Assembly: GCA_001780285.1 (NCBI GenBank)
Contig: MFGN01000005.1
Coordinates: 138,200-202,199 of the forward strand
DNA: 64,000 nt
Direction: 5' to 3'
DNA from: Candidatus Falkowbacteria bacterium RIFOXYD12_FULL_34_57
GTDB taxonomy: Bacteria; Patescibacteriota; Patescibacteriia; Patescibacteriales; UBA12075
In this document: positions 1 through 64,000 of the stretch, piece by piece
Position numbering within the stretch: the first letter of the stretch is position 1
Layout: each line of letters starts with the position of its first letter
Position numbers and translations under genes: made by a program
Notes under the pieces: generated by a model
What the model was told of the DNA's origin: nothing
Database searches by the model: none
Seen by the model: the letters and a program-made list of their open reading frames with translations, nothing else

Positions 1-378
1 GATTTATGTGATCATATGAGCACCATGGATTTAAAAGATTTATGCTTCCTAAACAAGGCCCGGGAGAGCTTAGATGATAATTTATGCGAATATATAAAAA
101 TAACAGAAGAAAAAGACGCTTGTTTTTTCTATGTAGCCAGAAATAAAAAAGACGTTCATTTGTGCGCAAAAATGTCAGAAGAGAATGTGGCGGATTGTTA
201 TTCGGGAATTGCCTTGTTGACAGAAAATTTTGATATTTGCAACAGCCCACAAACATTAAGTATAAGAGATAAATGTTATAAAGGTTTAGCTATGGACACA
301 AAAAATTATGAAATTTGCGATAAAATTATTGATAAAAATATACAAGATGAATGTAGAAATAATGAAGATGATGATTAA
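1..378 (+). CDS. hypothetical cysteine-periodic repeat protein, C-terminal fragment (ORF open at window edge)
   Basis: Frame 1 is open from nt 1 (DLCDH...) to the TAA at 376-378. About ten short x-x-C motifs (DLC, DNLC, KDAC, VHLC, VADC, FDIC, RDKC, YEIC, QDEC) recur every 12-17 aa. No family recognised. Confidence 0.5.
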   Translation, partial: DLCDHMSTMDLKDLCFLNKARESLDDNLCEYIKITEEKDACFFYVARNKKDVHLCAKMSEENVADCYSGIALLTENFDICNSPQTLSIRDKCYKGLAMDTKNYEICDKIIDKNIQDECRNNEDDD

Positions 379-415
379 TTTATTTAATATTAGTTAAAAT
401 TTTAAGTTATTCACA

Positions 416-444
416 TTGACAAAATCAGTCTCATATGATATACT
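416..444 (+). promoter_or_regulatory. sigma70-like promoter
   Basis: TTGACA (416-421), 17-nt spacer, TATACT (439-444), upstream of the small ORF at 535. Confidence 0.4.
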
Positions 445-534
445 TAAAATATAAAAATTTTATATTATTAATAAATTAATTTAATAATCAGCCCATAATT
501 AAATTGTGGGCTGGCTGAAAATAAAAACAAAAAA

Positions 535-687
535 ATGCAAAAAGTAAAAAAATGCGGATGCGGTGGCGCATCTTGCGAACCTCAAAAACACACACATATT
601 TTTAACGCCAATTTCTTATTAATAGCTATCACCACCACGGTAACCTATTCGTTTTATATGGTGTGCGCAGTAGCATTTTTGGCATAA
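535..687 (+). CDS. 50-aa small protein, Cys/Gly-rich N-terminus plus hydrophobic C-terminal helix (not in ORF track)
   Basis: ATG 535 to TAA 685-687 translates to MQKVKKCGCGGASCEPQKHTHIFNANFLLIAITTTVTYSFYMVCAVAFLA. A promoter lies upstream and a terminator hairpin downstream. No homology recognised. Confidence 0.35.
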   Translation: MQKVKKCGCGGASCEPQKHTHIFNANFLLIAITTTVTYSFYMVCAVAFLA

Positions 688-713
688 GGATTTATGAACT
701 GATTATATAAAAG

Positions 714-742
714 CAAGGTTTTTCAAAAGCCTTGTTTTTTTT
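714..742 (+). terminator. rho-independent terminator-like hairpin
   Basis: 9-bp stem caaggtttt/aaagccttg (one G-U pair), 3-nt loop, then a T8 run at 735-742. It ends 6 nt before the ATG at 748. Confidence 0.55.
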
Positions 743-747
743 AAAAT

Positions 748-1569
748 ATGGAAATTAATTCTATAGATAAACCAAACACCAAAAAGACTTTTGGAGATTA
801 TTTGAAAATATTAATATATAAACTCGGGGGAACGATGGAAATAGCGATGATCATATTTTTTTGGTTGCTTATTTTTAATAATACCGCCAGCTTTGAAGGA
901 TTTAGCCGTGAAGAAATAATTACCTATATTTTGGTTGGGGGCATTATTGGGCTTTTCGGGGGCTATATGCTTTCTAAAATAATCATACACGGCATCAGCC
1001 ATGAAAGCATTGAACTCTTAATTAAAGACCCCTATCAATACTTTTTAAAAATTTTTAAAAGAAGTTTGGATAAAATGTTTATTCCTTTTGTGTCGGCGGT
1101 ATTTTTGCAGGTCATATTGTTGTATTTTTTGGTGGAGAATATAATTATCAATCTTAACTTGTTTTATTGGGTGGTTATTTTAATCATGATATTTTTATCT
1201 TTAATTTCTGAATTTTTAATGTTTTATCTGTTTAGGATTCTGTTTATTACGAATATTGAATCCAAAGACATTTATCATATTATCGTCAGGTTAAAAAATA
1301 TTTTTGCCGGCAGATATTTTCCTTTAAGTATGTTGGGATTTGTGTTCTTAAATATCAGCCTGTCTCTACCTTTCGCATATTCATTTTTTGTCCCTACTCA
1401 GCTTTATTTGCGGGAAATTGATATTATGGTGGGAGTAGGAGGATTATTTATTCAATTGATATGGATATTTATTTTTTATTGGGCAATCAGATTTTTTTGG
1501 CAGAATAGAAATAAAAAAGAAGAAAAGAAAAAATGGCAGCCGGAGTTTAAAGAATTTCAAAATAATTAG
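748..1569 (+). CDS. polytopic membrane protein, ABC-2-type permease-like
   Basis: 273-aa ORF with about six hydrophobic segments and a Lys-rich tail. Overall resemblance to ABC-2/DUF990-type permease components. No ATPase partner in the window. Confidence 0.5.
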   Translation: MEINSIDKPNTKKTFGDYLKILIYKLGGTMEIAMIIFFWLLIFNNTASFEGFSREEIITYILVGGIIGLFGGYMLSKIIIHGISHESIELLIKDPYQYFLKIFKRSLDKMFIPFVSAVFLQVILLYFLVENIIINLNLFYWVVILIMIFLSLISEFLMFYLFRILFITNIESKDIYHIIVRLKNIFAGRYFPLSMLGFVFLNISLSLPFAYSFFVPTQLYLREIDIMVGVGGLFIQLIWIFIFYWAIRFFWQNRNKKEEKKKWQPEFKEFQNN

Positions 1570-1588
1570 CATAGCAGACATACATAAT

Positions 1589-1792
1589 ATGAAGCCAGAT
1601 TTAAAATTAAAAATTAATATGGAAGGGAATATCAGTAATGCACAATATTTTGTTAAAAATGGAGAATATGTTGATTTGTTTTTACCTTTAAATTTTCAAT
1701 ATATTCTTAGTAATAATTCTTCAAACAATAAAAAAATTAAGAAGCAATGGGATAAAGAGCAAAATATAAAGATTTTAGATAATTGGTTTTAA
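1589..1792 (+). CDS. hypothetical protein (67 aa)
   Basis: ORF only; Asn/Lys-rich, no recognisable motif. Confidence 0.25.
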   Translation: MKPDLKLKINMEGNISNAQYFVKNGEYVDLFLPLNFQYILSNNSSNNKKIKKQWDKEQNIKILDNWF

Positions 1793-1831
1793 TTTTTTAA
1801 TTCTAAATAAATAGAAATTATTGTAAGTATT

Positions 1832-2572
1832 TTATTTTTTAGCGGTAGACCAGAGAAGTTTGAATTGTTCAAGATGAGAAATGCGCAGTTTCTCATTTTT
1901 TATTTCAATAATAAAGGGATCATCAGTAAAAGATTGGATGTTTACGCAATTTGGCCAGATAACAGTAGTTGAGAGGTGAGTCAGATTATAGGGGAGGAAA
2001 CGGGTTTGTTTTAATTGTTTGTTTTTCTGGTGATTCCCGAACTCATTTCTAAATTTTTCATTAGCTAGGTGCTGAGAATAAATTTTTCTTTTAGTGCGCA
2101 GTTTTTCGTATTCTTCATCCATGAATTTATTACCGATAATATCATTGAATTTTCCGGAATAGCCGTTAATAATATGAACTGTTTCTCCTGCGGGAAAATT
2201 GCGGAATTTATTAATAATATATCTTTTAATTTTTTCTCTTCCGTCATAAACATTGATTTCATGTTCATGGCGGCTTTTTTTCATAGATTCTTTTATGGTC
2301 TTTGCCAATCTGACGGCTATGATTTCCTGTTTTTTGGCATTTTCAATCAAAATATCAGGGTTCATGATTTTGTAATGGCTGATTTTGTTTTTGATATTTT
2401 TAAAGACCATATTGCGGTCTTCCAGTTCTTCCAGGGCGTTATAAATACTTTGTCTGTGTAGTTTGAGGTCAGAAATAATAGAGCCTACCGATGTTTCACC
2501 AATTTTTAAGAGACTGAGATAAACCAATATGGCATTATGGCTTAGCCCCATTTTTTGTAGATCTTCTTTCAT
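1832..2572 (-). CDS. TrmB-family HTH transcriptional regulator
   Basis: N-terminal winged-HTH pattern LQKMGLSHNAILVYLSLLKIGETSVGSIISDLKLHRQSIYNALEELEDRNMV. Start moved to the internal MKEDLQK Met (2572); the track start at 2617 adds 15 unlikely residues. Confidence 0.7.
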   Translation of the reverse strand: MKEDLQKMGLSHNAILVYLSLLKIGETSVGSIISDLKLHRQSIYNALEELEDRNMVFKNIKNKISHYKIMNPDILIENAKKQEIIAVRLAKTIKESMKKSRHEHEINVYDGREKIKRYIINKFRNFPAGETVHIINGYSGKFNDIIGNKFMDEEYEKLRTKRKIYSQHLANEKFRNEFGNHQKNKQLKQTRFLPYNLTHLSTTVIWPNCVNIQSFTDDPFIIEIKNEKLRISHLEQFKLLWSTAKK

Positions 2573-2638
2573 ATTAGTAGTACGGATGTGTACGGATTCT
2601 ATAACGAATACATACAAATCACAGATTATTTTTTTTGT

Positions 2639-2718
2639 GTCATTCTGAACTTGATTCAGAATCTATGAGGTGCTCAAAAAGTTTTACTATGTGGATTCTG
2701 AATCAAGTTCAGAATGAC
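2639..2718. repeat. GTCATTCTGA-family palindromic element, copy 1
   Basis: Perfect 25-bp inverted arms gtcattctgaacttgattcagaatc (2639-2663) and gattctgaatcaagttcagaatgac (2694-2718) around a 30-nt spacer. Each arm is itself a small palindrome (ttctgaa/ttcagaa). Confidence 0.9.
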
Positions 2719-2881
2719 AGAGAAGGGGGGTAATTTTTAAAAATTTATTTTTTTGAAAAAAATCTAAAAAAAGTAATGATTTTAAAGGGTATTTAGGGGT
2801 GTCTAAATTTTTTTGACAATAAAATTATTATTTAGCTAATTATAGTATTAGTATATATCAAAAATGATTAGTTGTCAAGTA

Positions 2882-2927
2882 TTGTCAACCAAAAAAGGTT
2901 GACAAGTTTTAAAAAGTGCGCTATAGT
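2882..2927 (+). promoter_or_regulatory. promoter with overlapping palindromic operator for the nucleotide operon
   Basis: TTGACA (2899-2904), 17 nt, TATAGT (2922-2927). A perfect 9-bp inverted repeat ttgtcaacc (2882-2890) / ggttgacaa (2897-2905) overlaps the -35. An extra ttgtcaa half-site lies just upstream. Confidence 0.55.
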
Positions 2928-3004
2928 GTTTGTGTTAAGAGAGAAATGAAAGAAAAATTTTTGTTCTTTACAATTTAAATTTTTAATTCAAAAAGGAGGA
3001 AATT

Positions 3005-3634
3005 ATGCAGGTAGGATTACCCAAGGGGCACCTGAAAGAAAATATTATTAGGATTTTGTCAGAAAGCGGAATTACTTTTACCTTTAAAAATGATCGTGAT
3101 TATCGCCCTGTTTGCAATTTGTCCTGGATTGAAGCTAAAATGTTTCGGGCCGGAGCAATTCCCCAACTTGTATCTTTGGGAAAAGTCGATATGGGATTTT
3201 GCGGACTGGATTTGGTTCGGGAAAAAGATTATGAAAATGTTTGTGTGATTTATGATTTGGGTCTTAATCCGGTAAGGCTGATGGTCGCTGTCCACGAATC
3301 TCAGAAAGGTATTCTGGATTATCCCCCCGAGCGTCCCTTGATTATTGCCACTGAGTATGAATCTTTGGCTGCTAGGTGGGCTTTCGAAAAAGGATTGAGC
3401 CATATCACTGTTCAGACCCATGGTTCTACCGAGGCATATGCTCCGGAACATGCTGATATTATTTTTGATTGTGTGGAAACAGGGGTTACCATGAAAGCTA
3501 ATAATTTGGTTATCGTTGATGAGATTTTAGATAGTACTACGCATTTAGTGGCTAATAAATTTTCTCTTCGTAATAGATATCTAAGTGAACAGATAGAAGA
3601 AGTTGTGGAAAAAATACGTAGGAGCAATCACTAA
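3005..3634 (+). CDS. hisG: ATP phosphoribosyltransferase-like protein (short-form HisG family)
   Basis: Strong SD (aaaggagga) 7 nt upstream. Collinear with HisG: LPKG..., DMGFCGLDL, RLMVAV, IATEY, and the near-signature EAYAPEHADIIFDCVETGVTM. No other his genes in the window. Confidence 0.7.
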   Translation: MQVGLPKGHLKENIIRILSESGITFTFKNDRDYRPVCNLSWIEAKMFRAGAIPQLVSLGKVDMGFCGLDLVREKDYENVCVIYDLGLNPVRLMVAVHESQKGILDYPPERPLIIATEYESLAARWAFEKGLSHITVQTHGSTEAYAPEHADIIFDCVETGVTMKANNLVIVDEILDSTTHLVANKFSLRNRYLSEQIEEVVEKIRRSNH

Positions 3635-3673
3635 TTAACTAAATTAAAAATTATGACAAAAAAGGAGAAAAAA

Positions 3674-4924
3674 ATGAGCATCAACGTTATTATCGGAGCC
3701 CAGTGGGGCGATGAGGGTAAGGGGAAACACGGCGATATTATTTCGGAAAAAGCAGATTATATGGTTCGTTTTCAGGGCGGCGCTAATGCCGGGCATACTT
3801 TGGTAATTGACGGAGAGAAGATTATTATGCATCTTTTGCCGGTAGGTATCATGCGTCCTAGTGTTGTTAATCTGGTCGGTCCTTATGTCTTGATGGATTT
3901 AGAAGTTCTGGAAGAGGAATTAGCAATTGCTAAAAAATGTGGCGCTAAAATTATTCTGGATAGTTCTGCTCCGGTAGTTTTACCGATTCATAAGCAGATT
4001 GACCGGGGTCGTGAAAAATTAGCCGGTAAGAGTGCTATTGGTACGACTCAGAGGGGCATCGGTCCGACTTATGAAGATTTTTGGTCTCGTCGTTTTGTGA
4101 AATTGGGTGATCTGGTGAGTAAAGAAAGGTTTAGTAAAGCTTTACTTCAGAGCGGATATCTTCAAGAAAAGACAGCTCAGGTTAAATTTTTGCGCGAAAA
4201 TCCTTGGAGTCATAAAAAGTTATTGGAATGGGGTGATAAGTTCTATGATTTAATCAAACCCTTTTTGGGAGATACCAGGGCTATTGTAGCAAAAGCCATT
4301 GCCGAAAAGAAGAATATTCTTTTTGAAGGGGCGCAGGGAGTTATGCTTGACGCTCTGCATGGAGCTCATCCCTATTGTACTTCTTCCTTTTGTACTTTGG
4401 CTGCAGTTAACGCCAGTTTCGGAGTTTATAATTTTGATCGAGTAATCGGGATTGCTAAGGCTTATGTAACTCGTGTCGGAGCCGGTCCTTTTCCCACAAA
4501 ATTGGATAATTCCATTGGTGAAAATATCAGGACTGTCGGAGCAGAGTTCGGTGCTACCACTGGTCGGCCCAGAGATTGTGGCTGGCTCGATTTGGTAGCT
4601 CTTAAATACGCTTGTCGGATGGGGGGGGTAACAGAATTGCAGATCACTAAATTGGACGTAATGACCGGTCTGAAAGAAATTAAAGTTTGCGTGGGATATG
4701 AAGATGTGGATGAATACGCCTCACTTACTCTTGATGTTTTGGAAAATGCTAAACCAGTATACAATGTATTTCCGGTTTGGGAAGACGATATTTCGAAAGT
4801 AAGTGAATATGATAAACTCCCGCCGGAAGCAAAAGAATATTTGGCATTTTTGGAAAATTTCCTTGGTGTACGGATCTCTGCTGTCGGAGTCGGTCCTGAC
4901 CGTAAACAGATTCTTTACTGTTAA
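3674..4924 (+). CDS. purA: adenylosuccinate synthetase
   Basis: GAQWGDEGKGK P-loop, GGANAGHT, TTQRGIGP, GTTGRPR motifs. Start set at 3674 (AAGGAG SD upstream) rather than the track start 3653. Confidence 0.95.
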   Translation: MSINVIIGAQWGDEGKGKHGDIISEKADYMVRFQGGANAGHTLVIDGEKIIMHLLPVGIMRPSVVNLVGPYVLMDLEVLEEELAIAKKCGAKIILDSSAPVVLPIHKQIDRGREKLAGKSAIGTTQRGIGPTYEDFWSRRFVKLGDLVSKERFSKALLQSGYLQEKTAQVKFLRENPWSHKKLLEWGDKFYDLIKPFLGDTRAIVAKAIAEKKNILFEGAQGVMLDALHGAHPYCTSSFCTLAAVNASFGVYNFDRVIGIAKAYVTRVGAGPFPTKLDNSIGENIRTVGAEFGATTGRPRDCGWLDLVALKYACRMGGVTELQITKLDVMTGLKEIKVCVGYEDVDEYASLTLDVLENAKPVYNVFPVWEDDISKVSEYDKLPPEAKEYLAFLENFLGVRISAVGVGPDRKQILYC

Positions 4925-4986
4925 ACAAAATAAAAGGGCTTACGTAGAAAATGCGTAAGCCTTAAAATTTTCATAGAGGAGATAAA

Positions 4987-5865
4987 ATGATTGATATTAA
5001 TAAGCTTACGGAAGAAGAGTTTAAAGCATTACCCTCAGTAGCTGAAGGTGAAAGTAAAGAAGTTCGTTATGCCGGTAAGGGATTGGTGGTTATTCGTTTT
5101 AAACCTACGATTTATAGTTTTACTGCTAATCGTTGCGGTGTGGTTCCTGGATCTGATATTTTAAGACTTCGGGCTAGTAAGGTTTTTTTGGAGCTTTTTC
5201 GGCAGAAAGGGATTAAACATGCTTATCGGGAAATTAATGATAAGTGGGTCTTGTCTGATTTAATATTACAACCCGGGACAGAGCTGAATCCCCACCCTTT
5301 CAGACCCGATGATATGAATAAAGAAGAAATTGCTAAACTAGCTGTTGCTGCTCCGATTGAAATAGTTGTAAAGAATATGCATACCGGCACATCCAAACAT
5401 CGTTATTATGGAATGATCGGTCATCCGATTAGAAAAAGTCATAATTTTTATCCTGGATTTACCTTTGAAGGAGATGGCGCTTATCCGGAGACAGTAGTTC
5501 GTTTTGATTGGCGTAATCCTTTAAAAGATAACAATGGTAACCGTTTGGCAGATGAGATTCTACCTGATGAATTAGCGGACTGGTATATTAATACTAAAAA
5601 GGCCAGAGGAACAGCCCTTAAAGTGGGAGATGTTGTGGCCGAATTCTTAAATGAATATGATATTGTTTTTTATGACCTTTGTTTGTTCATTACAGAAGAC
5701 GGTGAAACTGTTTTTGGTGAGATTAGTCAGGATTGTGGCCGGTATCGTCATTTTGACCTTGGATCTCTGGATAAAGATGCCTGGCGTGCCGGAGGGTCAA
5801 GCGAGATAGTTTTGAAAAAGTGGGATTTGCTTTTAAAATATATTACCGACAAAGGAGGGGAATAA
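4987..5865 (+). CDS. purC: SAICAR synthetase-like (PurC family) protein, divergent
   Basis: By-eye collinearity with PurC: EGESKEVRY (vs GKAKTVY), IEIVVKNMHTGT (vs VECVVRNRAAGS), FYDLCLF...GEISQDCGRYR (vs LVDFKLEFG...DEFSPDGSRLW), DKDAWR (vs DKDRFR). SD GAGGAG upstream. Confidence 0.55.
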   Translation: MIDINKLTEEEFKALPSVAEGESKEVRYAGKGLVVIRFKPTIYSFTANRCGVVPGSDILRLRASKVFLELFRQKGIKHAYREINDKWVLSDLILQPGTELNPHPFRPDDMNKEEIAKLAVAAPIEIVVKNMHTGTSKHRYYGMIGHPIRKSHNFYPGFTFEGDGAYPETVVRFDWRNPLKDNNGNRLADEILPDELADWYINTKKARGTALKVGDVVAEFLNEYDIVFYDLCLFITEDGETVFGEISQDCGRYRHFDLGSLDKDAWRAGGSSEIVLKKWDLLLKYITDKGGE

Positions 5866-5866
5866 A

Positions 5867-6523
5867 TTGAAAAAGTTTTTTATTGGTACGACCAATCCGA
5901 ACAAGATAAGGGAAATCGGTGGAATACTGCGATCTACGGGTTGTGAATTTGAGCCCATTGGTACAGTAGATCCGGAAGAAACTGAAGATAATTTTGAAGG
6001 CAACGCTATTATTAAGGCTTTAGCTTATGCAAAAGCCAGTAGAGGCATCACTATTTCAGAGGATTCCGGAATTCTGATTCCGTCTCTGAATAATTTACCC
6101 GGTCCTTGGTCAGCCAGATTTAGTGATTGTAAACTGGAAAAAGAAAATGGTATCTATCGGATTCTGGAATATCATGAAAGTGCTTTATCCCGTGAAGATA
6201 TTGATCGTAAGAACAATGAATTGGTATTGGATTTGATGAAAGATGTTCCCTTTTCCAAGCGAGTAGCAAAATTTTGTGTGATTTTGATTGTGGCTAATGA
6301 AAGAGGAAATATTCTTTTTAAGGCAAGCGGCGAAAGTACGGGGTGGATTAGTACGGAAATGCATGGAATGAATGGTTTCGGGTATGATCCGATATTTGTT
6401 GGGGGTGACACTCATGGTAAAACCTATGCGGAACTTGATAACATGAGAAAGAATCTCAGAAGTCATCGAAAAAAGGTTTTGGATGAATTTAAAGCCTGGT
6501 TGGGATTTTATTTGAAAAAATGA
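5867..6523 (+). CDS. rdgB: non-canonical purine NTP pyrophosphatase (RdgB/Ham1 family)
   Basis: GTTNPNKIREI, SEDSGIL, GFGYDPIF and SHR motifs. TTG start with GGAGGGG SD; abuts the stop of the upstream gene. Confidence 0.9.
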   Translation: MKKFFIGTTNPNKIREIGGILRSTGCEFEPIGTVDPEETEDNFEGNAIIKALAYAKASRGITISEDSGILIPSLNNLPGPWSARFSDCKLEKENGIYRILEYHESALSREDIDRKNNELVLDLMKDVPFSKRVAKFCVILIVANERGNILFKASGESTGWISTEMHGMNGFGYDPIFVGGDTHGKTYAELDNMRKNLRSHRKKVLDEFKAWLGFYLKK

Positions 6524-6888
6524 AAATTATAATTGATGGTAATGACGGAGTAGGGAAGAGTACTTTGGTGCTTTCCTTGAAAGATTTGGGATATGAGGTT
6601 TCTGACAGAGGACTTCCCACTATCATGACCGATGATCCAAATACTGAATTAAAGCAAAATGAAATTTATATTATTCTGGATGTTTCGGTTGAGATTTCTC
6701 AAAAGAGACTTCTGGAAGCCGGTAAGGATTTGAATGAAAGATATCATTGTTTGGATGATTTGAAATATTATCGGGAAAAATTTCTGGAAATACAAAAAAA
6801 ATTACCTTTTTCAGTATTAATTGATGCTTCTGTTTCGAAGCAAGAAGTATTACAGAATTCTTTGGAGTTTATAAAAAAATTTTTATAA
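6520..6888 (+). CDS. small P-loop nucleotide/nucleoside kinase-like protein
   Basis: N-terminal IIIDGNDGVGKST resembles the thymidylate/deoxynucleoside kinase P-loop. Only 122 aa. ATGA start/stop overlap with rdgB. Confidence 0.5.
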   Translation: MKIIIDGNDGVGKSTLVLSLKDLGYEVSDRGLPTIMTDDPNTELKQNEIYIILDVSVEISQKRLLEAGKDLNERYHCLDDLKYYREKFLEIQKKLPFSVLIDASVSKQEVLQNSLEFIKKFL

Positions 6889-6895
6889 AAATAAT

Positions 6896-6925
6896 AAAAC
6901 CGTTCTAAAATAGAACGGTTTTTAT
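6896..6925. terminator. bidirectional rho-independent terminator
   Basis: Hairpin aaccgttc-taaaata-gaacggtt flanked by an A-run and a T-run, between convergent genes. Confidence 0.7.
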
Positions 6926-6940
6926 ATTGAAGAAAACTTT

Positions 6941-9900
6941 TTATTCGGATATCTTCATTTTATCCTTGCATAGGCCGATATAGATGATGGGGATTACTAC
7001 CAGGGTAAGGATAGTAGAGAAAATTAATCCAAAAATTACAGTAAGGCTTAAGCCGCGCCACATTTCATCAGCATAGATCAATGGGAAAATACCGGCGATA
7101 GTGGTGATGGATGTCAGGAATATCGGCTGCATGCGGGTGACGCCGGCATCGATGATCGCTCCGAAGAATTCCATGCCGTGGCTGATGTTTTTGTTTATAC
7201 GATCGATCAGCACAATGGCGTCATTGACTACGATGCCGGCCAATGAGACAATACCGATAAATGCCGGAAAAGAAAATGGCTGCCCGCAAATATTCAGGCC
7301 GATAATTACGCCGATGATGGCTAGCGGTAGAGAAAAAATAATGATAAACGGCTGTTTAAACGAATTGAATTGTAAAACCAATATAAAGGCAATTAAGATT
7401 ACTGCCACAATCATAGAGTAAAAAATTTCACTGAATGATTTTTGAATATCTTCGGTTTCCCCGCCAACTTTAATAGATACGCCCTTTGGCAGATTTAATT
7501 CTTTTTGAAATTTATCAAATTGGCCCATTATGTTTTGCAGATTTACCCCTTCTTTGGTGTAGGCCGAAACTATTACCACGGTTTCACCATCGCGGTGTTT
7601 AATAGAGAGCAGGGATGGGTTCAGGCTTATTGAGGCGACTTGTTTCAATTGAATTGTCTCTCCCGTGTTTGTAAAAAGCAGAATGTTTTCTAGGTCGTTT
7701 ACAGTATTAAAAGATTGCTCTTCATATTTTACTGTAATATCAATAGTTTCGCCATCGCGAGTTATGTCTCCGGCATTGGCTCCGAAAACCGCATTTCTTA
7801 GAGTGGATGCAATACCACTAATGCTTAACCCATAATAATTAGCTTTTTGTTTATCGACTACAAAAGTGAACTCTCCAGAAGCGTTTTCTAGATTATTTTT
7901 AATGTTAACTACGCCAGGCACAGAGGAGAGGAAGCCTTGAATTTCTCTAGCTAAATTTGAAAGGTCTTTCATTTCGTCTCCGAAAATGCGGATTTCAATC
8001 GGTGCTCCGCTTGGGGGTCCTGCGCTTAATTCTTCTACGGTTACCTTGGCGCCTTGTATGGTTTCTAATTCCGGCCTAAGGCTTTCTGAAATTTCAAAAC
8101 TTTTTCTTTTGCGTTTTTCAGAATCAACTAAATTAACTGTAATGTTTGCCAGATGGGTTCCGTTTCCGCCCCCCGAACCATACCCCAGAGACGCAGTAGA
8201 TCCAATATTTACAACATAATTATCCAGTTCCGGCACTCTGGATATTATTTTTTCTGTTTCTTTTGATATTTCTTCTGTTTTTTCTAAAACAGAACCCACG
8301 GGAAGCTCGATATTTACTACAAAATAATCAATATCTACCTTTGGGAACATCTCTATTTTCATAATTCCGGATATGGGGGTAGCTACAGCTAAAATAAAAA
8401 GGATAACAAAAATTGTGATAACTTTTCTTCTTTTGTTTTTGTGCGGTAATGTTTTTTGGAGGAAATTAATATATTTGATTTGAATTTTGTTAAAAATAGT
8501 TTCTACTCTTTTTTTCCTTTTTGAATTTTCTTGATGTTTTTGCTCTCCTTTCATGAAGCGGGTGGCAAGCGCAGGAACCACTGCTAGCGCCACAAATAAG
8601 CTGGAGAGCAGGGTGGTGGTGATGGTTTTTGGCAAGATAGACATATATTCTCCCATAATGCCGGAGACAAGAAGCATGGGCAGGAAGGCGGCAACGGTGG
8701 TCATGGTGCCAGAGATGATAGCCCATTTAAAGTTCCAAACAGAAAGAATGGCCGCTTCAAATATAGATTTTTTATGTTGGGATATATATTCGTTTATTCC
8801 CTCAATAACTATAATAGCATTATCAACCATTAACCCAAGAGAAAGCACCAATGAAAAAAGCACCATGCTATTTAAAGTCATTCCCTGTATTTTTAGGGCT
8901 GAAAAAGTAATTAAAAAGGCGATGGGTATAGATAATGCGGTGATTATAGCTCCGTTCAAGCTTAGAATTAGCATTAGTATCAAGGCAATAAGCACCATAG
9001 TTTGAAGTCCGCTAGACCCCAAAGTATGAATATCTTTTTTTATAAAAACTGAGTTATCGTTTGTTTTTATGATTTGCAGATTTTTCGGAATTATTCCTTT
9101 TTCGTATAGTTCATCAATTTTTGCACCAGAATCTTTTACGATATTTAAAATATTTCCGCCGGTTTTTTTGTATATTTGCAGGGAAATGGTTTGTTTTGAT
9201 TCTTGATTTTTGAGACCAATTCTTGATTTACTATTTTTTTCTTTTATACCTTCTTTAACTAAGGCAATATCTTTTAGAAATACGGGGGAGTTGTTGTATG
9301 TTGTAATCACCACATTGTTTAAATCTATAGCATCCAAGAATTTACCCTTAACCCGCACATCATATTTAAATCCGTCTACTTCTATGTTTCCCGAAGGAAG
9401 ACTGAAATTGTTGGTGTGAATAGCATTTACAATCTGACCCATGGATATGTTGAAATAAGCTAATTTGGTTTGATGCACCATGATTTGAAACTCTTTTTCT
9501 ATACCGCCGATAATTCGGCTTTCCGAAACATTTTTGATATTTTCAAAATTTTCTTGGCAGATGTCCGCATATTTTTTTAACTCTTCTTCTGTATAATCCC
9601 CAAGCAGTGAGTATGTGATAATGGGAAGATCGTTAAAATTTATTTCACTAACTATCGGATTTTCAGCCATCTCCGGAAGCTCCGACTCGACATTATCTAC
9701 TTCCTCTCGGAGTTTGCGAAAAGATTCCCGCAGGTCGGCACTGGCTTCAAATTCTATAAAGATAGAAGAGAATCCTTCACCGGAAGAAGATTCAAATTTA
9801 TTGACATTATCCAAGTTTTCAATTTTCTTTTCCAGTTTTTTTGTGATCATTTCTTCTATGTCTTTTGGATTTGCTCCCGGGTAAACTGTTGTTACTATCG

Positions 9901-10102
9901 CATATGGTACTTGGATTTCCGGTTCAGCTTCTTTGGGGAGGGTAAAAAGAGAATAAATACCGCTAAATGTGATTGCAATCAGAAGCAGATAGGTAAGCCT
10001 GAAATTTTTAATAAAAAAACCAAAAAAAGATTTTTTTTCTTTTTCCAGTCCTTCCTCCATTATCTTTTTATAATTATCCGAGTAATTATTTTTATTGTTC
10101 AT
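6941..10102 (-). CDS. RND efflux transporter, AcrB/AcrD/AcrF family
   Basis: 1053 aa with the 12-TM architecture and two large extracytoplasmic loops. Typical RND segments (e.g. NAIVLIDRIN, GIVVNDAI, MRLRPILMT-like MQPIFLTSITT). Confidence 0.9.
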   Translation of the reverse strand: MNNKNNYSDNYKKIMEEGLEKEKKSFFGFFIKNFRLTYLLLIAITFSGIYSLFTLPKEAEPEIQVPYAIVTTVYPGANPKDIEEMITKKLEKKIENLDNVNKFESSSGEGFSSIFIEFEASADLRESFRKLREEVDNVESELPEMAENPIVSEINFNDLPIITYSLLGDYTEEELKKYADICQENFENIKNVSESRIIGGIEKEFQIMVHQTKLAYFNISMGQIVNAIHTNNFSLPSGNIEVDGFKYDVRVKGKFLDAIDLNNVVITTYNNSPVFLKDIALVKEGIKEKNSKSRIGLKNQESKQTISLQIYKKTGGNILNIVKDSGAKIDELYEKGIIPKNLQIIKTNDNSVFIKKDIHTLGSSGLQTMVLIALILMLILSLNGAIITALSIPIAFLITFSALKIQGMTLNSMVLFSLVLSLGLMVDNAIIVIEGINEYISQHKKSIFEAAILSVWNFKWAIISGTMTTVAAFLPMLLVSGIMGEYMSILPKTITTTLLSSLFVALAVVPALATRFMKGEQKHQENSKRKKRVETIFNKIQIKYINFLQKTLPHKNKRRKVITIFVILFILAVATPISGIMKIEMFPKVDIDYFVVNIELPVGSVLEKTEEISKETEKIISRVPELDNYVVNIGSTASLGYGSGGGNGTHLANITVNLVDSEKRKRKSFEISESLRPELETIQGAKVTVEELSAGPPSGAPIEIRIFGDEMKDLSNLAREIQGFLSSVPGVVNIKNNLENASGEFTFVVDKQKANYYGLSISGIASTLRNAVFGANAGDITRDGETIDITVKYEEQSFNTVNDLENILLFTNTGETIQLKQVASISLNPSLLSIKHRDGETVVIVSAYTKEGVNLQNIMGQFDKFQKELNLPKGVSIKVGGETEDIQKSFSEIFYSMIVAVILIAFILVLQFNSFKQPFIIIFSLPLAIIGVIIGLNICGQPFSFPAFIGIVSLAGIVVNDAIVLIDRINKNISHGMEFFGAIIDAGVTRMQPIFLTSITTIAGIFPLIYADEMWRGLSLTVIFGLIFSTILTLVVIPIIYIGLCKDKMKISE

Positions 10103-10116
10103 AATTTTGAATTTTT

Positions 10117-11913
10117 TTAATTCATTATTTCCACTCGCTCCCCATCTTCTAAAATTTTACCGCCCTCAACTATTAATTCATCTTGCGCGTTCAAACCATC
10201 TATTACTTCTATTAAATTACCCTCGGTTTTTCCGGTGGTTATTTGTATTATTTGAGCTGTTGGCATGTTTTTTTCATTTGTTTTAACTATAAATACGAAA
10301 CTCCCGTTTTGAGTAATGGTTACGGCGCGCAATGGGATATATATTGATTCACTGTGTGTTTTTTCCAGATGTTTAATCGGAAGTAAGACATCAGTAAATG
10401 TTCCGGAAATTAATTCTTTATTTTTATTATTAAAGAGAATGGTGATTTTTACTTTTTTAGTAATAGGATCGGCTACCGGATCAATGGAAGAAATTTTTCC
10501 CACAAAGCCATCCCCAATGATTACCTCCGCTTCTTTGTTGATGCGATATACATCTTCACTGGATATGCTTACTTCAATTTTTAAATTATCAATTTGAGAG
10601 ACTTCGGCTATTTTTTGTCCGGGACCCACCTCTGTTCCAACCTCTATTAGTTTTTTTGTTATTTTTCCGGCAATTGGAGATTTAATTGAAAGATCCCCGG
10701 CTTGAGTTCGAGCGAGATTTAACTGCCCCCCCGCACTATCTAAAGAAATTTGCGAAGATAGTTTTTTTTGATCTTGTCCCCTTTGAGCTGTTTCAAGCGA
10801 TGCTAAGGCGTTGATGTATCCAGTTTGGGCAATAATTAAATTATTTTCCGCAGCTTTTACTGAATTTTCCAGAGTGATAATTTCTTGATTATAACTTAGG
10901 TTGATATTTTGTAGTATTTGCAGGGTATTCTCTGCTCCGGTTTGGGTTCCGGTAAATGATGCATGCAGTGATATAAGAGACTGCTTTAAATTACTTAAAG
11001 CGGTTTCATTGAAATCCGAGCTGGATATAGTATTGTTGATTACCTCCAATGTGTCATCAATAGATTGTTTTACAAGCGAAAGACAATTAATCATATCAAG
11101 CATCTTTTCTTTTATGTCTTCAGTGTTTGGTGTTGCTTTTTTCAAAATGTCGTATTGATTTTTGGCTGCACGGTAACTGGTTTCGGCTATATGCACCGTT
11201 GATAATTTTTTTACTCCCAGCACATATTCTATACCGGTAATTTGCGCTGTCCCATCTTCCACATCTAGTATCTGATTAATTTGGTTTAGGGCGTTAAAAA
11301 TAGAATTGAGATAGCTGTTAAAAGATATGATTGCATTGGTTTTTACATCTATTTTATTTTTATCTTTTAATGTTTTAATGTTTGCGAGGTTGTCTTGGGC
11401 GGAATTAAGAGCGATTTCAGCTGATTTTATGGTTTCTTCTGCGCTTTGTACGCCGATTTCAGCTTGTCTTATGGCTTCGTTTCCCAAGATTTCCGTTGAA
11501 GAAAGGTTGTTTTGCATATTAGCATAATTGGTTTGAGCATTGTTGAGTCCGGTAAGCACAGCCCCGTCATATAGGGATGCTAATAATTTATTAACATAAA
11601 CATCGTCGCCAATATTAAAATAAATATTTTTAACAGAACCGCCGATATTTGCGGTAACATCAATTTGTGTTTCCGGTTTTATGGCACCGATAGTTTCTAT
11701 AAAAGCATCGTCATTATTCATGTCTAATATGATTGTTTCTACTTTTTTTAATTTTTGCGCCATAACTTCCTGCGGTTCTTGATTGTTTTTATTTTGTATT
11801 ATTTTAAAAGAAGCAAAAATGCCGCTAGACATAATTAAAATAGAAATAATTATCACGATTGGTTTTTTGTAGATTTTTTTATCTTTGAATATTTGTTTAA
11901 TTTTATTTAACAT
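10117..11913 (-). CDS. efflux membrane-fusion (periplasmic adaptor) protein with greatly extended coiled coil
   Basis: N-terminal TM anchor; C-terminal lipoyl/beta-barrel region (IKSPIAGKITKKLIEVGTEVGPGQKIAEV...). About 280 aa of helical Q/N/A/L-rich sequence in between. 598 aa total. Confidence 0.8.
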   Translation of the reverse strand: MLNKIKQIFKDKKIYKKPIVIIISILIMSSGIFASFKIIQNKNNQEPQEVMAQKLKKVETIILDMNNDDAFIETIGAIKPETQIDVTANIGGSVKNIYFNIGDDVYVNKLLASLYDGAVLTGLNNAQTNYANMQNNLSSTEILGNEAIRQAEIGVQSAEETIKSAEIALNSAQDNLANIKTLKDKNKIDVKTNAIISFNSYLNSIFNALNQINQILDVEDGTAQITGIEYVLGVKKLSTVHIAETSYRAAKNQYDILKKATPNTEDIKEKMLDMINCLSLVKQSIDDTLEVINNTISSSDFNETALSNLKQSLISLHASFTGTQTGAENTLQILQNINLSYNQEIITLENSVKAAENNLIIAQTGYINALASLETAQRGQDQKKLSSQISLDSAGGQLNLARTQAGDLSIKSPIAGKITKKLIEVGTEVGPGQKIAEVSQIDNLKIEVSISSEDVYRINKEAEVIIGDGFVGKISSIDPVADPITKKVKITILFNNKNKELISGTFTDVLLPIKHLEKTHSESIYIPLRAVTITQNGSFVFIVKTNEKNMPTAQIIQITTGKTEGNLIEVIDGLNAQDELIVEGGKILEDGERVEIMN

Positions 11914-11914
11914 A

Positions 11915-12493
11915 TTATTTCAATATTAGTTTTATAATATAATTGATAACTTCTTTTTTGTTCAGCACCTCTTCATTTAGCATGGCTTTATTTAGGGCAT
12001 ATGAATTAATGGTGCCGAATATTAATAAAAATAGAAATTCTTTTTTTATGTTTTTTAGATTATTGTTTTTTTCTATAATTTCGTCAAAAAGAGGAGAGAG
12101 GGTTTTATATAATTGGTTTTTTGCTTTTTTTAGAAAAATAGTTGCATTTTCATCATGTTTAGAAAGTTTTTGCATTATTATCATATTATGACATTCGTTT
12201 TTTTTGTTTTTGCATAATTTTAATTCCAAAAACAGCGATAGTATTTTTTTTAGTTTTTCCTTGGTTTTAATATTCTTTTTTATTATTTTTTCAAAATTTT
12301 TTATAAAATAACCGTAAACATCTTGTACAGCCCCTAAATAAATTTCCCCCTTATTAGCAAAATGATGATATAATGCTGGTTTGCTAATATTTAATTTTTG
12401 AGCAATATCATTCATGGATACGGAATCATAGTTATAAACGGAAAAAAGTTCTTTAGCGGTTGTAATAATTTGTTTCTTTGTTGTTTTGGGCAT
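11915..12493 (-). CDS. TetR/AcrR family transcriptional repressor
   Basis: N-terminal HTH AKELFSVYNYDSVSMNDIAQKLNISKPALYHHFANKGEIY. First gene of the efflux operon. Confidence 0.9.
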   Translation of the reverse strand: MPKTTKKQIITTAKELFSVYNYDSVSMNDIAQKLNISKPALYHHFANKGEIYLGAVQDVYGYFIKNFEKIIKKNIKTKEKLKKILSLFLELKLCKNKKNECHNMIIMQKLSKHDENATIFLKKAKNQLYKTLSPLFDEIIEKNNNLKNIKKEFLFLLIFGTINSYALNKAMLNEEVLNKKEVINYIIKLILK

Positions 12494-12513
12494 ATATTGT
12501 GTTCTTTGTAATT

Positions 12514-12531
12514 ACTTACCGATCGGTAAGT
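12514..12531. promoter_or_regulatory. perfect 18-bp palindromic operator (probable TetR site)
   Basis: ACTTACCGATCGGTAAGT, located 10 nt downstream of the -10 element of the minus-strand promoter. Confidence 0.65.
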
Positions 12532-12541
12532 TGTAAATTGA

Positions 12542-12569
12542 ATTATAGCAAGAGAAAAAAAATTGTCAA
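12542..12569 (-). promoter_or_regulatory. consensus sigma70 promoter of the tetR-MFP-RND operon
   Basis: On the minus strand TTGACA (12569-12564), 16 nt, TATAAT (12547-12542). Confidence 0.7.
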
Positions 12570-12734
12570 CTCCTCCTTTGCCCCATATCTTATTTTGTAA
12601 TTTTTAGTTTGGGGTTTTGAGTTTTGAGTTAGACACTGTTTTGTTTTTGTGTTAAGCTTGTTTAAATTTTATTGATTTTTAACAAGGGTGTTGGATTTTA
12701 ATTTTAGATATACGCGGGGGGTGTTGTGAAGAGC

Positions 12735-13151
12735 GAAATGAAGAAAAAAAATGAAATTAAACATCAATTATATAATCCTTCATGGATTGTGAAATTGGCA
12801 GAGAAACAGCTTCCTGAAAAACAAGAATTTATTCAGGCTTGGTTTGGGTGTTCCCCTAAATTTTTTAATTTTAATTTTGATAACCCCTATAAAGGTATAA
12901 AAAACATAGAGCAAATTCCGGAAAAAAGTGATATTATAAAAATTTTAAAAAAATGTACAAAGGTTTATGCCTATTGTGAGTGCGGATGCGGAGACCCTTA
13001 TTTTGTGGTGAGTGGCTTAAAAGAATTAAAAGAAAAAAATTTTCATATTATTCTTAAAAGAGAAGATGGAGTATCTGTTATTTTGGATTTTCTAAAAGTT
13101 GGAAAAAAAATGATATATGTAGAAATTGGAAAATGGGGAGAAAAAAAATAA
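12735..13151 (+). CDS. hypothetical protein
   Basis: ORF with an ATG at 12735 (track uses GTG at 12726). Contains YCECGCGDPYF; no family recognised. Confidence 0.45.
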   Translation, partial: EMKKKNEIKHQLYNPSWIVKLAEKQLPEKQEFIQAWFGCSPKFFNFNFDNPYKGIKNIEQIPEKSDIIKILKKCTKVYAYCECGCGDPYFVVSGLKELKEKNFHIILKREDGVSVILDFLKVGKKMIYVEIGKWGEKK

Positions 13152-13258
13152 AAATATCAAACTGTTGTGATAAATACAACGGTTTTTTAATTTTTGAAAA
13201 ATTCTTTACCCTTTGTATTAAATATTGTATAATAAAATAGTAAATCCAAATATTTTAC

Positions 13259-14383
13259 ATGAGGATATCAGACAAAATTTTATTAATCGTTTTTGTATTA
13301 GCCACTGTTTTGGTTCTGGTGGTCGCACTTTTAATTGGTGGTTCGCTGCAGCAGGTACTTCTTCTTGGTCAGGCCGTATACATTTTTGTTTTTATTACCT
13401 CTTTTATGATTAGTCGCAAGCTAAGCCAAAGAATAATAAGTCTTTCTTTTAATGTAGAAGAGATGGCTGCCGGTAATTTTTCTAAAAAAATAGAAATAGA
13501 CAGTCGAGATGAGATTGGGCAGCTAGCCAGTGCTTTAAATGATTTGCTTTCCAGGCTGCGCACCAATGTAGCCATTGATGTTTCCAAGGATACGGAGCTT
13601 GCCAAGGCTAAGACCGATTTTGTAACTTTGGCTTCGCACCAATTGCGCACCCCGCTTTCTATTATAAAATGGTATGTTGATTTTTTGGTAACCGGAGAAG
13701 CAGGAGAGATAAACAAGGAGCAAAAAAAGTACTTAGAAGAAGTTTATCTTAGCAATGAAAGGTTGATAGAATTAGTAAACGCGCTTTTGGATGTTTCCAG
13801 GATAGATGTGGGTACTTTCTCTATAGAACCGGAGCCGACTGATATCGTGGAAAGAGCAGAAAATGCTCTGCGAAAATATTTGCCGCAGATTAAGCAAAAA
13901 GAAATACATTTGAAAAAGGCTTATGATGATATTCCAAAGATTAATTTGGACCCCAGACTTACTAAAATGGTTTTTGATATTGTGATTTCCAATGCGGTGA
14001 AATATACGAACAAAGGCGGAATGATAAAAATTACAATCAAAAAAACAGAGAACAACATACTAACCCAGGTTTCAGATTCTGGATGTGGCATTCCCCGTGA
14101 ACAGCAGCCGAAAGTATTTTCTAAATTATTTCGGGCAGATAATGTCAGGAGAATGGAGTCGGTTGGTACGGGCCTCGGGCTTTATATTGCTAAGGCTGTT
14201 ATTGAGAAATCAGGAGGCAAGATTTGGTTTGAGTCCCCAAGCTTGGAGTTTCTTTTGTCTGAAGAATATAAAGGAAAAAAAATAACCCCCGATAAAGCTA
14301 ATAAAGGTACCACTATATTTTTTACTATACCGCTTAAGGGAATGAAAAAGAAATTAGGAACAAAAAAATTATCCAGCCTATAA
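13259..14383 (+). CDS. sensor histidine kinase (TM-HAMP-HisKA-HATPase)
   Basis: Two N-terminal TM segments, a HAMP-like linker, H-box FVTLASHQLRTPL, N-box ISNAVKYT, and G-boxes DSGCGIP and GTGLGLYIAK. Confidence 0.9.
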   Translation: MRISDKILLIVFVLATVLVLVVALLIGGSLQQVLLLGQAVYIFVFITSFMISRKLSQRIISLSFNVEEMAAGNFSKKIEIDSRDEIGQLASALNDLLSRLRTNVAIDVSKDTELAKAKTDFVTLASHQLRTPLSIIKWYVDFLVTGEAGEINKEQKKYLEEVYLSNERLIELVNALLDVSRIDVGTFSIEPEPTDIVERAENALRKYLPQIKQKEIHLKKAYDDIPKINLDPRLTKMVFDIVISNAVKYTNKGGMIKITIKKTENNILTQVSDSGCGIPREQQPKVFSKLFRADNVRRMESVGTGLGLYIAKAVIEKSGGKIWFESPSLEFLLSEEYKGKKITPDKANKGTTIFFTIPLKGMKKKLGTKKLSSL

Positions 14384-14408
14384 TAATTTAAATTTAAATA
14401 TTAATAAT

Positions 14409-14789
14409 ATGTCAAAAGTTAAAAAAGTATTAATTGTTGAGGATGAAATAGCCATGCTCAATGCTCTGGTAAGTAAATTTGAAAAAGCCGGATTTGATGT
14501 TTTGAGTGCTCAAGATGGAAAAGAAGGTGTTCGTATCGCCAAAAAAGAATCTCCTGATTTATTGATTTTAGATATTATTATGCCAAAGATGGATGGAATT
14601 TCTGTTGTGAAAGAGATAAGGAGTGACAATAATTGGGGCAGTGATGTGCCAATTATCATGCTTTCTAATTTGAGTGATCCTGAAAGCGTATCCAGTGTTG
14701 CCAAGTATAATGTTTATGATTTTCTAGTAAAAACTGATTGGCGGATTGATGATATTATTAATTTAGCAAAAGAAAAATTAAACATATGA
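14409..14789 (+). CDS. response regulator, receiver domain only
   Basis: VLIVEDE, DLLILDIIMPKMDG, and a Lys region near the C-terminus. 126 aa with no output domain. Confidence 0.9.
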   Translation: MSKVKKVLIVEDEIAMLNALVSKFEKAGFDVLSAQDGKEGVRIAKKESPDLLILDIIMPKMDGISVVKEIRSDNNWGSDVPIIMLSNLSDPESVSSVAKYNVYDFLVKTDWRIDDIINLAKEKLNI

Positions 14790-14949
14790 TTTTTAATTCC
14801 AGTAAGGCAGGAGTCAGCTTTGTTAAAATTTTTGTTTTAGAATTCGTGGGTTTGGGGATTATCGGATTCTTATTGATTGTATTATAGTTTTTATAGCTTA
14901 TAGAGTGTTTCTTGTGTTAAAAGTCAACATCTAAAAGCTAAACTAGTGT

Positions 14950-15492
14950 ATGGAAATTAAAAGATTGGTTGTCGGCCAGATAGAAACGAATTGTTATATT
15001 TTGATTTCAAATAGTGAAATGGCCGTTATTGATCCGGGTGATGAAGCTGAAAGAATAATTTCTGAATTCAAAAAACATTCCGCGAAATTAAAGTATATCA
15101 TTCATACTCATTATCATTATGACCATTGTCTGGCTACCGAAGACATAAAAAGACAAACCGGAGCAGTAGCCCTGATTCATAAAAACGATCAGGGTTTTGT
15201 AGAAAATTTTATTCCCGATCAGTATTTGTCTGATGGGGATTTTATTAATATTGGAGAAGAAGCGCTTCGGGTCGTTTTGACCCCCGGGCATACGCGCGGT
15301 AGTATATGTTTGTTTGATAGAGGGGGGAGATTTATTTTTACCGGAGACACTTTATTTTTTGACGGATATGGCCGAACCGATTTACCGGGAGGAGATGAAG
15401 TACAAATGGAAAGGTCTTTGGCGATGTTAAAAGAGTTGATTAAATCAGGGATGAAAGTATATCCGGGACACGGAGATTTGTATATAGTTTAA
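14950..15492 (+). CDS. MBL-fold metallo-hydrolase
   Basis: HTHYHYDH metal-binding motif, TPGHTRGS, and a C-terminal PGHG. Confidence 0.85.
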   Translation: MEIKRLVVGQIETNCYILISNSEMAVIDPGDEAERIISEFKKHSAKLKYIIHTHYHYDHCLATEDIKRQTGAVALIHKNDQGFVENFIPDQYLSDGDFINIGEEALRVVLTPGHTRGSICLFDRGGRFIFTGDTLFFDGYGRTDLPGGDEVQMERSLAMLKELIKSGMKVYPGHGDLYIV

Positions 15493-15522
15493 AAGGGGTT
15501 AGGAAATTTGTAAATAAATATA

Positions 15523-15553
15523 AAAAAGTTTCTAAATAAATTAGAAACTTTTT
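15523..15553. terminator. bidirectional rho-independent terminator
   Basis: aaaaagtttctaa-ataaa-ttagaaacttttt between the convergent MBL hydrolase gene and rpmB. Confidence 0.7.
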
Positions 15554-15575
15554 GAAGGTGTTTGTAATATGGGAA

Positions 15576-15749
15576 TTATTTTGTTTTTGCCATAGTTCTC
15601 ATACATCCGGTGCATACTATTTTTTTAACTCCGTCGATTTTTTTTGATTGCAAATTTATATATTGTCTTTTTATTGTTTTGATATTAGAGTGAGATCTAG
15701 ATGCTCCTTTAGTTGAGCTGCGTCCGCATATATCACATTGTTTAGCCAT
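15576..15749 (-). CDS. rpmB: 50S ribosomal protein L28 (not in ORF track, 57 aa)
   Basis: Minus-strand translation MAKQCDICGRSSTKGASRSHSNIKTIKRQYINLQSKKIDGVKKIVCTGCMRTMAKTK matches the L28 pattern (MAK.C..CG......VSHSN.KT.R...NLQ......VCT.C). Confidence 0.85.
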   Translation of the reverse strand: MAKQCDICGRSSTKGASRSHSNIKTIKRQYINLQSKKIDGVKKIVCTGCMRTMAKTK

Positions 15750-16039
15750 ATATTTTGTTATTTAGCTTATAGGTTATAGCAAAATAGCTTTTAGGGGTAA
15801 TAGGTTTTAAAGTTAATTCTATAAGCTAACACCCAAAAGCTATAAGCTACTCTATCATGTTTTGATAAAATTTGCAAGATGTGGTAAACTTTTTTTAGAA
15901 TTGGTATATAATTTATAAAGAATTTTGTTGTAATATTAAATTTTAATAATAATTTAAGGCGGAGACTTCAAAAAGCCTTTCAGGCTTTTCTTGAGTTTTA
16001 AATTGTTGCTTTTAGTTTTTCGTTTTTAGTTTTCAAAAT

Positions 16040-16642
16040 ATGACAGAGATTTTTTCTATAGTAATATTAATTTTTTCAGCAATTATACATGAGTATATGC
16101 ATGGTTGGATGGCTGACAGATTGGGTGACCCTACGGCCAAAAACGCCGGCAGACTTACCTTGAATCCCATACATCATATTGATTTTTTTGGCTCTATTCT
16201 CCTTCCTTTTATTTTGGTAGTATCCAAGGCCGGTTTTGTTTTTGGTTGGGCCAAGCCGGTTCCATTCAACCCTTATAATTTAAGGGATGCGAAGTACGGA
16301 GGTGCAAAAGTAGCAATTGCCGGTCCGATGGGAAATTTTATTACTGCTGTTTTTTTTGGAATTTTAATTAGGTTCACACCGGTTTTTTCCTTATCTCTTC
16401 TTGGTATTTTTCATTCAGTGGTATTTATTAATTTATTGTTAATGGTTTTCAACCTGGTTCCTATACCCCCATTAGATGGTTCAAAGGTTATAATGCCGTT
16501 TTTACCATATAATTGGCAGTTAAAATTTGCAGAATTGGAAAGATATGGTATGTTTTTAGTGCTAATATTTGTAATGTTTGGTATCCCATTTATTTATCCC
16601 ATAATATTTTTTCTTTATAAGGTAATTGTTGGTGGGTATTAA
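16040..16642 (+). CDS. site-2 protease / peptidase M50-family membrane metalloprotease
   Basis: HEYMH (HExxH) inside the first TM region, with a downstream LVPIPPLDG motif. About six TM segments. Confidence 0.8.
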   Translation: MTEIFSIVILIFSAIIHEYMHGWMADRLGDPTAKNAGRLTLNPIHHIDFFGSILLPFILVVSKAGFVFGWAKPVPFNPYNLRDAKYGGAKVAIAGPMGNFITAVFFGILIRFTPVFSLSLLGIFHSVVFINLLLMVFNLVPIPPLDGSKVIMPFLPYNWQLKFAELERYGMFLVLIFVMFGIPFIYPIIFFLYKVIVGGY

Positions 16643-16666
16643 AAAATAATGAAAAATTTAAATTTG

Positions 16667-16697
16667 AACGGATTATTTTTAAATAATCCGTTTTTTG
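16667..16697 (+). terminator. rho-independent terminator
   Basis: aacggattattt...aaataatccgtt stem followed by T6. Confidence 0.65.
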
Positions 16698-16700
16698 GTA

Positions 16701-16729
16701 TTGATTTTTTTAAAGATTTAATTTATAAT
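16701..16729 (+). promoter_or_regulatory. sigma70-like promoter
   Basis: TTGATT (16701-16706), 17 nt, TATAAT (16724-16729). Confidence 0.45.
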
Positions 16730-16733
16730 AAAA

Positions 16734-16846
16734 ATGCAGTTAAGAGATATTTGGGTTGTGCGGCTGAATAATAAAATTTGTTGCTACCGCTTCTCAAGAA
16801 CCTAAATAACAATAATTATTAAATTTAAATTTTTAACTGCATATTC
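16734..16846 (+). promoter_or_regulatory. candidate structured 5-prime leader of the CNNM/CBS gene
   Basis: A perfect 10-nt complementarity, atgcagttaa (16734-16743) with ttaactgcat (16833-16842), closes the whole leader and ends 5 nt before the ATG. Inner helices tttgggtt/aacctaaa and gcgg/ccgc are possible. Confidence 0.3.
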
Positions 16847-17857
16847 ATGGATTATTTTATAGTCATTATTTTAATTTTAATTTCAGCATTTTTTTCCGGC
16901 TCGACTTTGGGATTTTTTAGTTTGAATCGTGGAGACTTGGAACGCAAAGCTAAATTAGGAGATAAAAAAGCTAAAAAGGTATACAATTTACGAAAAAACG
17001 GAAATTTACTCTTGTGTACTCTATTAATTGGCAATGTAGCGGTAAATGCCGCTATTTCTATTTATCTAGGGTCTATTGTTTCCGGAGTTTTAGCCGGAAT
17101 TATGGCCACTATTTTAATTGTTATTTTCGGTGAGATTATTCCACAGGCCGTATTTTCTAGATATGCACTGAAGGTTGGTTCGAAAATGGCTTGGTTGGTT
17201 CATTTGACAGTTTGGTTTTTTTATCCAGTTTGTAGGCCCATGGCATGGGTTTTAGATAAAGCTCTGGGAGACGAAATTCCGACCGTTTATTCTAAAAGGG
17301 AGTTAATTAAAATGGTAAAAGATCATGAAGAACTGCAAAATAGCGAGATTGATGCCGATGAAGAAAGGATTATTCGCGGGGCATTATCTTTTTCTGATAA
17401 AACGGTGGAGTCTGTAATGACCCCGCGTACCGGAATGTTTGCTTTGCACCATGAAGAGACTTTAAACAGAAGAACAATCTCAGAGATTAGCAATAGTGGA
17501 CACTCTAGAATACCGGTTTATAAAAAAGACAGAGATGAGATAATCGGCACTCTTTATGTAAAAGATTTGATAAAAAAAGATTGGCGCGGGAAAAAAGTCG
17601 GCGATGCTGCTCGCCGAGATGTGATATTTGTGAATAATGAAAAACATTTAGATAAGGTGTTAAATGATTTTAAACGAACCAGGCATCATTTGTTTATTGT
17701 GGTCAGTAAGTTTGGAGATGTTGTGGGGCTTGTTACCATTGAGGATATATTAGAGGAAATAATTGGCGAGGAAATTGTGGATGAGTTTGATAAAGTGGAT
17801 GATTTGCGCGAAGAAGCCAAACGAAAATTTAAAAAGAGAAAAATCAACACAGTTTAA
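16847..17857 (+). CDS. CNNM/DUF21 transmembrane domain plus CBS-pair protein (CorC/TlyC-like, lacks the CorC_HlyC tail)
   Basis: N-terminal DUF21 pattern (ILISAFFSGSTLGFFSL, GNVAVNA, EIIPQA). Followed by two CBS-like repeats (VMTPR..., HSRIPVY, HLFIVVSKFGDVVGLVTIEDILEEIIGEI). Confidence 0.85.
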   Translation: MDYFIVIILILISAFFSGSTLGFFSLNRGDLERKAKLGDKKAKKVYNLRKNGNLLLCTLLIGNVAVNAAISIYLGSIVSGVLAGIMATILIVIFGEIIPQAVFSRYALKVGSKMAWLVHLTVWFFYPVCRPMAWVLDKALGDEIPTVYSKRELIKMVKDHEELQNSEIDADEERIIRGALSFSDKTVESVMTPRTGMFALHHEETLNRRTISEISNSGHSRIPVYKKDRDEIIGTLYVKDLIKKDWRGKKVGDAARRDVIFVNNEKHLDKVLNDFKRTRHHLFIVVSKFGDVVGLVTIEDILEEIIGEEIVDEFDKVDDLREEAKRKFKKRKINTV

Positions 17858-17880
17858 AATTTATAGTTCTCAATATAAAG

Positions 17881-17972
17881 GGTCTGTCGCCAAACACTGT
17901 CACGGCCCAAATTTTAGTCTTTTGCTGTAAAATCTAAAAAATTTGACTCGCAACAGTGTTTGGCGACAGGTC
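17881..17972. repeat. CTGTCGCCAAA-family palindromic element, copy 1
   Basis: Perfect 17-bp arms ctgtcgccaaacactgt (17884-17900) / acagtgtttggcgacag (17953-17969). The loop segment aaaaaatttgactcgcaaca is shared with the copy at 56667-56720. Confidence 0.85.
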
Positions 17973-18046
17973 CATTAAATCTCGCTCTTATATAAAGCGG
18001 GATTTATTTTCAAAAATTATATTTATGAAAAGTGGGATGTAAAAAC

Positions 18047-18070
18047 ATGTTAAAATGTTAAGATGAATTT
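18047..18070 (+). promoter_or_regulatory. ATGTTAAA octamer array with extended -10-like TGTTAAAAT; predicted leaderless start of leuS
   Basis: Octamers atgttaaa|atgttaag|atgaattt. TG (18048-18049), n, TAAAAT (18051-18056), 6 nt, then ATG 18063. Confidence 0.4.
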
Positions 18071-21000
18071 TATGACTAATAAATATAACCATCAAAAAAT
18101 TGAAAAGAAATGGGCGGAAAGATGGGTAAAAGATAAGGTTTTTTCGCCTGATTTAAAAAAATCAGAGAACCCCTATTATGCCTTGTTTATGTTTCCTTAT
18201 CCTAGTGCAGAAGGGCTCCATATCGGCAATTTTTATGCATTTACCTGTGTTGATGTCATGGCTAAATATAAGAAATTACAGGGAATGGACGTGTTTGAAC
18301 CGGTTGGTTTTGATGCTTTTGGAATTCATAGTGAAAATTATGCATTAAAAATAGGGGAAACTCCTCGGAAAATGTTGGATAGGACTATTGTTAATTTTCG
18401 CAAGCAGCTTAGCTCAGCCGGACTTGGCTGTGATTGGACTCGCGAAATAGATACCACCACTCCGGAGTATTACAAGTGGACACAATGGATTTTTACCAAG
18501 CTTTTTGAAAAAGATCTCGCTTATCAAAAAGAAGCTTTGCTTAATTGGTGTTCCGGATGCAAAACAGTATTGGCTGATGAGCAAATTGAGGATGGGGTCT
18601 GCGAACGATGCAAGACTGTTCCGGAAAAAAAAACAATGAAGCAATGGTTTTTCAGAATCACCAAATATGCCGAGAAGCTTTTAAACGGACTTGAGACGAT
18701 GGATTGGTCGGATATCACCAAGTCGGCGCAAAGAAATTGGATTGGCCGCAGCGAAGGAGCGGAAGTAGAGTTTGTTATAAAAAACGAAAGAAATGATATA
18801 AAAAAAATTTATCTTGGAACAGGTAATAAATCAAAAATAGAAAGACTGGAAAAAATTTTTAAATATGTTAATCCGGATATTAAAATTGAACAAGTTCCGG
18901 AAGTGGTTGATGTTCCGGAAGAAAGCGATAATGGACTGGAGAATTCTAAGCAGAAAGTTTTAGCTTATCATGGTAAATATGACTATCCGGTTGTCTCTTG
19001 TGATACTTCTGTATTTTTTGAAGGAGAAGATTTTGATCCGACGCATGTCAAGAGGGTTGCTCTGGGGGGCGAGGATGAATCCGGCTTTAGCCAGAGGGAA
19101 ATTGCGGAAAAAATAAAGGATTTTTATATAGACATTGCCAGGAAATACGGAGGTCGGAAAGAATTTTATTTTGAGGATGCCTGGACAATTCTTTTTCCCA
19201 ATGGTGAAATTAAGCAGTTAAAATATCGCAGAGAATACATTATGACAGATAAATTGCAGGGGGAGCTTGATATTTATTTTCCGATGAGAAGCCTGTATCT
19301 GGTCAAAGCGACAGGCAGAGATATTTTTAATCAGACCGAGGAAGAATGGAAAAAAGAATTTCAGCCCCAGATTGATGCCTTTAGCGGTGTTTTTGGAAAA
19401 AGTAAATTAAAAGTTTTTACCACTAGACCGGATACATTGTTTGGCGCGACTTATTTTGTAATGTCTCCTGAACACCCGTTAGTGAGGGAAATAACCACAA
19501 AAGAACAAAGCGAAAAAATAGAGGATTATATTAAAAAATCTGGAGCGAAGTCTGAATTGGAAAGAACGGAAAACAAGGAAAAAACAGGAGAATTTACCGG
19601 CGCCTATGTTGTAAATCCGGTAAATAACGAAGAAATCCCGGTGTTTGTGGCGGATTATGTAATGATGGGATATGGCACCGGAGCTATAATGGCTGTACCG
19701 GCGCATGATGAACGCGATTTTGAGTTTGCAAAAAAATTTAACATTTCGATTAAAGAAGTGGTCAAACCAAAAAATAGCGGAAAAGATAAAACAATTTTAG
19801 TGCTTCACGGACTTTGCGATGATTCTTCCAAACACTGGTTTCCATGGTTTAAGCAGGAGTTTGGTGGCAGGGGCTACAATGTGATTATTCCGGATATGCC
19901 CAATCCGCATTTGCCTCGCGTAGAAAGATGGATGGATTGCTTAAAAGAATTAAAAGATGATTTAAGCGGGAATTTGACCATTGTTGGTTTTAGCTTGGGA
20001 ACACAAGCGGCGTGCATGTTTATTGATAAATATAATGTTGCAGTAAATAATTTAATTTTAGTGGGGCCAAGTGAAAAAGAGGGAAAGACGATTGAGGAAT
20101 TAGTTGAGGCCGGACTGCCCAGAGAAAGCCTCGAACATAGCGAAAAATTCGGAGAAGAGAGGGTTGATTGGAAAAATGTAAGAAGACTGGTTAAAAACAC
20201 TATTCAATATTTGTCCAGCAATGATCCCTATATTGAAATAGAAACTGAAAAATATTCAGATGTTTTAAATCCGCAAAAAAGAATATTTTTTAATAGGGGG
20301 CATTTTACGGAAAAATTCGGCATAGATAAGATACTGGAATTAATTCCTGATATTGAAGGCTGTACGGTTGGCGATGGCATAGCTGTGAATTCTGGATTCT
20401 TGGACGGTTTAGAAACTTCGACAGCAAAAGAAAAAATGATATCTTGGCTGGAAGGAAAGAAAATTGGCAAAGGAGTAGTGAATTATCGCTTAAGGGATTG
20501 GTGTATATCCAGACAAAGATATTGGGGCCCTCCTGTACCGATTGTGTATTGCGCGAAGTGCGGAGCTTTGGCTGTTTTCGAAAAAGATTTGCCGGTAAGG
20601 CTGCCCGAACTAGAGAAGGGCTGGGAGCCCGTGGGAGACGGAAGGGGGCCCTTGGCCAATGTTGATGATTTTATGAATACAACTTGTCCAAAATGCGGAG
20701 GCGCGGCCAGCCGCGAAGCGGATGTGATGGATAATTTTCTCGATTCGGCTTGGTATTTTTTTAGATATATAGACCCTAAAAATAACAATAAAATTTTTGA
20801 TCAAAAGCTTGGTAAAAAATGGCTTCCAGTTGATTTTTATGTAGGGGGAAATGAGCACGCAGTTCTTCACTTAATGTATACAAGATTTATCACTATGGCG
20901 CTGCACGATATCGATCTGATTGATTTTGATAATCCCTTCAAAAAATTTCGCGCTAACGGCATGATACTTAAAGACGGAAAAAAAATGAGCAAATCCAAAG

Positions 21001-21656
21001 GTAATGTTATTAATCCGGAAGAATATGGGGAAAAGGTGGGCTATGATGCCCTGAAAACATATTTATTATTTTTAGGGCCATTAAATGAAGATCGTTCATT
21101 TACCGATGAGGGTGTGCGCGGAACAAAACGATGGGTGGAGAAAATTGCGCGACTGGAAGAAAAAATTAAAAATAGCCATAAAGACGAAAATGAAATTATA
21201 AACAAATTACATAAAACTATAAAAATGGTAACAGATGACTTTGAAGACCAGAGATATAATACAGCTGTTGCCAGACTCATGGAATTAACTAATGTTTTAA
21301 ATTTAGCAGATAAAATTTCCACTCAAACATGGAAATCCTTTTTGGTTTTAGTATCCCCCTTTGTTCCGTCTATAGCCGAGGAAATGTGGGAAAGACTGGG
21401 AAATAAGAATTCAATTTTTAGCGACAAGCTGTGGCCCGAATATGATGCAAAATTAGCTCATGACGAATTTATTGAGTTGATTGTTCAGGTCAATGGAAAA
21501 TTAAGAGAAAAAATTGAAGTATCTATAGATATCACGGAGGAAGAAGCAAAAAAAATTGCATTAGAAAGTGGAAAAATAAAAAAATGGATAGAAGGAAAAA
21601 AGATTGAAAAAGTGATTTTTGTAAAAGGAAAATTGATAAATATTGTTGTTAAATAA
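18063..21656 (+). CDS. leuS: leucyl-tRNA synthetase with two large inserted domains (1197 aa)
   Basis: Motifs: HIGN (HIGH), RNWIGRSEGAEVEF, TTRPDTLFGATY and GTGAIMAVPAHDERDFEFA (CP1 editing), NYRLRDWCISRQRYWG, KMSKSKGN. About 340 extra residues lie in two blocks (about nt 18783-19403 and 19782-20357). Confidence 0.95.
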   Translation: MNFMTNKYNHQKIEKKWAERWVKDKVFSPDLKKSENPYYALFMFPYPSAEGLHIGNFYAFTCVDVMAKYKKLQGMDVFEPVGFDAFGIHSENYALKIGETPRKMLDRTIVNFRKQLSSAGLGCDWTREIDTTTPEYYKWTQWIFTKLFEKDLAYQKEALLNWCSGCKTVLADEQIEDGVCERCKTVPEKKTMKQWFFRITKYAEKLLNGLETMDWSDITKSAQRNWIGRSEGAEVEFVIKNERNDIKKIYLGTGNKSKIERLEKIFKYVNPDIKIEQVPEVVDVPEESDNGLENSKQKVLAYHGKYDYPVVSCDTSVFFEGEDFDPTHVKRVALGGEDESGFSQREIAEKIKDFYIDIARKYGGRKEFYFEDAWTILFPNGEIKQLKYRREYIMTDKLQGELDIYFPMRSLYLVKATGRDIFNQTEEEWKKEFQPQIDAFSGVFGKSKLKVFTTRPDTLFGATYFVMSPEHPLVREITTKEQSEKIEDYIKKSGAKSELERTENKEKTGEFTGAYVVNPVNNEEIPVFVADYVMMGYGTGAIMAVPAHDERDFEFAKKFNISIKEVVKPKNSGKDKTILVLHGLCDDSSKHWFPWFKQEFGGRGYNVIIPDMPNPHLPRVERWMDCLKELKDDLSGNLTIVGFSLGTQAACMFIDKYNVAVNNLILVGPSEKEGKTIEELVEAGLPRESLEHSEKFGEERVDWKNVRRLVKNTIQYLSSNDPYIEIETEKYSDVLNPQKRIFFNRGHFTEKFGIDKILELIPDIEGCTVGDGIAVNSGFLDGLETSTAKEKMISWLEGKKIGKGVVNYRLRDWCISRQRYWGPPVPIVYCAKCGALAVFEKDLPVRLPELEKGWEPVGDGRGPLANVDDFMNTTCPKCGGAASREADVMDNFLDSAWYFFRYIDPKNNNKIFDQKLGKKWLPVDFYVGGNEHAVLHLMYTRFITMALHDIDLIDFDNPFKKFRANGMILKDGKKMSKSKGNVINPEEYGEKVGYDALKTYLLFLGPLNEDRSFTDEGVRGTKRWVEKIARLEEKIKNSHKDENEIINKLHKTIKMVTDDFEDQRYNTAVARLMELTNVLNLADKISTQTWKSFLVLVSPFVPSIAEEMWERLGNKNSIFSDKLWPEYDAKLAHDEFIELIVQVNGKLREKIEVSIDITEEEAKKIALESGKIKKWIEGKKIEKVIFVKGKLINIVVK

Positions 21657-21671
21657 AATACATGTCATTAT

Positions 21672-21708
21672 GTCATTCTCGCCAGTCTAGCTGAGTCTGG
21701 ACGAATGA
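21672..21708. repeat. GTCATTCT-family element, short degenerate copy
   Basis: gtcattctcgcc...ggacgaatgaag forms an imperfect inverted repeat directly after the leuS stop. Confidence 0.5.
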
Positions 21709-21762
21709 AGGTTGGAATTTGTCGTAGGCTTCTTTATTGAACATGGTTAAACTAATTTTAGC

Positions 21763-21854
21763 GTCATTCTGAACGAAACGCAGTGGAGTGAAGAATCTAA
21801 TGGATGATAGCAAAGCCTAATTTGATAAGATTCTTCGCTTACGCTCTGAATGAC
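21763..21854. repeat. GTCATTCTGA-family palindromic element, copy
   Basis: gtcattctgaacg...gtgaagaatct pairs with agattcttcgcttacgctctgaatgac. Confidence 0.85.
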
Positions 21855-21895
21855 AGGGTGGTACATTTTCGACTTTACAAACTAAACCAAACTAC

Positions 21896-23047
21896 ATGTT
21901 CAAAAAAATTATTCATCAAGATTTATCTGCCGGATTTGTTTCTTTGTTTTCCGGAAGAATGATTCAGCACGCCGGAACCAGTTTAATTGGCTTGTTTTTA
22001 CCCATTTATCTTTTTATCGCCTATGGATACGATATAAAGAAAGTAATCTATTTTTATTTAATTGGACATTTGATTTATGCGGTTCTTTTGCCCTGGGGCG
22101 CTCAGTTTTTAAACAAAATAGGGTTGAGACGCTCTTTGCAGATTAGCATCCCCATTTTAGCCGGCTATTATGTGGCAATTTACTTTATCGTGTCGGATGT
22201 TTTGTTTTTTTCAGTATTGGCTATTTTTGCTATAACCATTGGAAGAATACTTTTTTGGATACCATACCATACCGATATGGCTAAATTTGCCGCTCCAAAT
22301 ACCAGGGGAAGAGGGATAGGTTTAATGTGGGCATCAAAAACATTTTTAAGCGTAATCATGCCGTTGGCTTCCGGATTTATAATCGCCAGATTTGGCTACA
22401 ACCTTGTTTTTGTTTTAGCTATTGTGGTTTATATGGCGTCTATTATTCCCTTTTTGACCATTCCTCATACCCGTGAAAAATATTCTTGGGGCTACATTGA
22501 AACATTTAAACATTTTTTTAAGAAAAAAAATAGAACGTTGATTTTGGCGAATATGGCAAATGGGGCTGAAAATGCCGTGGGTATTATTGTTTGGCCGATA
22601 TTTATCTGGAAATTGCTTGAAGGTGATTATGCTGCTGTGGGCGCTCTTTCTTCTCTGATAGTGGTGGTTACCATTGTTTTACAATTAATGGTTGGTAAAT
22701 ACACGGATATTCTTAATAAAAGAAAGATAATCCATTGGGGCAGTATTTTTTATGCCTTGGGATGGGTGGGAAAGATATTTGTTTTAACTTCTTTTCAAAT
22801 TTTTATTGCCGGAGCATATCATCAGTTCGTACAGATTTTTAAAGATACTCCATTTGACGCCTTGAATTATGAAATTATGGCAGATCATGGGCATTATGTG
22901 GACGAATATACAGTTTTGAAAGAAATAGCAGTACAGCTCGGAAAGGTTTTGATATTACTATTTATACTCCTAATAGCTTTAAACCTCGGTTTAAATTGGA
23001 CTTTTGTCTTAGCGGCTCTCGCCTCCCTGTTTGTTAATTTGCTATAA
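21896..23047 (+). CDS. MFS-type transporter
   Basis: 383 aa, about 11-12 hydrophobic helices, with basic loop motifs (NKIGLRRS, NTRGRGIG) at MFS loop 2-3/8-9-like positions. Confidence 0.7.
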   Translation: MFKKIIHQDLSAGFVSLFSGRMIQHAGTSLIGLFLPIYLFIAYGYDIKKVIYFYLIGHLIYAVLLPWGAQFLNKIGLRRSLQISIPILAGYYVAIYFIVSDVLFFSVLAIFAITIGRILFWIPYHTDMAKFAAPNTRGRGIGLMWASKTFLSVIMPLASGFIIARFGYNLVFVLAIVVYMASIIPFLTIPHTREKYSWGYIETFKHFFKKKNRTLILANMANGAENAVGIIVWPIFIWKLLEGDYAAVGALSSLIVVVTIVLQLMVGKYTDILNKRKIIHWGSIFYALGWVGKIFVLTSFQIFIAGAYHQFVQIFKDTPFDALNYEIMADHGHYVDEYTVLKEIAVQLGKVLILLFILLIALNLGLNWTFVLAALASLFVNLL

Positions 23048-23070
23048 GAATTTTATAATATTGAATATTG

Positions 23071-23101
23071 AAAAAAATCGGTAAAATTTACCGATTTTTT
23101 G
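23071..23101. terminator. bidirectional rho-independent terminator
   Basis: aaaaatcggtaaa-a-tttaccgattttt between convergent genes. Confidence 0.7.
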
Positions 23102-23132
23102 ATTAATATCAACCTTTGATTTTATAAATTTT

Positions 23133-24095
23133 CTACAAGTTGGATAAATACCATTCCCCGCTTAATTCTTTAATGACATAAAAATAAGCCGGATAGTAAT
23201 TACCCTGGAAATATATTTTGGTGGAATAGGTTTTTTGGTTATCAGCGGATTCCAAAAGAGTGCTTCCCGAAAGAATGTTGGCCAGAGTAAACTTTTGTTC
23301 AGCATTTAGATGCTCCATAGAATATTCAATGGAGGCATGCATTTGAGGAATGAAATAGCTAATAGTTTTTTGAGTATCATTGGCGCGAATCGCGTCGGCT
23401 ATATTCTGTAATATATTATCACCACTACTATTATTAATGTTGTTTGTTTGATTTTGATTTTGGGTAATTTGATTCAAGTGTCCGATAGTAATTTGATTTA
23501 AGTTCTGATTGGTAATTCCTAGACCCAGCTTTTGCATAACCAGAAAAGCATCTATTGGGCGTCCCAGATAATATCTTTTTTTATCTTGGGGGTTTATATA
23601 CCAAGCTTCGCCGTTTTGCTCTACCTGCAGGAATATTTTACCCAGATTTTGCTGTGTAAATTTTTCATCCAGAGGCATTTTTCTATAGTTTAACGGGTCG
23701 TAACCACCCGCTAACTCTTCTTTATCCAAGAACCCGTCGCCGTCAGAGTCTTTGTTCTGCGGATTGGTGCCCAGTGCAGTTTCCAGTCTATCGGCGAGTC
23801 CGTCAGAATCGCTGTCACTGTCTGTGTAGTCAATTAAGCCAATGGGAATTTTATTTAAATTATTATTTGTGATGCCGATGCCCAAACCCCTCATTAAATC
23901 AAAAGCATCTTTGGGTCTATTTAGAAAATATTTTTTGAAGTCAGCAGGATTTATATACCAGGCTTCGCCGTTTTCTTCAACTTGTAATAAAATTCTACCG
24001 CTCATTTTTTCCGCTAAAGCTTGTGTAGCAGAGTAAATTTGCGTAATAGGAAACAGAAACAATATTAATAGGATGATAGTAAAGATTTTGTACAT
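23133..24095 (-). CDS. secreted protein with duplicated GEAWYINP domain and thrombospondin-type-3-like Ca-binding repeats
   Basis: Signal peptide (ILLILFLFPITQIYSA). An internal duplication ...LLQVEENGEAWYINPADFKKYFLNRPKDAF.../...FLQVEQNGEAWYINPQDKKRYYLGRPIDAF... Asp-rich DSDSDSDGLADRLE...DSDGDGFLDKEE between the copies. Confidence 0.7.
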   Translation of the reverse strand: MYKIFTIILLILFLFPITQIYSATQALAEKMSGRILLQVEENGEAWYINPADFKKYFLNRPKDAFDLMRGLGIGITNNNLNKIPIGLIDYTDSDSDSDGLADRLETALGTNPQNKDSDGDGFLDKEELAGGYDPLNYRKMPLDEKFTQQNLGKIFLQVEQNGEAWYINPQDKKRYYLGRPIDAFLVMQKLGLGITNQNLNQITIGHLNQITQNQNQTNNINNSSGDNILQNIADAIRANDTQKTISYFIPQMHASIEYSMEHLNAEQKFTLANILSGSTLLESADNQKTYSTKIYFQGNYYPAYFYVIKELSGEWYLSNL

Positions 24096-24228
24096 AATTT
24101 TTGACTAAATTAAGGATATTACTTTTAACTTTATAAACTTTCGACTTTTAACTATTGTTATTATATCATTAGTGACTATTTTAGTGAAATTTGATACAAT
24201 TAAAGTGTTATATTATTATTTCATTTCT

Positions 24229-24315
24229 GTCATTTTGAGAAGCGAAGCGACGAAGAATCCCGTGAAGTTGGACTTAGCGCGTTTCAATGAGATTCTTCAC
24301 TGCATTCAGAATGAC
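24229..24315. repeat. GTCATTCTGA-family palindromic element, copy
   Basis: gtcattttgagaagcgaagcgacgaagaatc ... gattcttcactgcattcagaatgac. Confidence 0.8.
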
Positions 24316-24337
24316 ATAGGGTACAATTACAATTATT

Positions 24338-24865
24338 ATGTTTAAATTTAATAAAAAGAAAATATTTCTTTTTTCTTCATTTTTTTTAGTATTTTTAGTG
24401 GTGGGAGCAATAGTTTTTAATTTATTTATTTTTAATTATGCGGGTTATTTTAGGGCTAAGGATGTTATGGCCACCAGTGGTTATTCTTTTTTGATTGGAT
24501 TGAGCAGTTCCGTGGCGATACAATGTTTTACTACCGGCACCCCCCCTCTTTGTACCGGAGGAACGCTTTGCAACATAAAAGATGCAGCCAGATGCGCAAT
24601 GTATTCTGATGTTTCCGGTTCGCCATCCGGCGGAATGGGCAGTAATGCTATTTTTTTAACTTCTAATTTAAGCGCAGCAGGAGCTGCCGGCGGCGGACCG
24701 ATAATAGCCGGAGGAATGTCTATGACCGAGATGGATAATGGGGTAATAGCCGGCATAGGCGGATGCATAGGAACCGGTTGTACGGTGGGAATAAATAATG
24801 GTGATAGTTTGCTTATAAAAACAGCCAAAAAATTTGCTAATTTTATGATTGCGGGAATAAAATAA
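24338..24865 (+). CDS. hypothetical membrane-anchored Gly/Ala/Cys-rich protein
   Basis: N-terminal TM segment, then a low-complexity G/A/S/C-rich ectodomain (8 Cys). Locally much more GC-rich than its flanks. No family recognised. Confidence 0.55.
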   Translation: MFKFNKKKIFLFSSFFLVFLVVGAIVFNLFIFNYAGYFRAKDVMATSGYSFLIGLSSSVAIQCFTTGTPPLCTGGTLCNIKDAARCAMYSDVSGSPSGGMGSNAIFLTSNLSAAGAAGGGPIIAGGMSMTEMDNGVIAGIGGCIGTGCTVGINNGDSLLIKTAKKFANFMIAGIK

Positions 24866-24989
24866 CTTAGCTGAAAGTCTGTAAAGTCCATAAAGTTGAA
24901 AGTTTTTTAATTTAGTAAAGTTTGTTTTGCAAATTTTAACTTGTTGATTTTATAAACTTTCGACTTTTAACTTTTTACTAGATATTATT

Positions 24990-25838
24990 ATGTCTATTTT
25001 AACTAAAACAAAAAAATTATGTCAGGAATATAGGATTGAGCCAACTCGTTCGCGCGGGCAGAATTTTTTAATACATGAAGAAACTTATAGTCAAATATTG
25101 GGTGCGGCAGATTTAAATGATGGAGATGTTGTTTTAGAGGTGGGGCCGGGATTGGGTTTTTTAACCATGGAACTTGCTTCCAGGGCAAGAAAGGTGATTG
25201 CGGTGGAATTGGATGATCGTTTGGCCGGAGTACTTAAAAGAAGATTAAGGGAAGAGGGAATCGACAATGTGCGGGTCATCAATAAAAATGTATTGGATTT
25301 AACTGATGAAGATCTTAAAAAGAATGGAAATTATAAAATAGTAGCGAATTTGCCATACAATATTACTTCTGTTTTTTTGCGGAAGTTTTTAAATGTAAAA
25401 CATAAACCGGAATTTATGGTTTTGATGCTGCAAAAGGAGGTAGCGGAAAGAATTGTAGCCAGTCCTCCGAAAATGAGTGTTTTGGCTATTTCCGTGCAGC
25501 GTTATGCTGATGCGCGCATTATAGTGGAAAGAGTGGAGAAAGATTATTTTTTTCCAAGACCGGAAGTAGATTCAGCGATTATCAGGATTGATCTTAAAAA
25601 ATCGAAAATCACAGGAGTTAAATCCATGGAAAAAGAAAAAGAATTTTTTCGATTGGTAAAAATAGGTTTTAGCCAGAAAAGAAAAATGCTTAAAAATAAT
25701 TTGGCTAGCGGATTTCATATTGATATAATTAAGGCAGAAGAAATACTTGAGAAAATCGGTTTGAATAAAAAGGTGCGGGCGCAGGAACTGTCAATAAATG
25801 ATTGGGAGGCAATATTGAAAGTATTAAGTATAATGTAA
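24990..25838 (+). CDS. rsmA: 16S rRNA (adenine1518/1519-N6)-dimethyltransferase
   Basis: RGQNFL, VLEVGPGLGFLT (SAM motif I) and ANLPYNITS motifs. Confidence 0.92.
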   Translation: MSILTKTKKLCQEYRIEPTRSRGQNFLIHEETYSQILGAADLNDGDVVLEVGPGLGFLTMELASRARKVIAVELDDRLAGVLKRRLREEGIDNVRVINKNVLDLTDEDLKKNGNYKIVANLPYNITSVFLRKFLNVKHKPEFMVLMLQKEVAERIVASPPKMSVLAISVQRYADARIIVERVEKDYFFPRPEVDSAIIRIDLKKSKITGVKSMEKEKEFFRLVKIGFSQKRKMLKNNLASGFHIDIIKAEEILEKIGLNKKVRAQELSINDWEAILKVLSIM

Positions 25839-25857
25839 AATATTTACTAGAGCTAGT

Positions 25858-25941
25858 GTCATTCTGAACGCAGTGAAGAATTCCGTGTTATAGAAGAAAA
25901 ACGAGATTCTTCGACTTCGCTATCGCTCCGCTCAGAATAAC
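25858..25941. repeat. GTCATTCTGA-family palindromic element, copy
   Basis: gtcattctgaacgcagtgaagaattc ... gattcttcgacttcgctatcgctccgctcagaataac. Confidence 0.8.
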
Positions 25942-25975
25942 ATGAAATATTTAGTAAGGTTAATACTAAATTTGT

Positions 25976-26005
25976 TTGGCATTTTTTATTTAAATGTGTT
26001 ATAAT
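25976..26005 (+). promoter_or_regulatory. promoter P1 of the envelope locus
   Basis: TTGGCA (25976-25981), 18 nt ending in AAATGTGT, TATAAT (26000-26005) with an extended-10 TG. Nearly the same architecture as 36854-36883. Confidence 0.5.
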
Positions 26006-26040
26006 AACATTAAATTAACAAGATTAATTTTTTAAATTAA

Positions 26041-26628
26041 ATGGATAATTTAAACAATAATATTACAACCAATCAAAAAATAGCAGTTGGTCTTTTGTTG
26101 TTTTTTGCTGTTTTGGTTGTTTTTTTGTGGGTAATTCAATTTAGAAGCGGTTTGGGTCTGGGTCGGGAAGCAACGCAAGATAATACTGTTTTAAACGAAA
26201 ATTCATATTCAGTAGATATCAACAAGGATACGGACGGCGACGGACTTTCGGACGCGGATGAATTGAATATTTATAAAACATCCCCATATTTAGAGGATAG
26301 CGATAGCGATGGTTTTTCGGATTTTGAGGAGGTAAACTCCAATAATGATCCGAACTGTCCAATAGGTAGGATTTGTACTACTGCGCCCATAAAAAATGAC
26401 TTGGGTCAGGAATTTTTAAATGAAATGCGGGATGCAGAAGATTTGGTTAATACCGTTATCGAAGAAAGACCAGCACAAGTAGATATGGGTGGTATTTTAA
26501 GCGGAAACAGCGATGCTCAGACCCTTAGAACTTCATTGATTAATGCCGGTTTTGATCCGGAAATGCTCAAACAGATCAGCGACGAAGATCTGCTCCAAGC
26601 TTATAAGGAGATTTTAAGTGAAAAATAA
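26041..26628 (+). CDS. membrane-anchored protein with thrombospondin-type-3-like Ca-binding repeats
   Basis: N-terminal TM (IAVGLLLFFAVLVVFLWVI), then DTDGDGLSDADELNIYKTSPYLEDSDSDGFSDFEEVNSNNDP. Confidence 0.7.
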   Translation: MDNLNNNITTNQKIAVGLLLFFAVLVVFLWVIQFRSGLGLGREATQDNTVLNENSYSVDINKDTDGDGLSDADELNIYKTSPYLEDSDSDGFSDFEEVNSNNDPNCPIGRICTTAPIKNDLGQEFLNEMRDAEDLVNTVIEERPAQVDMGGILSGNSDAQTLRTSLINAGFDPEMLKQISDEDLLQAYKEILSEK

Positions 26629-26654
26629 CTTTGCATTTTTCAGCCCAAAGCTGA

Positions 26655-26690
26655 TCCGCTCCGCCAACTGGTGGAGGGCGGAGATTTTTC
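26655..26690 (+). terminator. possible (leaky) terminator hairpin
   Basis: GC-rich stem tccgctc/gggcgga followed by T5 (26685-26689). A TATAAT at 26693-26698 follows. Confidence 0.35.
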
Positions 26691-26715
26691 CAATATAATT
26701 TAATTTTTTAACTTT

Positions 26716-29700
26716 ATGTTCAACAAACCTATTCTTAAATTGATACTGCCGGTAGTTATTATTTTTGTTTTGTTTTTTGGTTCAAGTAGTGTTATTTTGG
26801 CGCAGACAATACAAACAACTGATTGGGAGTCTATTAATACTGAAATAGAGGGTAATGTGCAAAATGAAAAGAATTGGCTTAAGGATTCACTTATGTGGCT
26901 TCAAAATTTTTCTTGGAAAAAGGCTGGTTCGGTGGCTTTTTGGTCGGCTGTAAAAAGCGCTTTGAACCAGATTGCTTATGATACCGCCACTTGGATCGGT
27001 TCCGGCGGCAAAGGACAGAAGCCGATGTTTATTACCGAGGGGTGGGGGGAATATTTAAAAAATATCGGAGATAACGCTGCTGGAACTTTTTTAGAAAGTT
27101 TGGGAAATGAGAATGGCTGGAAAAAGTTTAATCTTTGCAATCCAAGTTCGGATATAAGAATCAAAATAGGATTGGGACTCGTGGACGATTATAGGCCCAA
27201 GAAACCCTCATGTACTTTTTCTAAAATGAAAGAAAATTGGTCTCAGGCCCTAAAAAGCGATAATTTTTTAACCAATCTGCAGAATGCTTTTGATCCGACC
27301 GAGTCTACCTTGATCCAGGCTCTGTCGATTCATACTAGTTTTTGGGGCACTCTGGATCTAAAAAAAGAAGTAGATGGTTTGGATAGGATAGAAAATGAGG
27401 GTTGGTTGGATATTAGCGGTATAGCCGGTACCAGAGAAAATCCGCCGGGACACGCCAAAAGCAAGTTAGAGCAAGCTAAAAGGATTAGGGAGGCGTCTTT
27501 TTCCGAGAACACGGAAGACGCTTTTGAAGATGCTATCAATATATTTTTAAATAAGCTGGCAGTAGAGCTTTTTAATCGTTTACTGGAGTCGTTGGGGAAG
27601 GGCAGTAAATACTCAGGCTCTTATAATTGGAGCGGTTTAAATATTGGCAGCTTGTCGGATTTTTATAGTGAAAACGATTCAGGGGGAGTAGTGGCCGCAA
27701 AAGTAAAATTTAAAAAATTAGTTGAACCGAGTTTTAATGTCCGTGGGGATTATAATATTCTAGCAGAACTTGCTATGTGTCCAGATCCAAACAAGGCCGG
27801 ACCCACTAACTGTGTTATCTCTGAAGAGTTTAAAACCGCAGTGGAAAACAACATGACGGTAGGAGAGGCAATACGTGCCGGCTATCTGGACCCAAGCGGC
27901 ATTTTTGGATTTAATGCTAATGGCATAGAACCTTTGTATAATGAAGGATATCCTTATCGCTCCATGGTAATTTTACGAAAATTCAGAATTCTGCCTGTCG
28001 GCTGGGAACTTGCCGCCCAGTTTATTAAGGATAACCAGCAAATAACAGGCGGAGCGCAGAATTTGGAATATTTAGTAAATTGTTTTGACCCTAACGATGA
28101 TTACGGAAACATTTCACCTGTTTGGTGCCGTGGATTTGTGGACCCGAATTGGGTACTCAAGGCCCCGCTTAATTATTGCGAGCGCTCAGGCCCGGGACCG
28201 GAAATATTGTATCAGACAATAGTTGGTCAGGGGGGCGATAGTAGTTTGGTGGTGAGCAGAAATGATGATTACTGCGCCGATGAGAAAACATGCATAAAAG
28301 AGGAGAATGGAATTTGCAGGCTGTATGGATATTGTACTGAAGAAAAACGAACCTGGAATTTTGGCAATAATTCTTGTCAGCCGGAATTTAATACTTGCCA
28401 GGCTTTTCAGTTTTATCAAGGCAACACTTTTGGTTATCTGGAAAATACTTTAGAATATGGCACTTGCAGTATAGATAATGTGGGCTGCCGGGAATACTGC
28501 GAAGATTATGATTATACCAACTCTAATTACACCTGTAATGTTAGTGCTGGAAATAAAATTTATTTAGATCGCGATGCAGAGGTATGTGATAAGGATTCTG
28601 ATGGATGCAGTGAATTTATCAGAACCAAGCCGGTGGCTAAGGCAAATCTGCTTTATGATTCCAGTTTTGAAACTAATTTTGGAATATCTGGTTTGCCTGT
28701 AGTAAACAGGTTGTGCGACGGCGATATGGTGGATGGTGTTTGTAGTTTGCAGTTGACGGGTGATGTGGCACCTGGTGTGGTTCCGATTTTTGATAGCAGT
28801 AATATTCCCCTGCAGGGAGAAGCATTTACTTTTTCTATTTATGCTAAAAATTGCGGTGATGCCGGCAGGATTTTAATTGGGGGAGATGTAAATTGGAGCT
28901 TGAATCACTCTTCCACCACCCTCTCCACTTCTGACACTTGGCAGCGCTTTAGCGTCAGCCATTTGATGATTCCCGGCACCAATGAGGTGTGGGTGGGTAT
29001 AGAAGATATAATTGATAATGGTAATTGCGCAGGTAACGACTGTTGCCGCATTGATTCTGCTAAAATAGAAAGAGGGGAAGGAGCAAGCCCTTATAGTGAT
29101 TACCGGGAAGAAGGGCTTATATACATGAAGCTTCTGCCTGATTATTTGGAAAATGAGTGTTATGTTAATCCGGGAATGGATTACAGCCTAAAAACCAATT
29201 ATCCGGAAGTTTGTGATAATTATAATCGCAAGTGCAATGAAGAGGAATGGGGCTGTGATCTTTATACTTCTATTAAAAATAAATTATCTGTTCCGGCTAT
29301 TACCAAGGCGATGGATTATTGTACGGAAGAGTGTCTTGGATACGATGAGTATTTACAGATGGAATCTCTTTTTGAATCAAAAAATTTGCAATATTTTATT
29401 CCAAAAACTGCCAGAAAATGCAGCGCAGGAGCCGAGGGGTGCAGTGAATTTACTAATTTAGACACTATTCAAGAGGGGGGAGAGAATAGGGAATATTACA
29501 AACACCTTCGAAGATGTATTCGTCCAAATGATCCATTTGCAAATTGCAGCGAGTTTTATACTTGGGAAGGATCATCCGAAACAGGTTTTCAATTGAAAGT
29601 TCATGTTTTACAAGTAGACGAAGACGCAGACGATGTAGTTGGTGTGGATGGTATGTATACCGGAGATCCTGATGTAATAGAAGGGGATCAGCTTGTTTGC

Positions 29701-32700
29701 AATCAAGCTATATATAATTTGCCGGCCACGGATCCTGGATACAATGAGGATTGTTTGGAATATTATAATACAGCCGGAGAAGTTTCTTATCATGTTAATA
29801 GTAACACCATATCTTGCACAGAAAATTGCCACCCTTATAGAAAAACGGATAATAATGTGGTGCGGGATCCGGTTTCAAATAATCATTATACCCAGATTCA
29901 ATGTGAAAATCTTTCAAAGTATCCGGGCACATGGATAGATATCAGTAGAAATTTTTATTTGGATGCCGATCCAACCAATGATCAATGCGTATTTTGCAAA
30001 GCTGATGGCGTATGGAGCAATGAACATGGCAAATGTCTTTATATGGCCATACCAAATGAGGGAATAAAATGTTCGGCTTCGCAAAGCGGTTGTAGGGAAT
30101 ATAGTGGAAGTGAAGGAAACAATGTGCGTATTGTTGCGAATGATGATTTTGAAGGAAGTTTAAATAATTGGGAAGGATTTGGCGGCAGTTCGGTCTTGGT
30201 TGACAGTGAATCATTGATAGTAGGAGGGGAGTCGCTCAAAGTAACTGGCGGTTCAATTAAAAAGACAATAAATGCCTGGAATAATAGATCATACATGTTG
30301 ACATTTTTAGCTAAAGAAGACACTTCCACCGGAAATGAGGCTCAAAATTTTACTTCCGTAAGATTTGATAATGTGTCTTTGTTTGCCCCATTGCCAACAG
30401 TAATAAACGCCGGTTGGAGTCTATATAAATTTAATTTAGATATAGCCACTTCAGCCAAAGAATTGATTATAGTGGCTGATGGAGATTTTTTCATTGATAA
30501 TATTAGGTTAACGGAAATTTCAGATCGTTATTTCTTAATTAAAGATTCATGGAATACCCCGAATTCCTGCTATAATGACATTTTTGGGAATTACAGAGGA
30601 CCAACTTTTAATTTGGGGTGTGATGCTTATACTGATAAAGCGGGAGATGTGCATTTTTTGCATAGTTTTTCCGAGCTTTGCCAGGAATCGGCAGTGGGCT
30701 GTGAATTGATGATTGATACTCATAATTACAGCAGTTTTGAGGCGGGAATTTGGAATGATCAAAATTCAGATGGGTTTTGCACTGTTATTGATGGACAAGA
30801 TTGTGAATATATAGAGGGTGATAGTTTGATTTATGCGGTTTATAATGAAGATCATGAGTGTAATAACGATGAAAAAGGATGTCTGCGTATCGGAGAACCT
30901 TATTTTTATGCGGGAGACGTGGTTTATACGGATAAATATCTGGAAAATAATCCAGATCAATATACAAACATTTTGTGTAATGAAGATGGATCCGGATGTG
31001 ATGAATGGCTGACGGGTAAGGGAATATCTTATTTTAAATATCCAGAAGATCAGGTTTGTGAGTGGAGGCAGGAAGGGATAAACGGTATTAATGTTTGGGA
31101 TTGGTATAAAAAGAAAATAAAAAGATGTGATGATGGCGCGGGTACCGGGGTAGTAAACGGCAAAATAGATGTGGGTGGCGCCGGTTTGCCAGAAGAAGCT
31201 AGTATTTGCTTGCGAAACAGTAATTGTGACGATAATGGTTTTGCATGTACTGAAAATAAGGACTGTAGAATGCAGGCATGTGTTGCCGGTGTGTGTTCTG
31301 CAACTCGCGAGGCTTGTATAAATAATGATCAATGTCCTATTTTGGGAAGTTGTGAAAATAATTTGTGTCACTATTCTTGTATTCAGGATACAAATAATTA
31401 TGATTGTGTTTTGGATATTGATTCGGGTGTACCGGGTAAAACCTTGGGTCATGGGGGGGGTAATGAAAAAGTGGGACAACCAACAAACAGTTTGGATGGA
31501 AACTGGGTAGGTCTTTGCCCCGTGTCAGATTCTGGATGCACGGAATATATTGATCCGATTTCTAGAGAATCTATCAACGCAGTCTTTAACGGAGATTTTT
31601 CTCAGGATATAAATGGTGATAGTTTAGCCGATGGCTTTAACGGTGCTGGACAACAGGAACTAACACTTAAACCAAGCACACCCTATATATTGTCAATCGA
31701 AAGTAATAGTTTAAGTGTGACTGCGAGTTTGAATAGCACTAATAATGACCTTGTTCCGTTTAATGAAACCAACAATAGATTTTTAAATGCTACCCCCAAT
31801 ATTAGCGTTGTTAATGTTATTGGTGAAAGAAATAGTATTTTATTCTACACCTCAGAAGGTTTAAATGATACGGTCACTCTCACGTTAAGCAGTATAGCTA
31901 CCGGCAACAATACTAAAGTGGGAATAAGAAAAGCACTTGTAAAGTATTCCCTTGAACAAGGTTTAGATAAGACATCGTGTAATGGGGGAGTAAGTTTTGA
32001 GCAAGGATGCGTTTTGTTTAATGAAAGAAAAGTTACAGGTGGAAATGGTTTAGGCAGCTTTAGTTATAAAAGTTTGGGATATGATGCAGACAATAGTCCG
32101 AATTTGAGTAATGGACCGGAAGACTGTCCTTTGGGTGGATGTGATTCAAATGTTATATTAAAGGTAGCACCAGACAGGGTGTGTGATCAATGGTTGGCTT
32201 GTAAGAGTTATATCCATGACAAAAACGGCAATCCAGAATGTTTTGACATCGGGCTCTGCAATAGTGTGAATGACAATGGTTTCTGTAATAGTTTTATTAA
32301 TGAAGAGGACAACACATTACAAGTAATAGGTCTTGGTAACCCTATTGATAAATATCAAAATGTTTCTGGCTATGTAAAAGTTGGTATGTCCAGCGCAAGT
32401 GAAGAGGGAATGAAGGGAACATATAAATTTAATAACATGACGCAAGAAGGATCCACCACCCTTGTTCCCAATGGAAGTTTTGAAGATATTGGCAATAATA
32501 AATATCCTATAGCTTGGGTAATGAAAGATAATACCGGCGGTAGCGTATCATGGGGTGATCAAATGATGCGCGTTATTGATAATCCGGCGGAAATGCAGAA
32601 TGAAGGCATAAGCCATGTTCCCGAGGGAAGAAATTTCTTAAAGCTTGGTTCTATATATAAAGCGGTTTCAGAAAACATAGATGTTGTCAGCGGAGCGGAA

Positions 32701-35271
32701 TATTTTGTCTCCGGACACATAAATACTTTAAAATTATCGGGTGGTACTGCTAAAATAAAAGTAATAGGTGGCTTAGGCAATAATGAAATATTGGTAAATA
32801 ATGGTTTGGATTGGACATTTGGTATGCGCAAATTTACAGCTTTGGGAAATTTGCTTTCCATTGAGCTATATGCCGAACTTCCTGGAGGAGGAGAGCCTGT
32901 GGGAAATTTTTTCTTTGATAGTATTCGTTTAACTCCGGCGCTTAAAATTAGGGATACTTCATATGTGTCAAAGAGCTGTCGGTTGTATCCTCAAAGTGAT
33001 TCTATGTCATGTGAATATATTACCGATTCAGGCGCTCGCGAGAAAGGGTGGTATGGATATTGTCTTGAATACGATCGTTTTCCGGGCAGTGAAAATACCT
33101 GCCTTCAGTGGTGGCCGGTTGATCGGGTAGAGGGAGAAGGTATAGAGGGTGACTATGGATATCTGGATTCTTTCCCGCTTTATTATTGTCAAGAAGCATA
33201 TACTAATCGGCCGGTTGAAAGACGAAGACTGAGAAATGCTTCTTCGGACATAGTTTGGGGAGAATGCAATAGCGGATGTCTGAATACGGAGTACAATTGC
33301 CCGATAGGATATAGGCGCAGATTGGAATTGATTGATCCTGGCCAGTGTCCCAGTGACGGAAAAAAGTTCATTATTTGGACAATTGACGAAGGAACCCCGG
33401 GTTATAATTCGCAATGCACTCCTACATGTGTAGCTGATGGCGCAAGATATTTGACTACCGAAGACGGACAATATGGATGGTATGATTATTTAAACGGTAT
33501 AATGGATGCCACGGAGGTGGTGGTGTATGGTGATATAACAATTATGATTCCGGCTGAAAATGGAGTTAGATTTTTTAATCCGACTACGAATGTAATTACC
33601 GATGATATAGCGGATTGCTTGCAGGTTACCCAGGTAGTAACTCCTAGCGGCCAAAATAAGTACTGGAGCGGAAGAGTGTATGAGAATAGTAATTATTTTG
33701 TAAATGGCGTTGGTGCCATGGCTGATCTTGGTTATTCTTATGATACCCCCAATTCTCCATTTGGTTCCATGATGCCTCCCGAGCCGCTTAGTAATCCGTA
33801 TGAATGGTCCCGTTCAACCCAAAGACCAGTACCTGTGTCTATACCCCCTAATTCAGATAGGGCGAATGCCGGATATCCTTATAGTTTAAGCGGTGGCGTA
33901 GTTTTTCCCGGTTCTATTTACGGGATTTGTAGCGGATCCAGAACAATGTGTATCAGTCCCGCTACACCTGGCAGTAAGTACGACTGCAAATTCGGCGAGG
34001 TTTGCAATTCATTTCCGAATCAATCTCCTCTTAATGCGATTGATAATTTAAAAAGGTTGTATGCTAAGAATTATGGCACTTGGGTTTGGGACGAAAATTT
34101 AAACAGATATATATTAAGGGCCTTTGCCTCTGTCACGCAGGGAAATTGCAGTATTAGCGGTTTACCATGTAATTTTAATGAATGCGGTGTGCAAAATTGC
34201 ACATTTGATACAACCAGAAGCACCTGTAATGGCGGCACAGCGTCCGGTGCAGAGTGTACTAATAATTGCGTGGGCGTCGGTTGCGGGATATCATTTACAA
34301 TTCCTCTGTTTGCCTGTTCCGATAATCCGAACATGAATTGCTGCGCCGGTGCTTCACAGGCAGTGGCTACTTGCGGCGTAGGAGAAGATTGTTTATTGAC
34401 ATACGGCGGAACTTTCCGATGCGAATTTAGCGGCAACTATTGCAATCCGGTGTCGCCGGGGAATGGTTTTGTTTGTACTGGCGGAGCCAATATTGGAGAT
34501 ATTGTGCCTCAGGCGAGCTGCAGTGCCGGTTTTTGTAATCCGCTTGGCACAAGCAGAACTTATAATGTAAATGCTTGCGATATCGCAGCGCCTGCACCCA
34601 ATGCTTTTTTGCAACGCTGTTGCCCTGGCGGTAACTGCATTCCGGAAAATATATATACCTGCGGAGCATTATCACTTGCGCTTGGCGGACAACAATGTTT
34701 TCAATGTCCGGACGGGGGACACTGTGTTATTCAAAATAATCCCGGTGCTCAAAACAACCTTTGGGGTCCCCCAGGAACAAATGGAGAGCCCAATAATGGC
34801 TTGTGTGTCGGCGGTGTTAGAAATATAGATGATTATTGCGCGATACTACCTGTGATAAACAATAACAATATAAAAGTAAATGGAGAAAATGTTGCATTAA
34901 CCATTCAGGAAGAATTTAAATTTGTAAATTTAACCTTTAATAGCGATGTTGATGAGAATCAATTACCCATGGTTATGTATGCTGTTGATTGGGGTGATGG
35001 ATCGGCCACCAATATTTCCGGAGCAGAAATGATAGAAAAGCCAAATGCAGACAACCCGCACTCTTTATATCACCTATATGATTATTGGAATATGAAAAAT
35101 AAATTACCATCATGTGGAGGAGGTCTTGTTGTTAATTGTTGTTTTTCTGATCATTGCGTGATTCAGCCGAGAATAAAAATAAAAGATAATTGGGGGTGGT
35201 GTAATCATGGCGTAAATATTAACGATTGTTCTCATTGGGATTTTCGTCCGATCATCACTATTTATGAATAA
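26716..35271 (+). CDS. giant (2851 aa) secreted/anchored cysteine-rich multidomain surface protein
   Basis: Uninterrupted 8.6-kb ORF with an N-terminal signal/anchor (LILPVVIIFVLFFGSSSVILAQT). About 130 Cys by manual count. Four Cys-poor jelly-roll/CBM-like modules (N.DFE/NGSFE openings, ...IDNIRLTE/FDSIRLTP endings). Recurrent C-x-E-[YFW] motifs and a C-terminal PKD-like YAVDWGDGS. Confidence 0.9.
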   Translation: MFNKPILKLILPVVIIFVLFFGSSSVILAQTIQTTDWESINTEIEGNVQNEKNWLKDSLMWLQNFSWKKAGSVAFWSAVKSALNQIAYDTATWIGSGGKGQKPMFITEGWGEYLKNIGDNAAGTFLESLGNENGWKKFNLCNPSSDIRIKIGLGLVDDYRPKKPSCTFSKMKENWSQALKSDNFLTNLQNAFDPTESTLIQALSIHTSFWGTLDLKKEVDGLDRIENEGWLDISGIAGTRENPPGHAKSKLEQAKRIREASFSENTEDAFEDAINIFLNKLAVELFNRLLESLGKGSKYSGSYNWSGLNIGSLSDFYSENDSGGVVAAKVKFKKLVEPSFNVRGDYNILAELAMCPDPNKAGPTNCVISEEFKTAVENNMTVGEAIRAGYLDPSGIFGFNANGIEPLYNEGYPYRSMVILRKFRILPVGWELAAQFIKDNQQITGGAQNLEYLVNCFDPNDDYGNISPVWCRGFVDPNWVLKAPLNYCERSGPGPEILYQTIVGQGGDSSLVVSRNDDYCADEKTCIKEENGICRLYGYCTEEKRTWNFGNNSCQPEFNTCQAFQFYQGNTFGYLENTLEYGTCSIDNVGCREYCEDYDYTNSNYTCNVSAGNKIYLDRDAEVCDKDSDGCSEFIRTKPVAKANLLYDSSFETNFGISGLPVVNRLCDGDMVDGVCSLQLTGDVAPGVVPIFDSSNIPLQGEAFTFSIYAKNCGDAGRILIGGDVNWSLNHSSTTLSTSDTWQRFSVSHLMIPGTNEVWVGIEDIIDNGNCAGNDCCRIDSAKIERGEGASPYSDYREEGLIYMKLLPDYLENECYVNPGMDYSLKTNYPEVCDNYNRKCNEEEWGCDLYTSIKNKLSVPAITKAMDYCTEECLGYDEYLQMESLFESKNLQYFIPKTARKCSAGAEGCSEFTNLDTIQEGGENREYYKHLRRCIRPNDPFANCSEFYTWEGSSETGFQLKVHVLQVDEDADDVVGVDGMYTGDPDVIEGDQLVCNQAIYNLPATDPGYNEDCLEYYNTAGEVSYHVNSNTISCTENCHPYRKTDNNVVRDPVSNNHYTQIQCENLSKYPGTWIDISRNFYLDADPTNDQCVFCKADGVWSNEHGKCLYMAIPNEGIKCSASQSGCREYSGSEGNNVRIVANDDFEGSLNNWEGFGGSSVLVDSESLIVGGESLKVTGGSIKKTINAWNNRSYMLTFLAKEDTSTGNEAQNFTSVRFDNVSLFAPLPTVINAGWSLYKFNLDIATSAKELIIVADGDFFIDNIRLTEISDRYFLIKDSWNTPNSCYNDIFGNYRGPTFNLGCDAYTDKAGDVHFLHSFSELCQESAVGCELMIDTHNYSSFEAGIWNDQNSDGFCTVIDGQDCEYIEGDSLIYAVYNEDHECNNDEKGCLRIGEPYFYAGDVVYTDKYLENNPDQYTNILCNEDGSGCDEWLTGKGISYFKYPEDQVCEWRQEGINGINVWDWYKKKIKRCDDGAGTGVVNGKIDVGGAGLPEEASICLRNSNCDDNGFACTENKDCRMQACVAGVCSATREACINNDQCPILGSCENNLCHYSCIQDTNNYDCVLDIDSGVPGKTLGHGGGNEKVGQPTNSLDGNWVGLCPVSDSGCTEYIDPISRESINAVFNGDFSQDINGDSLADGFNGAGQQELTLKPSTPYILSIESNSLSVTASLNSTNNDLVPFNETNNRFLNATPNISVVNVIGERNSILFYTSEGLNDTVTLTLSSIATGNNTKVGIRKALVKYSLEQGLDKTSCNGGVSFEQGCVLFNERKVTGGNGLGSFSYKSLGYDADNSPNLSNGPEDCPLGGCDSNVILKVAPDRVCDQWLACKSYIHDKNGNPECFDIGLCNSVNDNGFCNSFINEEDNTLQVIGLGNPIDKYQNVSGYVKVGMSSASEEGMKGTYKFNNMTQEGSTTLVPNGSFEDIGNNKYPIAWVMKDNTGGSVSWGDQMMRVIDNPAEMQNEGISHVPEGRNFLKLGSIYKAVSENIDVVSGAEYFVSGHINTLKLSGGTAKIKVIGGLGNNEILVNNGLDWTFGMRKFTALGNLLSIELYAELPGGGEPVGNFFFDSIRLTPALKIRDTSYVSKSCRLYPQSDSMSCEYITDSGAREKGWYGYCLEYDRFPGSENTCLQWWPVDRVEGEGIEGDYGYLDSFPLYYCQEAYTNRPVERRRLRNASSDIVWGECNSGCLNTEYNCPIGYRRRLELIDPGQCPSDGKKFIIWTIDEGTPGYNSQCTPTCVADGARYLTTEDGQYGWYDYLNGIMDATEVVVYGDITIMIPAENGVRFFNPTTNVITDDIADCLQVTQVVTPSGQNKYWSGRVYENSNYFVNGVGAMADLGYSYDTPNSPFGSMMPPEPLSNPYEWSRSTQRPVPVSIPPNSDRANAGYPYSLSGGVVFPGSIYGICSGSRTMCISPATPGSKYDCKFGEVCNSFPNQSPLNAIDNLKRLYAKNYGTWVWDENLNRYILRAFASVTQGNCSISGLPCNFNECGVQNCTFDTTRSTCNGGTASGAECTNNCVGVGCGISFTIPLFACSDNPNMNCCAGASQAVATCGVGEDCLLTYGGTFRCEFSGNYCNPVSPGNGFVCTGGANIGDIVPQASCSAGFCNPLGTSRTYNVNACDIAAPAPNAFLQRCCPGGNCIPENIYTCGALSLALGGQQCFQCPDGGHCVIQNNPGAQNNLWGPPGTNGEPNNGLCVGGVRNIDDYCAILPVINNNNIKVNGENVALTIQEEFKFVNLTFNSDVDENQLPMVMYAVDWGDGSATNISGAEMIEKPNADNPHSLYHLYDYWNMKNKLPSCGGGLVVNCCFSDHCVIQPRIKIKDNWGWCNHGVNINDCSHWDFRPIITIYE

Positions 35272-36760
35272 AAACTCGTTTGAAAAAATAAAAACAAGCT
35301 ATAAGTTACCAATAATCTCCGGTGTTTCAGCTGCTTGTTCTTTGTTGTTCGGTTTTTTTGACTACTTTATTTTTGTTGGTTTGGTACCGTTTTTTTTGTT
35401 TGTTTATTACGAAAAGAGCTTAGTCCGTCTATGGCTGGGCTCTTTTTTGTTTTATTGTATTTTTAATACCATGCTTGGTTTGTTCGTAGTGATTGAGCCC
35501 CTTAATTGGATATTAATGGGATTATTATTTGGGTTTTATGGCATTATGCTTGGTTTAACAAAAAAATATTTTTCGCCTTGGTTTTTTTGGTTTCTGACGC
35601 CGGTTTTATTTGTGTTGCTGGAATATGGATTTAATGTTTTTAATTATATACCCGGTCTTCCTTTGGCTTTGGGTAATACTCTTGGTTCTACTATTTTTCT
35701 GCCCTTGGCTAGAATTGCCGGGGTGTGGGGACTTGGCCTAGTGGTCTTTATTGTAAATTTACTGGTTTGTAAAATTATTATTGATTGGAAAAACAGAAGA
35801 AAGTGGTTTTTTATAATTATTGCCGTATTGGTGTTTTTGGTTTCGCTTAGCGGTGTTTTGTGGATACAAGCTAAAAATAAAAAACTGGCTGATAATATAA
35901 ATTTAGCGGTAATTTCTTTTTCTACCAAAGTTATAGAAAACAGTCCGGAATATAAAGAGTTGGGAGCAAGTATGGCTTATGCTGACAGTGCAAAAGTAAA
36001 TATTTTTTTAGAAAAAATTACCAAGGAAATAATAGGAATAATACCTGAGACGGCTGATTATGTTTTTTTGCCCACGCATATTTTTAATAGTACCAGAGAA
36101 AATGAAATAGAAAGCGAAGTATTTAGTGAATATGGCATCAATAATAACGGATCTATAATTGTTTTCGCACGCCAATTGGCTAAAATTTTAAATAAAAATG
36201 TTATTACGGGAATAGTTACCCGGGAATATGGGAAAAAGTATAATTCGGTTTTGTTTTTTGATAGAAATGGTAATTTGGTGGATATTTATCATAAGACAAA
36301 TTTGGTTATTGGCTCAGAATATTGGCCATTTGGCGATTGGGTGCCGTTTTGGATGTATTGGTTGAGCGGAGCTAAACCGGGACAAAAATTATATATTAAA
36401 TCCGGTTTTTCGCGCAGCGAAACTCCGTTTTCTGTTTTAAAATCTGAGAATTTAAATATTGGTGTTTTGATTTGTTCGGAACCGCGGATACCTGGTAATT
36501 TTGTAAAAACAAAGAGTAATAAAGCGCAGATTGTTTTTACTCCGGTAAATAATGATTGGTATTATGGTTTGGGTATCGCCTTTTTTCAAAAAAAGTATTT
36601 TAATACTTTGAGAGTAAATTCTGTTTATCACGATATTCCGATTATAGTAAACGGCAAAGAAAATTATGCAGGAATAATTTATCCGGATGGGGAATATGAC
36701 ATTGTTAAGCCTGAAAAAGATCAGAAATTTAATGTTTGGTCTGGGTCGCTGAAATATTAG
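35264..36760 (+). CDS. apolipoprotein N-acyltransferase-like protein (polytopic N-domain plus CN-hydrolase domain)
   Basis: About 6-8 TM helices followed by a nitrilase-fold region with YHKTNLV...PFGDW and IGVLICSEP (Lnt K and C positions). ATG overlaps the giant-gene stop by 8 nt (ATGAATAA). Confidence 0.65.
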   Translation: MNKNSFEKIKTSYKLPIISGVSAACSLLFGFFDYFIFVGLVPFFLFVYYEKSLVRLWLGSFLFYCIFNTMLGLFVVIEPLNWILMGLLFGFYGIMLGLTKKYFSPWFFWFLTPVLFVLLEYGFNVFNYIPGLPLALGNTLGSTIFLPLARIAGVWGLGLVVFIVNLLVCKIIIDWKNRRKWFFIIIAVLVFLVSLSGVLWIQAKNKKLADNINLAVISFSTKVIENSPEYKELGASMAYADSAKVNIFLEKITKEIIGIIPETADYVFLPTHIFNSTRENEIESEVFSEYGINNNGSIIVFARQLAKILNKNVITGIVTREYGKKYNSVLFFDRNGNLVDIYHKTNLVIGSEYWPFGDWVPFWMYWLSGAKPGQKLYIKSGFSRSETPFSVLKSENLNIGVLICSEPRIPGNFVKTKSNKAQIVFTPVNNDWYYGLGIAFFQKKYFNTLRVNSVYHDIPIIVNGKENYAGIIYPDGEYDIVKPEKDQKFNVWSGSLKY

Positions 36761-36798
36761 GAAAGTGTATTAAAATTTATAAAAAATAAATAATTCAT

Positions 36799-36826
36799 AA
36801 AAAACTTAAAATTTTAAGTTTTTTTG
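36799..36826 (+). terminator. rho-independent terminator
   Basis: aaaaacttaaaattttaagttttttt: a palindromic stem followed by a T-run. Confidence 0.6.
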
Positions 36827-36853
36827 TTAACTTATAAGATTTTTGGGAAATTC

Positions 36854-36883
36854 TTGGAAAATATATCTAAAATGTGTTATAAT
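36854..36883 (+). promoter_or_regulatory. promoter P2 of the envelope locus
   Basis: TTGGAA (36854-36859), 18 nt ending in AAATGTGT, TATAAT (36878-36883). Confidence 0.5.
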
Positions 36884-36917
36884 TATAATAACATTTTAAG
36901 TTTTTTGTTTTGTGCAT

Positions 36918-37403
36918 ATGTCTAATAATGACCAAGAATTTGACGAGGAAGAAGCGGCTGACAGGCTGCAGCAGGAAAAGAATAAAAGTCAAAGCGCTTT
37001 AAAGGAAGTGGTGGCGGATGTGGCTACGGCGCCGGTCAGAATAGGGACAAGTAATTTATTGCGCAGCGCCTGGTTGTCCTTTTTTAGTGTTGTCGGCTTT
37101 ATATTTATCGGTTTGCCCTATATCAATCTGCATGCTTTCGGGCATTTTATTATGCCGAGTTTTTTTGCTAATTTGGGAGAAGAATGGGTGCCCGGGAGCG
37201 TCAAACAGTTTGCCGGAAGCCTGGGACAGGGAAGCATTTGGCTTACTATTATTGAATGGATTGCATTGATTGTTTTGGATATTGCAGTTTTGATTATAAT
37301 TATAGTAAGTTTAATGACTATTTTTATAATATTTGATATAGCACATGGGTGGTTTGGGTTTTTTCTTGACATATATTTAAAATTAAAAGGAGCTGTGAGC
37401 TAA
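36918..37403 (+). CDS. hypothetical membrane protein (acidic N-terminus, 3-4 TM)
   Basis: ATG at 36918 (track starts at GTG 36912). Hydrophobic segments SAWLSFFSVVGFIFIGLPYI and WLTIIEWIALIVLDIAVLIIIIVSLMTIFIIF. Confidence 0.6.
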   Translation: MSNNDQEFDEEEAADRLQQEKNKSQSALKEVVADVATAPVRIGTSNLLRSAWLSFFSVVGFIFIGLPYINLHAFGHFIMPSFFANLGEEWVPGSVKQFAGSLGQGSIWLTIIEWIALIVLDIAVLIIIIVSLMTIFIIFDIAHGWFGFFLDIYLKLKGAVS

Positions 37404-37419
37404 ATAATTTTTTATAAAC

Positions 37420-39978
37420 ATGAATAAAGTAAAAACAATTTTAAAAAGCAAGAATTTCAGAGTGTTTGTAATACTTTTAGTGTTTTGCTTTGCTTTTTTT
37501 ATATTTTCCAATATCGTTAGTGCACAAGAAGGTATAAGTGATTCTTGGATGAGAACAAGCCAAACATCACCAACTTCAACGCCAGACCCATTAGATTGGG
37601 TTAAGGGTAAGTTATTGGTCGGACTCGCCTGGGTAGTGTATGCCTTTGTGTGGGTTATCGGCCTTTTATTTATTTTTATTACCTTTTTATTGTCAAAGGT
37701 GGCAGCTTATAACAACTTTATTAATGTACAGACTGTTTCTATTGGATGGGGGATTGTGCGGGATCTGTGCAATATGTTTTTTATTTTGATTTTACTTGTA
37801 ATCGCTTTTGCCACAATTCTGCGGGTGGAGAGTTATAACGCTAAAAGGCTTCTGCCTAAGCTTTTGATTATGGCCGTATTAATCAATTTTTCCAAAATGA
37901 TCTGCGGCTACATTATAGATTTTTCTCAGGTGATTATGTTTACTTTTGTTAGTATTCTGGATAGCGGTAATAGTTGGAACAAATTACCGGAATTATTAGG
38001 TATAGATAAAATTATTGAAATAGTAAAAAATGGAAACGAAAATCCGGATTTTTCAGTTGGTGGAATAGAGGTAGTTGGATCATTAATAGCCGCTTTAATG
38101 GTTATGGTTGTGGCTTTTGCAGTAGTTTTGGCGATGTTGGTGATGCTTATTTTTAGGATTATTATGCTATGGGTATATGTAATCCTCTCCCCGATTGCTT
38201 TTTTAACAGCTACATTTCCAGCCGGACAAAAATACTCTTCCCAGTGGTGGGGCGAGTTTATGAAGCAGGTGGTTACCGGTCCGATTCTTGCTTTTTTCTT
38301 GTATTTAGCGCTCACCACCCTAGAAACTTCTCTTTCTACCACCCTATCTATTCAAAATAGTAATTTTGTCAGTAAATTTTCTACCGGATTCTGGGAGCCT
38401 GCTATGTTTCAGACTTATGCTATAACCCTAGCCCTGTTGGTTGGTGGACTGGTTGTTACTCAGCAGGCCGGGGGAATAGCCGGAAATATCGCCGGAAAAG
38501 CCCTGGGTGGCGCCAAAGGTGTGATCGGAAAGTATAGCGGAGCTAGAAGGGCAAAAGATCTGTACGGCAGATGGCAGAGCGAGAGGAAAGCGAAGATGGA
38601 GATGGCGGATCAAAAGAGATATGCTTCTCTTAAAACAATGGCTCAAGCTCCCGGTGCGGCACTTTCAGGATTGAGAAGAGCTGTAAGTCCGCCAACAACC
38701 CAAAGAACAGAAAAAGAAAAGATAAAGCATCGCGAAACGCAAAGAAAGAGAGAGGCAGAAGAACATATATTTAGCGCCTTAGAAAATTTACGAAACAGAA
38801 AAACCGGTGAGACATATACAAAAGGGGGATATACATATGAAAAAACTTCCGGAGTTTTGGGTGCGGGTATCAAGATAACGGATGCTAGCGGTAAACAGGT
38901 TGGTAGGGAAAAGAAATTTAAGAGTTTGGATTATAAAGCCGGATATAGAGATAAGATGAGTTCAGCTGCTCAAATCAAAGATAGTATTATGTCGAAAGAA
39001 ATAAACGAGGAGAAATCAAATATGCAGCATCTTTCGGGCGCTGAAATCAGGCAGATTGCTGCAAGCTCCGCCACGCCGCAAAAGAGAAAAATGGCAGCCT
39101 CTATGCTAGTGTCTGAAAAAGAGGCTTTTAGTAGTCAAGAACATTTGCAGAGCATGAAAAGCAATATTGAGAAAATTCCTACCCTACTTAAACAATTCAA
39201 TGAATCCGCCGATAAAAGCTATGGAATATGGAATAATAGCCGGGAAACATTTGAAGCAAAAGTTTCCGATGGTACTATTAATGTGGAGCGTTTAGACACA
39301 TCACAGCTGACAGCTGGCGTATTAGATCAAATACGAAACACGGTCGGCGCTGTTAAATATGGTAAAACCCTGGAAAATATGGGTAGAACCAAGGGGGATG
39401 CCGACAAGATAAAAGAGGTTTCACAGGAAAAGGTTAATGAACTTAACAAGAATCAGGATTATAGCGAAGAAGCTATGACCCACAGGCTGTTTAATGCCAG
39501 AAACTCAGGAAGCTTCATTGAATCAATGGACAGTATGGCATCTTTTCATAGCAACAAAAAAGCTCAAGAGGAAACAGGAAAAGCCATTGGCAGTGCCAAG
39601 GGTATTCATCTGGCAAAATTAAAAGAATTTAATTTTGATGCTGAAAAGGCAAAAGAGAATTATAAGAAAGAAATAGAGAGCGGGGTTATAAAGACAGATG
39701 ATATAGAGAATAGTATAGACGCTTTTAGAAAGCAGTTTCAGAATAATATCAGCGTTGCCCAATTGGATAGCGCCATGAAATCAGGAGAAGCAAATAATAA
39801 TCAAATGAAACAATTGGTACGCACCGCATATGCCAGCGGCAGAAAAGAAATTATGGATGGAATTATAAAGAATAATAATTTAAAATCTTTATTAAACGAA
39901 GAGCAATTAAGAGAGAAGAAAGAAGAAAAAAAGAATAAAGATAAAGAACCGCAGGGACCAGAAGCTGTACTAGTATAA
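37420..39978 (+). CDS. VirB6/TrbL-like polytopic T4SS channel protein with long hydrophilic C-terminal tail
   Basis: Signal peptide (FIFSNIVSAQEG) and about 7 TM helices over residues 60-370. Motif context resembles TrbL/VirB6 and PrgH/TcpH-type proteins. About 470-aa Lys/Glu-rich tail. Located in the T4SS gene neighbourhood. Confidence 0.5.
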   Translation: MNKVKTILKSKNFRVFVILLVFCFAFFIFSNIVSAQEGISDSWMRTSQTSPTSTPDPLDWVKGKLLVGLAWVVYAFVWVIGLLFIFITFLLSKVAAYNNFINVQTVSIGWGIVRDLCNMFFILILLVIAFATILRVESYNAKRLLPKLLIMAVLINFSKMICGYIIDFSQVIMFTFVSILDSGNSWNKLPELLGIDKIIEIVKNGNENPDFSVGGIEVVGSLIAALMVMVVAFAVVLAMLVMLIFRIIMLWVYVILSPIAFLTATFPAGQKYSSQWWGEFMKQVVTGPILAFFLYLALTTLETSLSTTLSIQNSNFVSKFSTGFWEPAMFQTYAITLALLVGGLVVTQQAGGIAGNIAGKALGGAKGVIGKYSGARRAKDLYGRWQSERKAKMEMADQKRYASLKTMAQAPGAALSGLRRAVSPPTTQRTEKEKIKHRETQRKREAEEHIFSALENLRNRKTGETYTKGGYTYEKTSGVLGAGIKITDASGKQVGREKKFKSLDYKAGYRDKMSSAAQIKDSIMSKEINEEKSNMQHLSGAEIRQIAASSATPQKRKMAASMLVSEKEAFSSQEHLQSMKSNIEKIPTLLKQFNESADKSYGIWNNSRETFEAKVSDGTINVERLDTSQLTAGVLDQIRNTVGAVKYGKTLENMGRTKGDADKIKEVSQEKVNELNKNQDYSEEAMTHRLFNARNSGSFIESMDSMASFHSNKKAQEETGKAIGSAKGIHLAKLKEFNFDAEKAKENYKKEIESGVIKTDDIENSIDAFRKQFQNNISVAQLDSAMKSGEANNNQMKQLVRTAYASGRKEIMDGIIKNNNLKSLLNEEQLREKKEEKKNKDKEPQGPEAVLV

Positions 39979-40025
39979 TATATTTTATTGTTACGGAAAT
40001 ACAGAAAATAAAAAATTAATACTTT

Positions 40026-40730
40026 ATGATTGATAATAATAAACAATTAAAAGATGAAATTTTTGATTTATTTCAGGAAAACTTAGTTGATGTTTTGCAA
40101 TTTGATGATCAGGATTTATTGTATGATTTAAATGATGATATTATTGACATCATTGTTTATGATAATATTTTTAAAAAAGAATTAGAAAATTCTCTTTATA
40201 AAAGCAGCGCTAAATTAACCAATAAAGAACTCCTTTTAGATGGTGATGCCCACATACCCAATGTTCAAAATTGGCTCAGTGATTTTATAAAGCAATATGG
40301 AAGCGGTTTTTTTGATAATGTTACATTATCCCGTTATATTACTTTTTCAGAAAATGTCAAAAAACTAGATGAAAATGAGAAAAATTTGGTTAAAAAATTG
40401 CTGCAGCTATACAGAAATTTAAAATTTTTTCCGGATAGCATGAAAGATATTCCTGTTGATGACTGGGAGATTGTTCCGATAGATAAATTTGTTGTAAAAA
40501 AACACTCCGAATTAAGCGGACCGCCAAAGACAAAGGGAGAAAAAGAAATTGAGAAGCTTAGACAGGAAGAAGGTGATTACGCGGAAAATAGTTTAGAGAG
40601 AAAAATGCTTGAAGAAGAAGTAGAAAAGAAAGAACAAATAGAAAATTTGCAATCAGAGGCAAATAAATATCCCCAAGGAAGCTTGGAAAAAAAGGCACTG
40701 GAATCGGAGATTAAAAAATTATTGAAATAG
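40026..40730 (+). CDS. hypothetical protein with C-terminal coiled-coil repeats
   Basis: ORF only. The C-terminus repeats ENSLERKMLEEEVEKK / QGSLEKKALESEIKKL. Confidence 0.55.
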   Translation: MIDNNKQLKDEIFDLFQENLVDVLQFDDQDLLYDLNDDIIDIIVYDNIFKKELENSLYKSSAKLTNKELLLDGDAHIPNVQNWLSDFIKQYGSGFFDNVTLSRYITFSENVKKLDENEKNLVKKLLQLYRNLKFFPDSMKDIPVDDWEIVPIDKFVVKKHSELSGPPKTKGEKEIEKLRQEEGDYAENSLERKMLEEEVEKKEQIENLQSEANKYPQGSLEKKALESEIKKLLK

Positions 40731-40801
40731 GGTAGAAAATAATTTTACATTTTAACTTGTCATTTTAATTTTTGATGTTTGCATTTTGATATTTATTAAT
40801 T

Positions 40802-42355
40802 ATGATTAATTATTTACAACAATTTAAAGAATTGCCGGCAGGCGTGAAAAGAAATATTTCTTCTCCCGATGTAATGAAAGAGGTTGAAATATTGGAAAAA
40901 GAATATGGAATTAGTTTAGCCACTTTAATAATGCGCGTCATGGTAAAGAATATAAAATTTGTGGATTTGGTAAGATATTTTATTTTTGAAGAAAATTTTA
41001 ATATTGAAAAAGCTGAAAAATTAGTAGAGGAACTCAGGGAAAAAGTTTTTAAGAATTCTTTGGTATATTTAGGAGTAGAACAAAGTGTTTCACCTGAAAT
41101 AGATGAAATAGAAATTGGAGGTAGGGAGGCCCTTGATGAAAAACTTAATATTATTGAAATAAATGAAGAAGAAGCGTTGACCCCAAAAAAGAAAGAAGCA
41201 GAATCCGCAGTACAAGGTTCAGATTTTTTCTTTTCTCCGGAAGATGAAGAAGAGGTGAAAAATCTGGCTCAGGCCCTGCAGCATACAGATAAGAGGGAAG
41301 ATCATAAAAGTAATTTGAAAAATCAGGTTTTAAATATAATGAATCAGATGAATATTAGCTTTAGTTCAGATGATGTAAAAGCTAGGTGTGAGAAGGCTAT
41401 AAATACATATTTGAGGGGTGTACGAAATAAAATAGATACAAGACAAACACTCGCTCGAGCTGTGCATCTTGGAGGGGTGGGTCTCCAAGAAGAGGAGATA
41501 GACAAAATATTTTCAATATCTGATAAAGTAAAATTTTCAGAAACGCATGATTATACATTGTTAAAACATGACAAAAAAGATGAATATGAAAAAGAAAAAT
41601 TAAAAAATATCGGTGCCCGTGATGCGGCTTATGATTTTAGTAAATTAGCAGAAAAGTCAAAAGATCAAAAAGTTAAATTGAAAGTCGATGGTCAAGAGTT
41701 GAAGGTTTATAAAACTGAAAATCAAAAAAAACTAGTTACTCCAGAGGAGGCGGTAGAAATTCGTGACAAGACAAATAATAATGATAAGGCAGAGCAAGTT
41801 CAGGTTAAAAATATTGAAATATTAAATTCTGTAAAAAAAGAAACGGATAAACAGGAAGATTTGTCTCCAAGAGAAAAAATAGCACTACAGCCAACAAATG
41901 AACCTCGGATTGAAATTTCTCCTGTTAGTGAACACAGTGAAATGGTCGGTGGGGGGAATATTGCCAGCGTCAGAAAGATGTCGGCGGGTGATGGAAAAGT
42001 AAAAATGGAAGATGTGAAATTTGTTCCTAAGCTCTTGGGACCAATTGAAGAATTAAAAGAAATAGATTTAGTTAATTTTAGACGATTAGACTCTGATCCA
42101 AATAAGGCTATATTTAAAATTAATAATAAAATCAAATTTTTAGAAGAAGAATCTTTTGCTAAAAGACTTGCGGGTATAAAGGCGTGGAGGCAAAGTAAAA
42201 TTAATACCCTATATTTAAATATGGGCAGAGAAAGTATCAACATCCAGAAGCCAATAGAAGATATCATTAATATTAGAAAAAATAATAATCAGGAATATTT
42301 AACCATTGAAGAATTTTCAGCAGTAATGGATTTGAATAAAGGTTTAAGATTCTAG
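40802..42355 (+). CDS. hypothetical protein (517 aa, charged/low-complexity centre)
   Basis: ORF only; no recognised motif. Confidence 0.55.
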   Translation: MINYLQQFKELPAGVKRNISSPDVMKEVEILEKEYGISLATLIMRVMVKNIKFVDLVRYFIFEENFNIEKAEKLVEELREKVFKNSLVYLGVEQSVSPEIDEIEIGGREALDEKLNIIEINEEEALTPKKKEAESAVQGSDFFFSPEDEEEVKNLAQALQHTDKREDHKSNLKNQVLNIMNQMNISFSSDDVKARCEKAINTYLRGVRNKIDTRQTLARAVHLGGVGLQEEEIDKIFSISDKVKFSETHDYTLLKHDKKDEYEKEKLKNIGARDAAYDFSKLAEKSKDQKVKLKVDGQELKVYKTENQKKLVTPEEAVEIRDKTNNNDKAEQVQVKNIEILNSVKKETDKQEDLSPREKIALQPTNEPRIEISPVSEHSEMVGGGNIASVRKMSAGDGKVKMEDVKFVPKLLGPIEELKEIDLVNFRRLDSDPNKAIFKINNKIKFLEEESFAKRLAGIKAWRQSKINTLYLNMGRESINIQKPIEDIINIRKNNNQEYLTIEEFSAVMDLNKGLRF

Positions 42356-42496
42356 TTATTTTAACATTCAAATATTTTAACATGTTAGCATATATAAATG
42401 CAGGACTTACACATTTGTCTATAAAAACGTAAAATTCTATCAAACGCGTAAGCCCTGAAATGTTTAGTTTGTATAACTAAATACACATCTCTTGTC

Positions 42497-42537
42497 ATGT
42501 TAAAATGCTGAAATGTTAAGGTGTTAACATAAAAATT
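42497..42537 (+). promoter_or_regulatory. ATGTTAAA octamer array with extended -10-like TGTTAAAAT and a 4-codon mini-ORF
   Basis: Octamers atgttaaa|atgctgaa|atgttaag|gtgttaac|ataaaaat. TGTTAAAAT (42498-42506), 6 nt, ATG 42513 (MLRC-stop, TAA 42525-42527). The real ATG at 42538 has no SD. Confidence 0.4.
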
Positions 42538-42990
42538 ATGCAACAATTTACGGTCCCACAATTTATAGATGTTGAAGATAAAATTATTGGTCCGATTACC
42601 ACCAGACAGTTTTTGATTATGCTTGCCGGTTGTATGTTGGTTGCCATTTTGTATAAATTATTAGATTTTACCGCATTTTTAACATTCTCCGTGCTTATTT
42701 TTGCCGTTTTTGGCTCATTGGCATTTTTTAAAATCAATGGCATGGCTATGCATTTTTTTATTCTTAATTTTTTAGAAACATTAAGAAAGGCTCCCAAGCG
42801 CGTATGGGATCACACCAGAAAAAAAGAATGGGGAAAAGAGATTGAAGATGATATAAAAATAGAAATAAAGGAAATCATACCAGTAAAAGAATTCAGCGGT
42901 TCTAGGCTTGGTGAATTATCTTTGATTGTGGATACTAGGGGAATGTATAGGGGGGAAGGAAGGGAAAAGGTAAAAGAGTTGGATTTATAG
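42538..42990 (+). CDS. PrgI/VirB3-like small T4SS membrane protein
   Basis: N-terminus MQQFTVPQFIDVEDKIIGPITTRQFLIML followed by two TM helices, as in PrgI-family proteins encoded upstream of VirB4 in Gram-positive-type T4SS. Confidence 0.6.
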   Translation: MQQFTVPQFIDVEDKIIGPITTRQFLIMLAGCMLVAILYKLLDFTAFLTFSVLIFAVFGSLAFFKINGMAMHFFILNFLETLRKAPKRVWDHTRKKEWGKEIEDDIKIEIKEIIPVKEFSGSRLGELSLIVDTRGMYRGEGREKVKELDL

Positions 42991-43157
42991 TGAGAAAATT
43001 ACAAGCAAGAAGCATCAAATCACAAATAGCAATTTAAATACAAAATAAAAATTAATAAAATTATTACTATAAACAATGTTTGATTTTTTTAATTTGTGAT
43101 TTTTGTTAAGATTAAAACATATTTCAGATTGTATTTATAATAGTAAGTTAATATATT

Positions 43158-43841
43158 ATGGCTCAGAATAAATTAGTGAGAAATAAAATTTCGTCTTCTA
43201 CCCAGGAATATCTGGATATTGCTGAAATTAAAGAAGATACGGTAATAATGAGAGATGGCACCCTGCGCAGCGTAATACTTGTTTCAAGTATAAATTTTGC
43301 TTTAAAAAGTGAGGATGAACAAAATGCTATAATTGCCGCCTATGTAGGATTTTTAAACAATATAGATTTTCCCCTGCAGATAGTGATTCAGTCCCGCGAA
43401 TCAAATATAGAAAATTATTTAAATAGTTTAAGGCAAAAAGAAAAAGAGCAGACTAATGAGCTTTTAAAAATGCAAATTGGGGAATATTTGCAGTATATTA
43501 ATGAACTTATTGCTATGAGCAAGATAATGAATAAAAGATTTTATGTAGTGGTTCCGTATAACCCCATGACAGATAACCAGAAGAATTTTTTTTCTAGAGT
43601 TTTGGATGTATTTAAGCCGGCTACTATTATAAAAATGAAAACATCATTATTTGAGCATAGAAAAAAGGAATTGAGTAAAAGAATAGACAATATTATGTCC
43701 GGTCTTAGTTCTATCGGCCTTAATGCCGTGCCGCTTGATACACAAGGACTGATAGAATTGTATTTTAATTCATATAATCCGATTACTTCAGCTAATCAAA
43801 ATTTAACAGATGTAAATCAATTAAGAGTAGAGAAAGACTAA
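43158..43841 (+). CDS. VirB4/TrbE N-terminal-domain-like protein (separate ORF)
   Basis: EYLDIAEIKEDTVIMRDGTLRSVILVSSINFALKSEDEQNAIIAAYVGFLNNIDFPLQIVIQS resembles the N-terminal domain of VirB4/PrgJ ATPases. Located directly upstream of the ATPase ORF. Confidence 0.55.
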   Translation: MAQNKLVRNKISSSTQEYLDIAEIKEDTVIMRDGTLRSVILVSSINFALKSEDEQNAIIAAYVGFLNNIDFPLQIVIQSRESNIENYLNSLRQKEKEQTNELLKMQIGEYLQYINELIAMSKIMNKRFYVVVPYNPMTDNQKNFFSRVLDVFKPATIIKMKTSLFEHRKKELSKRIDNIMSGLSSIGLNAVPLDTQGLIELYFNSYNPITSANQNLTDVNQLRVEKD

Positions 43842-43844
43842 ATT

Positions 43845-43962
43845 CTCGTAACTCGTAACACATAACTCGTAACTATTATTTTTTGCCTTTGGCAAAAAAA
43901 TGAATTGTCGTGTAACAATGATGATATATAAAAGTTATGAGTTATGAGTTCCAAGTTATGAG
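43845..43962. repeat. nested hairpin element with heptamer-repeat arms between the two VirB4 ORFs
   Basis: The 5-prime arm ctcgtaactcgtaacacataactcgtaac (43845-43873) pairs with gttatgagttatgagttccaagttatgag (43934-43962): 24/29 Watson-Crick plus 2 G-U. An inner hairpin tttttgcc-ttt-ggcaaaaa lies at about 43880-43900. Confidence 0.75.
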
Positions 43963-43970
43963 TAAAAATT

Positions 43971-45881
43971 ATGTTTAAACCACAACAAGCAAAACAACAG
44001 GATATAGAAATAGAAGAAAAGAAAAAAAGGGAAGATGCGCAAAAAACCAAAGAAATAAGCCAATCAGTTGAAATTACCAAGGAATATATTGAAGAAGAAA
44101 AAGCTTATAGAAGGGGGATAGTGTCTATCCGTGATTTAATTGCTCCTGCTAGCATGAAGGTCAACCCAAGCTTTATTGTTTTGGGAGATCAATATATCCG
44201 CACATTATTTGTTATTACATACCCTCGCTATATTAGCGTGGGATGGTTTGCCCCCATTATTAACCTGAATTCAACTTTTGATGTGGCCATGTTTTTCTAT
44301 CCTGTTGCCAGTTCTGTAATATTAAAACAACTAAAAAAGAAAGTTGGAAATCTGGAAGCGCAGATTATATCTGATGCCGAAAAAGGAGCAGCTCGCGATC
44401 CTTTGCGCGAAACAGCTCTTCGGGATATCGAAGCTCTTCGCGATGCCCTTACTCAGGGAATAGAGAAATTTTTTCAATTTGCGCTTTATTGTACGCTATA
44501 TGCTGATTCAAAAGAAGAATTGGAGCGCATGACATCCGAATTGGAAAATATTTTTGGCTCTCGTCTGGTTTATTCCAAAAAAGTTTTTTATCAATCGGAA
44601 CAAGGTTTTAATTCCACCCTGCCGCTTTGCAATGATGAATTAGCTATAACATTTAACATGAATTCTTCTCCAATAGCATCTTCTTTTCCTTTTATTTCCA
44701 GTGAACTTACAACCGATAATGGAATTCTTTATGGTATAAACAGACATAACAACAGCTTGATTTTATTTGATAGATTTAGTTTGCAAAACGCCAATACGGT
44801 TGTGTTTGCCACATCTGGTGCGGGAAAAAGTTATGCTATTAAGCTTGAAATTTTGAGATCTTTAATGCTCGGAACAGAGATTATTATTATTGATCCGGAA
44901 TATGAATATAAACATTTGTCGGATGCTGTAGGAGGAACATATATTAATGTTTCGCTTTCCAGTGAAAATAAGATAAATCCCTTTGATCTGCCTAGGGCGC
45001 TGGAAGGGGATTCTAAACCGGGAGACATTATCCGCAGCGCGGTAATTACCATGAAGGGCTTGGTGCGGTTAATGTTGGGAAAACTAAATCATACCGAAGA
45101 TTCGATTGTAGATCGCGCGCTGCTTGAGACTTATGCCAAAAAAGACATTACCGCAGATTCTGATCTTTCTAAGATTGAACCGCCGATTATGCAAGATTTT
45201 CAGGATATCTTAGAAGGTATGGATGGTGGAACAGAGCTTGCCCAAAGAATTCAAAAATATACGCAAGGAACTTTTTCCGGCCTTTTTAATAATCCAACAA
45301 ATGTTAAAATGGAAAATCAATTGGTTAGTTTTTCAGTAAGAGATTTAGAGGACGAGCTTCGACCGATTGCTATTTACATGATTGTAAATTACATTTGGAA
45401 TGTGGTTCGAAGCGAGAGGAAAAAAAGAATATTAGTAATTGACGAAGCTTGGTGGCTGATGCAATATGAGGACAGCGCCAAATTTATTTATGCGCTTGTA
45501 AAGCGTTGTCGAAAGTATTATTTAGGCGTAACCACTATTACCCAGGATGTAAATGATTTTCTTGCCTCACCCTATGGTCAAGCCATTGTTACCAATTCCG
45601 CCCTACAATTATTATTAAAACAATCTTCGGTGGCTATAGATTTGGTGCAAAAAACATTTGCCCTGACAGAAGGAGAAAAATATCTACTTTTAGAATGTGG
45701 CGTGGGCGAGGGTATATTTTTTGCCGGAAGCAAGCATGCGGCCATCAAGGTAGTTGCTTCTTATACTGAAGACCAATTAATTACATCAGATCCGCGCCAG
45801 CTGCTTGAAATAGAGGAAGCAAAAAAAGAATTTGCCGCCAGGATGGGAGAGGATAGTGATGAAAATGAAAAGGGGGATTAG
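43971..45881 (+). CDS. virB4: VirB4/TrbE-family T4SS ATPase (ATPase portion)
   Basis: Walker A VFATSGAGKSY, Walker B RILVIDEAWWLM, IIIDPEYEY, and the C-terminal QSS...L region typical of VirB4/PrgJ. Confidence 0.85.
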   Translation: MFKPQQAKQQDIEIEEKKKREDAQKTKEISQSVEITKEYIEEEKAYRRGIVSIRDLIAPASMKVNPSFIVLGDQYIRTLFVITYPRYISVGWFAPIINLNSTFDVAMFFYPVASSVILKQLKKKVGNLEAQIISDAEKGAARDPLRETALRDIEALRDALTQGIEKFFQFALYCTLYADSKEELERMTSELENIFGSRLVYSKKVFYQSEQGFNSTLPLCNDELAITFNMNSSPIASSFPFISSELTTDNGILYGINRHNNSLILFDRFSLQNANTVVFATSGAGKSYAIKLEILRSLMLGTEIIIIDPEYEYKHLSDAVGGTYINVSLSSENKINPFDLPRALEGDSKPGDIIRSAVITMKGLVRLMLGKLNHTEDSIVDRALLETYAKKDITADSDLSKIEPPIMQDFQDILEGMDGGTELAQRIQKYTQGTFSGLFNNPTNVKMENQLVSFSVRDLEDELRPIAIYMIVNYIWNVVRSERKKRILVIDEAWWLMQYEDSAKFIYALVKRCRKYYLGVTTITQDVNDFLASPYGQAIVTNSALQLLLKQSSVAIDLVQKTFALTEGEKYLLLECGVGEGIFFAGSKHAAIKVVASYTEDQLITSDPRQLLEIEEAKKEFAARMGEDSDENEKGD

Positions 45882-45982
45882 AAAATAATTTAAAATTTAA
45901 AGCACATAATAGTCATTTAAAATAAAATTAAAATAATTTAATAAAATAATGAAAATGAATTTGTAAGGTGTCTATTTGGGGG

Positions 45983-46034
45983 TTGATAGGCTTTAGGGGT
46001 TGTAAATATTTTTGAATCCCTAGCTATCAATTTT
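45983..46034 (+). terminator. possible terminator/structured element after virB4
   Basis: Two-part stem ttgatag/ctatcaa plus taggg/cccta, followed by TTTT. Confidence 0.3.
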
Positions 46035-46091
46035 AAATTCCCGCTTACCGCAGCAGACGAAACACATTTTACATTTTGATTTAACATTATT

Positions 46092-46745
46092 ATGAACAAA
46101 AAAGCTGTAGGAATTTTTATAATATTATTTGGTTTGTTAATGATATCTTTTATAGTATATATATTGTTTTTTAGTAATCTGAAAGCTGAATTTCCGGTAA
46201 ATACCGTAAACATTCAACCGGAACAGGGAAATGAAAATGTAGCTGCAAAAATTATTGAAGGTAAAAAAATAAAGGTTAATTTAAATGCTTTTTCCCCAAA
46301 TGAAGCAATAATAGAGGAGGATGGGGTGATTATTGAGGGTGACATACAAAACAGCCCCAAGAAAAATTTAATGAGAATAGCATCTTCTTTTGCTGAAAGA
46401 CTTGGAAGTTATTCTAATCAATCAAACTTTAATAATATAAAAGATTTGGATGTCTTTATGAGTAAAAAAATGCAAAAATGGGCTAATGATTATATTGTTC
46501 AGAAGAATAAAGAAAATATAATGAGTGAAGTATATTATGGAATTATTACACAATCAACAGATGCGCAAGTTGAGGATATTGATGAAGATGCGGGGACGGC
46601 ATCGGTTTTAGTTAAAACTCGTAGAAGAGAATTTTTAGGTTCAAAAGAAAACGCTTCAGATGTTTTTGCACAAAATATAATAGTTGACTATATAAAGGAG
46701 AGCGGAATATGGAAAGTAAATGAAGCAACTTGGCAAGTAAGATAG
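46092..46745 (+). CDS. N-terminally anchored hypothetical protein, possible VirB8/TcpC-like (NTF2-like) component
   Basis: A single N-terminal TM helix plus a globular region of about 190 aa. The helix-then-beta pattern (…ASVLVKTRRREF…QNIIVDYIKESGIWKVNE) and the position after VirB4 are the only support for the VirB8-like idea. Confidence 0.5.
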   Translation: MNKKAVGIFIILFGLLMISFIVYILFFSNLKAEFPVNTVNIQPEQGNENVAAKIIEGKKIKVNLNAFSPNEAIIEEDGVIIEGDIQNSPKKNLMRIASSFAERLGSYSNQSNFNNIKDLDVFMSKKMQKWANDYIVQKNKENIMSEVYYGIITQSTDAQVEDIDEDAGTASVLVKTRRREFLGSKENASDVFAQNIIVDYIKESGIWKVNEATWQVR

Positions 46746-46786
46746 TATTTATAAAGATTAATTAAAAATAATTTAACAATACAGCA

Positions 46787-47557
46787 ATGAAATTTAAATT
46801 TTTTAAAAAAATAAAATTTCCCACCATTATCCTTGTTAGCTCAGCCTTGATAATTTTTTTAAGTTTGAGCATGATATATCTTTTTGGAAAAATAGGGGCA
46901 GATTATATTCAGATTAATAAATATAAGAGCGATAGCAATGATGAATTACTAGGTAACGAAGAACAGTATTATTTCAAAAAAGCAGAAAAAATTATAGATC
47001 CTTTTATAACCAGAAATCCCGATTTTGACAGATTGCTCGCAGGTCCCATTATTGGAAACAATGATCCGACTATGGGGGATAGGGAGGCAAGAGTGACTAT
47101 TGTTTTTTATTCTGATTTTGATTGCAGTTATTGTCAAATCCAGGAACAAATTTTAAAAAAAATACTTCAAAAATATGAGTATCAAGTTAGGTTGATTTGG
47201 AAAGACTACCCCAAGAACGATAAAGATTCCAGGTCATATAAATCTGCTATTGCTGCCAGATGCGCGCAAGCTCAAAACTCTTTCTGGCCCTATCATGATT
47301 TTCTATATGAATTTAGCGACCGTTTGAATACCGATACATATTTGGAAATTGCAGAAATTTTAAATTTAGATAAAGATAAATTTACCAAATGCTTAGATGG
47401 CGAAGAATCACAAAAACTTATAAATAAAAACATGGAAGAAGCGGATTTGTTGGACATTGCCGGAATCCCCTTTATGTATATCAACACCCAAGAAATAATG
47501 GGACAAATTGATTTTGAAACCTTAGACCAAATGATTACCCACGAACTAAGCAAGTAG
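46787..47557 (+). CDS. DsbA-family thiol:disulfide oxidoreductase, membrane-anchored
   Basis: N-terminal TM and a thioredoxin-fold CxxC (FYSDFDCSYCQ). A DsbA-like helical insertion and a C-terminal GIPFMYIN (cis-Pro loop region). Confidence 0.8.
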   Translation: MKFKFFKKIKFPTIILVSSALIIFLSLSMIYLFGKIGADYIQINKYKSDSNDELLGNEEQYYFKKAEKIIDPFITRNPDFDRLLAGPIIGNNDPTMGDREARVTIVFYSDFDCSYCQIQEQILKKILQKYEYQVRLIWKDYPKNDKDSRSYKSAIAARCAQAQNSFWPYHDFLYEFSDRLNTDTYLEIAEILNLDKDKFTKCLDGEESQKLINKNMEEADLLDIAGIPFMYINTQEIMGQIDFETLDQMITHELSK

Positions 47558-47651
47558 ATTGTTTAGCATATTAGCATGTCAACATTTGGGCATTTTTGCT
47601 TAAATGTTTTTTTATTTAGATATTCTATTTAGATATTTGATAGATATTTGA

Positions 47652-47681
47652 ATGTTTATGTTTATATGTTAAAATATTAAT
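47652..47681 (+). promoter_or_regulatory. ATGTTAAA octamer array with extended -10-like TGTTAAAAT; predicted leaderless start of radA
   Basis: Units atgttt|atgtttat|atgttaaa|atattaat|ATG. TGTTAAAAT (47667-47675), 6 nt, ATG 47682. No SD. Confidence 0.4.
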
Positions 47682-49043
47682 ATGAAGAAAATACAAACAA
47701 TTTATTCTTGTAGTAATTGTGGCGCGCAGTTTTTCAAGTGGAACGGCCGTTGTTTGGAGTGTGGCGGATGGGGGACCCTGAAAGAAGATGTACAAGATGA
47801 GAGAAAAAGAGAAGATAAAAATATCAAGCCCAGCGATTTGGTTAGCTTGGCTGATATTAGTAATAATTTTACTGAGAGCACAGAAGAAAGAATGAAAACA
47901 AATATATCGGAAATTGATCGTGTTTTTGGCGGTGGAATAATTCCCGGATCAATGATCCTCTTATCAGGAGAGCCGGGTATAGGAAAATCTACAATACTTG
48001 CTCAAATTACCGATTTAATTGCACAAAATTATAAAAGTGATACAGGCGTGATATATTGCAGCGGTGAAGAATCAGCCGCGCAGGTTGGAAATAGAATGAA
48101 GCGGCTGGGTTGTATGGGCAAAGGAGTTTTTTTTGTGAACGAGACTAATGCGGAAAAAATAATTTCTACTATTAAAAAACACATCCCCGGAATGGTTATT
48201 ATGGATTCTATCCAGACTATGTATTCTTTGGAGGTGGCGGGCGAACCGGGGGGGATAAATCAAATCAGGGCCTGTACTATGAAATTTCTGGAAGTAGCCA
48301 AGAAAAATGATATCACTATTGTTTTAGTGGGTCATATTACAAAAGACGGAACCGTGGCCGGTCCGAAATTAATGGAACATATGGTAGATGTGGTGGCGTT
48401 GCTGGAAAGCGAGAAATCGCATGATTTTCGCATACTCAGGACCACTAAAAATCGTTTCGGCTCTATCAATGAGGTGGGAATATTTGAGATGACCGGGACA
48501 GGATTTAGGGAAATAAAAAATCCTTCCCAGATTTTTTTAGAGTCAAAGAATAATAATATTTCCGGCTCCGCTGTTTCTTGTATTATGGAAGGTGCCCGGC
48601 CATTTTTAGTGGAAGTTCAGGCTTTGGTTACCAAGACTATATTTGGTTATCCACAAAGAAAAGCCTCCGGTTTTGATTTGAACAGGCTTCAGGTTTTGAC
48701 TGCTGTACTCACTAAGAGAGCGGGGATAAATTTATCTAATCAGGATGTAATACTGAATGTGGTTGGCGGATTAAAAATAAATGATCCCGGACTTGATCTG
48801 GCGGTTTGCATGGCGGTTGCTTCATCTTTTTTCAATAAGCCGATAAAACATAAAACTGTTATTATTGGAGAGGTGGGACTCGGTGGAGAAATTCGTAATA
48901 CTGGTAAAGTAGCGGAAAAGTTAAAAGAAGCCGTAAAGCTCGGTTTTGAAACAGCTATTATTCCGGATATTAAGTTAAACTCAAAAAATATTAATTTAAA
49001 TAATAATAAAAATTTAAGCGATGCGATAAATTTTATTAAGTAA
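47682..49043 (+). CDS. radA: DNA repair protein RadA/Sms
   Basis: N-terminal zinc ribbon CSNCGAQFFKWNGRCLECGGW, Walker A GEPGIGKST, a KNRFG motif, and a Lon-like C-terminal domain. Confidence 0.95.
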   Translation: MKKIQTIYSCSNCGAQFFKWNGRCLECGGWGTLKEDVQDERKREDKNIKPSDLVSLADISNNFTESTEERMKTNISEIDRVFGGGIIPGSMILLSGEPGIGKSTILAQITDLIAQNYKSDTGVIYCSGEESAAQVGNRMKRLGCMGKGVFFVNETNAEKIISTIKKHIPGMVIMDSIQTMYSLEVAGEPGGINQIRACTMKFLEVAKKNDITIVLVGHITKDGTVAGPKLMEHMVDVVALLESEKSHDFRILRTTKNRFGSINEVGIFEMTGTGFREIKNPSQIFLESKNNNISGSAVSCIMEGARPFLVEVQALVTKTIFGYPQRKASGFDLNRLQVLTAVLTKRAGINLSNQDVILNVVGGLKINDPGLDLAVCMAVASSFFNKPIKHKTVIIGEVGLGGEIRNTGKVAEKLKEAVKLGFETAIIPDIKLNSKNINLNNNKNLSDAINFIK

Positions 49044-49103
49044 AGCCTATCGATAAGTTTAAATTTAAAAGTTTTTAAAGTTTATAAAGTCATTTAATAG
49101 TTT

Positions 49104-49634
49104 ATGCTTCCGCAATCATTTTATAATCAAAAAACATTAAAAGTAGCTCAAGATCTCTTGGGTTGTTTTTTAATACGAAAGATTGGTAATAAAACTATTA
49201 GAGCTAAAATTATTGAGACAGAAGGGTATAACGGTCCTCGCGATAAAGCTAGCCATGCCAGCAGGGGAATGACAGAAAGGAACAAGGTAATGTTTGCTTC
49301 ACCGGGAACCATTTATGTTTATTTTACATATGGAATGCATAATATGTTCAATATCGTTACCGAAAGCCAGGGTTATCCGGCTGCGGTTTTAATTCGTGGG
49401 GTTGAGGTCGTTGGAAAGGATAGAAAATTGACCAATGGTCCGGCTAAAATGACCAAATTTTTAAATATCAACAAATCGTTTAATGAGAAAAAAATATTTG
49501 AAAGGAAGAACGGATTGTGGATTGAGGAACGTGAAGAAAAAATTAAATCCACACAAATAAAAAAGACTCCCAGGATAGGAATCGATTATGCAGAGGAGTA
49601 CAAGGATAAATTGTGGAGGTATTTAATCACTTAA
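49104..49634 (+). CDS. mpg: DNA-3-methyladenine glycosylase (Mpg/AAG family)
   Basis: FY...TL.VAQDLLGC, IIETEGY.GP.DKASHA, G.TERN..MF, GTIYVYFTYGMH..N motifs. Confidence 0.9.
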   Translation: MLPQSFYNQKTLKVAQDLLGCFLIRKIGNKTIRAKIIETEGYNGPRDKASHASRGMTERNKVMFASPGTIYVYFTYGMHNMFNIVTESQGYPAAVLIRGVEVVGKDRKLTNGPAKMTKFLNINKSFNEKKIFERKNGLWIEEREEKIKSTQIKKTPRIGIDYAEEYKDKLWRYLIT

Positions 49635-49693
49635 ACATTGAAGCACAGAAACACTCAATCACTCCATTGATTTTTTTATTTAAAAAAGGAAGG

Positions 49694-49722
49694 GGCCGAG
49701 AATTTGCATTCTCGGCCTTTTT
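49694..49722. terminator. rho-independent terminator between convergent genes
   Basis: 10-bp stem ggccgagaat/attctcggcc, loop ttgc, T5. Confidence 0.75.
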
Positions 49723-49762
49723 GAGGGGGGCGGGGGTGAGTTGCTGAGTAGCTCTCGGTTGG

Positions 49763-49942
49763 TTAATTGTAAGTCGGAGGTATAAGTTTTTTTGTGTAGC
49801 ATCGGCTGCACTCGTATCTTTCATTCTCTTTGTTGAGGTTCATAGTGTGGCCGCAGTGGCGGCAGATGCATGTATCGGTATTGGTTGGCAGGTGTGTTGA
49901 TGTTGATGAAAGGGAAGTTGGGGAAGTTGTTGTGGTTAGCAT
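49763..49942 (-). CDS. 59-aa zinc-ribbon protein (not in ORF track)
   Basis: Minus-strand ATG at 49942 preceded by AAGGAGG. Translation MLTTTTSPTSLSSTSTHLPTNTDTCICRHCGHTMNLNKENERYECSRCYTKKLIPPTYN contains CxCxxC...CxxC. Ends before the terminator. Confidence 0.5.
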   Translation of the reverse strand: MLTTTTSPTSLSSTSTHLPTNTDTCICRHCGHTMNLNKENERYECSRCYTKKLIPPTYN

Positions 49943-50064
49943 TTAAAGCCTCCTTATATTATGGTTTTTTAAAACTTATATTTGTTTTTATATTATTATT
50001 AAAAATTTATTTTGTCAATGTTATTTTATGTTATTTAACATAATAACATATTTTTATAAATTTG

Positions 50065-50625
50065 TCAATTATATTTTCTTATGCTAATATCAGCTAAAAA
50101 TTGTTCTTTTTTTTCTTCGAATTTTTTAATAATTTGTTTAGCAGCTTCTTCTGTGGTTTTTCTAAATAATTGTGGATTATTTTTCATATTGATTCCTTCT
50201 TCGGGAACATGAATGATAACATCAGCTTTGTGTTCGATTTTTGTAGGATTCATAGTGATATCCAGAGTAATCCTGTGTACTTTGCCATTGTCGTTAATTT
50301 CCATAAAAGCATCAATTCCATGTTTTTTATCCAAAGTGCTGCCGCAAGCTGTATAAAATTTTATATTTTCCGTACCGTCTAATTCATCCGGGTGTAGGAG
50401 ATAATCTACGGTATCTGTCAGTCCTTCTGCAAACTGAGGAAGTTTTGTTGGTTGATTTTCTTTGACTTGCGCTATTGCCAGATGATATGGTAGATGTTCC
50501 TGATGTTTTTCAGTGCATTCTCCGATTAGTTTGCCTTCGCATATTTTGCCTTCGCTGGGTTTTTCTTGGCGTTCGCTTATTTTTTGTTGATGAAATTTTC
50601 GCATAGCTACTTCTGGGCTTCTCAT
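50065..50625 (-). CDS. hypothetical protein (186 aa)
   Basis: ORF only, immediately downstream of recG on the same strand. No motif recognised. Confidence 0.55.
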   Translation of the reverse strand: MRSPEVAMRKFHQQKISERQEKPSEGKICEGKLIGECTEKHQEHLPYHLAIAQVKENQPTKLPQFAEGLTDTVDYLLHPDELDGTENIKFYTACGSTLDKKHGIDAFMEINDNGKVHRITLDITMNPTKIEHKADVIIHVPEEGINMKNNPQLFRKTTEEAAKQIIKKFEEKKEQFLADISIRKYN

Positions 50626-50656
50626 ATTTTTATGTTTAATAATTTAATATTTAAAA

Positions 50657-52720
50657 TTATTCGAAATGTGCTTCTTCCTGGAATTTTTTTATTTTTTCCT
50701 GCAAGAATGGATATTTGTCCAGTTTATCAATAATAGTTTTAACTTCAGTATCCACGGTTTCAATTAGGGGATAGTCAAATATTGAGGCGATTTGCAATTC
50801 TGGAAAACCTGTTTGAGCTATTCCGTATATTTCTCCCGGACCGCGGAATTTCAGGTCAATCTTAGCCAGATCGAATCCGCTATTATATTTTACCATAGAA
50901 TGGAGCCTGTCTAAAGTTTTTTGGCCGTTATTGTCTGATGACAGGAAACAGTAAGACTGTATATTGCTTCTGCCGACACGACCCCTGAATTGATGCAATT
51001 GCGCCAGGCCGAAGCGGTCTGCACCTTCGATCAACATGATGGTGGCATTGGGCATATCCACGCCGACTTCAATCACCGAAGTGGAAACCAGGATATTGGT
51101 TTTGTTTTGCAGGAATTTTTCCATGATTTCATTTTTTTCTTCAGCTTTTAATTTGCCGTGCAGCATGTTTATCTTTAAATCGGGAAAAATATTTTTATCC
51201 AGTTTTTCATATTCTTCCTTTACGGATTTCACCCCGAGATTGTCGGAAATATCTATCAGCGGACATATCACAAAAGCCTGCCTGCCTGCTTTTATCTCTT
51301 TTTTTATGAATTCATAGGCCTGAGCGCGGTTAGTTTCTGTGATGATGCTGGTAATTATCGGTTTTCTGCCTTTGGGCATTTCATTGATCACGGATACGGA
51401 CAGATCTCCGAACAGTGCAAGCGCCAGGCTGCGGGGGATGGGAGTGGCAGTCATGGATAAAAGGTGGGGGGTGGTCTTGTTATTTCCTGATTTTTCAGTA
51501 ATAGTTTTTCTTTGAGCGACGCCGAAGCGGTGCTGTTCATCAACGATTGTTAATGCCAGGTTTTTGAATTTTATTTTTTCCTGTATCAGGGCATGCGTGC
51601 CGATGATGATTTGCGCCCCTTCGGCTATTTTTCGGGGGATATCCTTCTTTTTCTCACTTTTAATATCAAAATTAGCCATTTTGGCTGTTCTGGAAATTAA
51701 TCCTATTTTCAAATTGAAATTTTTTAATATTTTACAAACTGAATTAAAGTGCTGTCCGGCAAGTATTTCAGTCGGCACCATCAATACGGATTGTTTTTTA
51801 TTCAGAGCCGTATTCAGCATGGCGATTACCGCAACTATTGTTTTGCCGCTGCCGACATCTCCCTGCAGGAGGCGGGACATGGATTTTTCTTTTTCCATAT
51901 CCTGTAAAACCTGCCATGACGCTTTTTTTTGGTCGTCTGTAAGTTGAAAGGGGAGATTTTTTACGAATTCTTGAGTTTCTTTTTCTTTGAATTTTATTGA
52001 TTCTGCTGTTTTTCCAGCAATATCATTTTTTATTATTTGAGACCTGAGTTGTATCAGAAAAAGTTCGTTGAAAGCCAGTCTTTTTTTAGCTTGTTCTGTG
52101 TCGGAAAAATTTTTAGGAAAATGAATATTCCAGATAGCCTCTTTCAAACTTAATAACCCCTGTCTTCTTATAGTTTCTTTTGGCAGCCAGTCCGTGAGCA
52201 GGGAAGAGAGATGTATTATTTGTTTAATTAAAAAACGGATTTGCTTTTGGGTGATATTGGCGGTCAAATGGTACATCGGAATCAACCCTTGAGTGTGCAG
52301 AGATTGATTATTGGTTATTTTTTCATAGTTAGGAGATTTCATAATAATGCCGGTGTAATCTTGCTCAACTTTTCCCGATAAGGAAACCATATCTCCCGGT
52401 TTTAAATTTTTGCTAATAAAGGGCTGATTGAACCAGATTATTTTCATTTGATCAGTTTGGTCGCTGATAATGGCCTCGGTGATGCTTATACGTTTTCTGG
52501 GACTTTTTTTGTTATGAATTAGTTCTATTGCGCCCACGATATTAACATTGGTACCTGTTTGCAGTTCAGATATTTTAGCTTGCCGGCTATAATCTTCATA
52601 TCTGAAAGGAAAATAAAAAAGCAGGTCCTCTATTGTTTCAAGGCCAATTTTTTTCAGGCGACTAGCAATACTTTTACCTACTCCATGAATATTGCGAAGC
52701 TGAGAATTTAAATCAAGCAT
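50657..52720 (-). CDS. recG: ATP-dependent DNA helicase RecG
   Basis: Wedge/OB N-domain, helicase motifs GDVGSGKT, DEQHRFG, SATPIPR-like MTATPIPRS, and QLHQFRGRVGR. Confidence 0.95.
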   Translation of the reverse strand: MLDLNSQLRNIHGVGKSIASRLKKIGLETIEDLLFYFPFRYEDYSRQAKISELQTGTNVNIVGAIELIHNKKSPRKRISITEAIISDQTDQMKIIWFNQPFISKNLKPGDMVSLSGKVEQDYTGIIMKSPNYEKITNNQSLHTQGLIPMYHLTANITQKQIRFLIKQIIHLSSLLTDWLPKETIRRQGLLSLKEAIWNIHFPKNFSDTEQAKKRLAFNELFLIQLRSQIIKNDIAGKTAESIKFKEKETQEFVKNLPFQLTDDQKKASWQVLQDMEKEKSMSRLLQGDVGSGKTIVAVIAMLNTALNKKQSVLMVPTEILAGQHFNSVCKILKNFNLKIGLISRTAKMANFDIKSEKKKDIPRKIAEGAQIIIGTHALIQEKIKFKNLALTIVDEQHRFGVAQRKTITEKSGNNKTTPHLLSMTATPIPRSLALALFGDLSVSVINEMPKGRKPIITSIITETNRAQAYEFIKKEIKAGRQAFVICPLIDISDNLGVKSVKEEYEKLDKNIFPDLKINMLHGKLKAEEKNEIMEKFLQNKTNILVSTSVIEVGVDMPNATIMLIEGADRFGLAQLHQFRGRVGRSNIQSYCFLSSDNNGQKTLDRLHSMVKYNSGFDLAKIDLKFRGPGEIYGIAQTGFPELQIASIFDYPLIETVDTEVKTIIDKLDKYPFLQEKIKKFQEEAHFE

Positions 52721-52876
52721 ATTATTAATTATAAAAAATTATCCCAATAAAAGCAAAAAAATAAATATAAACAAACAGGAGACAAAGACCAAAAAACAAT
52801 TTTTTCTTGAGTATTTCTTGAGTATTGCTTGTAAATATGCTATTATTAAATATAATAATAAATAATATATAATTTT

Positions 52877-53200
52877 ATGACACAACATTTTACAGATGAA
52901 AATTTTTCAAAAGAAGTTTTAGAAGCCTCTAATACCAAGCCGGTTTTGGTGGATTTTTTTGCTGTGTGGTGCGGTCCGTGCAAAATGCAGGCTCCGATTA
53001 TTGATGAAGTGGCAGAATCTATGGGAGAAAAGGCTATAATTGGCAAAGTTGATACAGAAGAATCCCCAAAAATCGCTCAAGAACTCGGAGTAATAAGCAT
53101 CCCCACCTTGATTCTTTTTAAGGGTGGAAGGGCGGTAGAGACTATGGTTGGCATGCAGCCAAAAGAAACATTGGAAGCTACTATTAATAAATATTTGTAG
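52877..53200 (+). CDS. trxA: thioredoxin
   Basis: WCGPCK active site; 107 aa. Confidence 0.95.
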   Translation: MTQHFTDENFSKEVLEASNTKPVLVDFFAVWCGPCKMQAPIIDEVAESMGEKAIIGKVDTEESPKIAQELGVISIPTLILFKGGRAVETMVGMQPKETLEATINKYL

Positions 53201-53335
53201 TCTTACCCCTATAACTATTGACTTCTGTATTGGTTTTTGCATTATTTTGCGGTATAATACCAATATAAGTGGAAAAACGTGGAAAAATTATTTTCTTTTA
53301 AAAAATAATAATTAATTTATTAATTAAAAAAAATT

Positions 53336-53617
53336 ATGGCAAAAATGACAAAATCTCAATTGCTAAACATTTTAGCTGAGAAAACAGGTCTTAGCAAAAA
53401 GGATGTGGGAGGTTTCTTCGATGAATTAACCAACCTAGCCTATGGCGAAGTAAAAAAACACGGAGAATTCGTATTACCAGGCTTTGGTAAATTGGTAAAA
53501 GCTCACAGAAAAGAAAGAATGGGAAGAAATCCGGCTACAGGGGAAGAAATCAAAATTCCTGCAAAAACAGTTGTAAAATTCAGATTAGCAAAAGCTGTAA
53601 AAGATGCAGTTCTATAA
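53336..53617 (+). CDS. hup: HU-family DNA-binding protein
   Basis: GFGKL..., RMGRNPATGEEIKIPAKTVVKF arm motif; 93 aa. Confidence 0.92.
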   Translation: MAKMTKSQLLNILAEKTGLSKKDVGGFFDELTNLAYGEVKKHGEFVLPGFGKLVKAHRKERMGRNPATGEEIKIPAKTVVKFRLAKAVKDAVL

Positions 53618-53635
53618 CTTGTAAAAAGTTACATA

Positions 53636-53675
53636 AAACAAAAACGGCCCCTTCTAGAAGGCTGTTTTTGTTTTG
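53636..53675 (+). terminator. rho-independent terminator
   Basis: Long stem acaaaaacggcccttc...gaagggctgtttttgt followed by a T-rich tail. Confidence 0.7.
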
Positions 53676-53830
53676 TGTTCGTATAGGAATTTCCCCCCTA
53701 ACCCCATATCTGTTATATGGCTTCATCTTGTGGGGGATCTCCCGAAGGGGGATTATTTTTTACTATTTATAAAGGGTAAAAGTGTTTAATATTTAGATAT
53801 TCCATTATTTATTCACCACGCCGTGGATTA

Positions 53831-53864
53831 AAAAATCCTCAGGTATTTACCTGAGGATTTTTTT
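53831..53864. terminator. rho-independent terminator of the AOR gene (palindromic, A/T-run flanked)
   Basis: aaaaatcctcaggta-ttt-acctgaggattttt ending 5 nt from the minus-strand stop at 53869-53871. Confidence 0.75.
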
Positions 53865-53868
53865 GGTT

Positions 53869-55641
53869 TTAAATATTAAATCCTTTTTTTATAAGTCGTT
53901 CTTTTTCTGCTGCCATAGCTTTGTAAACTGCTTCTTTCATAGCATGAAAAAATTCAGTTGTGTTGAAGTGGGGGATGATAGCATCTTTTCCCCAAAGATC
54001 TTCAAAACAGCGACCAGGAAGATCGTCATCTTCTTCCCTGAATCCGAGGCGTTCATCGATATCTCTCATTATGAAATATACGGCAAGCGCTGAATCCAAA
54101 AGATCCCTGGGCTTGATATTTTCGTCGTACACCCAATTATAGATAGCGGCGATTTGTTCCAATTTGGCTTTAGCAAATTTACAAAGACAGATCATGTCAT
54201 AGAGAAGGATTTTTGGTCCCCTCATGTTGTTTCCCGCCCATTCTTCCGCGGTATCGGAGTAATCATCATTGTAAGCTGCCTTATAAGTATCATGGGAGGT
54301 GTGCGGACCGGCGATAGCAAAAGCATATCCGGGATTATAGTTTCCGAGATATGCAGCTAGTTCCAGACCTTTGACATGCATGGCATAATGCTGTCGGAAG
54401 CCGTTCTTTTTTACATATCGGAAGAGCCCTTCCGATAATTCATGCGCGCCGCTGCAGATTGCCAAAGCAAGCTTGCGGGCGAATTTGAAATTGCCTAATT
54501 TTTCCTGTCTTTCCATTTCATATCCGAGGCATACCCCCAGTGAGATGGTGTCGACACCGAAATAGTCACCGATGCGGATCAGTGTCATGCGTTGGCGCAT
54601 GTCGTAAATTCCCAGATTCGCTCCCAGTAGTTTACCAGGTTCAAAATCAATTTTGCCCAGATTCTCATTATTATTTTCTATGTCCAATACTTCTTTCCAA
54701 CAACGAATCGTGCATCCCAAGCAACCTTTATTTTTTATTTTTAGACCAATTTTTTCTAGGTCTTCCAGATAGATATCATTCTTTCCGGCGGGGGATGAAA
54801 AATTATTTTCTATACACGCTCGAAAGGCATCAAAGGTTGGTGTATTAGCAAAATATGTTCCCCAGTTACGGTATTTATCGCTGGCTGGATTGGTGCTGAT
54901 CCATTTATTTATTTCCGCGGCAATATCCTTGGGAAAAAGCTTTTTTTCTTTGTTGTTTGAGACAACAATAGCCAATAGGTTCTTAGAACCCATGACAGCA
55001 CCCAAGCCGCCACGGCCGGCATAACGCATATGATGCGTACCGTTTTTGGCTTGGTCATATGTACCGACTGCAATATTGGCGATTCGGCTCTTCTTTTCTC
55101 CTCCGGGGCCGATTACGGCGCAAGCGGAATTTGCGTGTATTTCTGTGAGTTTTTTAGATTTTTCATGAGTCATAAGACCCTGTAAACCTTCAGCATGATT
55201 AAAGGCGACTGAAATACTTCCTCCTATTCTTTTGATTAATAGATAAATCGGTTCGTCGCTTTTTCCGGTAATAACAATAGAATCAATATCCTGACTGCGC
55301 ATAGCAGGGGAAAGAAGTCCGCTCACAGCGGAAAAATATATGCCATTTGTACCATTTTTACTGGTTTTGAGGGGACTTATGGAAGTAAATATTGTTCTGG
55401 CGCCGCCGACAATATTTCTTCCCGAAAGTAGTCCGATATCCAAACAAAGCGGATTATCCGGACTTAAGGCGTTTTTGCCGATTTTCGGATGTTCCTTTAG
55501 ATATTCACGCATAAAAGGCACTGATTGGCCTATTCCGCCAAGTTTTTCCACAAAAGACAATGCTGATACCGGTATAGTTTCCAGATGCCACCTTAGGTCA
55601 TTTAAACTAATAAATAGCCTGTTTAAATAATTTTTGAACAT
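53869..55641 (-). CDS. aor: aldehyde:ferredoxin oxidoreductase family (tungstopterin) enzyme
   Basis: AOR N-domain pattern (KLGGIG..., SPLKT), the 4Fe-4S ligand motif GCLGCTIRC (CxxCxxxC) and a distal ICLCKF cysteine. 590 aa. Confidence 0.8.
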   Translation of the reverse strand: MFKNYLNRLFISLNDLRWHLETIPVSALSFVEKLGGIGQSVPFMREYLKEHPKIGKNALSPDNPLCLDIGLLSGRNIVGGARTIFTSISPLKTSKNGTNGIYFSAVSGLLSPAMRSQDIDSIVITGKSDEPIYLLIKRIGGSISVAFNHAEGLQGLMTHEKSKKLTEIHANSACAVIGPGGEKKSRIANIAVGTYDQAKNGTHHMRYAGRGGLGAVMGSKNLLAIVVSNNKEKKLFPKDIAAEINKWISTNPASDKYRNWGTYFANTPTFDAFRACIENNFSSPAGKNDIYLEDLEKIGLKIKNKGCLGCTIRCWKEVLDIENNNENLGKIDFEPGKLLGANLGIYDMRQRMTLIRIGDYFGVDTISLGVCLGYEMERQEKLGNFKFARKLALAICSGAHELSEGLFRYVKKNGFRQHYAMHVKGLELAAYLGNYNPGYAFAIAGPHTSHDTYKAAYNDDYSDTAEEWAGNNMRGPKILLYDMICLCKFAKAKLEQIAAIYNWVYDENIKPRDLLDSALAVYFIMRDIDERLGFREEDDDLPGRCFEDLWGKDAIIPHFNTTEFFHAMKEAVYKAMAAEKERLIKKGFNI

Positions 55642-55824
55642 TAATTACCTCCGTTTGTATTTTATTAAAAACAACTTTATTATTAAAGTACAAAATCTTA
55701 TAATTATAACAAATAATTATGGATATGTCAAGTTGTTTTAAAAATAAAAAATAGGCCCAGACACAGAGATGAAAATGTATAGATATAGTGCTTTAGTTGC
55801 CTACTTTTTTCTTATTTTTTAGGA

Positions 55825-56214
55825 TTATCGCCATTTTTTAATATATTGACCTATGCCGAATTCGTTTAGTTTATTTTTTAATTTTGTTTTTGTATGTAAA
55901 TACAGGATAGTTGATCGAAAATCTATTAAATAACGGTTTTTTATTATTTTGTAAGCTATTTTTTCGGTTTGAATTGCCCTTCTTATGGTTTTGGTGGTAA
56001 CTCCGCCAAATTTGGCTGCCTCTGAAACAGATATCCATAGCGGATTAGAAACATTTTTTAATAAAATATTTTTGTAATCATCTATTTTGTTTCTTCTCGG
56101 TTCTTTTTGTATAAACGGAGTGGATGCCGCTTGTTTGGGAACGTTAAAAACGCTTTCGTTTGGCAGCATAGGAGTATTGAAAATATTTATTTTTTTTTGA
56201 TTTTGGTCATCCAT
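55825..56214 (-). CDS. helix-turn-helix (excisionase/MerR-like) DNA-binding protein
   Basis: WISVSEAAKFGGVTTKTIRRAIQTEKIAYKII matches the excisionase-family HTH pattern. 129 aa. Confidence 0.6.
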   Translation of the reverse strand: MDDQNQKKINIFNTPMLPNESVFNVPKQAASTPFIQKEPRRNKIDDYKNILLKNVSNPLWISVSEAAKFGGVTTKTIRRAIQTEKIAYKIIKNRYLIDFRSTILYLHTKTKLKNKLNEFGIGQYIKKWR

Positions 56215-56235
56215 TTTACTATATTCTTAACTTTT

Positions 56236-56319
56236 AAGTCTAGAAAATTGTAGACTTAAAATAGAAAAATGCTTAATATAAAATAAAAAACAATTTTTAG
56301 TCTAGGATAAAGTAGACTA
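56236..56319. promoter_or_regulatory. two 7-8-7 inverted-repeat operator-like sites upstream of the HTH gene
   Basis: aagtcta-gaaaattg-tagactt (56236-56257) and tagtcta-ggataaag-tagacta (56298-56319). Same half-site and same 8-nt spacer, 62 nt apart. Confidence 0.5.
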
Positions 56320-56666
56320 AAAAATACAAAATTTGATATTTTTAATAAATAATTTTGTTTAATTTTTATATTATTTAGTGTAAAGTCCAACATGGTATGG
56401 ACTTAAGTATCTACATCTTGGCATAATGGAGAAAAAAAAACAAGAGGGGTAATGCAAAGTATTGCTAGTTAAAAGTTTGAAAGTTAAAATTCTAAAATTC
56501 CACACCTCTAAGCGACACAAGCCTATACACCTGATCTAAAAATTTATAAGTTATATACATTTTAATTTTTCTATTTTTAGACTTCCGGCTTTAAAGAGAA
56601 GGATGATATGTTGAGATATTGCCTTGTTTTTTTTAGAGATACATGTTAGTCTTTAAGATAGTAATG

Positions 56667-56720
56667 GATCTGTCGCAAAATCCAAAAAATTTGACTCGCA
56701 ACAGGATTTGGCGACAGACC
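56667..56720. repeat. CTGTCGC-family palindromic element, copy 2 (shorter)
   Basis: tctgtcgcaaaatcc-aaaaaatttgactcgcaac-aggatttggcgacaga shares the loop and the right arm with 17881-17972. Confidence 0.8.
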
Positions 56721-56873
56721 TATAATATAATAATGTATTAATTACTCTTGCAAAAATGGAATCCCGCAAGCTTAATTTTAATTTAATATAAGCAATTTTT
56801 TGCTATTTTAAAGCTAGGACTATTAAAAAGGTCTGATTTTTTGGTTTGAGGGGGTAAAATTTATATTATATTT

Positions 56874-56966
56874 TTCATCCCGGTTTCATTTGTTTATTCC
56901 CGCGAAGGCGGGAATCTATGAAGGTTAACGCCAAAAACATTTAATTTTTGATTTTGTGGGAATGAC
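56874..56966. repeat. GTCATTCC-type palindromic element with attcccgcgaaggcgggaat hairpin
   Basis: Inner perfect 8-bp hairpin attcccgc-gaag-gcgggaat (56897-56916). Outer tcatccc ... gggaatga complementarity. Confidence 0.6.
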
Positions 56967-57008
56967 AAGTATGGGTGTAACAAATTCAGAAGATTTTCGT
57001 ATAATTAT

Positions 57009-57569
57009 ATGAGTAGTAAAATTAATGATAAAACTTTATATTTTAGAATGAAACAGAAGGATAAAGAAGCTTTTATTTCCGCATATGACTCTTATTTGAA
57101 TGATATATATCGATTTATATATTTCAAGGTTGGAAATAGAGAAGAAGCAGAGGATTTGACCTCGTCGGTTTTTTTAAAAACCTGGAACTATATTCAGGAC
57201 AATAATTTAAAAAGTTATAAGACCTTAAAAGCTTTGTTGTACCGAATCGCCAGAAATGCGGTTATAGATCATTATCGACAAAAAAGCAAAAGACAGGATA
57301 TTAGCTATGATGCGGAACTTGGATTTGATGTAGAGGATGAAAAACAGGATAATCTGCAAAAAATGGAAATGATTGATAGTTATCAAGAGATTGAGGAGCA
57401 CATGAAAGAATTAAAAGACGAGTATCGCGAAATTATTGTTTTAAAATATATAAATGAATTATCTATCTCTGAAATTGCGGAAGTTCTGGATAAGAAAAAG
57501 GGAAATGTTCGGGTGTTGATTCATAGAGCAGAAACCGCATTGAAAGAGATAGTGAAAAAAAATAATTAA
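57009..57569 (+). CDS. ECF-type RNA polymerase sigma-70 family factor
   Basis: Region 2 (YRFIYFKVGNREEAEDLTSSVFLKTW, RIARNAVIDHYRQK) and region 4 HTH (LSISEIAEVLDKKKGNVRVLIHRAETALKE). Confidence 0.9.
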   Translation: MSSKINDKTLYFRMKQKDKEAFISAYDSYLNDIYRFIYFKVGNREEAEDLTSSVFLKTWNYIQDNNLKSYKTLKALLYRIARNAVIDHYRQKSKRQDISYDAELGFDVEDEKQDNLQKMEMIDSYQEIEEHMKELKDEYREIIVLKYINELSISEIAEVLDKKKGNVRVLIHRAETALKEIVKKNN

Positions 57570-57580
57570 TTCCTTTTATT

Positions 57581-57660
57581 TCATCCTGAACTTGATTCAG
57601 GATCCACCACACAATAAGTGATCAAAATGGCATGGATTCTGAATCAAGTTTAGAATGACA
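57581..57660. repeat. GTCATTCTGA-family palindromic element, degenerate copy closely related to copy 1
   Basis: tcatcctgaacttgattcaggatcc ... ggattctgaatcaagtttagaatgaca. Confidence 0.8.
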
Positions 57661-57687
57661 CGATAAAGAAATTTTAGATTAAATTTC

Positions 57688-58665
57688 ATGGAAAAAGAAT
57701 TACTCTCACAATTAAATAAATTAAAAAACATCAAACCCGATACAGCGTGGAAAAATCGTAATCGAGAGATTTTACTTAGTCAGATTTCTTCCAGCACGGT
57801 AGATAAGATTGGGTTTTTTGATATTTTTGCGCAAAAATTGTCATTACTCAGATATGTATCTCAACCGGTAATGGCGGTTTTTTTGATTGCGGGGGTTTTG
57901 CTTGGCGGGGGATTTTTCAGTTTGAATGCCGCCAAGGATACCAAGCCCGGAGATTCACTGTATATTGCCAAGATTATCAGTGAAAAAACCCAATTCGCTT
58001 TAACATTTAACGAAAAGAAAAAAGTAAAATTAGGCATAGAGTTTGCCGGAAACAGGGCCAAAGAGATTACCCAGGTATTATCAGAAGAGGGGGATGTGGA
58101 AATAAGAGTGGAAAAACTGAAGGATAATTTTAAAAAAGAAATAGCCGGGGTGAAAACAAGATTAGAAAATATAAATAATAATAAAATTGCCGCTAATACT
58201 AATATAAAAACGGAGGAAGAAGAAAATATGGAGACAAGTCAAGACGCGTCTCCGGAGGAAGAGGGGGAAATGGTTTTTAGCGCCGGTTTGGGAAAAGAAG
58301 AAAAAGGAATACAGGTTTCAGAAAACAACACCAAAGAAAAACCGATTTTAGAAACTACAGATGAGGGATTGCTAGCGGAAGAAAATATTAATTCAGACGA
58401 ACCAGAAAAGGCCGATCAGCCAGGGGTTGAAAATCCTAATAGCGACACAGGGTCTAGCAGTGAAGATGTGGCAGGCACAGAAAATAAAAACCCACAAACG
58501 ATTTTGGAAAAAGTAGAAGAGTTGTTGGATAATGATAATTATGACGAAACAATGAGCAGGCTGGCGGAGATAGGGGAAATGATTGATCAGGTAAACAGCG
58601 GAGAGGTAAAAGGGGAATATGACTCTGTGATAGATGGTGATTCAGCTACTTCAACAGTTAATTAA
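57688..58665 (+). CDS. membrane protein downstream of the ECF sigma gene (possible anti-sigma/DUF5667-like)
   Basis: Single TM (PVMAVFLIAGVLLGGGFF) after a cytoplasmic N-region of about 60 aa. The KPGDSLYIAKIISEKTQFALTF...AGNRAKEI segment resembles DUF5667. Acidic low-complexity tail. Confidence 0.6.
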   Translation: MEKELLSQLNKLKNIKPDTAWKNRNREILLSQISSSTVDKIGFFDIFAQKLSLLRYVSQPVMAVFLIAGVLLGGGFFSLNAAKDTKPGDSLYIAKIISEKTQFALTFNEKKKVKLGIEFAGNRAKEITQVLSEEGDVEIRVEKLKDNFKKEIAGVKTRLENINNNKIAANTNIKTEEEENMETSQDASPEEEGEMVFSAGLGKEEKGIQVSENNTKEKPILETTDEGLLAEENINSDEPEKADQPGVENPNSDTGSSSEDVAGTENKNPQTILEKVEELLDNDNYDETMSRLAEIGEMIDQVNSGEVKGEYDSVIDGDSATSTVN

Positions 58666-59043
58666 TGAATATTGTTTTTTGAAAATATAAAAAGTAATAA
58701 TTTAAAAATAAAATTTTTATATTTTAATTGTTGTTTTTAGCTTTCAGCTTTTATTTTTTAGATTTTTAGTGCCGATTTAATGGTTTTATATCTGTTATAA
58801 GGTCAATAAATCCGCATTAACTTCTTAAAGGAATTTTGCAGATTCCTTTAAAAATGTTGTGGAGCGGATAAAATGGAGTTAGAAAGGTCGATTTTCGATC
58901 AAGGGACTAAGGTGGTCTCTCGAAAAACTCTATTAGTTTATTAATAAAAAATAAAAGATTCTTTAAAAAAATCTCCGCCGATTTAAATTAAATCGCAGAT
59001 CATTATGCGTTTAATATTTTAAATACAAAGCATTTATTTTTAA

Positions 59044-59078
59044 GTGCTAAAATGTTTAAATGTTAAAATGTTGATATG
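59044..59078 (+). promoter_or_regulatory. tandem extended -10-like elements in an ATGTTAAA octamer array; predicted TSS of a long leader for the S-layer-like gene
   Basis: Octamers gtgctaaa|atgtttaa|atgttaaa|atgttgat|atgagtct. TGCTAAAAT (59045-59053) and TGTTAAAAT (59061-59069), each followed after 6 nt by an ATG (59060, 59076). Confidence 0.4.
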
Positions 59079-59554
59079 AGTCTGCGGGTTAATAAACCAA
59101 CTAAGCTTTTCCCTGCCCCGGTTTGTGCGTTTTAGCGCTTACCGGGAAGATAAGTCAATTGAGACTCGCTTGTCAACAAGAGATTTAATATTGTTTTTAT
59201 CAGGGTTAGTGTCAGAATGTTGAATATATTATTTCTTATATTCACCACCCCTTCGGGGGACTGCGTTAGCTAAGATATTAAAACTTTATTAAGCTTGGGC
59301 AATATGTGTATTATGTTTGATATATTTTTATCGCCCAACTTGTCGTTTTGATTTGCTTGTCTGCACAAACCGGTGCAGGCGAAGCGGGATTCCGGTTGAT
59401 TTGTTAACAGGTTTGGTTTAATGAGGGTTTTAAAAACAGTTTTTGTAACCGTCAGAGGATTATTTAAACTTACGATTTTTATAAAGAATTTTAAACGCTG
59501 TATAAATGACTTGTGCTTTAGGGCCCAAGCTTTTATCGGCAAAACGATTAAATT

Positions 59555-62500
59555 ATGACAAATTTACGCAAAGCTTTAGCTATTAGCGTTATGTCAATCA
59601 CCGTGCTATCAATGAGCATGTTAATGGTGCCTCTAACAGTTGGCGCCGCTGCTCAGGCTGGTGACTTGATTAAAATGGATGGTCTTTCATCTGTTTATTA
59701 CCTTGGCGCTGATGGTAAGCGATACGTTTTCCCTAATGAAGCAACATATTTTTCTTGGTACAGTGATTTCTCAGGCGTAGTAACCGTTCCTCAAAGTGAA
59801 TTAGAATCATATCCTTTGGGAGCAAATGTTACCATGAGAGCAGGAACCAAGTTAGTTAAAATTACTACAAACCCAAAAGTTTACGCTGTTGAACCAGGGG
59901 GCAATCTACGCCCGATTCCTGATGAAACTACAGCTGCAGCTCTTTGGGGTGCAAACTGGAACCAACGCATAGTTGATGTTCCTGATGCTTTTTTTACCAA
60001 TTATACTACTTTAACTAACGAAGTAAGCGCTACTGCTTACCCAGCTGGTTCTTTAGTAAAATATGGTACAGGAGCTGACACCTATTACATTGATGCTGAC
60101 GGAATGGCAAGAAAGATTGCTGACGAAGCAGCATTTATGGCTAATGGATTTTCATGGGACAATGTAGTTACTTCTACATTAACCATGCCAACAGCCGGTG
60201 CTGATATTACCGGTGCTGAAACAGGTATCTCTGATACCTCTGAAGGCGCAGGCGGTGTAGCAGGAGCAGGAACTGGTCTTACAGTTGCCTTGTCTTCAGC
60301 TACTCCAGCTGCAGGAAATATTCCGGCAGGCTCGCCTAATGAATTCTTGAAGCTATCTTTCACAGCCGCCGCTGATGGTGCTGTAAATGTTAATTCTATT
60401 ACATTAACATCTTATAACCTAGGAACACCCACTTATGTTGATAGTGTTACCTTCTTTGATGAAGGTGGTTTAAAAGTTGGTAATGCCAAGAATATGAATT
60501 CTGACGGCGTTGCTGTATTCAACTTTGCAACTCCTTTCAATGTTCCAGCAGGAACCACTAAAACTTTGTTGGTGAAAGCTACAATTGAAGCAGGACAAAC
60601 ATCCGGAAATTTTGCTTTGGGTGTTAAAGCTGTTTCAGACATCGTAACAAACGGTGCTGTGGTTAGCGGATCTTTCCCTGTTATTGGTAATACTAAAGCT
60701 GTGGTTAGCGCTACTATTGGTACAGTTGCCTTGAGCAACCCTGGTTTGACTGATGTATCTGTAGAATTTGGTGAAGATGATGTACTACTTGCTAGTTTTG
60801 ACCTAACAACTGCTAATGAAAATATTCTTTGGGAAACCGCTAGATTTAAAAATGGTGGAACAAACAGTGATTCTATCGTTTCTAATCTAAGACTCATGAT
60901 TAATGATGATGAGGCTGCTACAGCTGCTGGTCTTTCTGATAAATATGTTACTTTTAATTTAGATAGTTTTGTAATGAATAAAGGTGAAACATATAATGTA
61001 GAAGTTTATGGTGATATTGGAACCACAAGAGTTCTAGACACTGTTGATTTGTATGTTTACGATAATATCGACTTTTCATTTGTAGGTCAAAAATACGGAT
61101 ATGGTGTCCAAATGACAAATACTTTACTAGCAGCAGCTGCTTCTGGTATCGTAGCCACATTGGCTGCCGGTGATTTCACTATTGATATGGACAAAGTTGC
61201 CACTCCTGCTAAAGATGTAAGAGCTGGCGACAATGATGTAGTATTAGCTACCATGAAATTAACATCTAATGGTGAGAACGCTACATTAACTCAAATGAAC
61301 GGTTCTTCTGATAACTTTATTATTACCGGTACAGGTCTTGAATGTAATGAAATTGAGAATACCGAATTAAGAGATGTTGATACTGGTGTTGTTTATGATG
61401 TGACAGTTGCTTCAGGAACTGCTTCTTGGACTTGCGCTTTAACTATGACGGATGAAATTTCATTTGTTAAAGGTGTTACCAGAACATTCCAGGTTCGCAC
61501 TGATCTAAAGAGTTCTACAGAAGATTCTGTCAACTATATCAGCGGAGATGACACTCTAAAAGTAACACTCAAGAGCGGTGCTATTAGTAGTTACTTAACA
61601 GGTGATACTTCTGATGCTTCTATCACAAATATCACTCCAAGTTCTGTAACCGGCTCTATTGCTACCGTTAAAGCTTCTGCTTTAACTTGGGAAGTTACTG
61701 CTTTGACAGATAAGACAATTGTACCCGGCGCTTCTGATATAGTGATTTACAAATCTACATTAGAGGCTGGTGCTTCATCTTATATCGATATCACTTCTGT
61801 TAAACTTACTGTTTCAGCTGATAACGGTGATTACACCGGTTCATTTGTTGACAGTAATGTTTCAGCATTAAAGTTATATTTAGATGGTAAATTGTTAAAG
61901 ACACTGTCAAATCAAATTGCTGACGATACTGACGGAACAGCAACTGACAACTATATTGACTTTACTTCACTAGATACCACAAACAGAAGAATTGCTGCCG
62001 GTACCAAAGTCAACTTGGAAGTTATTGCCGACTTTGCCTCTTCTTTTGCGACTACCAGTACTTTCAGCTTGAAGCTTGCTACAGATGCTGATGTTAGTTC
62101 AAAAGACATGGATAGCAGAGCGGTTGATGAAACCGTAACCAACGGAACCTCCGCTTCTAGATCATTGACTTTGGCTTCAACCGGTACCTTGAAAGCCCAG
62201 ATCGAGATTGACGACACCAAAGCTGATGTAGACACCTACATCTTAGCTGGTGCCGAAACCACTCATGGCCGCTACCTTGGTGAAATTATCTTCACCACAG
62301 CTAATGAGCCTGTAAAGGTTAAGACTTTGTTATTGAAAAGAGCTTCCGGCGCTACATTCACTAGCAGTGATGTAAAATACGTTCGTCTTTATGACAAGGA
62401 CGGCGCTATGGTAGCTGAAAAAGCTCCAGATGCCAACGGCGCTGTAAACTTCGACACCTTCAACTATGTGTTGCCTGCTGATCAAGCCACCTCATTATTC

Positions 62501-63223
62501 ATTGGTGTATTGACCAAGACTATCAACAAAGAAGGTGATACAGAAGGTACAGCCAGACAGGGTAGAAGCATCAAATTCATGTTTGATGACGATACCACAG
62601 CTATTACAGCTGAGGGTGTAGATTCTGGCGATGCTATTACCATGACCTTGGATGATAATGGTACTTTGATTGATAATGAATACGAAAGAGCTGCCGAAGG
62701 TGTAACCAAAGAAACCAAGATTACCGGTTCTGTATTAACATCCATTGTTAATACTATGAGCGACGCAGTATTGGTTGGCGGTAACGGCAAAATTATTGGA
62801 AAATACAAATTTGTATTTGACAATGGTTTAAACAGATCTACTACAACCAATGAAGCTTTGTTGGCTGAAATGAAGACTCTAGTCTTGAATGTGGCTACTT
62901 CTACCGGTGTGTTAGTATCCGGTATCCAAGCCTATATTGATGGTAACTCTTCAGCAAAAACAACAGCTGTAAATGTGGATGCCAACGGTGAAGCTACTAT
63001 CAGCTTGAGCACCCTGGATGGTACTACAGAAAAAGTTGATGGCGAGGTTACATTGGTGATTATCGGTAACATTTCTGGCGTATCTACAACCGATTATGTA
63101 CAAACCGAGATCGACAACTTAGCTACTGACTTTACCTATGACGGTGAATCAGGATACGCTGTCGACTTCTCTAATACCAGACTTGATATTACTGAAGTTA
63201 TCGGCGGTACAGCATCTAACTAA
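59555..63223 (+). CDS. large secreted S-layer-like / cell-surface protein (1222 aa)
   Basis: Signal peptide ending VGAAAQA. Three N-terminal repeats of about 50-60 aa (SSVYYLGADGKRYVFP / PKVYAVEPGGNLRPIP / ADTYYIDADGMARKIA). The remainder is T/A/V/G/D/S-rich beta-type sequence with only 2 Cys. Locally higher GC and a strong terminator. Confidence 0.85.
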   Translation: MTNLRKALAISVMSITVLSMSMLMVPLTVGAAAQAGDLIKMDGLSSVYYLGADGKRYVFPNEATYFSWYSDFSGVVTVPQSELESYPLGANVTMRAGTKLVKITTNPKVYAVEPGGNLRPIPDETTAAALWGANWNQRIVDVPDAFFTNYTTLTNEVSATAYPAGSLVKYGTGADTYYIDADGMARKIADEAAFMANGFSWDNVVTSTLTMPTAGADITGAETGISDTSEGAGGVAGAGTGLTVALSSATPAAGNIPAGSPNEFLKLSFTAAADGAVNVNSITLTSYNLGTPTYVDSVTFFDEGGLKVGNAKNMNSDGVAVFNFATPFNVPAGTTKTLLVKATIEAGQTSGNFALGVKAVSDIVTNGAVVSGSFPVIGNTKAVVSATIGTVALSNPGLTDVSVEFGEDDVLLASFDLTTANENILWETARFKNGGTNSDSIVSNLRLMINDDEAATAAGLSDKYVTFNLDSFVMNKGETYNVEVYGDIGTTRVLDTVDLYVYDNIDFSFVGQKYGYGVQMTNTLLAAAASGIVATLAAGDFTIDMDKVATPAKDVRAGDNDVVLATMKLTSNGENATLTQMNGSSDNFIITGTGLECNEIENTELRDVDTGVVYDVTVASGTASWTCALTMTDEISFVKGVTRTFQVRTDLKSSTEDSVNYISGDDTLKVTLKSGAISSYLTGDTSDASITNITPSSVTGSIATVKASALTWEVTALTDKTIVPGASDIVIYKSTLEAGASSYIDITSVKLTVSADNGDYTGSFVDSNVSALKLYLDGKLLKTLSNQIADDTDGTATDNYIDFTSLDTTNRRIAAGTKVNLEVIADFASSFATTSTFSLKLATDADVSSKDMDSRAVDETVTNGTSASRSLTLASTGTLKAQIEIDDTKADVDTYILAGAETTHGRYLGEIIFTTANEPVKVKTLLLKRASGATFTSSDVKYVRLYDKDGAMVAEKAPDANGAVNFDTFNYVLPADQATSLFIGVLTKTINKEGDTEGTARQGRSIKFMFDDDTTAITAEGVDSGDAITMTLDDNGTLIDNEYERAAEGVTKETKITGSVLTSIVNTMSDAVLVGGNGKIIGKYKFVFDNGLNRSTTTNEALLAEMKTLVLNVATSTGVLVSGIQAYIDGNSSAKTTAVNVDANGEATISLSTLDGTTEKVDGEVTLVIIGNISGVSTTDYVQTEIDNLATDFTYDGESGYAVDFSNTRLDITEVIGGTASN

Positions 63224-63280
63224 GATTTCTTAGTCGGATAATACATCTTATACTTTGATAAGTTAAGATAAAAAGCAATA

Positions 63281-63313
63281 ACCCCCCTTCCGTTAATTCG
63301 GGAGGGGGGTTTT
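63281..63313 (+). terminator. rho-independent terminator
   Basis: 11-bp GC-rich stem accccccttcc/gggaggggggt followed by TTT. Confidence 0.8.
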
Positions 63314-63384
63314 GTGCATGATTTGATTTAATAATCCCCCGTAGAGACGCTCCATGGTAAAGATATCCAGAATAGCGCCAATCA

Positions 63385-63414
63385 CGTAGAGACGCGCCGC
63401 GGCGCGTCTCTGCG
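63385..63414. repeat. GC-rich perfect palindrome (AGAGACGCGCCG/CGGCGCGTCTCT)
   Basis: 24-bp perfect palindrome at 63388-63411, extendable to 30 nt with one G-U pair. An 11-nt direct copy cgtagagacgc occurs at 63340-63350. Confidence 0.85.
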
Positions 63415-63478
63415 AGATTGACAGTAATTTAAAATTAAATTATTATTTAAATATAAGCAATAAATTTTGTTAAAAAAT

Positions 63479-63820
63479 ATGCCTAAAAAGGAAATTACAA
63501 ATGAAGAAATTTTACATGTTATGCACAGCAGTTTTAATGATGTGGATAACAGGATAAATATGTTAGAAGAAAAAATGAATGATATGGGAGAAAAAATGAA
63601 TGATATGGGAGAAAAAATGAATGATATGGGAGAAAAAATGAATGAAAAATTTGATCAAGTTTTAACCGCGGTTGATGCTCTCGCCTGCAATAATAAAAAA
63701 TTTGATCAGGAATTAACAGCCAATAGGGCGGCCCATGATCGTATTCAAAATGATGTGAATGAAGTGCGTAAATATGTGAAAATGGATATAAAAAATTCCA
63801 TATTGCGCGATGGAGAATAG
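63479..63820 (+). CDS. hypothetical coiled-coil protein with EKMNDMG tandem repeats
   Basis: ATG at 63479 (track starts at TTG 63467). Contains the in-frame 21-bp tandem repeat. Confidence 0.6.
   Translation: MPKKEITNEEILHVMHSSFNDVDNRINMLEEKMNDMGEKMNDMGEKMNDMGEKMNEKFDQVLTAVDALACNNKKFDQELTANRAAHDRIQNDVNEVRKYVKMDIKNSILRDGE
63569..63645 (+). repeat. 21-bp tandem repeat, about 3.7 copies, in frame
   Basis: gaaaaaatgaatgatatggga x3 exact copies plus a partial fourth; encodes EKMNDMG. Confidence 0.95.
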
Positions 63821-63852
63821 AATTATTTTTATATAAACACTTTTTTAAATAT

Positions 63853-64000
63853 ATGACATTAACACCTGAACAATTCAATAAGATAGCAATGAAGGAAGAT
63901 TTGGAAAAATTAAGAGAAGAAATGATGACTAAAAGCGAAAAAAATGAGATATTATCCAGTATTGATGGTTTAACTAAATTAATAAAAGACGGACAAGATG
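63853..64000 (+). CDS. hypothetical protein, N-terminal fragment (runs off window)
   Basis: ATG 63853, MTLTPEQFNKIAMKEDLEKLREEMMTKSEKNEILSSIDGLTKLIKDGQD... is open to the window end. Similar helical style to the preceding ORF. Confidence 0.5.
   Translation, partial: MTLTPEQFNKIAMKEDLEKLREEMMTKSEKNEILSSIDGLTKLIKDGQD

Follow-up and report, generated by a model that had tools for sequence, protein, structure and literature searches.

The Candidatus Falkowbacteria locus described here, contained in a 64-kb stretch of DNA (the window), encodes a membrane protein built on the fold of apolipoprotein N-acyltransferase (Lnt); the protein derives from an Lnt-like family of Patescibacteria and is specific to its lineage. 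The first catalytic glutamate of Lnt is replaced by threonine, and the gene overlaps the end of the gene for a giant secreted protein, both probably being translated from one message. Together, the giant and Lnt-like proteins make up an accessory module, not described before, within a sub-lineage of type IV secretion systems (T4SSs); the pairing is not described in the literature searched, in which no paper joins these topics. The features of the region, in window coordinates, are as follows.

25976-26005, promoter-like site, the best of the region, just upstream of the TSP3 gene
26041..26628, + strand, gene of a small, N-terminally anchored protein with the bacterial TSP3 (calcium-binding) repeat, putative first gene of a TSP3-giant-Lnt-like operon
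26716..35271, + strand, gene of the giant secreted protein, 2,851 aa, SPase-I-type signal, 130 Cys (4.6%)
35264..35271, + strand, 8-nt overlap junction, ATGAATAA, with the ATG lying within ...TAT GAA TAA (TAA at 35269-35271), predicted translational-coupling junction
35264..36760, + strand, Lnt-like membrane CN-hydrolase gene, 498 aa, ATG start
35411..35457, + strand, intragenic terminator-like hairpin, 15-17 bp stem plus trailing U-run, within the Lnt-like gene and 147 nt from its start
~36799-36824, AT-rich hairpin before the gene of the 163-aa protein
36854-36883, promoter-like site before the same gene
36912..37403, + strand, gene of a conserved protein of 163 aa that has three hydrophobic segments; it always immediately follows the Lnt-like gene
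37420..39978, + strand, VirB6/TrbL-like gene, 852 aa, polytopic, 7 TM-like segments
40026..42355, + strand, genes of two soluble proteins (234 aa and 517 aa) conserved in the cluster
42538..42990, + strand, PrgI/VirB3-like gene (PF12666, E=4.7e-8)
43158..43841, + strand, TrsD/TraC-like gene, related to VirB4's N-terminal portion (weak TraC_F_IV match)
43971..45881, + strand, VirB4-type T4SS ATPase gene (P-loop_TraG 8e-27, AAA_10)
46787..47557, + strand, gene of a membrane-anchored DsbA-like thiol-disulfide oxidoreductase, at the cluster end

Fold of the Lnt-Like Protein

The reading frame proposed in the initial annotation was borne out, and its ATG is supported as the start by an N-terminus kept in homologues, namely MN(K/R) followed by T11, Y13, L15, and S19. 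Seven TM helices span aa ~14-204, and the nitrilase domain that follows (aa ~210-498) is extracytoplasmic. The AF2 model, with a mean pLDDT of 94.8, consists of seven long helices and an alpha-beta-beta-alpha domain; in a Foldseek search its top 24 PDB matches are all Lnt (24/24), soluble nitrilase-fold enzymes coming next, and the TM scores against E. coli and P. aeruginosa Lnt over the whole length are 0.65-0.71. The CN_hydrolase profile PF00795 matches with E=6e-14 and 52.4 bits, above its gathering score of 23.2, while LNT_N (PF20154) reaches 21.5 bits, below the cut-off of 27.1, and TIGR00546 85.7 bits, below the curated equivalog cut-off of 132.9. The polytopic N-domain and C-terminal nitrilase fold that had been recognized by eye are thus confirmed by Pfam, AF2, and Foldseek: the protein has the two-domain organization of Lnt (an LNT_N-like polytopic part and a periplasmic nitrilase) and belongs, by the PF00795 score and by its sandwich of the alpha-beta-beta-alpha type, to the nitrilase superfamily.

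The Active Site

T271, within FLPTH, occupies the column of the catalytic Glu (E267 in E. coli) in three independent alignments: a MAFFT alignment of 159 near-full-length homologues, a family profile aligned with P. aeruginosa Lnt 5n6m ('DLvvLPE' with 'DLIVWPE', E=6e-23), and an hhalign comparison of the clade with 12 canonical Lnts (probability 99.3%). In the MAFFT alignment Glu is found at this column in 146 of the 159 homologues, and the Lys, the second Glu, and the Cys are conserved in 159, 156, and 158 of them, respectively. Judged from these sequences, the replacement exceeds chance, since 146/159 homologues carry Glu there. The earlier reading by eye, that F-L-P-T-H stands for W-P-E whereas the Lys (YHK344TNLV) and Cys (LIC404SEP) of the triad are kept, therefore stood up to proper alignment with Lnt, and the triad proved not to be intact throughout the monophyletic clade to which the protein belongs.

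Of the Glu267-Lys335-Cys387 triad (E. coli numbering) only the last two members are present, as Lys344 and Cys404; likewise, in the Glu-Lys-Glu-Cys tetrad of nitrilases, with which the sandwich is shared, the first Glu is gone and Lys, Glu2, and Cys remain. Among the other residues with roles assigned in E. coli Lnt (PMC5500888), Glu343 and Glu389 have equivalents in Glu352 and Glu406, but Tyr388 corresponds to Ser405 and His425 to Lys442. Compared with the Lnt proteins of E. coli and P. aeruginosa (5N6H, 5N6M, 8B0L; TIGR00546; EC 2.3.1.269), which share its two-domain fold over the full length, the Lnt-like protein also retains N-D-x-W but has Asn at the equivalent of Ser411, an arm 14 residues longer after the Glu strand, and seven TM helices rather than eight, the AF2 model ending in a beta-strand with no helix H8 after the nitrilase domain. 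It differs from them, too, in being encoded by a gene that overlaps that of a giant non-lipoprotein within a T4SS cluster.

In E. coli Lnt Glu267 is the proposed proton abstractor and the E267Q substitution abolishes activity (PMC5500888), so canonical Lnt chemistry is not expected of the Lnt-like protein. The His of 'PTH' was considered as a replacement base and rejected because it is not conserved among relatives (N/S/N/N/N/D), and a search across the Glu-less clade for a conserved compensating acid or His found none. Clade-specific substitutions gather around the active-site strand (Y266, F268, R278, H343, S385, and S405).

The Glu-Less Clade and Its Relatives

The Glu-less clade consists of seven representatives at 50% identity, out of 1.84 billion, every one metagenomic, and its small size may limit the general importance of the finding. 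Its members have T/T/T/G/A/G/N at the Glu column, form a monophyletic group in 100/100 NJ bootstraps, and are nested in a Patescibacteria Lnt-like family that otherwise keeps Glu. At 33-55% identity, all seven members share Lys344, Cys404, and Glu406 without exception and have E or D at position 352; 77 columns are invariant in a six-sequence clade alignment, and full-length intact ORFs are found in eight or more independent metagenomic lineages. IMG labels clade members 'apolipoprotein N-acyltransferase'.

The departure from canonical Lnt is not confined to this gene: the whole CPR family lacks the C-terminal helix 8 and has changed equivalents of Tyr388 and His425; a C-terminal hydrophobic segment is absent from 7/7 clade members versus present in 78% of canonical homologues. 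The Glu-bearing members (e.g. P0012, P0014, P0020 from Candidatus Sungbacteria, QQG45653.1), with 24-32% full-length identity to the Lnt-like protein, resemble it in these traits, in the seven-TM organization, and in the 'SEYWPFG' and 'NNG' motifs, but have 'LPE' with the catalytic Glu. Their genes stand alone, with housekeeping, pilus, or polysaccharide genes around them, and the giant-gene context was found for none of the five Glu-bearing relatives inspected (P0012, P0014, P0018, P0020, and L004). Elsewhere in the CPR family Glu was exchanged independently for Q or D, with Cys and Lys kept, in 5 of 53 members, which hints that this Glu is less critical there.

Coupling to the Giant Gene

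The overlap of the Lnt-like ATG with the stop codon of the giant gene is real and is 8 nt long. No Shine-Dalgarno-like sequence was seen upstream of the ATG, and the Lnt-like protein is probably made from the same message as the giant protein by termination-reinitiation at ATGAATAA. The arrangement recurs in relatives: five further clade representatives, with Lnt-like identities of 33-51%, lie directly behind orthologous giant genes and three of these share the 8-nt overlap, making 6/7 and 4/7 of the clade, respectively. The L001 junction is identical, ATGAATAA, that of L002 is ATGAATAG, and the L010 gene coordinates give an 8-nt overlap, while the genes are separated by 2 nt in L008 and by 17 nt in the P0009 locus. 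In the four sequenced loci the giant orthologues are 63% (L001), 59% (L010), 43% (L002), and 39% (L008) identical. The array and the junction persist down to 34% Lnt-like identity (L008), and in L002 and the P0009 locus the TSP3 gene, too, lies upstream of the giant one. The exception is the sub-branch P0010/L014, which is Glu-less yet lies behind a membrane spermine-synthase-like gene; Glu loss and association with the giant gene are therefore not strictly linked.

The initial annotation stated that no terminator intervenes, which is correct for the junction itself; within the Lnt-like gene, however, the hairpin at 35411..35457 is the top terminator-like match (dG -18.3, z -5.1), also present in L001 and L010, with covariation in an alignment of four sequences only (88% paired, five pairs changed on both sides, 0/500 shuffles). 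This hairpin may be a leaky terminator or attenuator setting the giant:Lnt-like ratio, and would hold the dosage of the Lnt-like protein well below that of the giant protein.

The giant protein, which is presumed to be the partner or substrate of the Lnt-like protein and may act as an adhesin for the T4SS module, has neither a lipobox nor a Pfam domain. Its signal peptide ends in …SSSVILA|QT and its first Cys lies at about residue 141, in agreement with the earlier remark that no lipobox cysteine follows the signal. The lipobox is missing from both full-length orthologues, so classical N-acylation of the giant protein is, as had been supposed, unlikely. As to the lipoprotein pathway in general, no lgt, lspA, or second Lnt-like gene was seen among the ORFs of the 64-kb window, and no lipobox protein among its ~55 ORFs, which is weak evidence given that 64 kb is a part of the genome.

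The T4SS Cluster

The TSP3-giant-Lnt-like set leads a T4SS cluster of the Patescibacteria type, with the conserved order TSP3-giant-Lnt-like-orf163-VirB6-orf234-orf517-PrgI-TrsD-VirB4. The VirB6-like protein of the window has no Pfam match, and its L001 orthologue (56% identity) carries PF19590 TrbL_3; an orthologue of the TrsD/TraC-like protein (91% identity) is flagged PF26593 TraC-like. The DsbA-like gene at the cluster end fits a disulfide-rich secreted giant protein. The same TrsD, PrgI/VirB3, VirB6, and VirB4 set near virB4 characterizes the Patescibacteria T4SSs surveyed by Quinonero-Coronel et al. 2025 (PMC12102498), relatives of the MPF-FATA conjugation systems of monoderms; as in these T4SSs, the window locus is chromosomal, and no relaxase domain was found in the window ORFs scanned. 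That survey does not list an Lnt/CN-hydrolase component, and adhesins such as the MPF-FATA PrgB were not detected in it. Identity to the L001 orthologues is 51% for the Lnt-like protein versus 63% for the giant protein and 90% for VirB4/TrsD, the Lnt-like protein diverging much faster than the T4SS core.

Possible Function

The reading tentatively preferred here, though held with less than even confidence, is that the Lnt-like protein, derived from Lnt but altered in its acyl-transfer chemistry, is a dedicated accessory that handles lipid for the module of giant protein and T4SS. It would no longer N-acylate diacylglyceryl-Cys lipoproteins in the classical way. Most likely an acyl chain from membrane phospholipid would still be taken onto Cys404, in a centre that keeps this nucleophile, the oxyanion Lys344, the partner Glu352, and Glu406; the Cys404 thiol should be more acidic, and would need less help from a base, because the acidic Glu is lost and a clade-specific Arg278 is gained. 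The chain would then be handed to a non-lipobox acceptor, either the giant protein, which would become tethered to the membrane, or another envelope molecule.

Several observations bear on acyl transfer from the opposite side. The variable position 271 with no compensating residue fits a dead active site equally, a divergence much faster than that of the T4SS core would agree with relaxed constraint, P0010/L014 has no giant neighbour, and the two giant orthologues do not share a mature N-terminus (QTIQ… versus AGGIK…). A non-catalytic role is nearly as likely as the altered acyl transfer: as a pseudoenzyme, the protein may use the Lnt fold as a membrane platform for docking, chaperoning, or lipid binding on which the giant protein is held or assembled beside the T4SS, with Lys, Glu2, and Cys being structural or ligand-binding only. 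The replacement of Glu by inert residues, the missing His425 equivalent, the inactivity of the E. coli E267Q variant, the rapid evolution, and a coupling to the giant gene that looks stoichiometric all point this way. What speaks against it is the conservation of Cys404, Lys344, Glu406, and, as E or D, Glu352 in all seven divergent members, together with the exchanges to Q or D elsewhere in the family. A free Cys in a surface pocket is seldom kept for structure alone.

It is rather improbable that the protein is a housekeeping Lnt that N-acylates ordinary lipoproteins with a tolerated variant, its place behind the giant gene reflecting operon packing in a small genome. The IMG name, the housekeeping-type neighbourhood of P0010/L014, which resembles that of the Glu-bearing P0012, and the lack of a second Lnt-like gene in the window agree with such a role; the sub-threshold TIGR00546 score, the loss of Glu, of the Tyr388 and His425 equivalents, and of helix 8, the effect of E267Q, the persistence of junction and array at 34% identity with 0/5 Glu-bearing relatives in that context, and, weakly, the absence of lipobox proteins from the window do not. 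More speculative still is the idea that the protein is a lipid-transfer element of a host-contact apparatus in a lipid-auxotrophic CPR bacterium, positioned by a giant Cys-rich adhesin and the T4SS, which would either strip acyl chains from phospholipids, possibly those of the host, onto Cys404 for symbiont lipids or attach lipid to the giant protein at a site other than cysteine, the base being provided by substrate or partner. Decay of the gene to a relic heading for loss, suggested by the lost catalytic residue and fast divergence, is scarcely credible in view of the intact ORFs in many lineages, the confident AF2 model, the 77 invariant columns, and the conserved start and overlap.

Significance

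Patescibacteria are host-dependent for lipids and many building blocks. In the one species that is genetically tractable, epibiotic growth was reported to require the T4SS (summary in PMC12102498), and the locus offers two co-travelling candidate accessories of such a system, a disulfide-rich secreted protein of ~2,800 aa and a membrane protein of the Lnt fold with a remodelled active site. Should the host-contact lipid transfer be true in either version, it would represent a new route of protein lipidation or lipid scavenging on the Lnt scaffold. If the Lnt-like protein is active, Lnt chemistry reaches beyond lipobox lipoproteins and the general-base Glu of nitrilases is dispensable; an inactive protein, in turn, would exemplify the recruitment of an Lnt-derived pseudoenzyme to partner a surface protein.

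The Lnt-like gene and its junction with the giant gene

The 498-aa product of the Lnt-like ORF at 35264-36760 (+) is 100% identical to the NCBI entry 'hypothetical protein A2331_06670'. The preceding giant ORF (26716-35271; 2,851 aa) ends in ...TAT GAA TAA, and the start codon of the Lnt-like gene is the ATG within its TATGAA, so that the overlap of this ATG at 35264 with the giant-gene stop, reported in the initial annotation, is confirmed from the sequence as one of 8 nt, ATGAATAA. No Shine-Dalgarno-like sequence is present 5' of the ATG. Since the N-terminus, MN(K/R)…T11…Y13…L15…S19, is kept in homologues, the start codon appears to be placed correctly. With the overlap, the lack of a Shine-Dalgarno-like sequence and the conserved start, termination-reinitiation coupling is the natural reading of the junction, in agreement with the co-translation proposed initially. 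A database entry 87% identical to the Lnt-like protein, P0002, has an N-terminal extension, MAYILTIVLIGIFVRSSLF, identical to a translation of the window 5' of 35264 in the Lnt frame in which the TAA codon is read as Tyr; this suggests gene calling under a non-standard genetic code, not genuine sequence variation.

The two genes are part of the following array:

26041-26628 (+), TSP3-repeat protein
26716-35271 (+), giant protein
35264-36760 (+), Lnt-like protein
36912-37403 (+), 163-aa protein with three TM helices (orf163)
37420-39978 (+), VirB6/TrbL-like protein
40026-42355 (+), two unknown proteins
42538-42990 (+), PrgI/VirB3
43158-43841 (+), TrsD/TraC-like protein
43971-45881 (+), VirB4
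46092-46745, 217-aa protein
46787-47557 (+), DsbA-like protein

The array is a Patescibacteria T4SS related to the monoderm MPF-FATA systems, of the kind described in PMC12102498. That paper detected no adhesin such as PrgB and mentions no Lnt/CN-hydrolase component; compared with its T4SS, the locus in the window additionally carries the Lnt-like and giant genes. Two bacterial thrombospondin-type-3 (calcium-binding) repeat proteins, encoded at 23133-24095 (-) and 26041-26628 (+), flank the start of the giant unit, and the latter gene is kept upstream of the giant gene in two relatives' loci, L002 and that of P0009.

At its N-terminus the giant protein carries what looks like a cleavable SPase-I signal (…SSSVILA↓QT); it contains 130 cysteines, and no Pfam domain was found in it. 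The DsbA-like oxidoreductase encoded at the end of the cluster fits an extracytoplasmic, disulfide-rich giant product. As noted initially, the giant protein lacks a lipobox cysteine, which is also absent from its L002 orthologue, so its classical N-acylation is indeed unlikely. A lipobox scan of all ORFs in the window yielded only a spurious antisense ORF within the Lnt-like gene, and neither lgt nor lspA is present in the window, a 64-kb sample with little power for the question of a lipoprotein pathway.

Fold of the Lnt-like protein

In Pfam the Lnt-like protein matches CN_hydrolase (E=6e-14), the LNT_N match being sub-threshold, and its score against TIGR00546 (lnt, NCBIfam), 85.7 bits, is below the cut-off of 132.9. 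A phmmer search of the PDB with the single sequence gave no match; a 54-sequence family profile matched E. coli Lnt and, from end to end, P. aeruginosa Lnt (E=6e-23). The AlphaFold2 model built on the family alignment is of very high confidence (mean pLDDT 94.8, pTM 0.93) and has seven long helices (aa 14-204) followed by an alpha-beta-beta-alpha domain, with a beta-strand as the terminal element, and the best 24 Foldseek matches of the model in the PDB are all Lnt structures (TM 0.65-0.71, ~15% identity). The model and these matches agree with the architecture recognized in the initial annotation, a polytopic N-domain with a C-terminal nitrilase-fold domain, and show a predicted Lnt-fold protein with seven TM helices, facing outward. 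The C-terminal eighth helix of canonical Lnt, present in 78% of the more distant, canonical homologues, is missing in all seven members of the Glu-less clade (the query plus the six 50%-identity representatives nearest to it) and in most of the CPR family. Thus the protein has the Lnt fold, yet is not a canonical Lnt.

The catalytic centre

T271 of the motif YVFLPTHIF takes the place of the Lnt catalytic Glu (E267 in E. coli) in three independent alignments: MAFFT with 159 near-full-length homologues; the HMMER family profile against 5n6m ('DLvvLPE' versus 'DLIVWPE'); and hhalign, in which the six closest sequences were compared with 12 canonical Lnts (probability 99.3%). In the model, the strand of residues 266-268 ends at the T271 position. 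Among the 159 MAFFT homologues the column is Glu in 146, and the other active-site columns are nearly invariant: Lys344 (159/159), Glu352, corresponding to E. coli Glu343 (156/159), Cys404 (158/159) and Glu406 (155/159). The column reads T, T, T, G, A, G, N in the query and the six representatives. The initial reading by eye, that the first catalytic Glu is replaced and the Lys and Cys of the E-K-C triad are kept, therefore holds, and for the whole seven-member clade. Ser405 and Lys442 of the query stand at the positions of Tyr388 and His425.

Several residues were considered as substitutes. The His following T271 ('PTH') was ruled out as a base, its column being H/N/S/N/N/N/D; Glu279 was ruled out as a replacement general base since it is Lys in P0009 and L014; and the acidic residue 281 is common to Glu-bearing relatives and so cannot represent compensation. 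The clade-specific gains near the active site are Tyr266, Phe268, Arg278, His343, Ser385 and Ser405; near the motif, the clade-specific columns offer no conserved acidic residue or His that could compensate other than His343, which flanks Lys344 on its strand.

The E267Q substitution inactivates E. coli Lnt, proton abstraction having been assigned to Glu267 with His425 as a helper (PMC5500888), and formation of the thioester intermediate needs E267, K335 and E343 (PMC8048626). Given these roles and the residues found here, canonical Lnt chemistry is not expected. The general-base Glu is gone, and the rest of the nucleophile centre is kept under selection.

The family

At E<1e-10, an exhaustive HMMER search of 1.84 billion representatives retrieved no more than 68 proteins, and at E<1e-3 no more than 317. 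One protein homologue search gave 8 matches for the Lnt-like protein, and a profile search returned mostly canonical Lnts and none of P0009-P0073, both being of low sensitivity for this family. In a neighbour-joining tree (Kimura distances) the seven Glu-less sequences are monophyletic (100/100 bootstraps) and nested in a Patescibacteria Lnt-like family otherwise carrying 'LPE', whose named members come from Sungbacteria and 'Patescibacteria group' MAGs. The Glu is replaced independently by Q or D in five other family members with Lys and Cys kept, which hints that it may be less indispensable here than in canonical Lnt.

The Patescibacteria family as a whole (P0012-P0073, e.g., L006, L011, L016) lacks the eighth TM helix, and near-invariant residues of canonical Lnt are changed in it: Gln is replaced by Gly at query position 147 and Tyr388 by Leu or Ser, and in the 'RA(I/L)E' helix both the Arg and the Glu differ. 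Because of this helix loss and these changes, even the Glu-bearing CPR proteins may not be orthodox Lnts.

Conservation of the gene order

Relatives' loci were collected with the six-sequence clade alignment, three from a GTDB scan and two from a JGI metagenome scan; the synteny statistics cover 13 contexts in total. In L001 and L010, with Lnt-like proteins 51% and 50% identical to the query, the gene order is that of the window and the overlaps are 8 nt by gene coordinates, the L001 junction being ATGAATAA. L002 (47%) has the junction ATGAATAG and one additional gene inserted downstream; the P0009 locus (43%) and L008 (34%) have gaps of 17 and 2 nt, respectively, after the giant gene. Orthology of the giant proteins extends from end to end, with 63, 59, 43, and 39% identity in L001, L010, L002, and L008. 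The adjacency thus recurs in five relatives, and the natural reading of these junctions is that the Lnt-like gene would be translationally coupled to an orthologous giant gene across lineages, within a T4SS cluster.

The Glu-bearing relatives P0012, P0014, P0018, P0020, and L004 (5/5) are stand-alone genes in unrelated neighbourhoods. P0010 and L014 have Gly in place of the Glu, yet the gene in front of them encodes a membrane spermine-synthase-like protein and not a giant one, which rules out a strict tie between Glu loss and the giant gene. As the giant-linked P0011 is basal to them in the NJ tree, the linkage was probably ancestral to the Glu-less clade and lost once. A 530-570-aa membrane protein with a spermine/spermidine-synthase domain (L007 868-2469, L014 752-2431, L006 5470-7188) recurs beside or near Lnt-like genes not linked to a giant gene (P0010, L014, P0012); such a neighbourhood may be ancestral for the Lnt-like family.

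Transcription signals

The best promoter-like match of the region (25976-26005; 11/12, TG-extended) lies upstream of the TSP3 gene and a second one (36854-36883) upstream of orf163, after an AT-rich hairpin 3' of the Lnt-like stop, the number of such sites in this AT-rich DNA not exceeding the shuffled expectation. The positions of these sites and of the hairpin suggest a TSP3-giant-Lnt-like unit separate from the T4SS core. The strongest terminator-like element, at 35411-35457 (+), sits inside the Lnt-like gene, 147 nt past its start codon. This hairpin of 15-17 bp with a U-run (dG -18.3 kcal/mol, z=-5.1) recurs in L001 and L010, and five of its pairs are changed on both sides (four sequences only). 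It may act as a leaky terminator that ends most giant-gene transcripts, in which case the Lnt-like gene would be expressed by read-through only.

Other features of the window

In the leucyl-tRNA synthetase (18063-21656 (+), 1,197 aa) a serine-hydrolase/alpha-beta-hydrolase domain (PF06821, 1.5e-12) is inserted at aa ~577-751, which is unusual for a LeuRS; aa 249-321 weakly resemble Ham1. At 6941-12493 (-) an AcrB-type RND transporter (1,053 aa, E=1.8e-199), an HlyD-like membrane-fusion protein and a TetR regulator are encoded together; the set resembles a tripartite pump, in a CPR genome presumed to be monoderm. A large ORF without a Pfam match (59555-63223 (+), 1,222 aa) is preceded by genes for an ECF-type sigma factor and a DUF5667 protein (57009-58665 (+)); these two may form a sigma/anti-sigma pair that controls a surface protein.

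Possible function

We infer that the Lnt-like protein serves the giant protein and the T4SS module as a dedicated accessory and is not a classical lipoprotein N-acyltransferase. Tentatively favoured is a Cys404 that would still be reactive, handling acyl chains with altered chemistry on a non-lipobox acceptor, because the protein evolves quickly and yet the Cys, the Lys, the second Glu and Glu406 do not vary in it. A role as a non-catalytic dock or chaperone, with which the inert and variable side chain at 271 and the lack of the His agree equally well, is somewhat less likely. That the protein is a housekeeping Lnt with a tolerated active-site variant is improbable, as it fell short in the membership tests and its synteny is specific and conserved. 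Gene decay hardly comes into question, since at least eight lineages have intact ORFs.

Both the fold and the T4SS are already known. In the literature searched, nothing relevant was found on Lnt in Patescibacteria/CPR or on giant Cys-rich T4SS partners, nor any description of the clade without the Glu, of its coupling to a giant secreted protein or of its position in a Patescibacteria T4SS locus. Confined to a small metagenomic lineage, the finding is real and conserved and, with the function of the Lnt-like protein being presumed, bears on the function of CPR T4SS.
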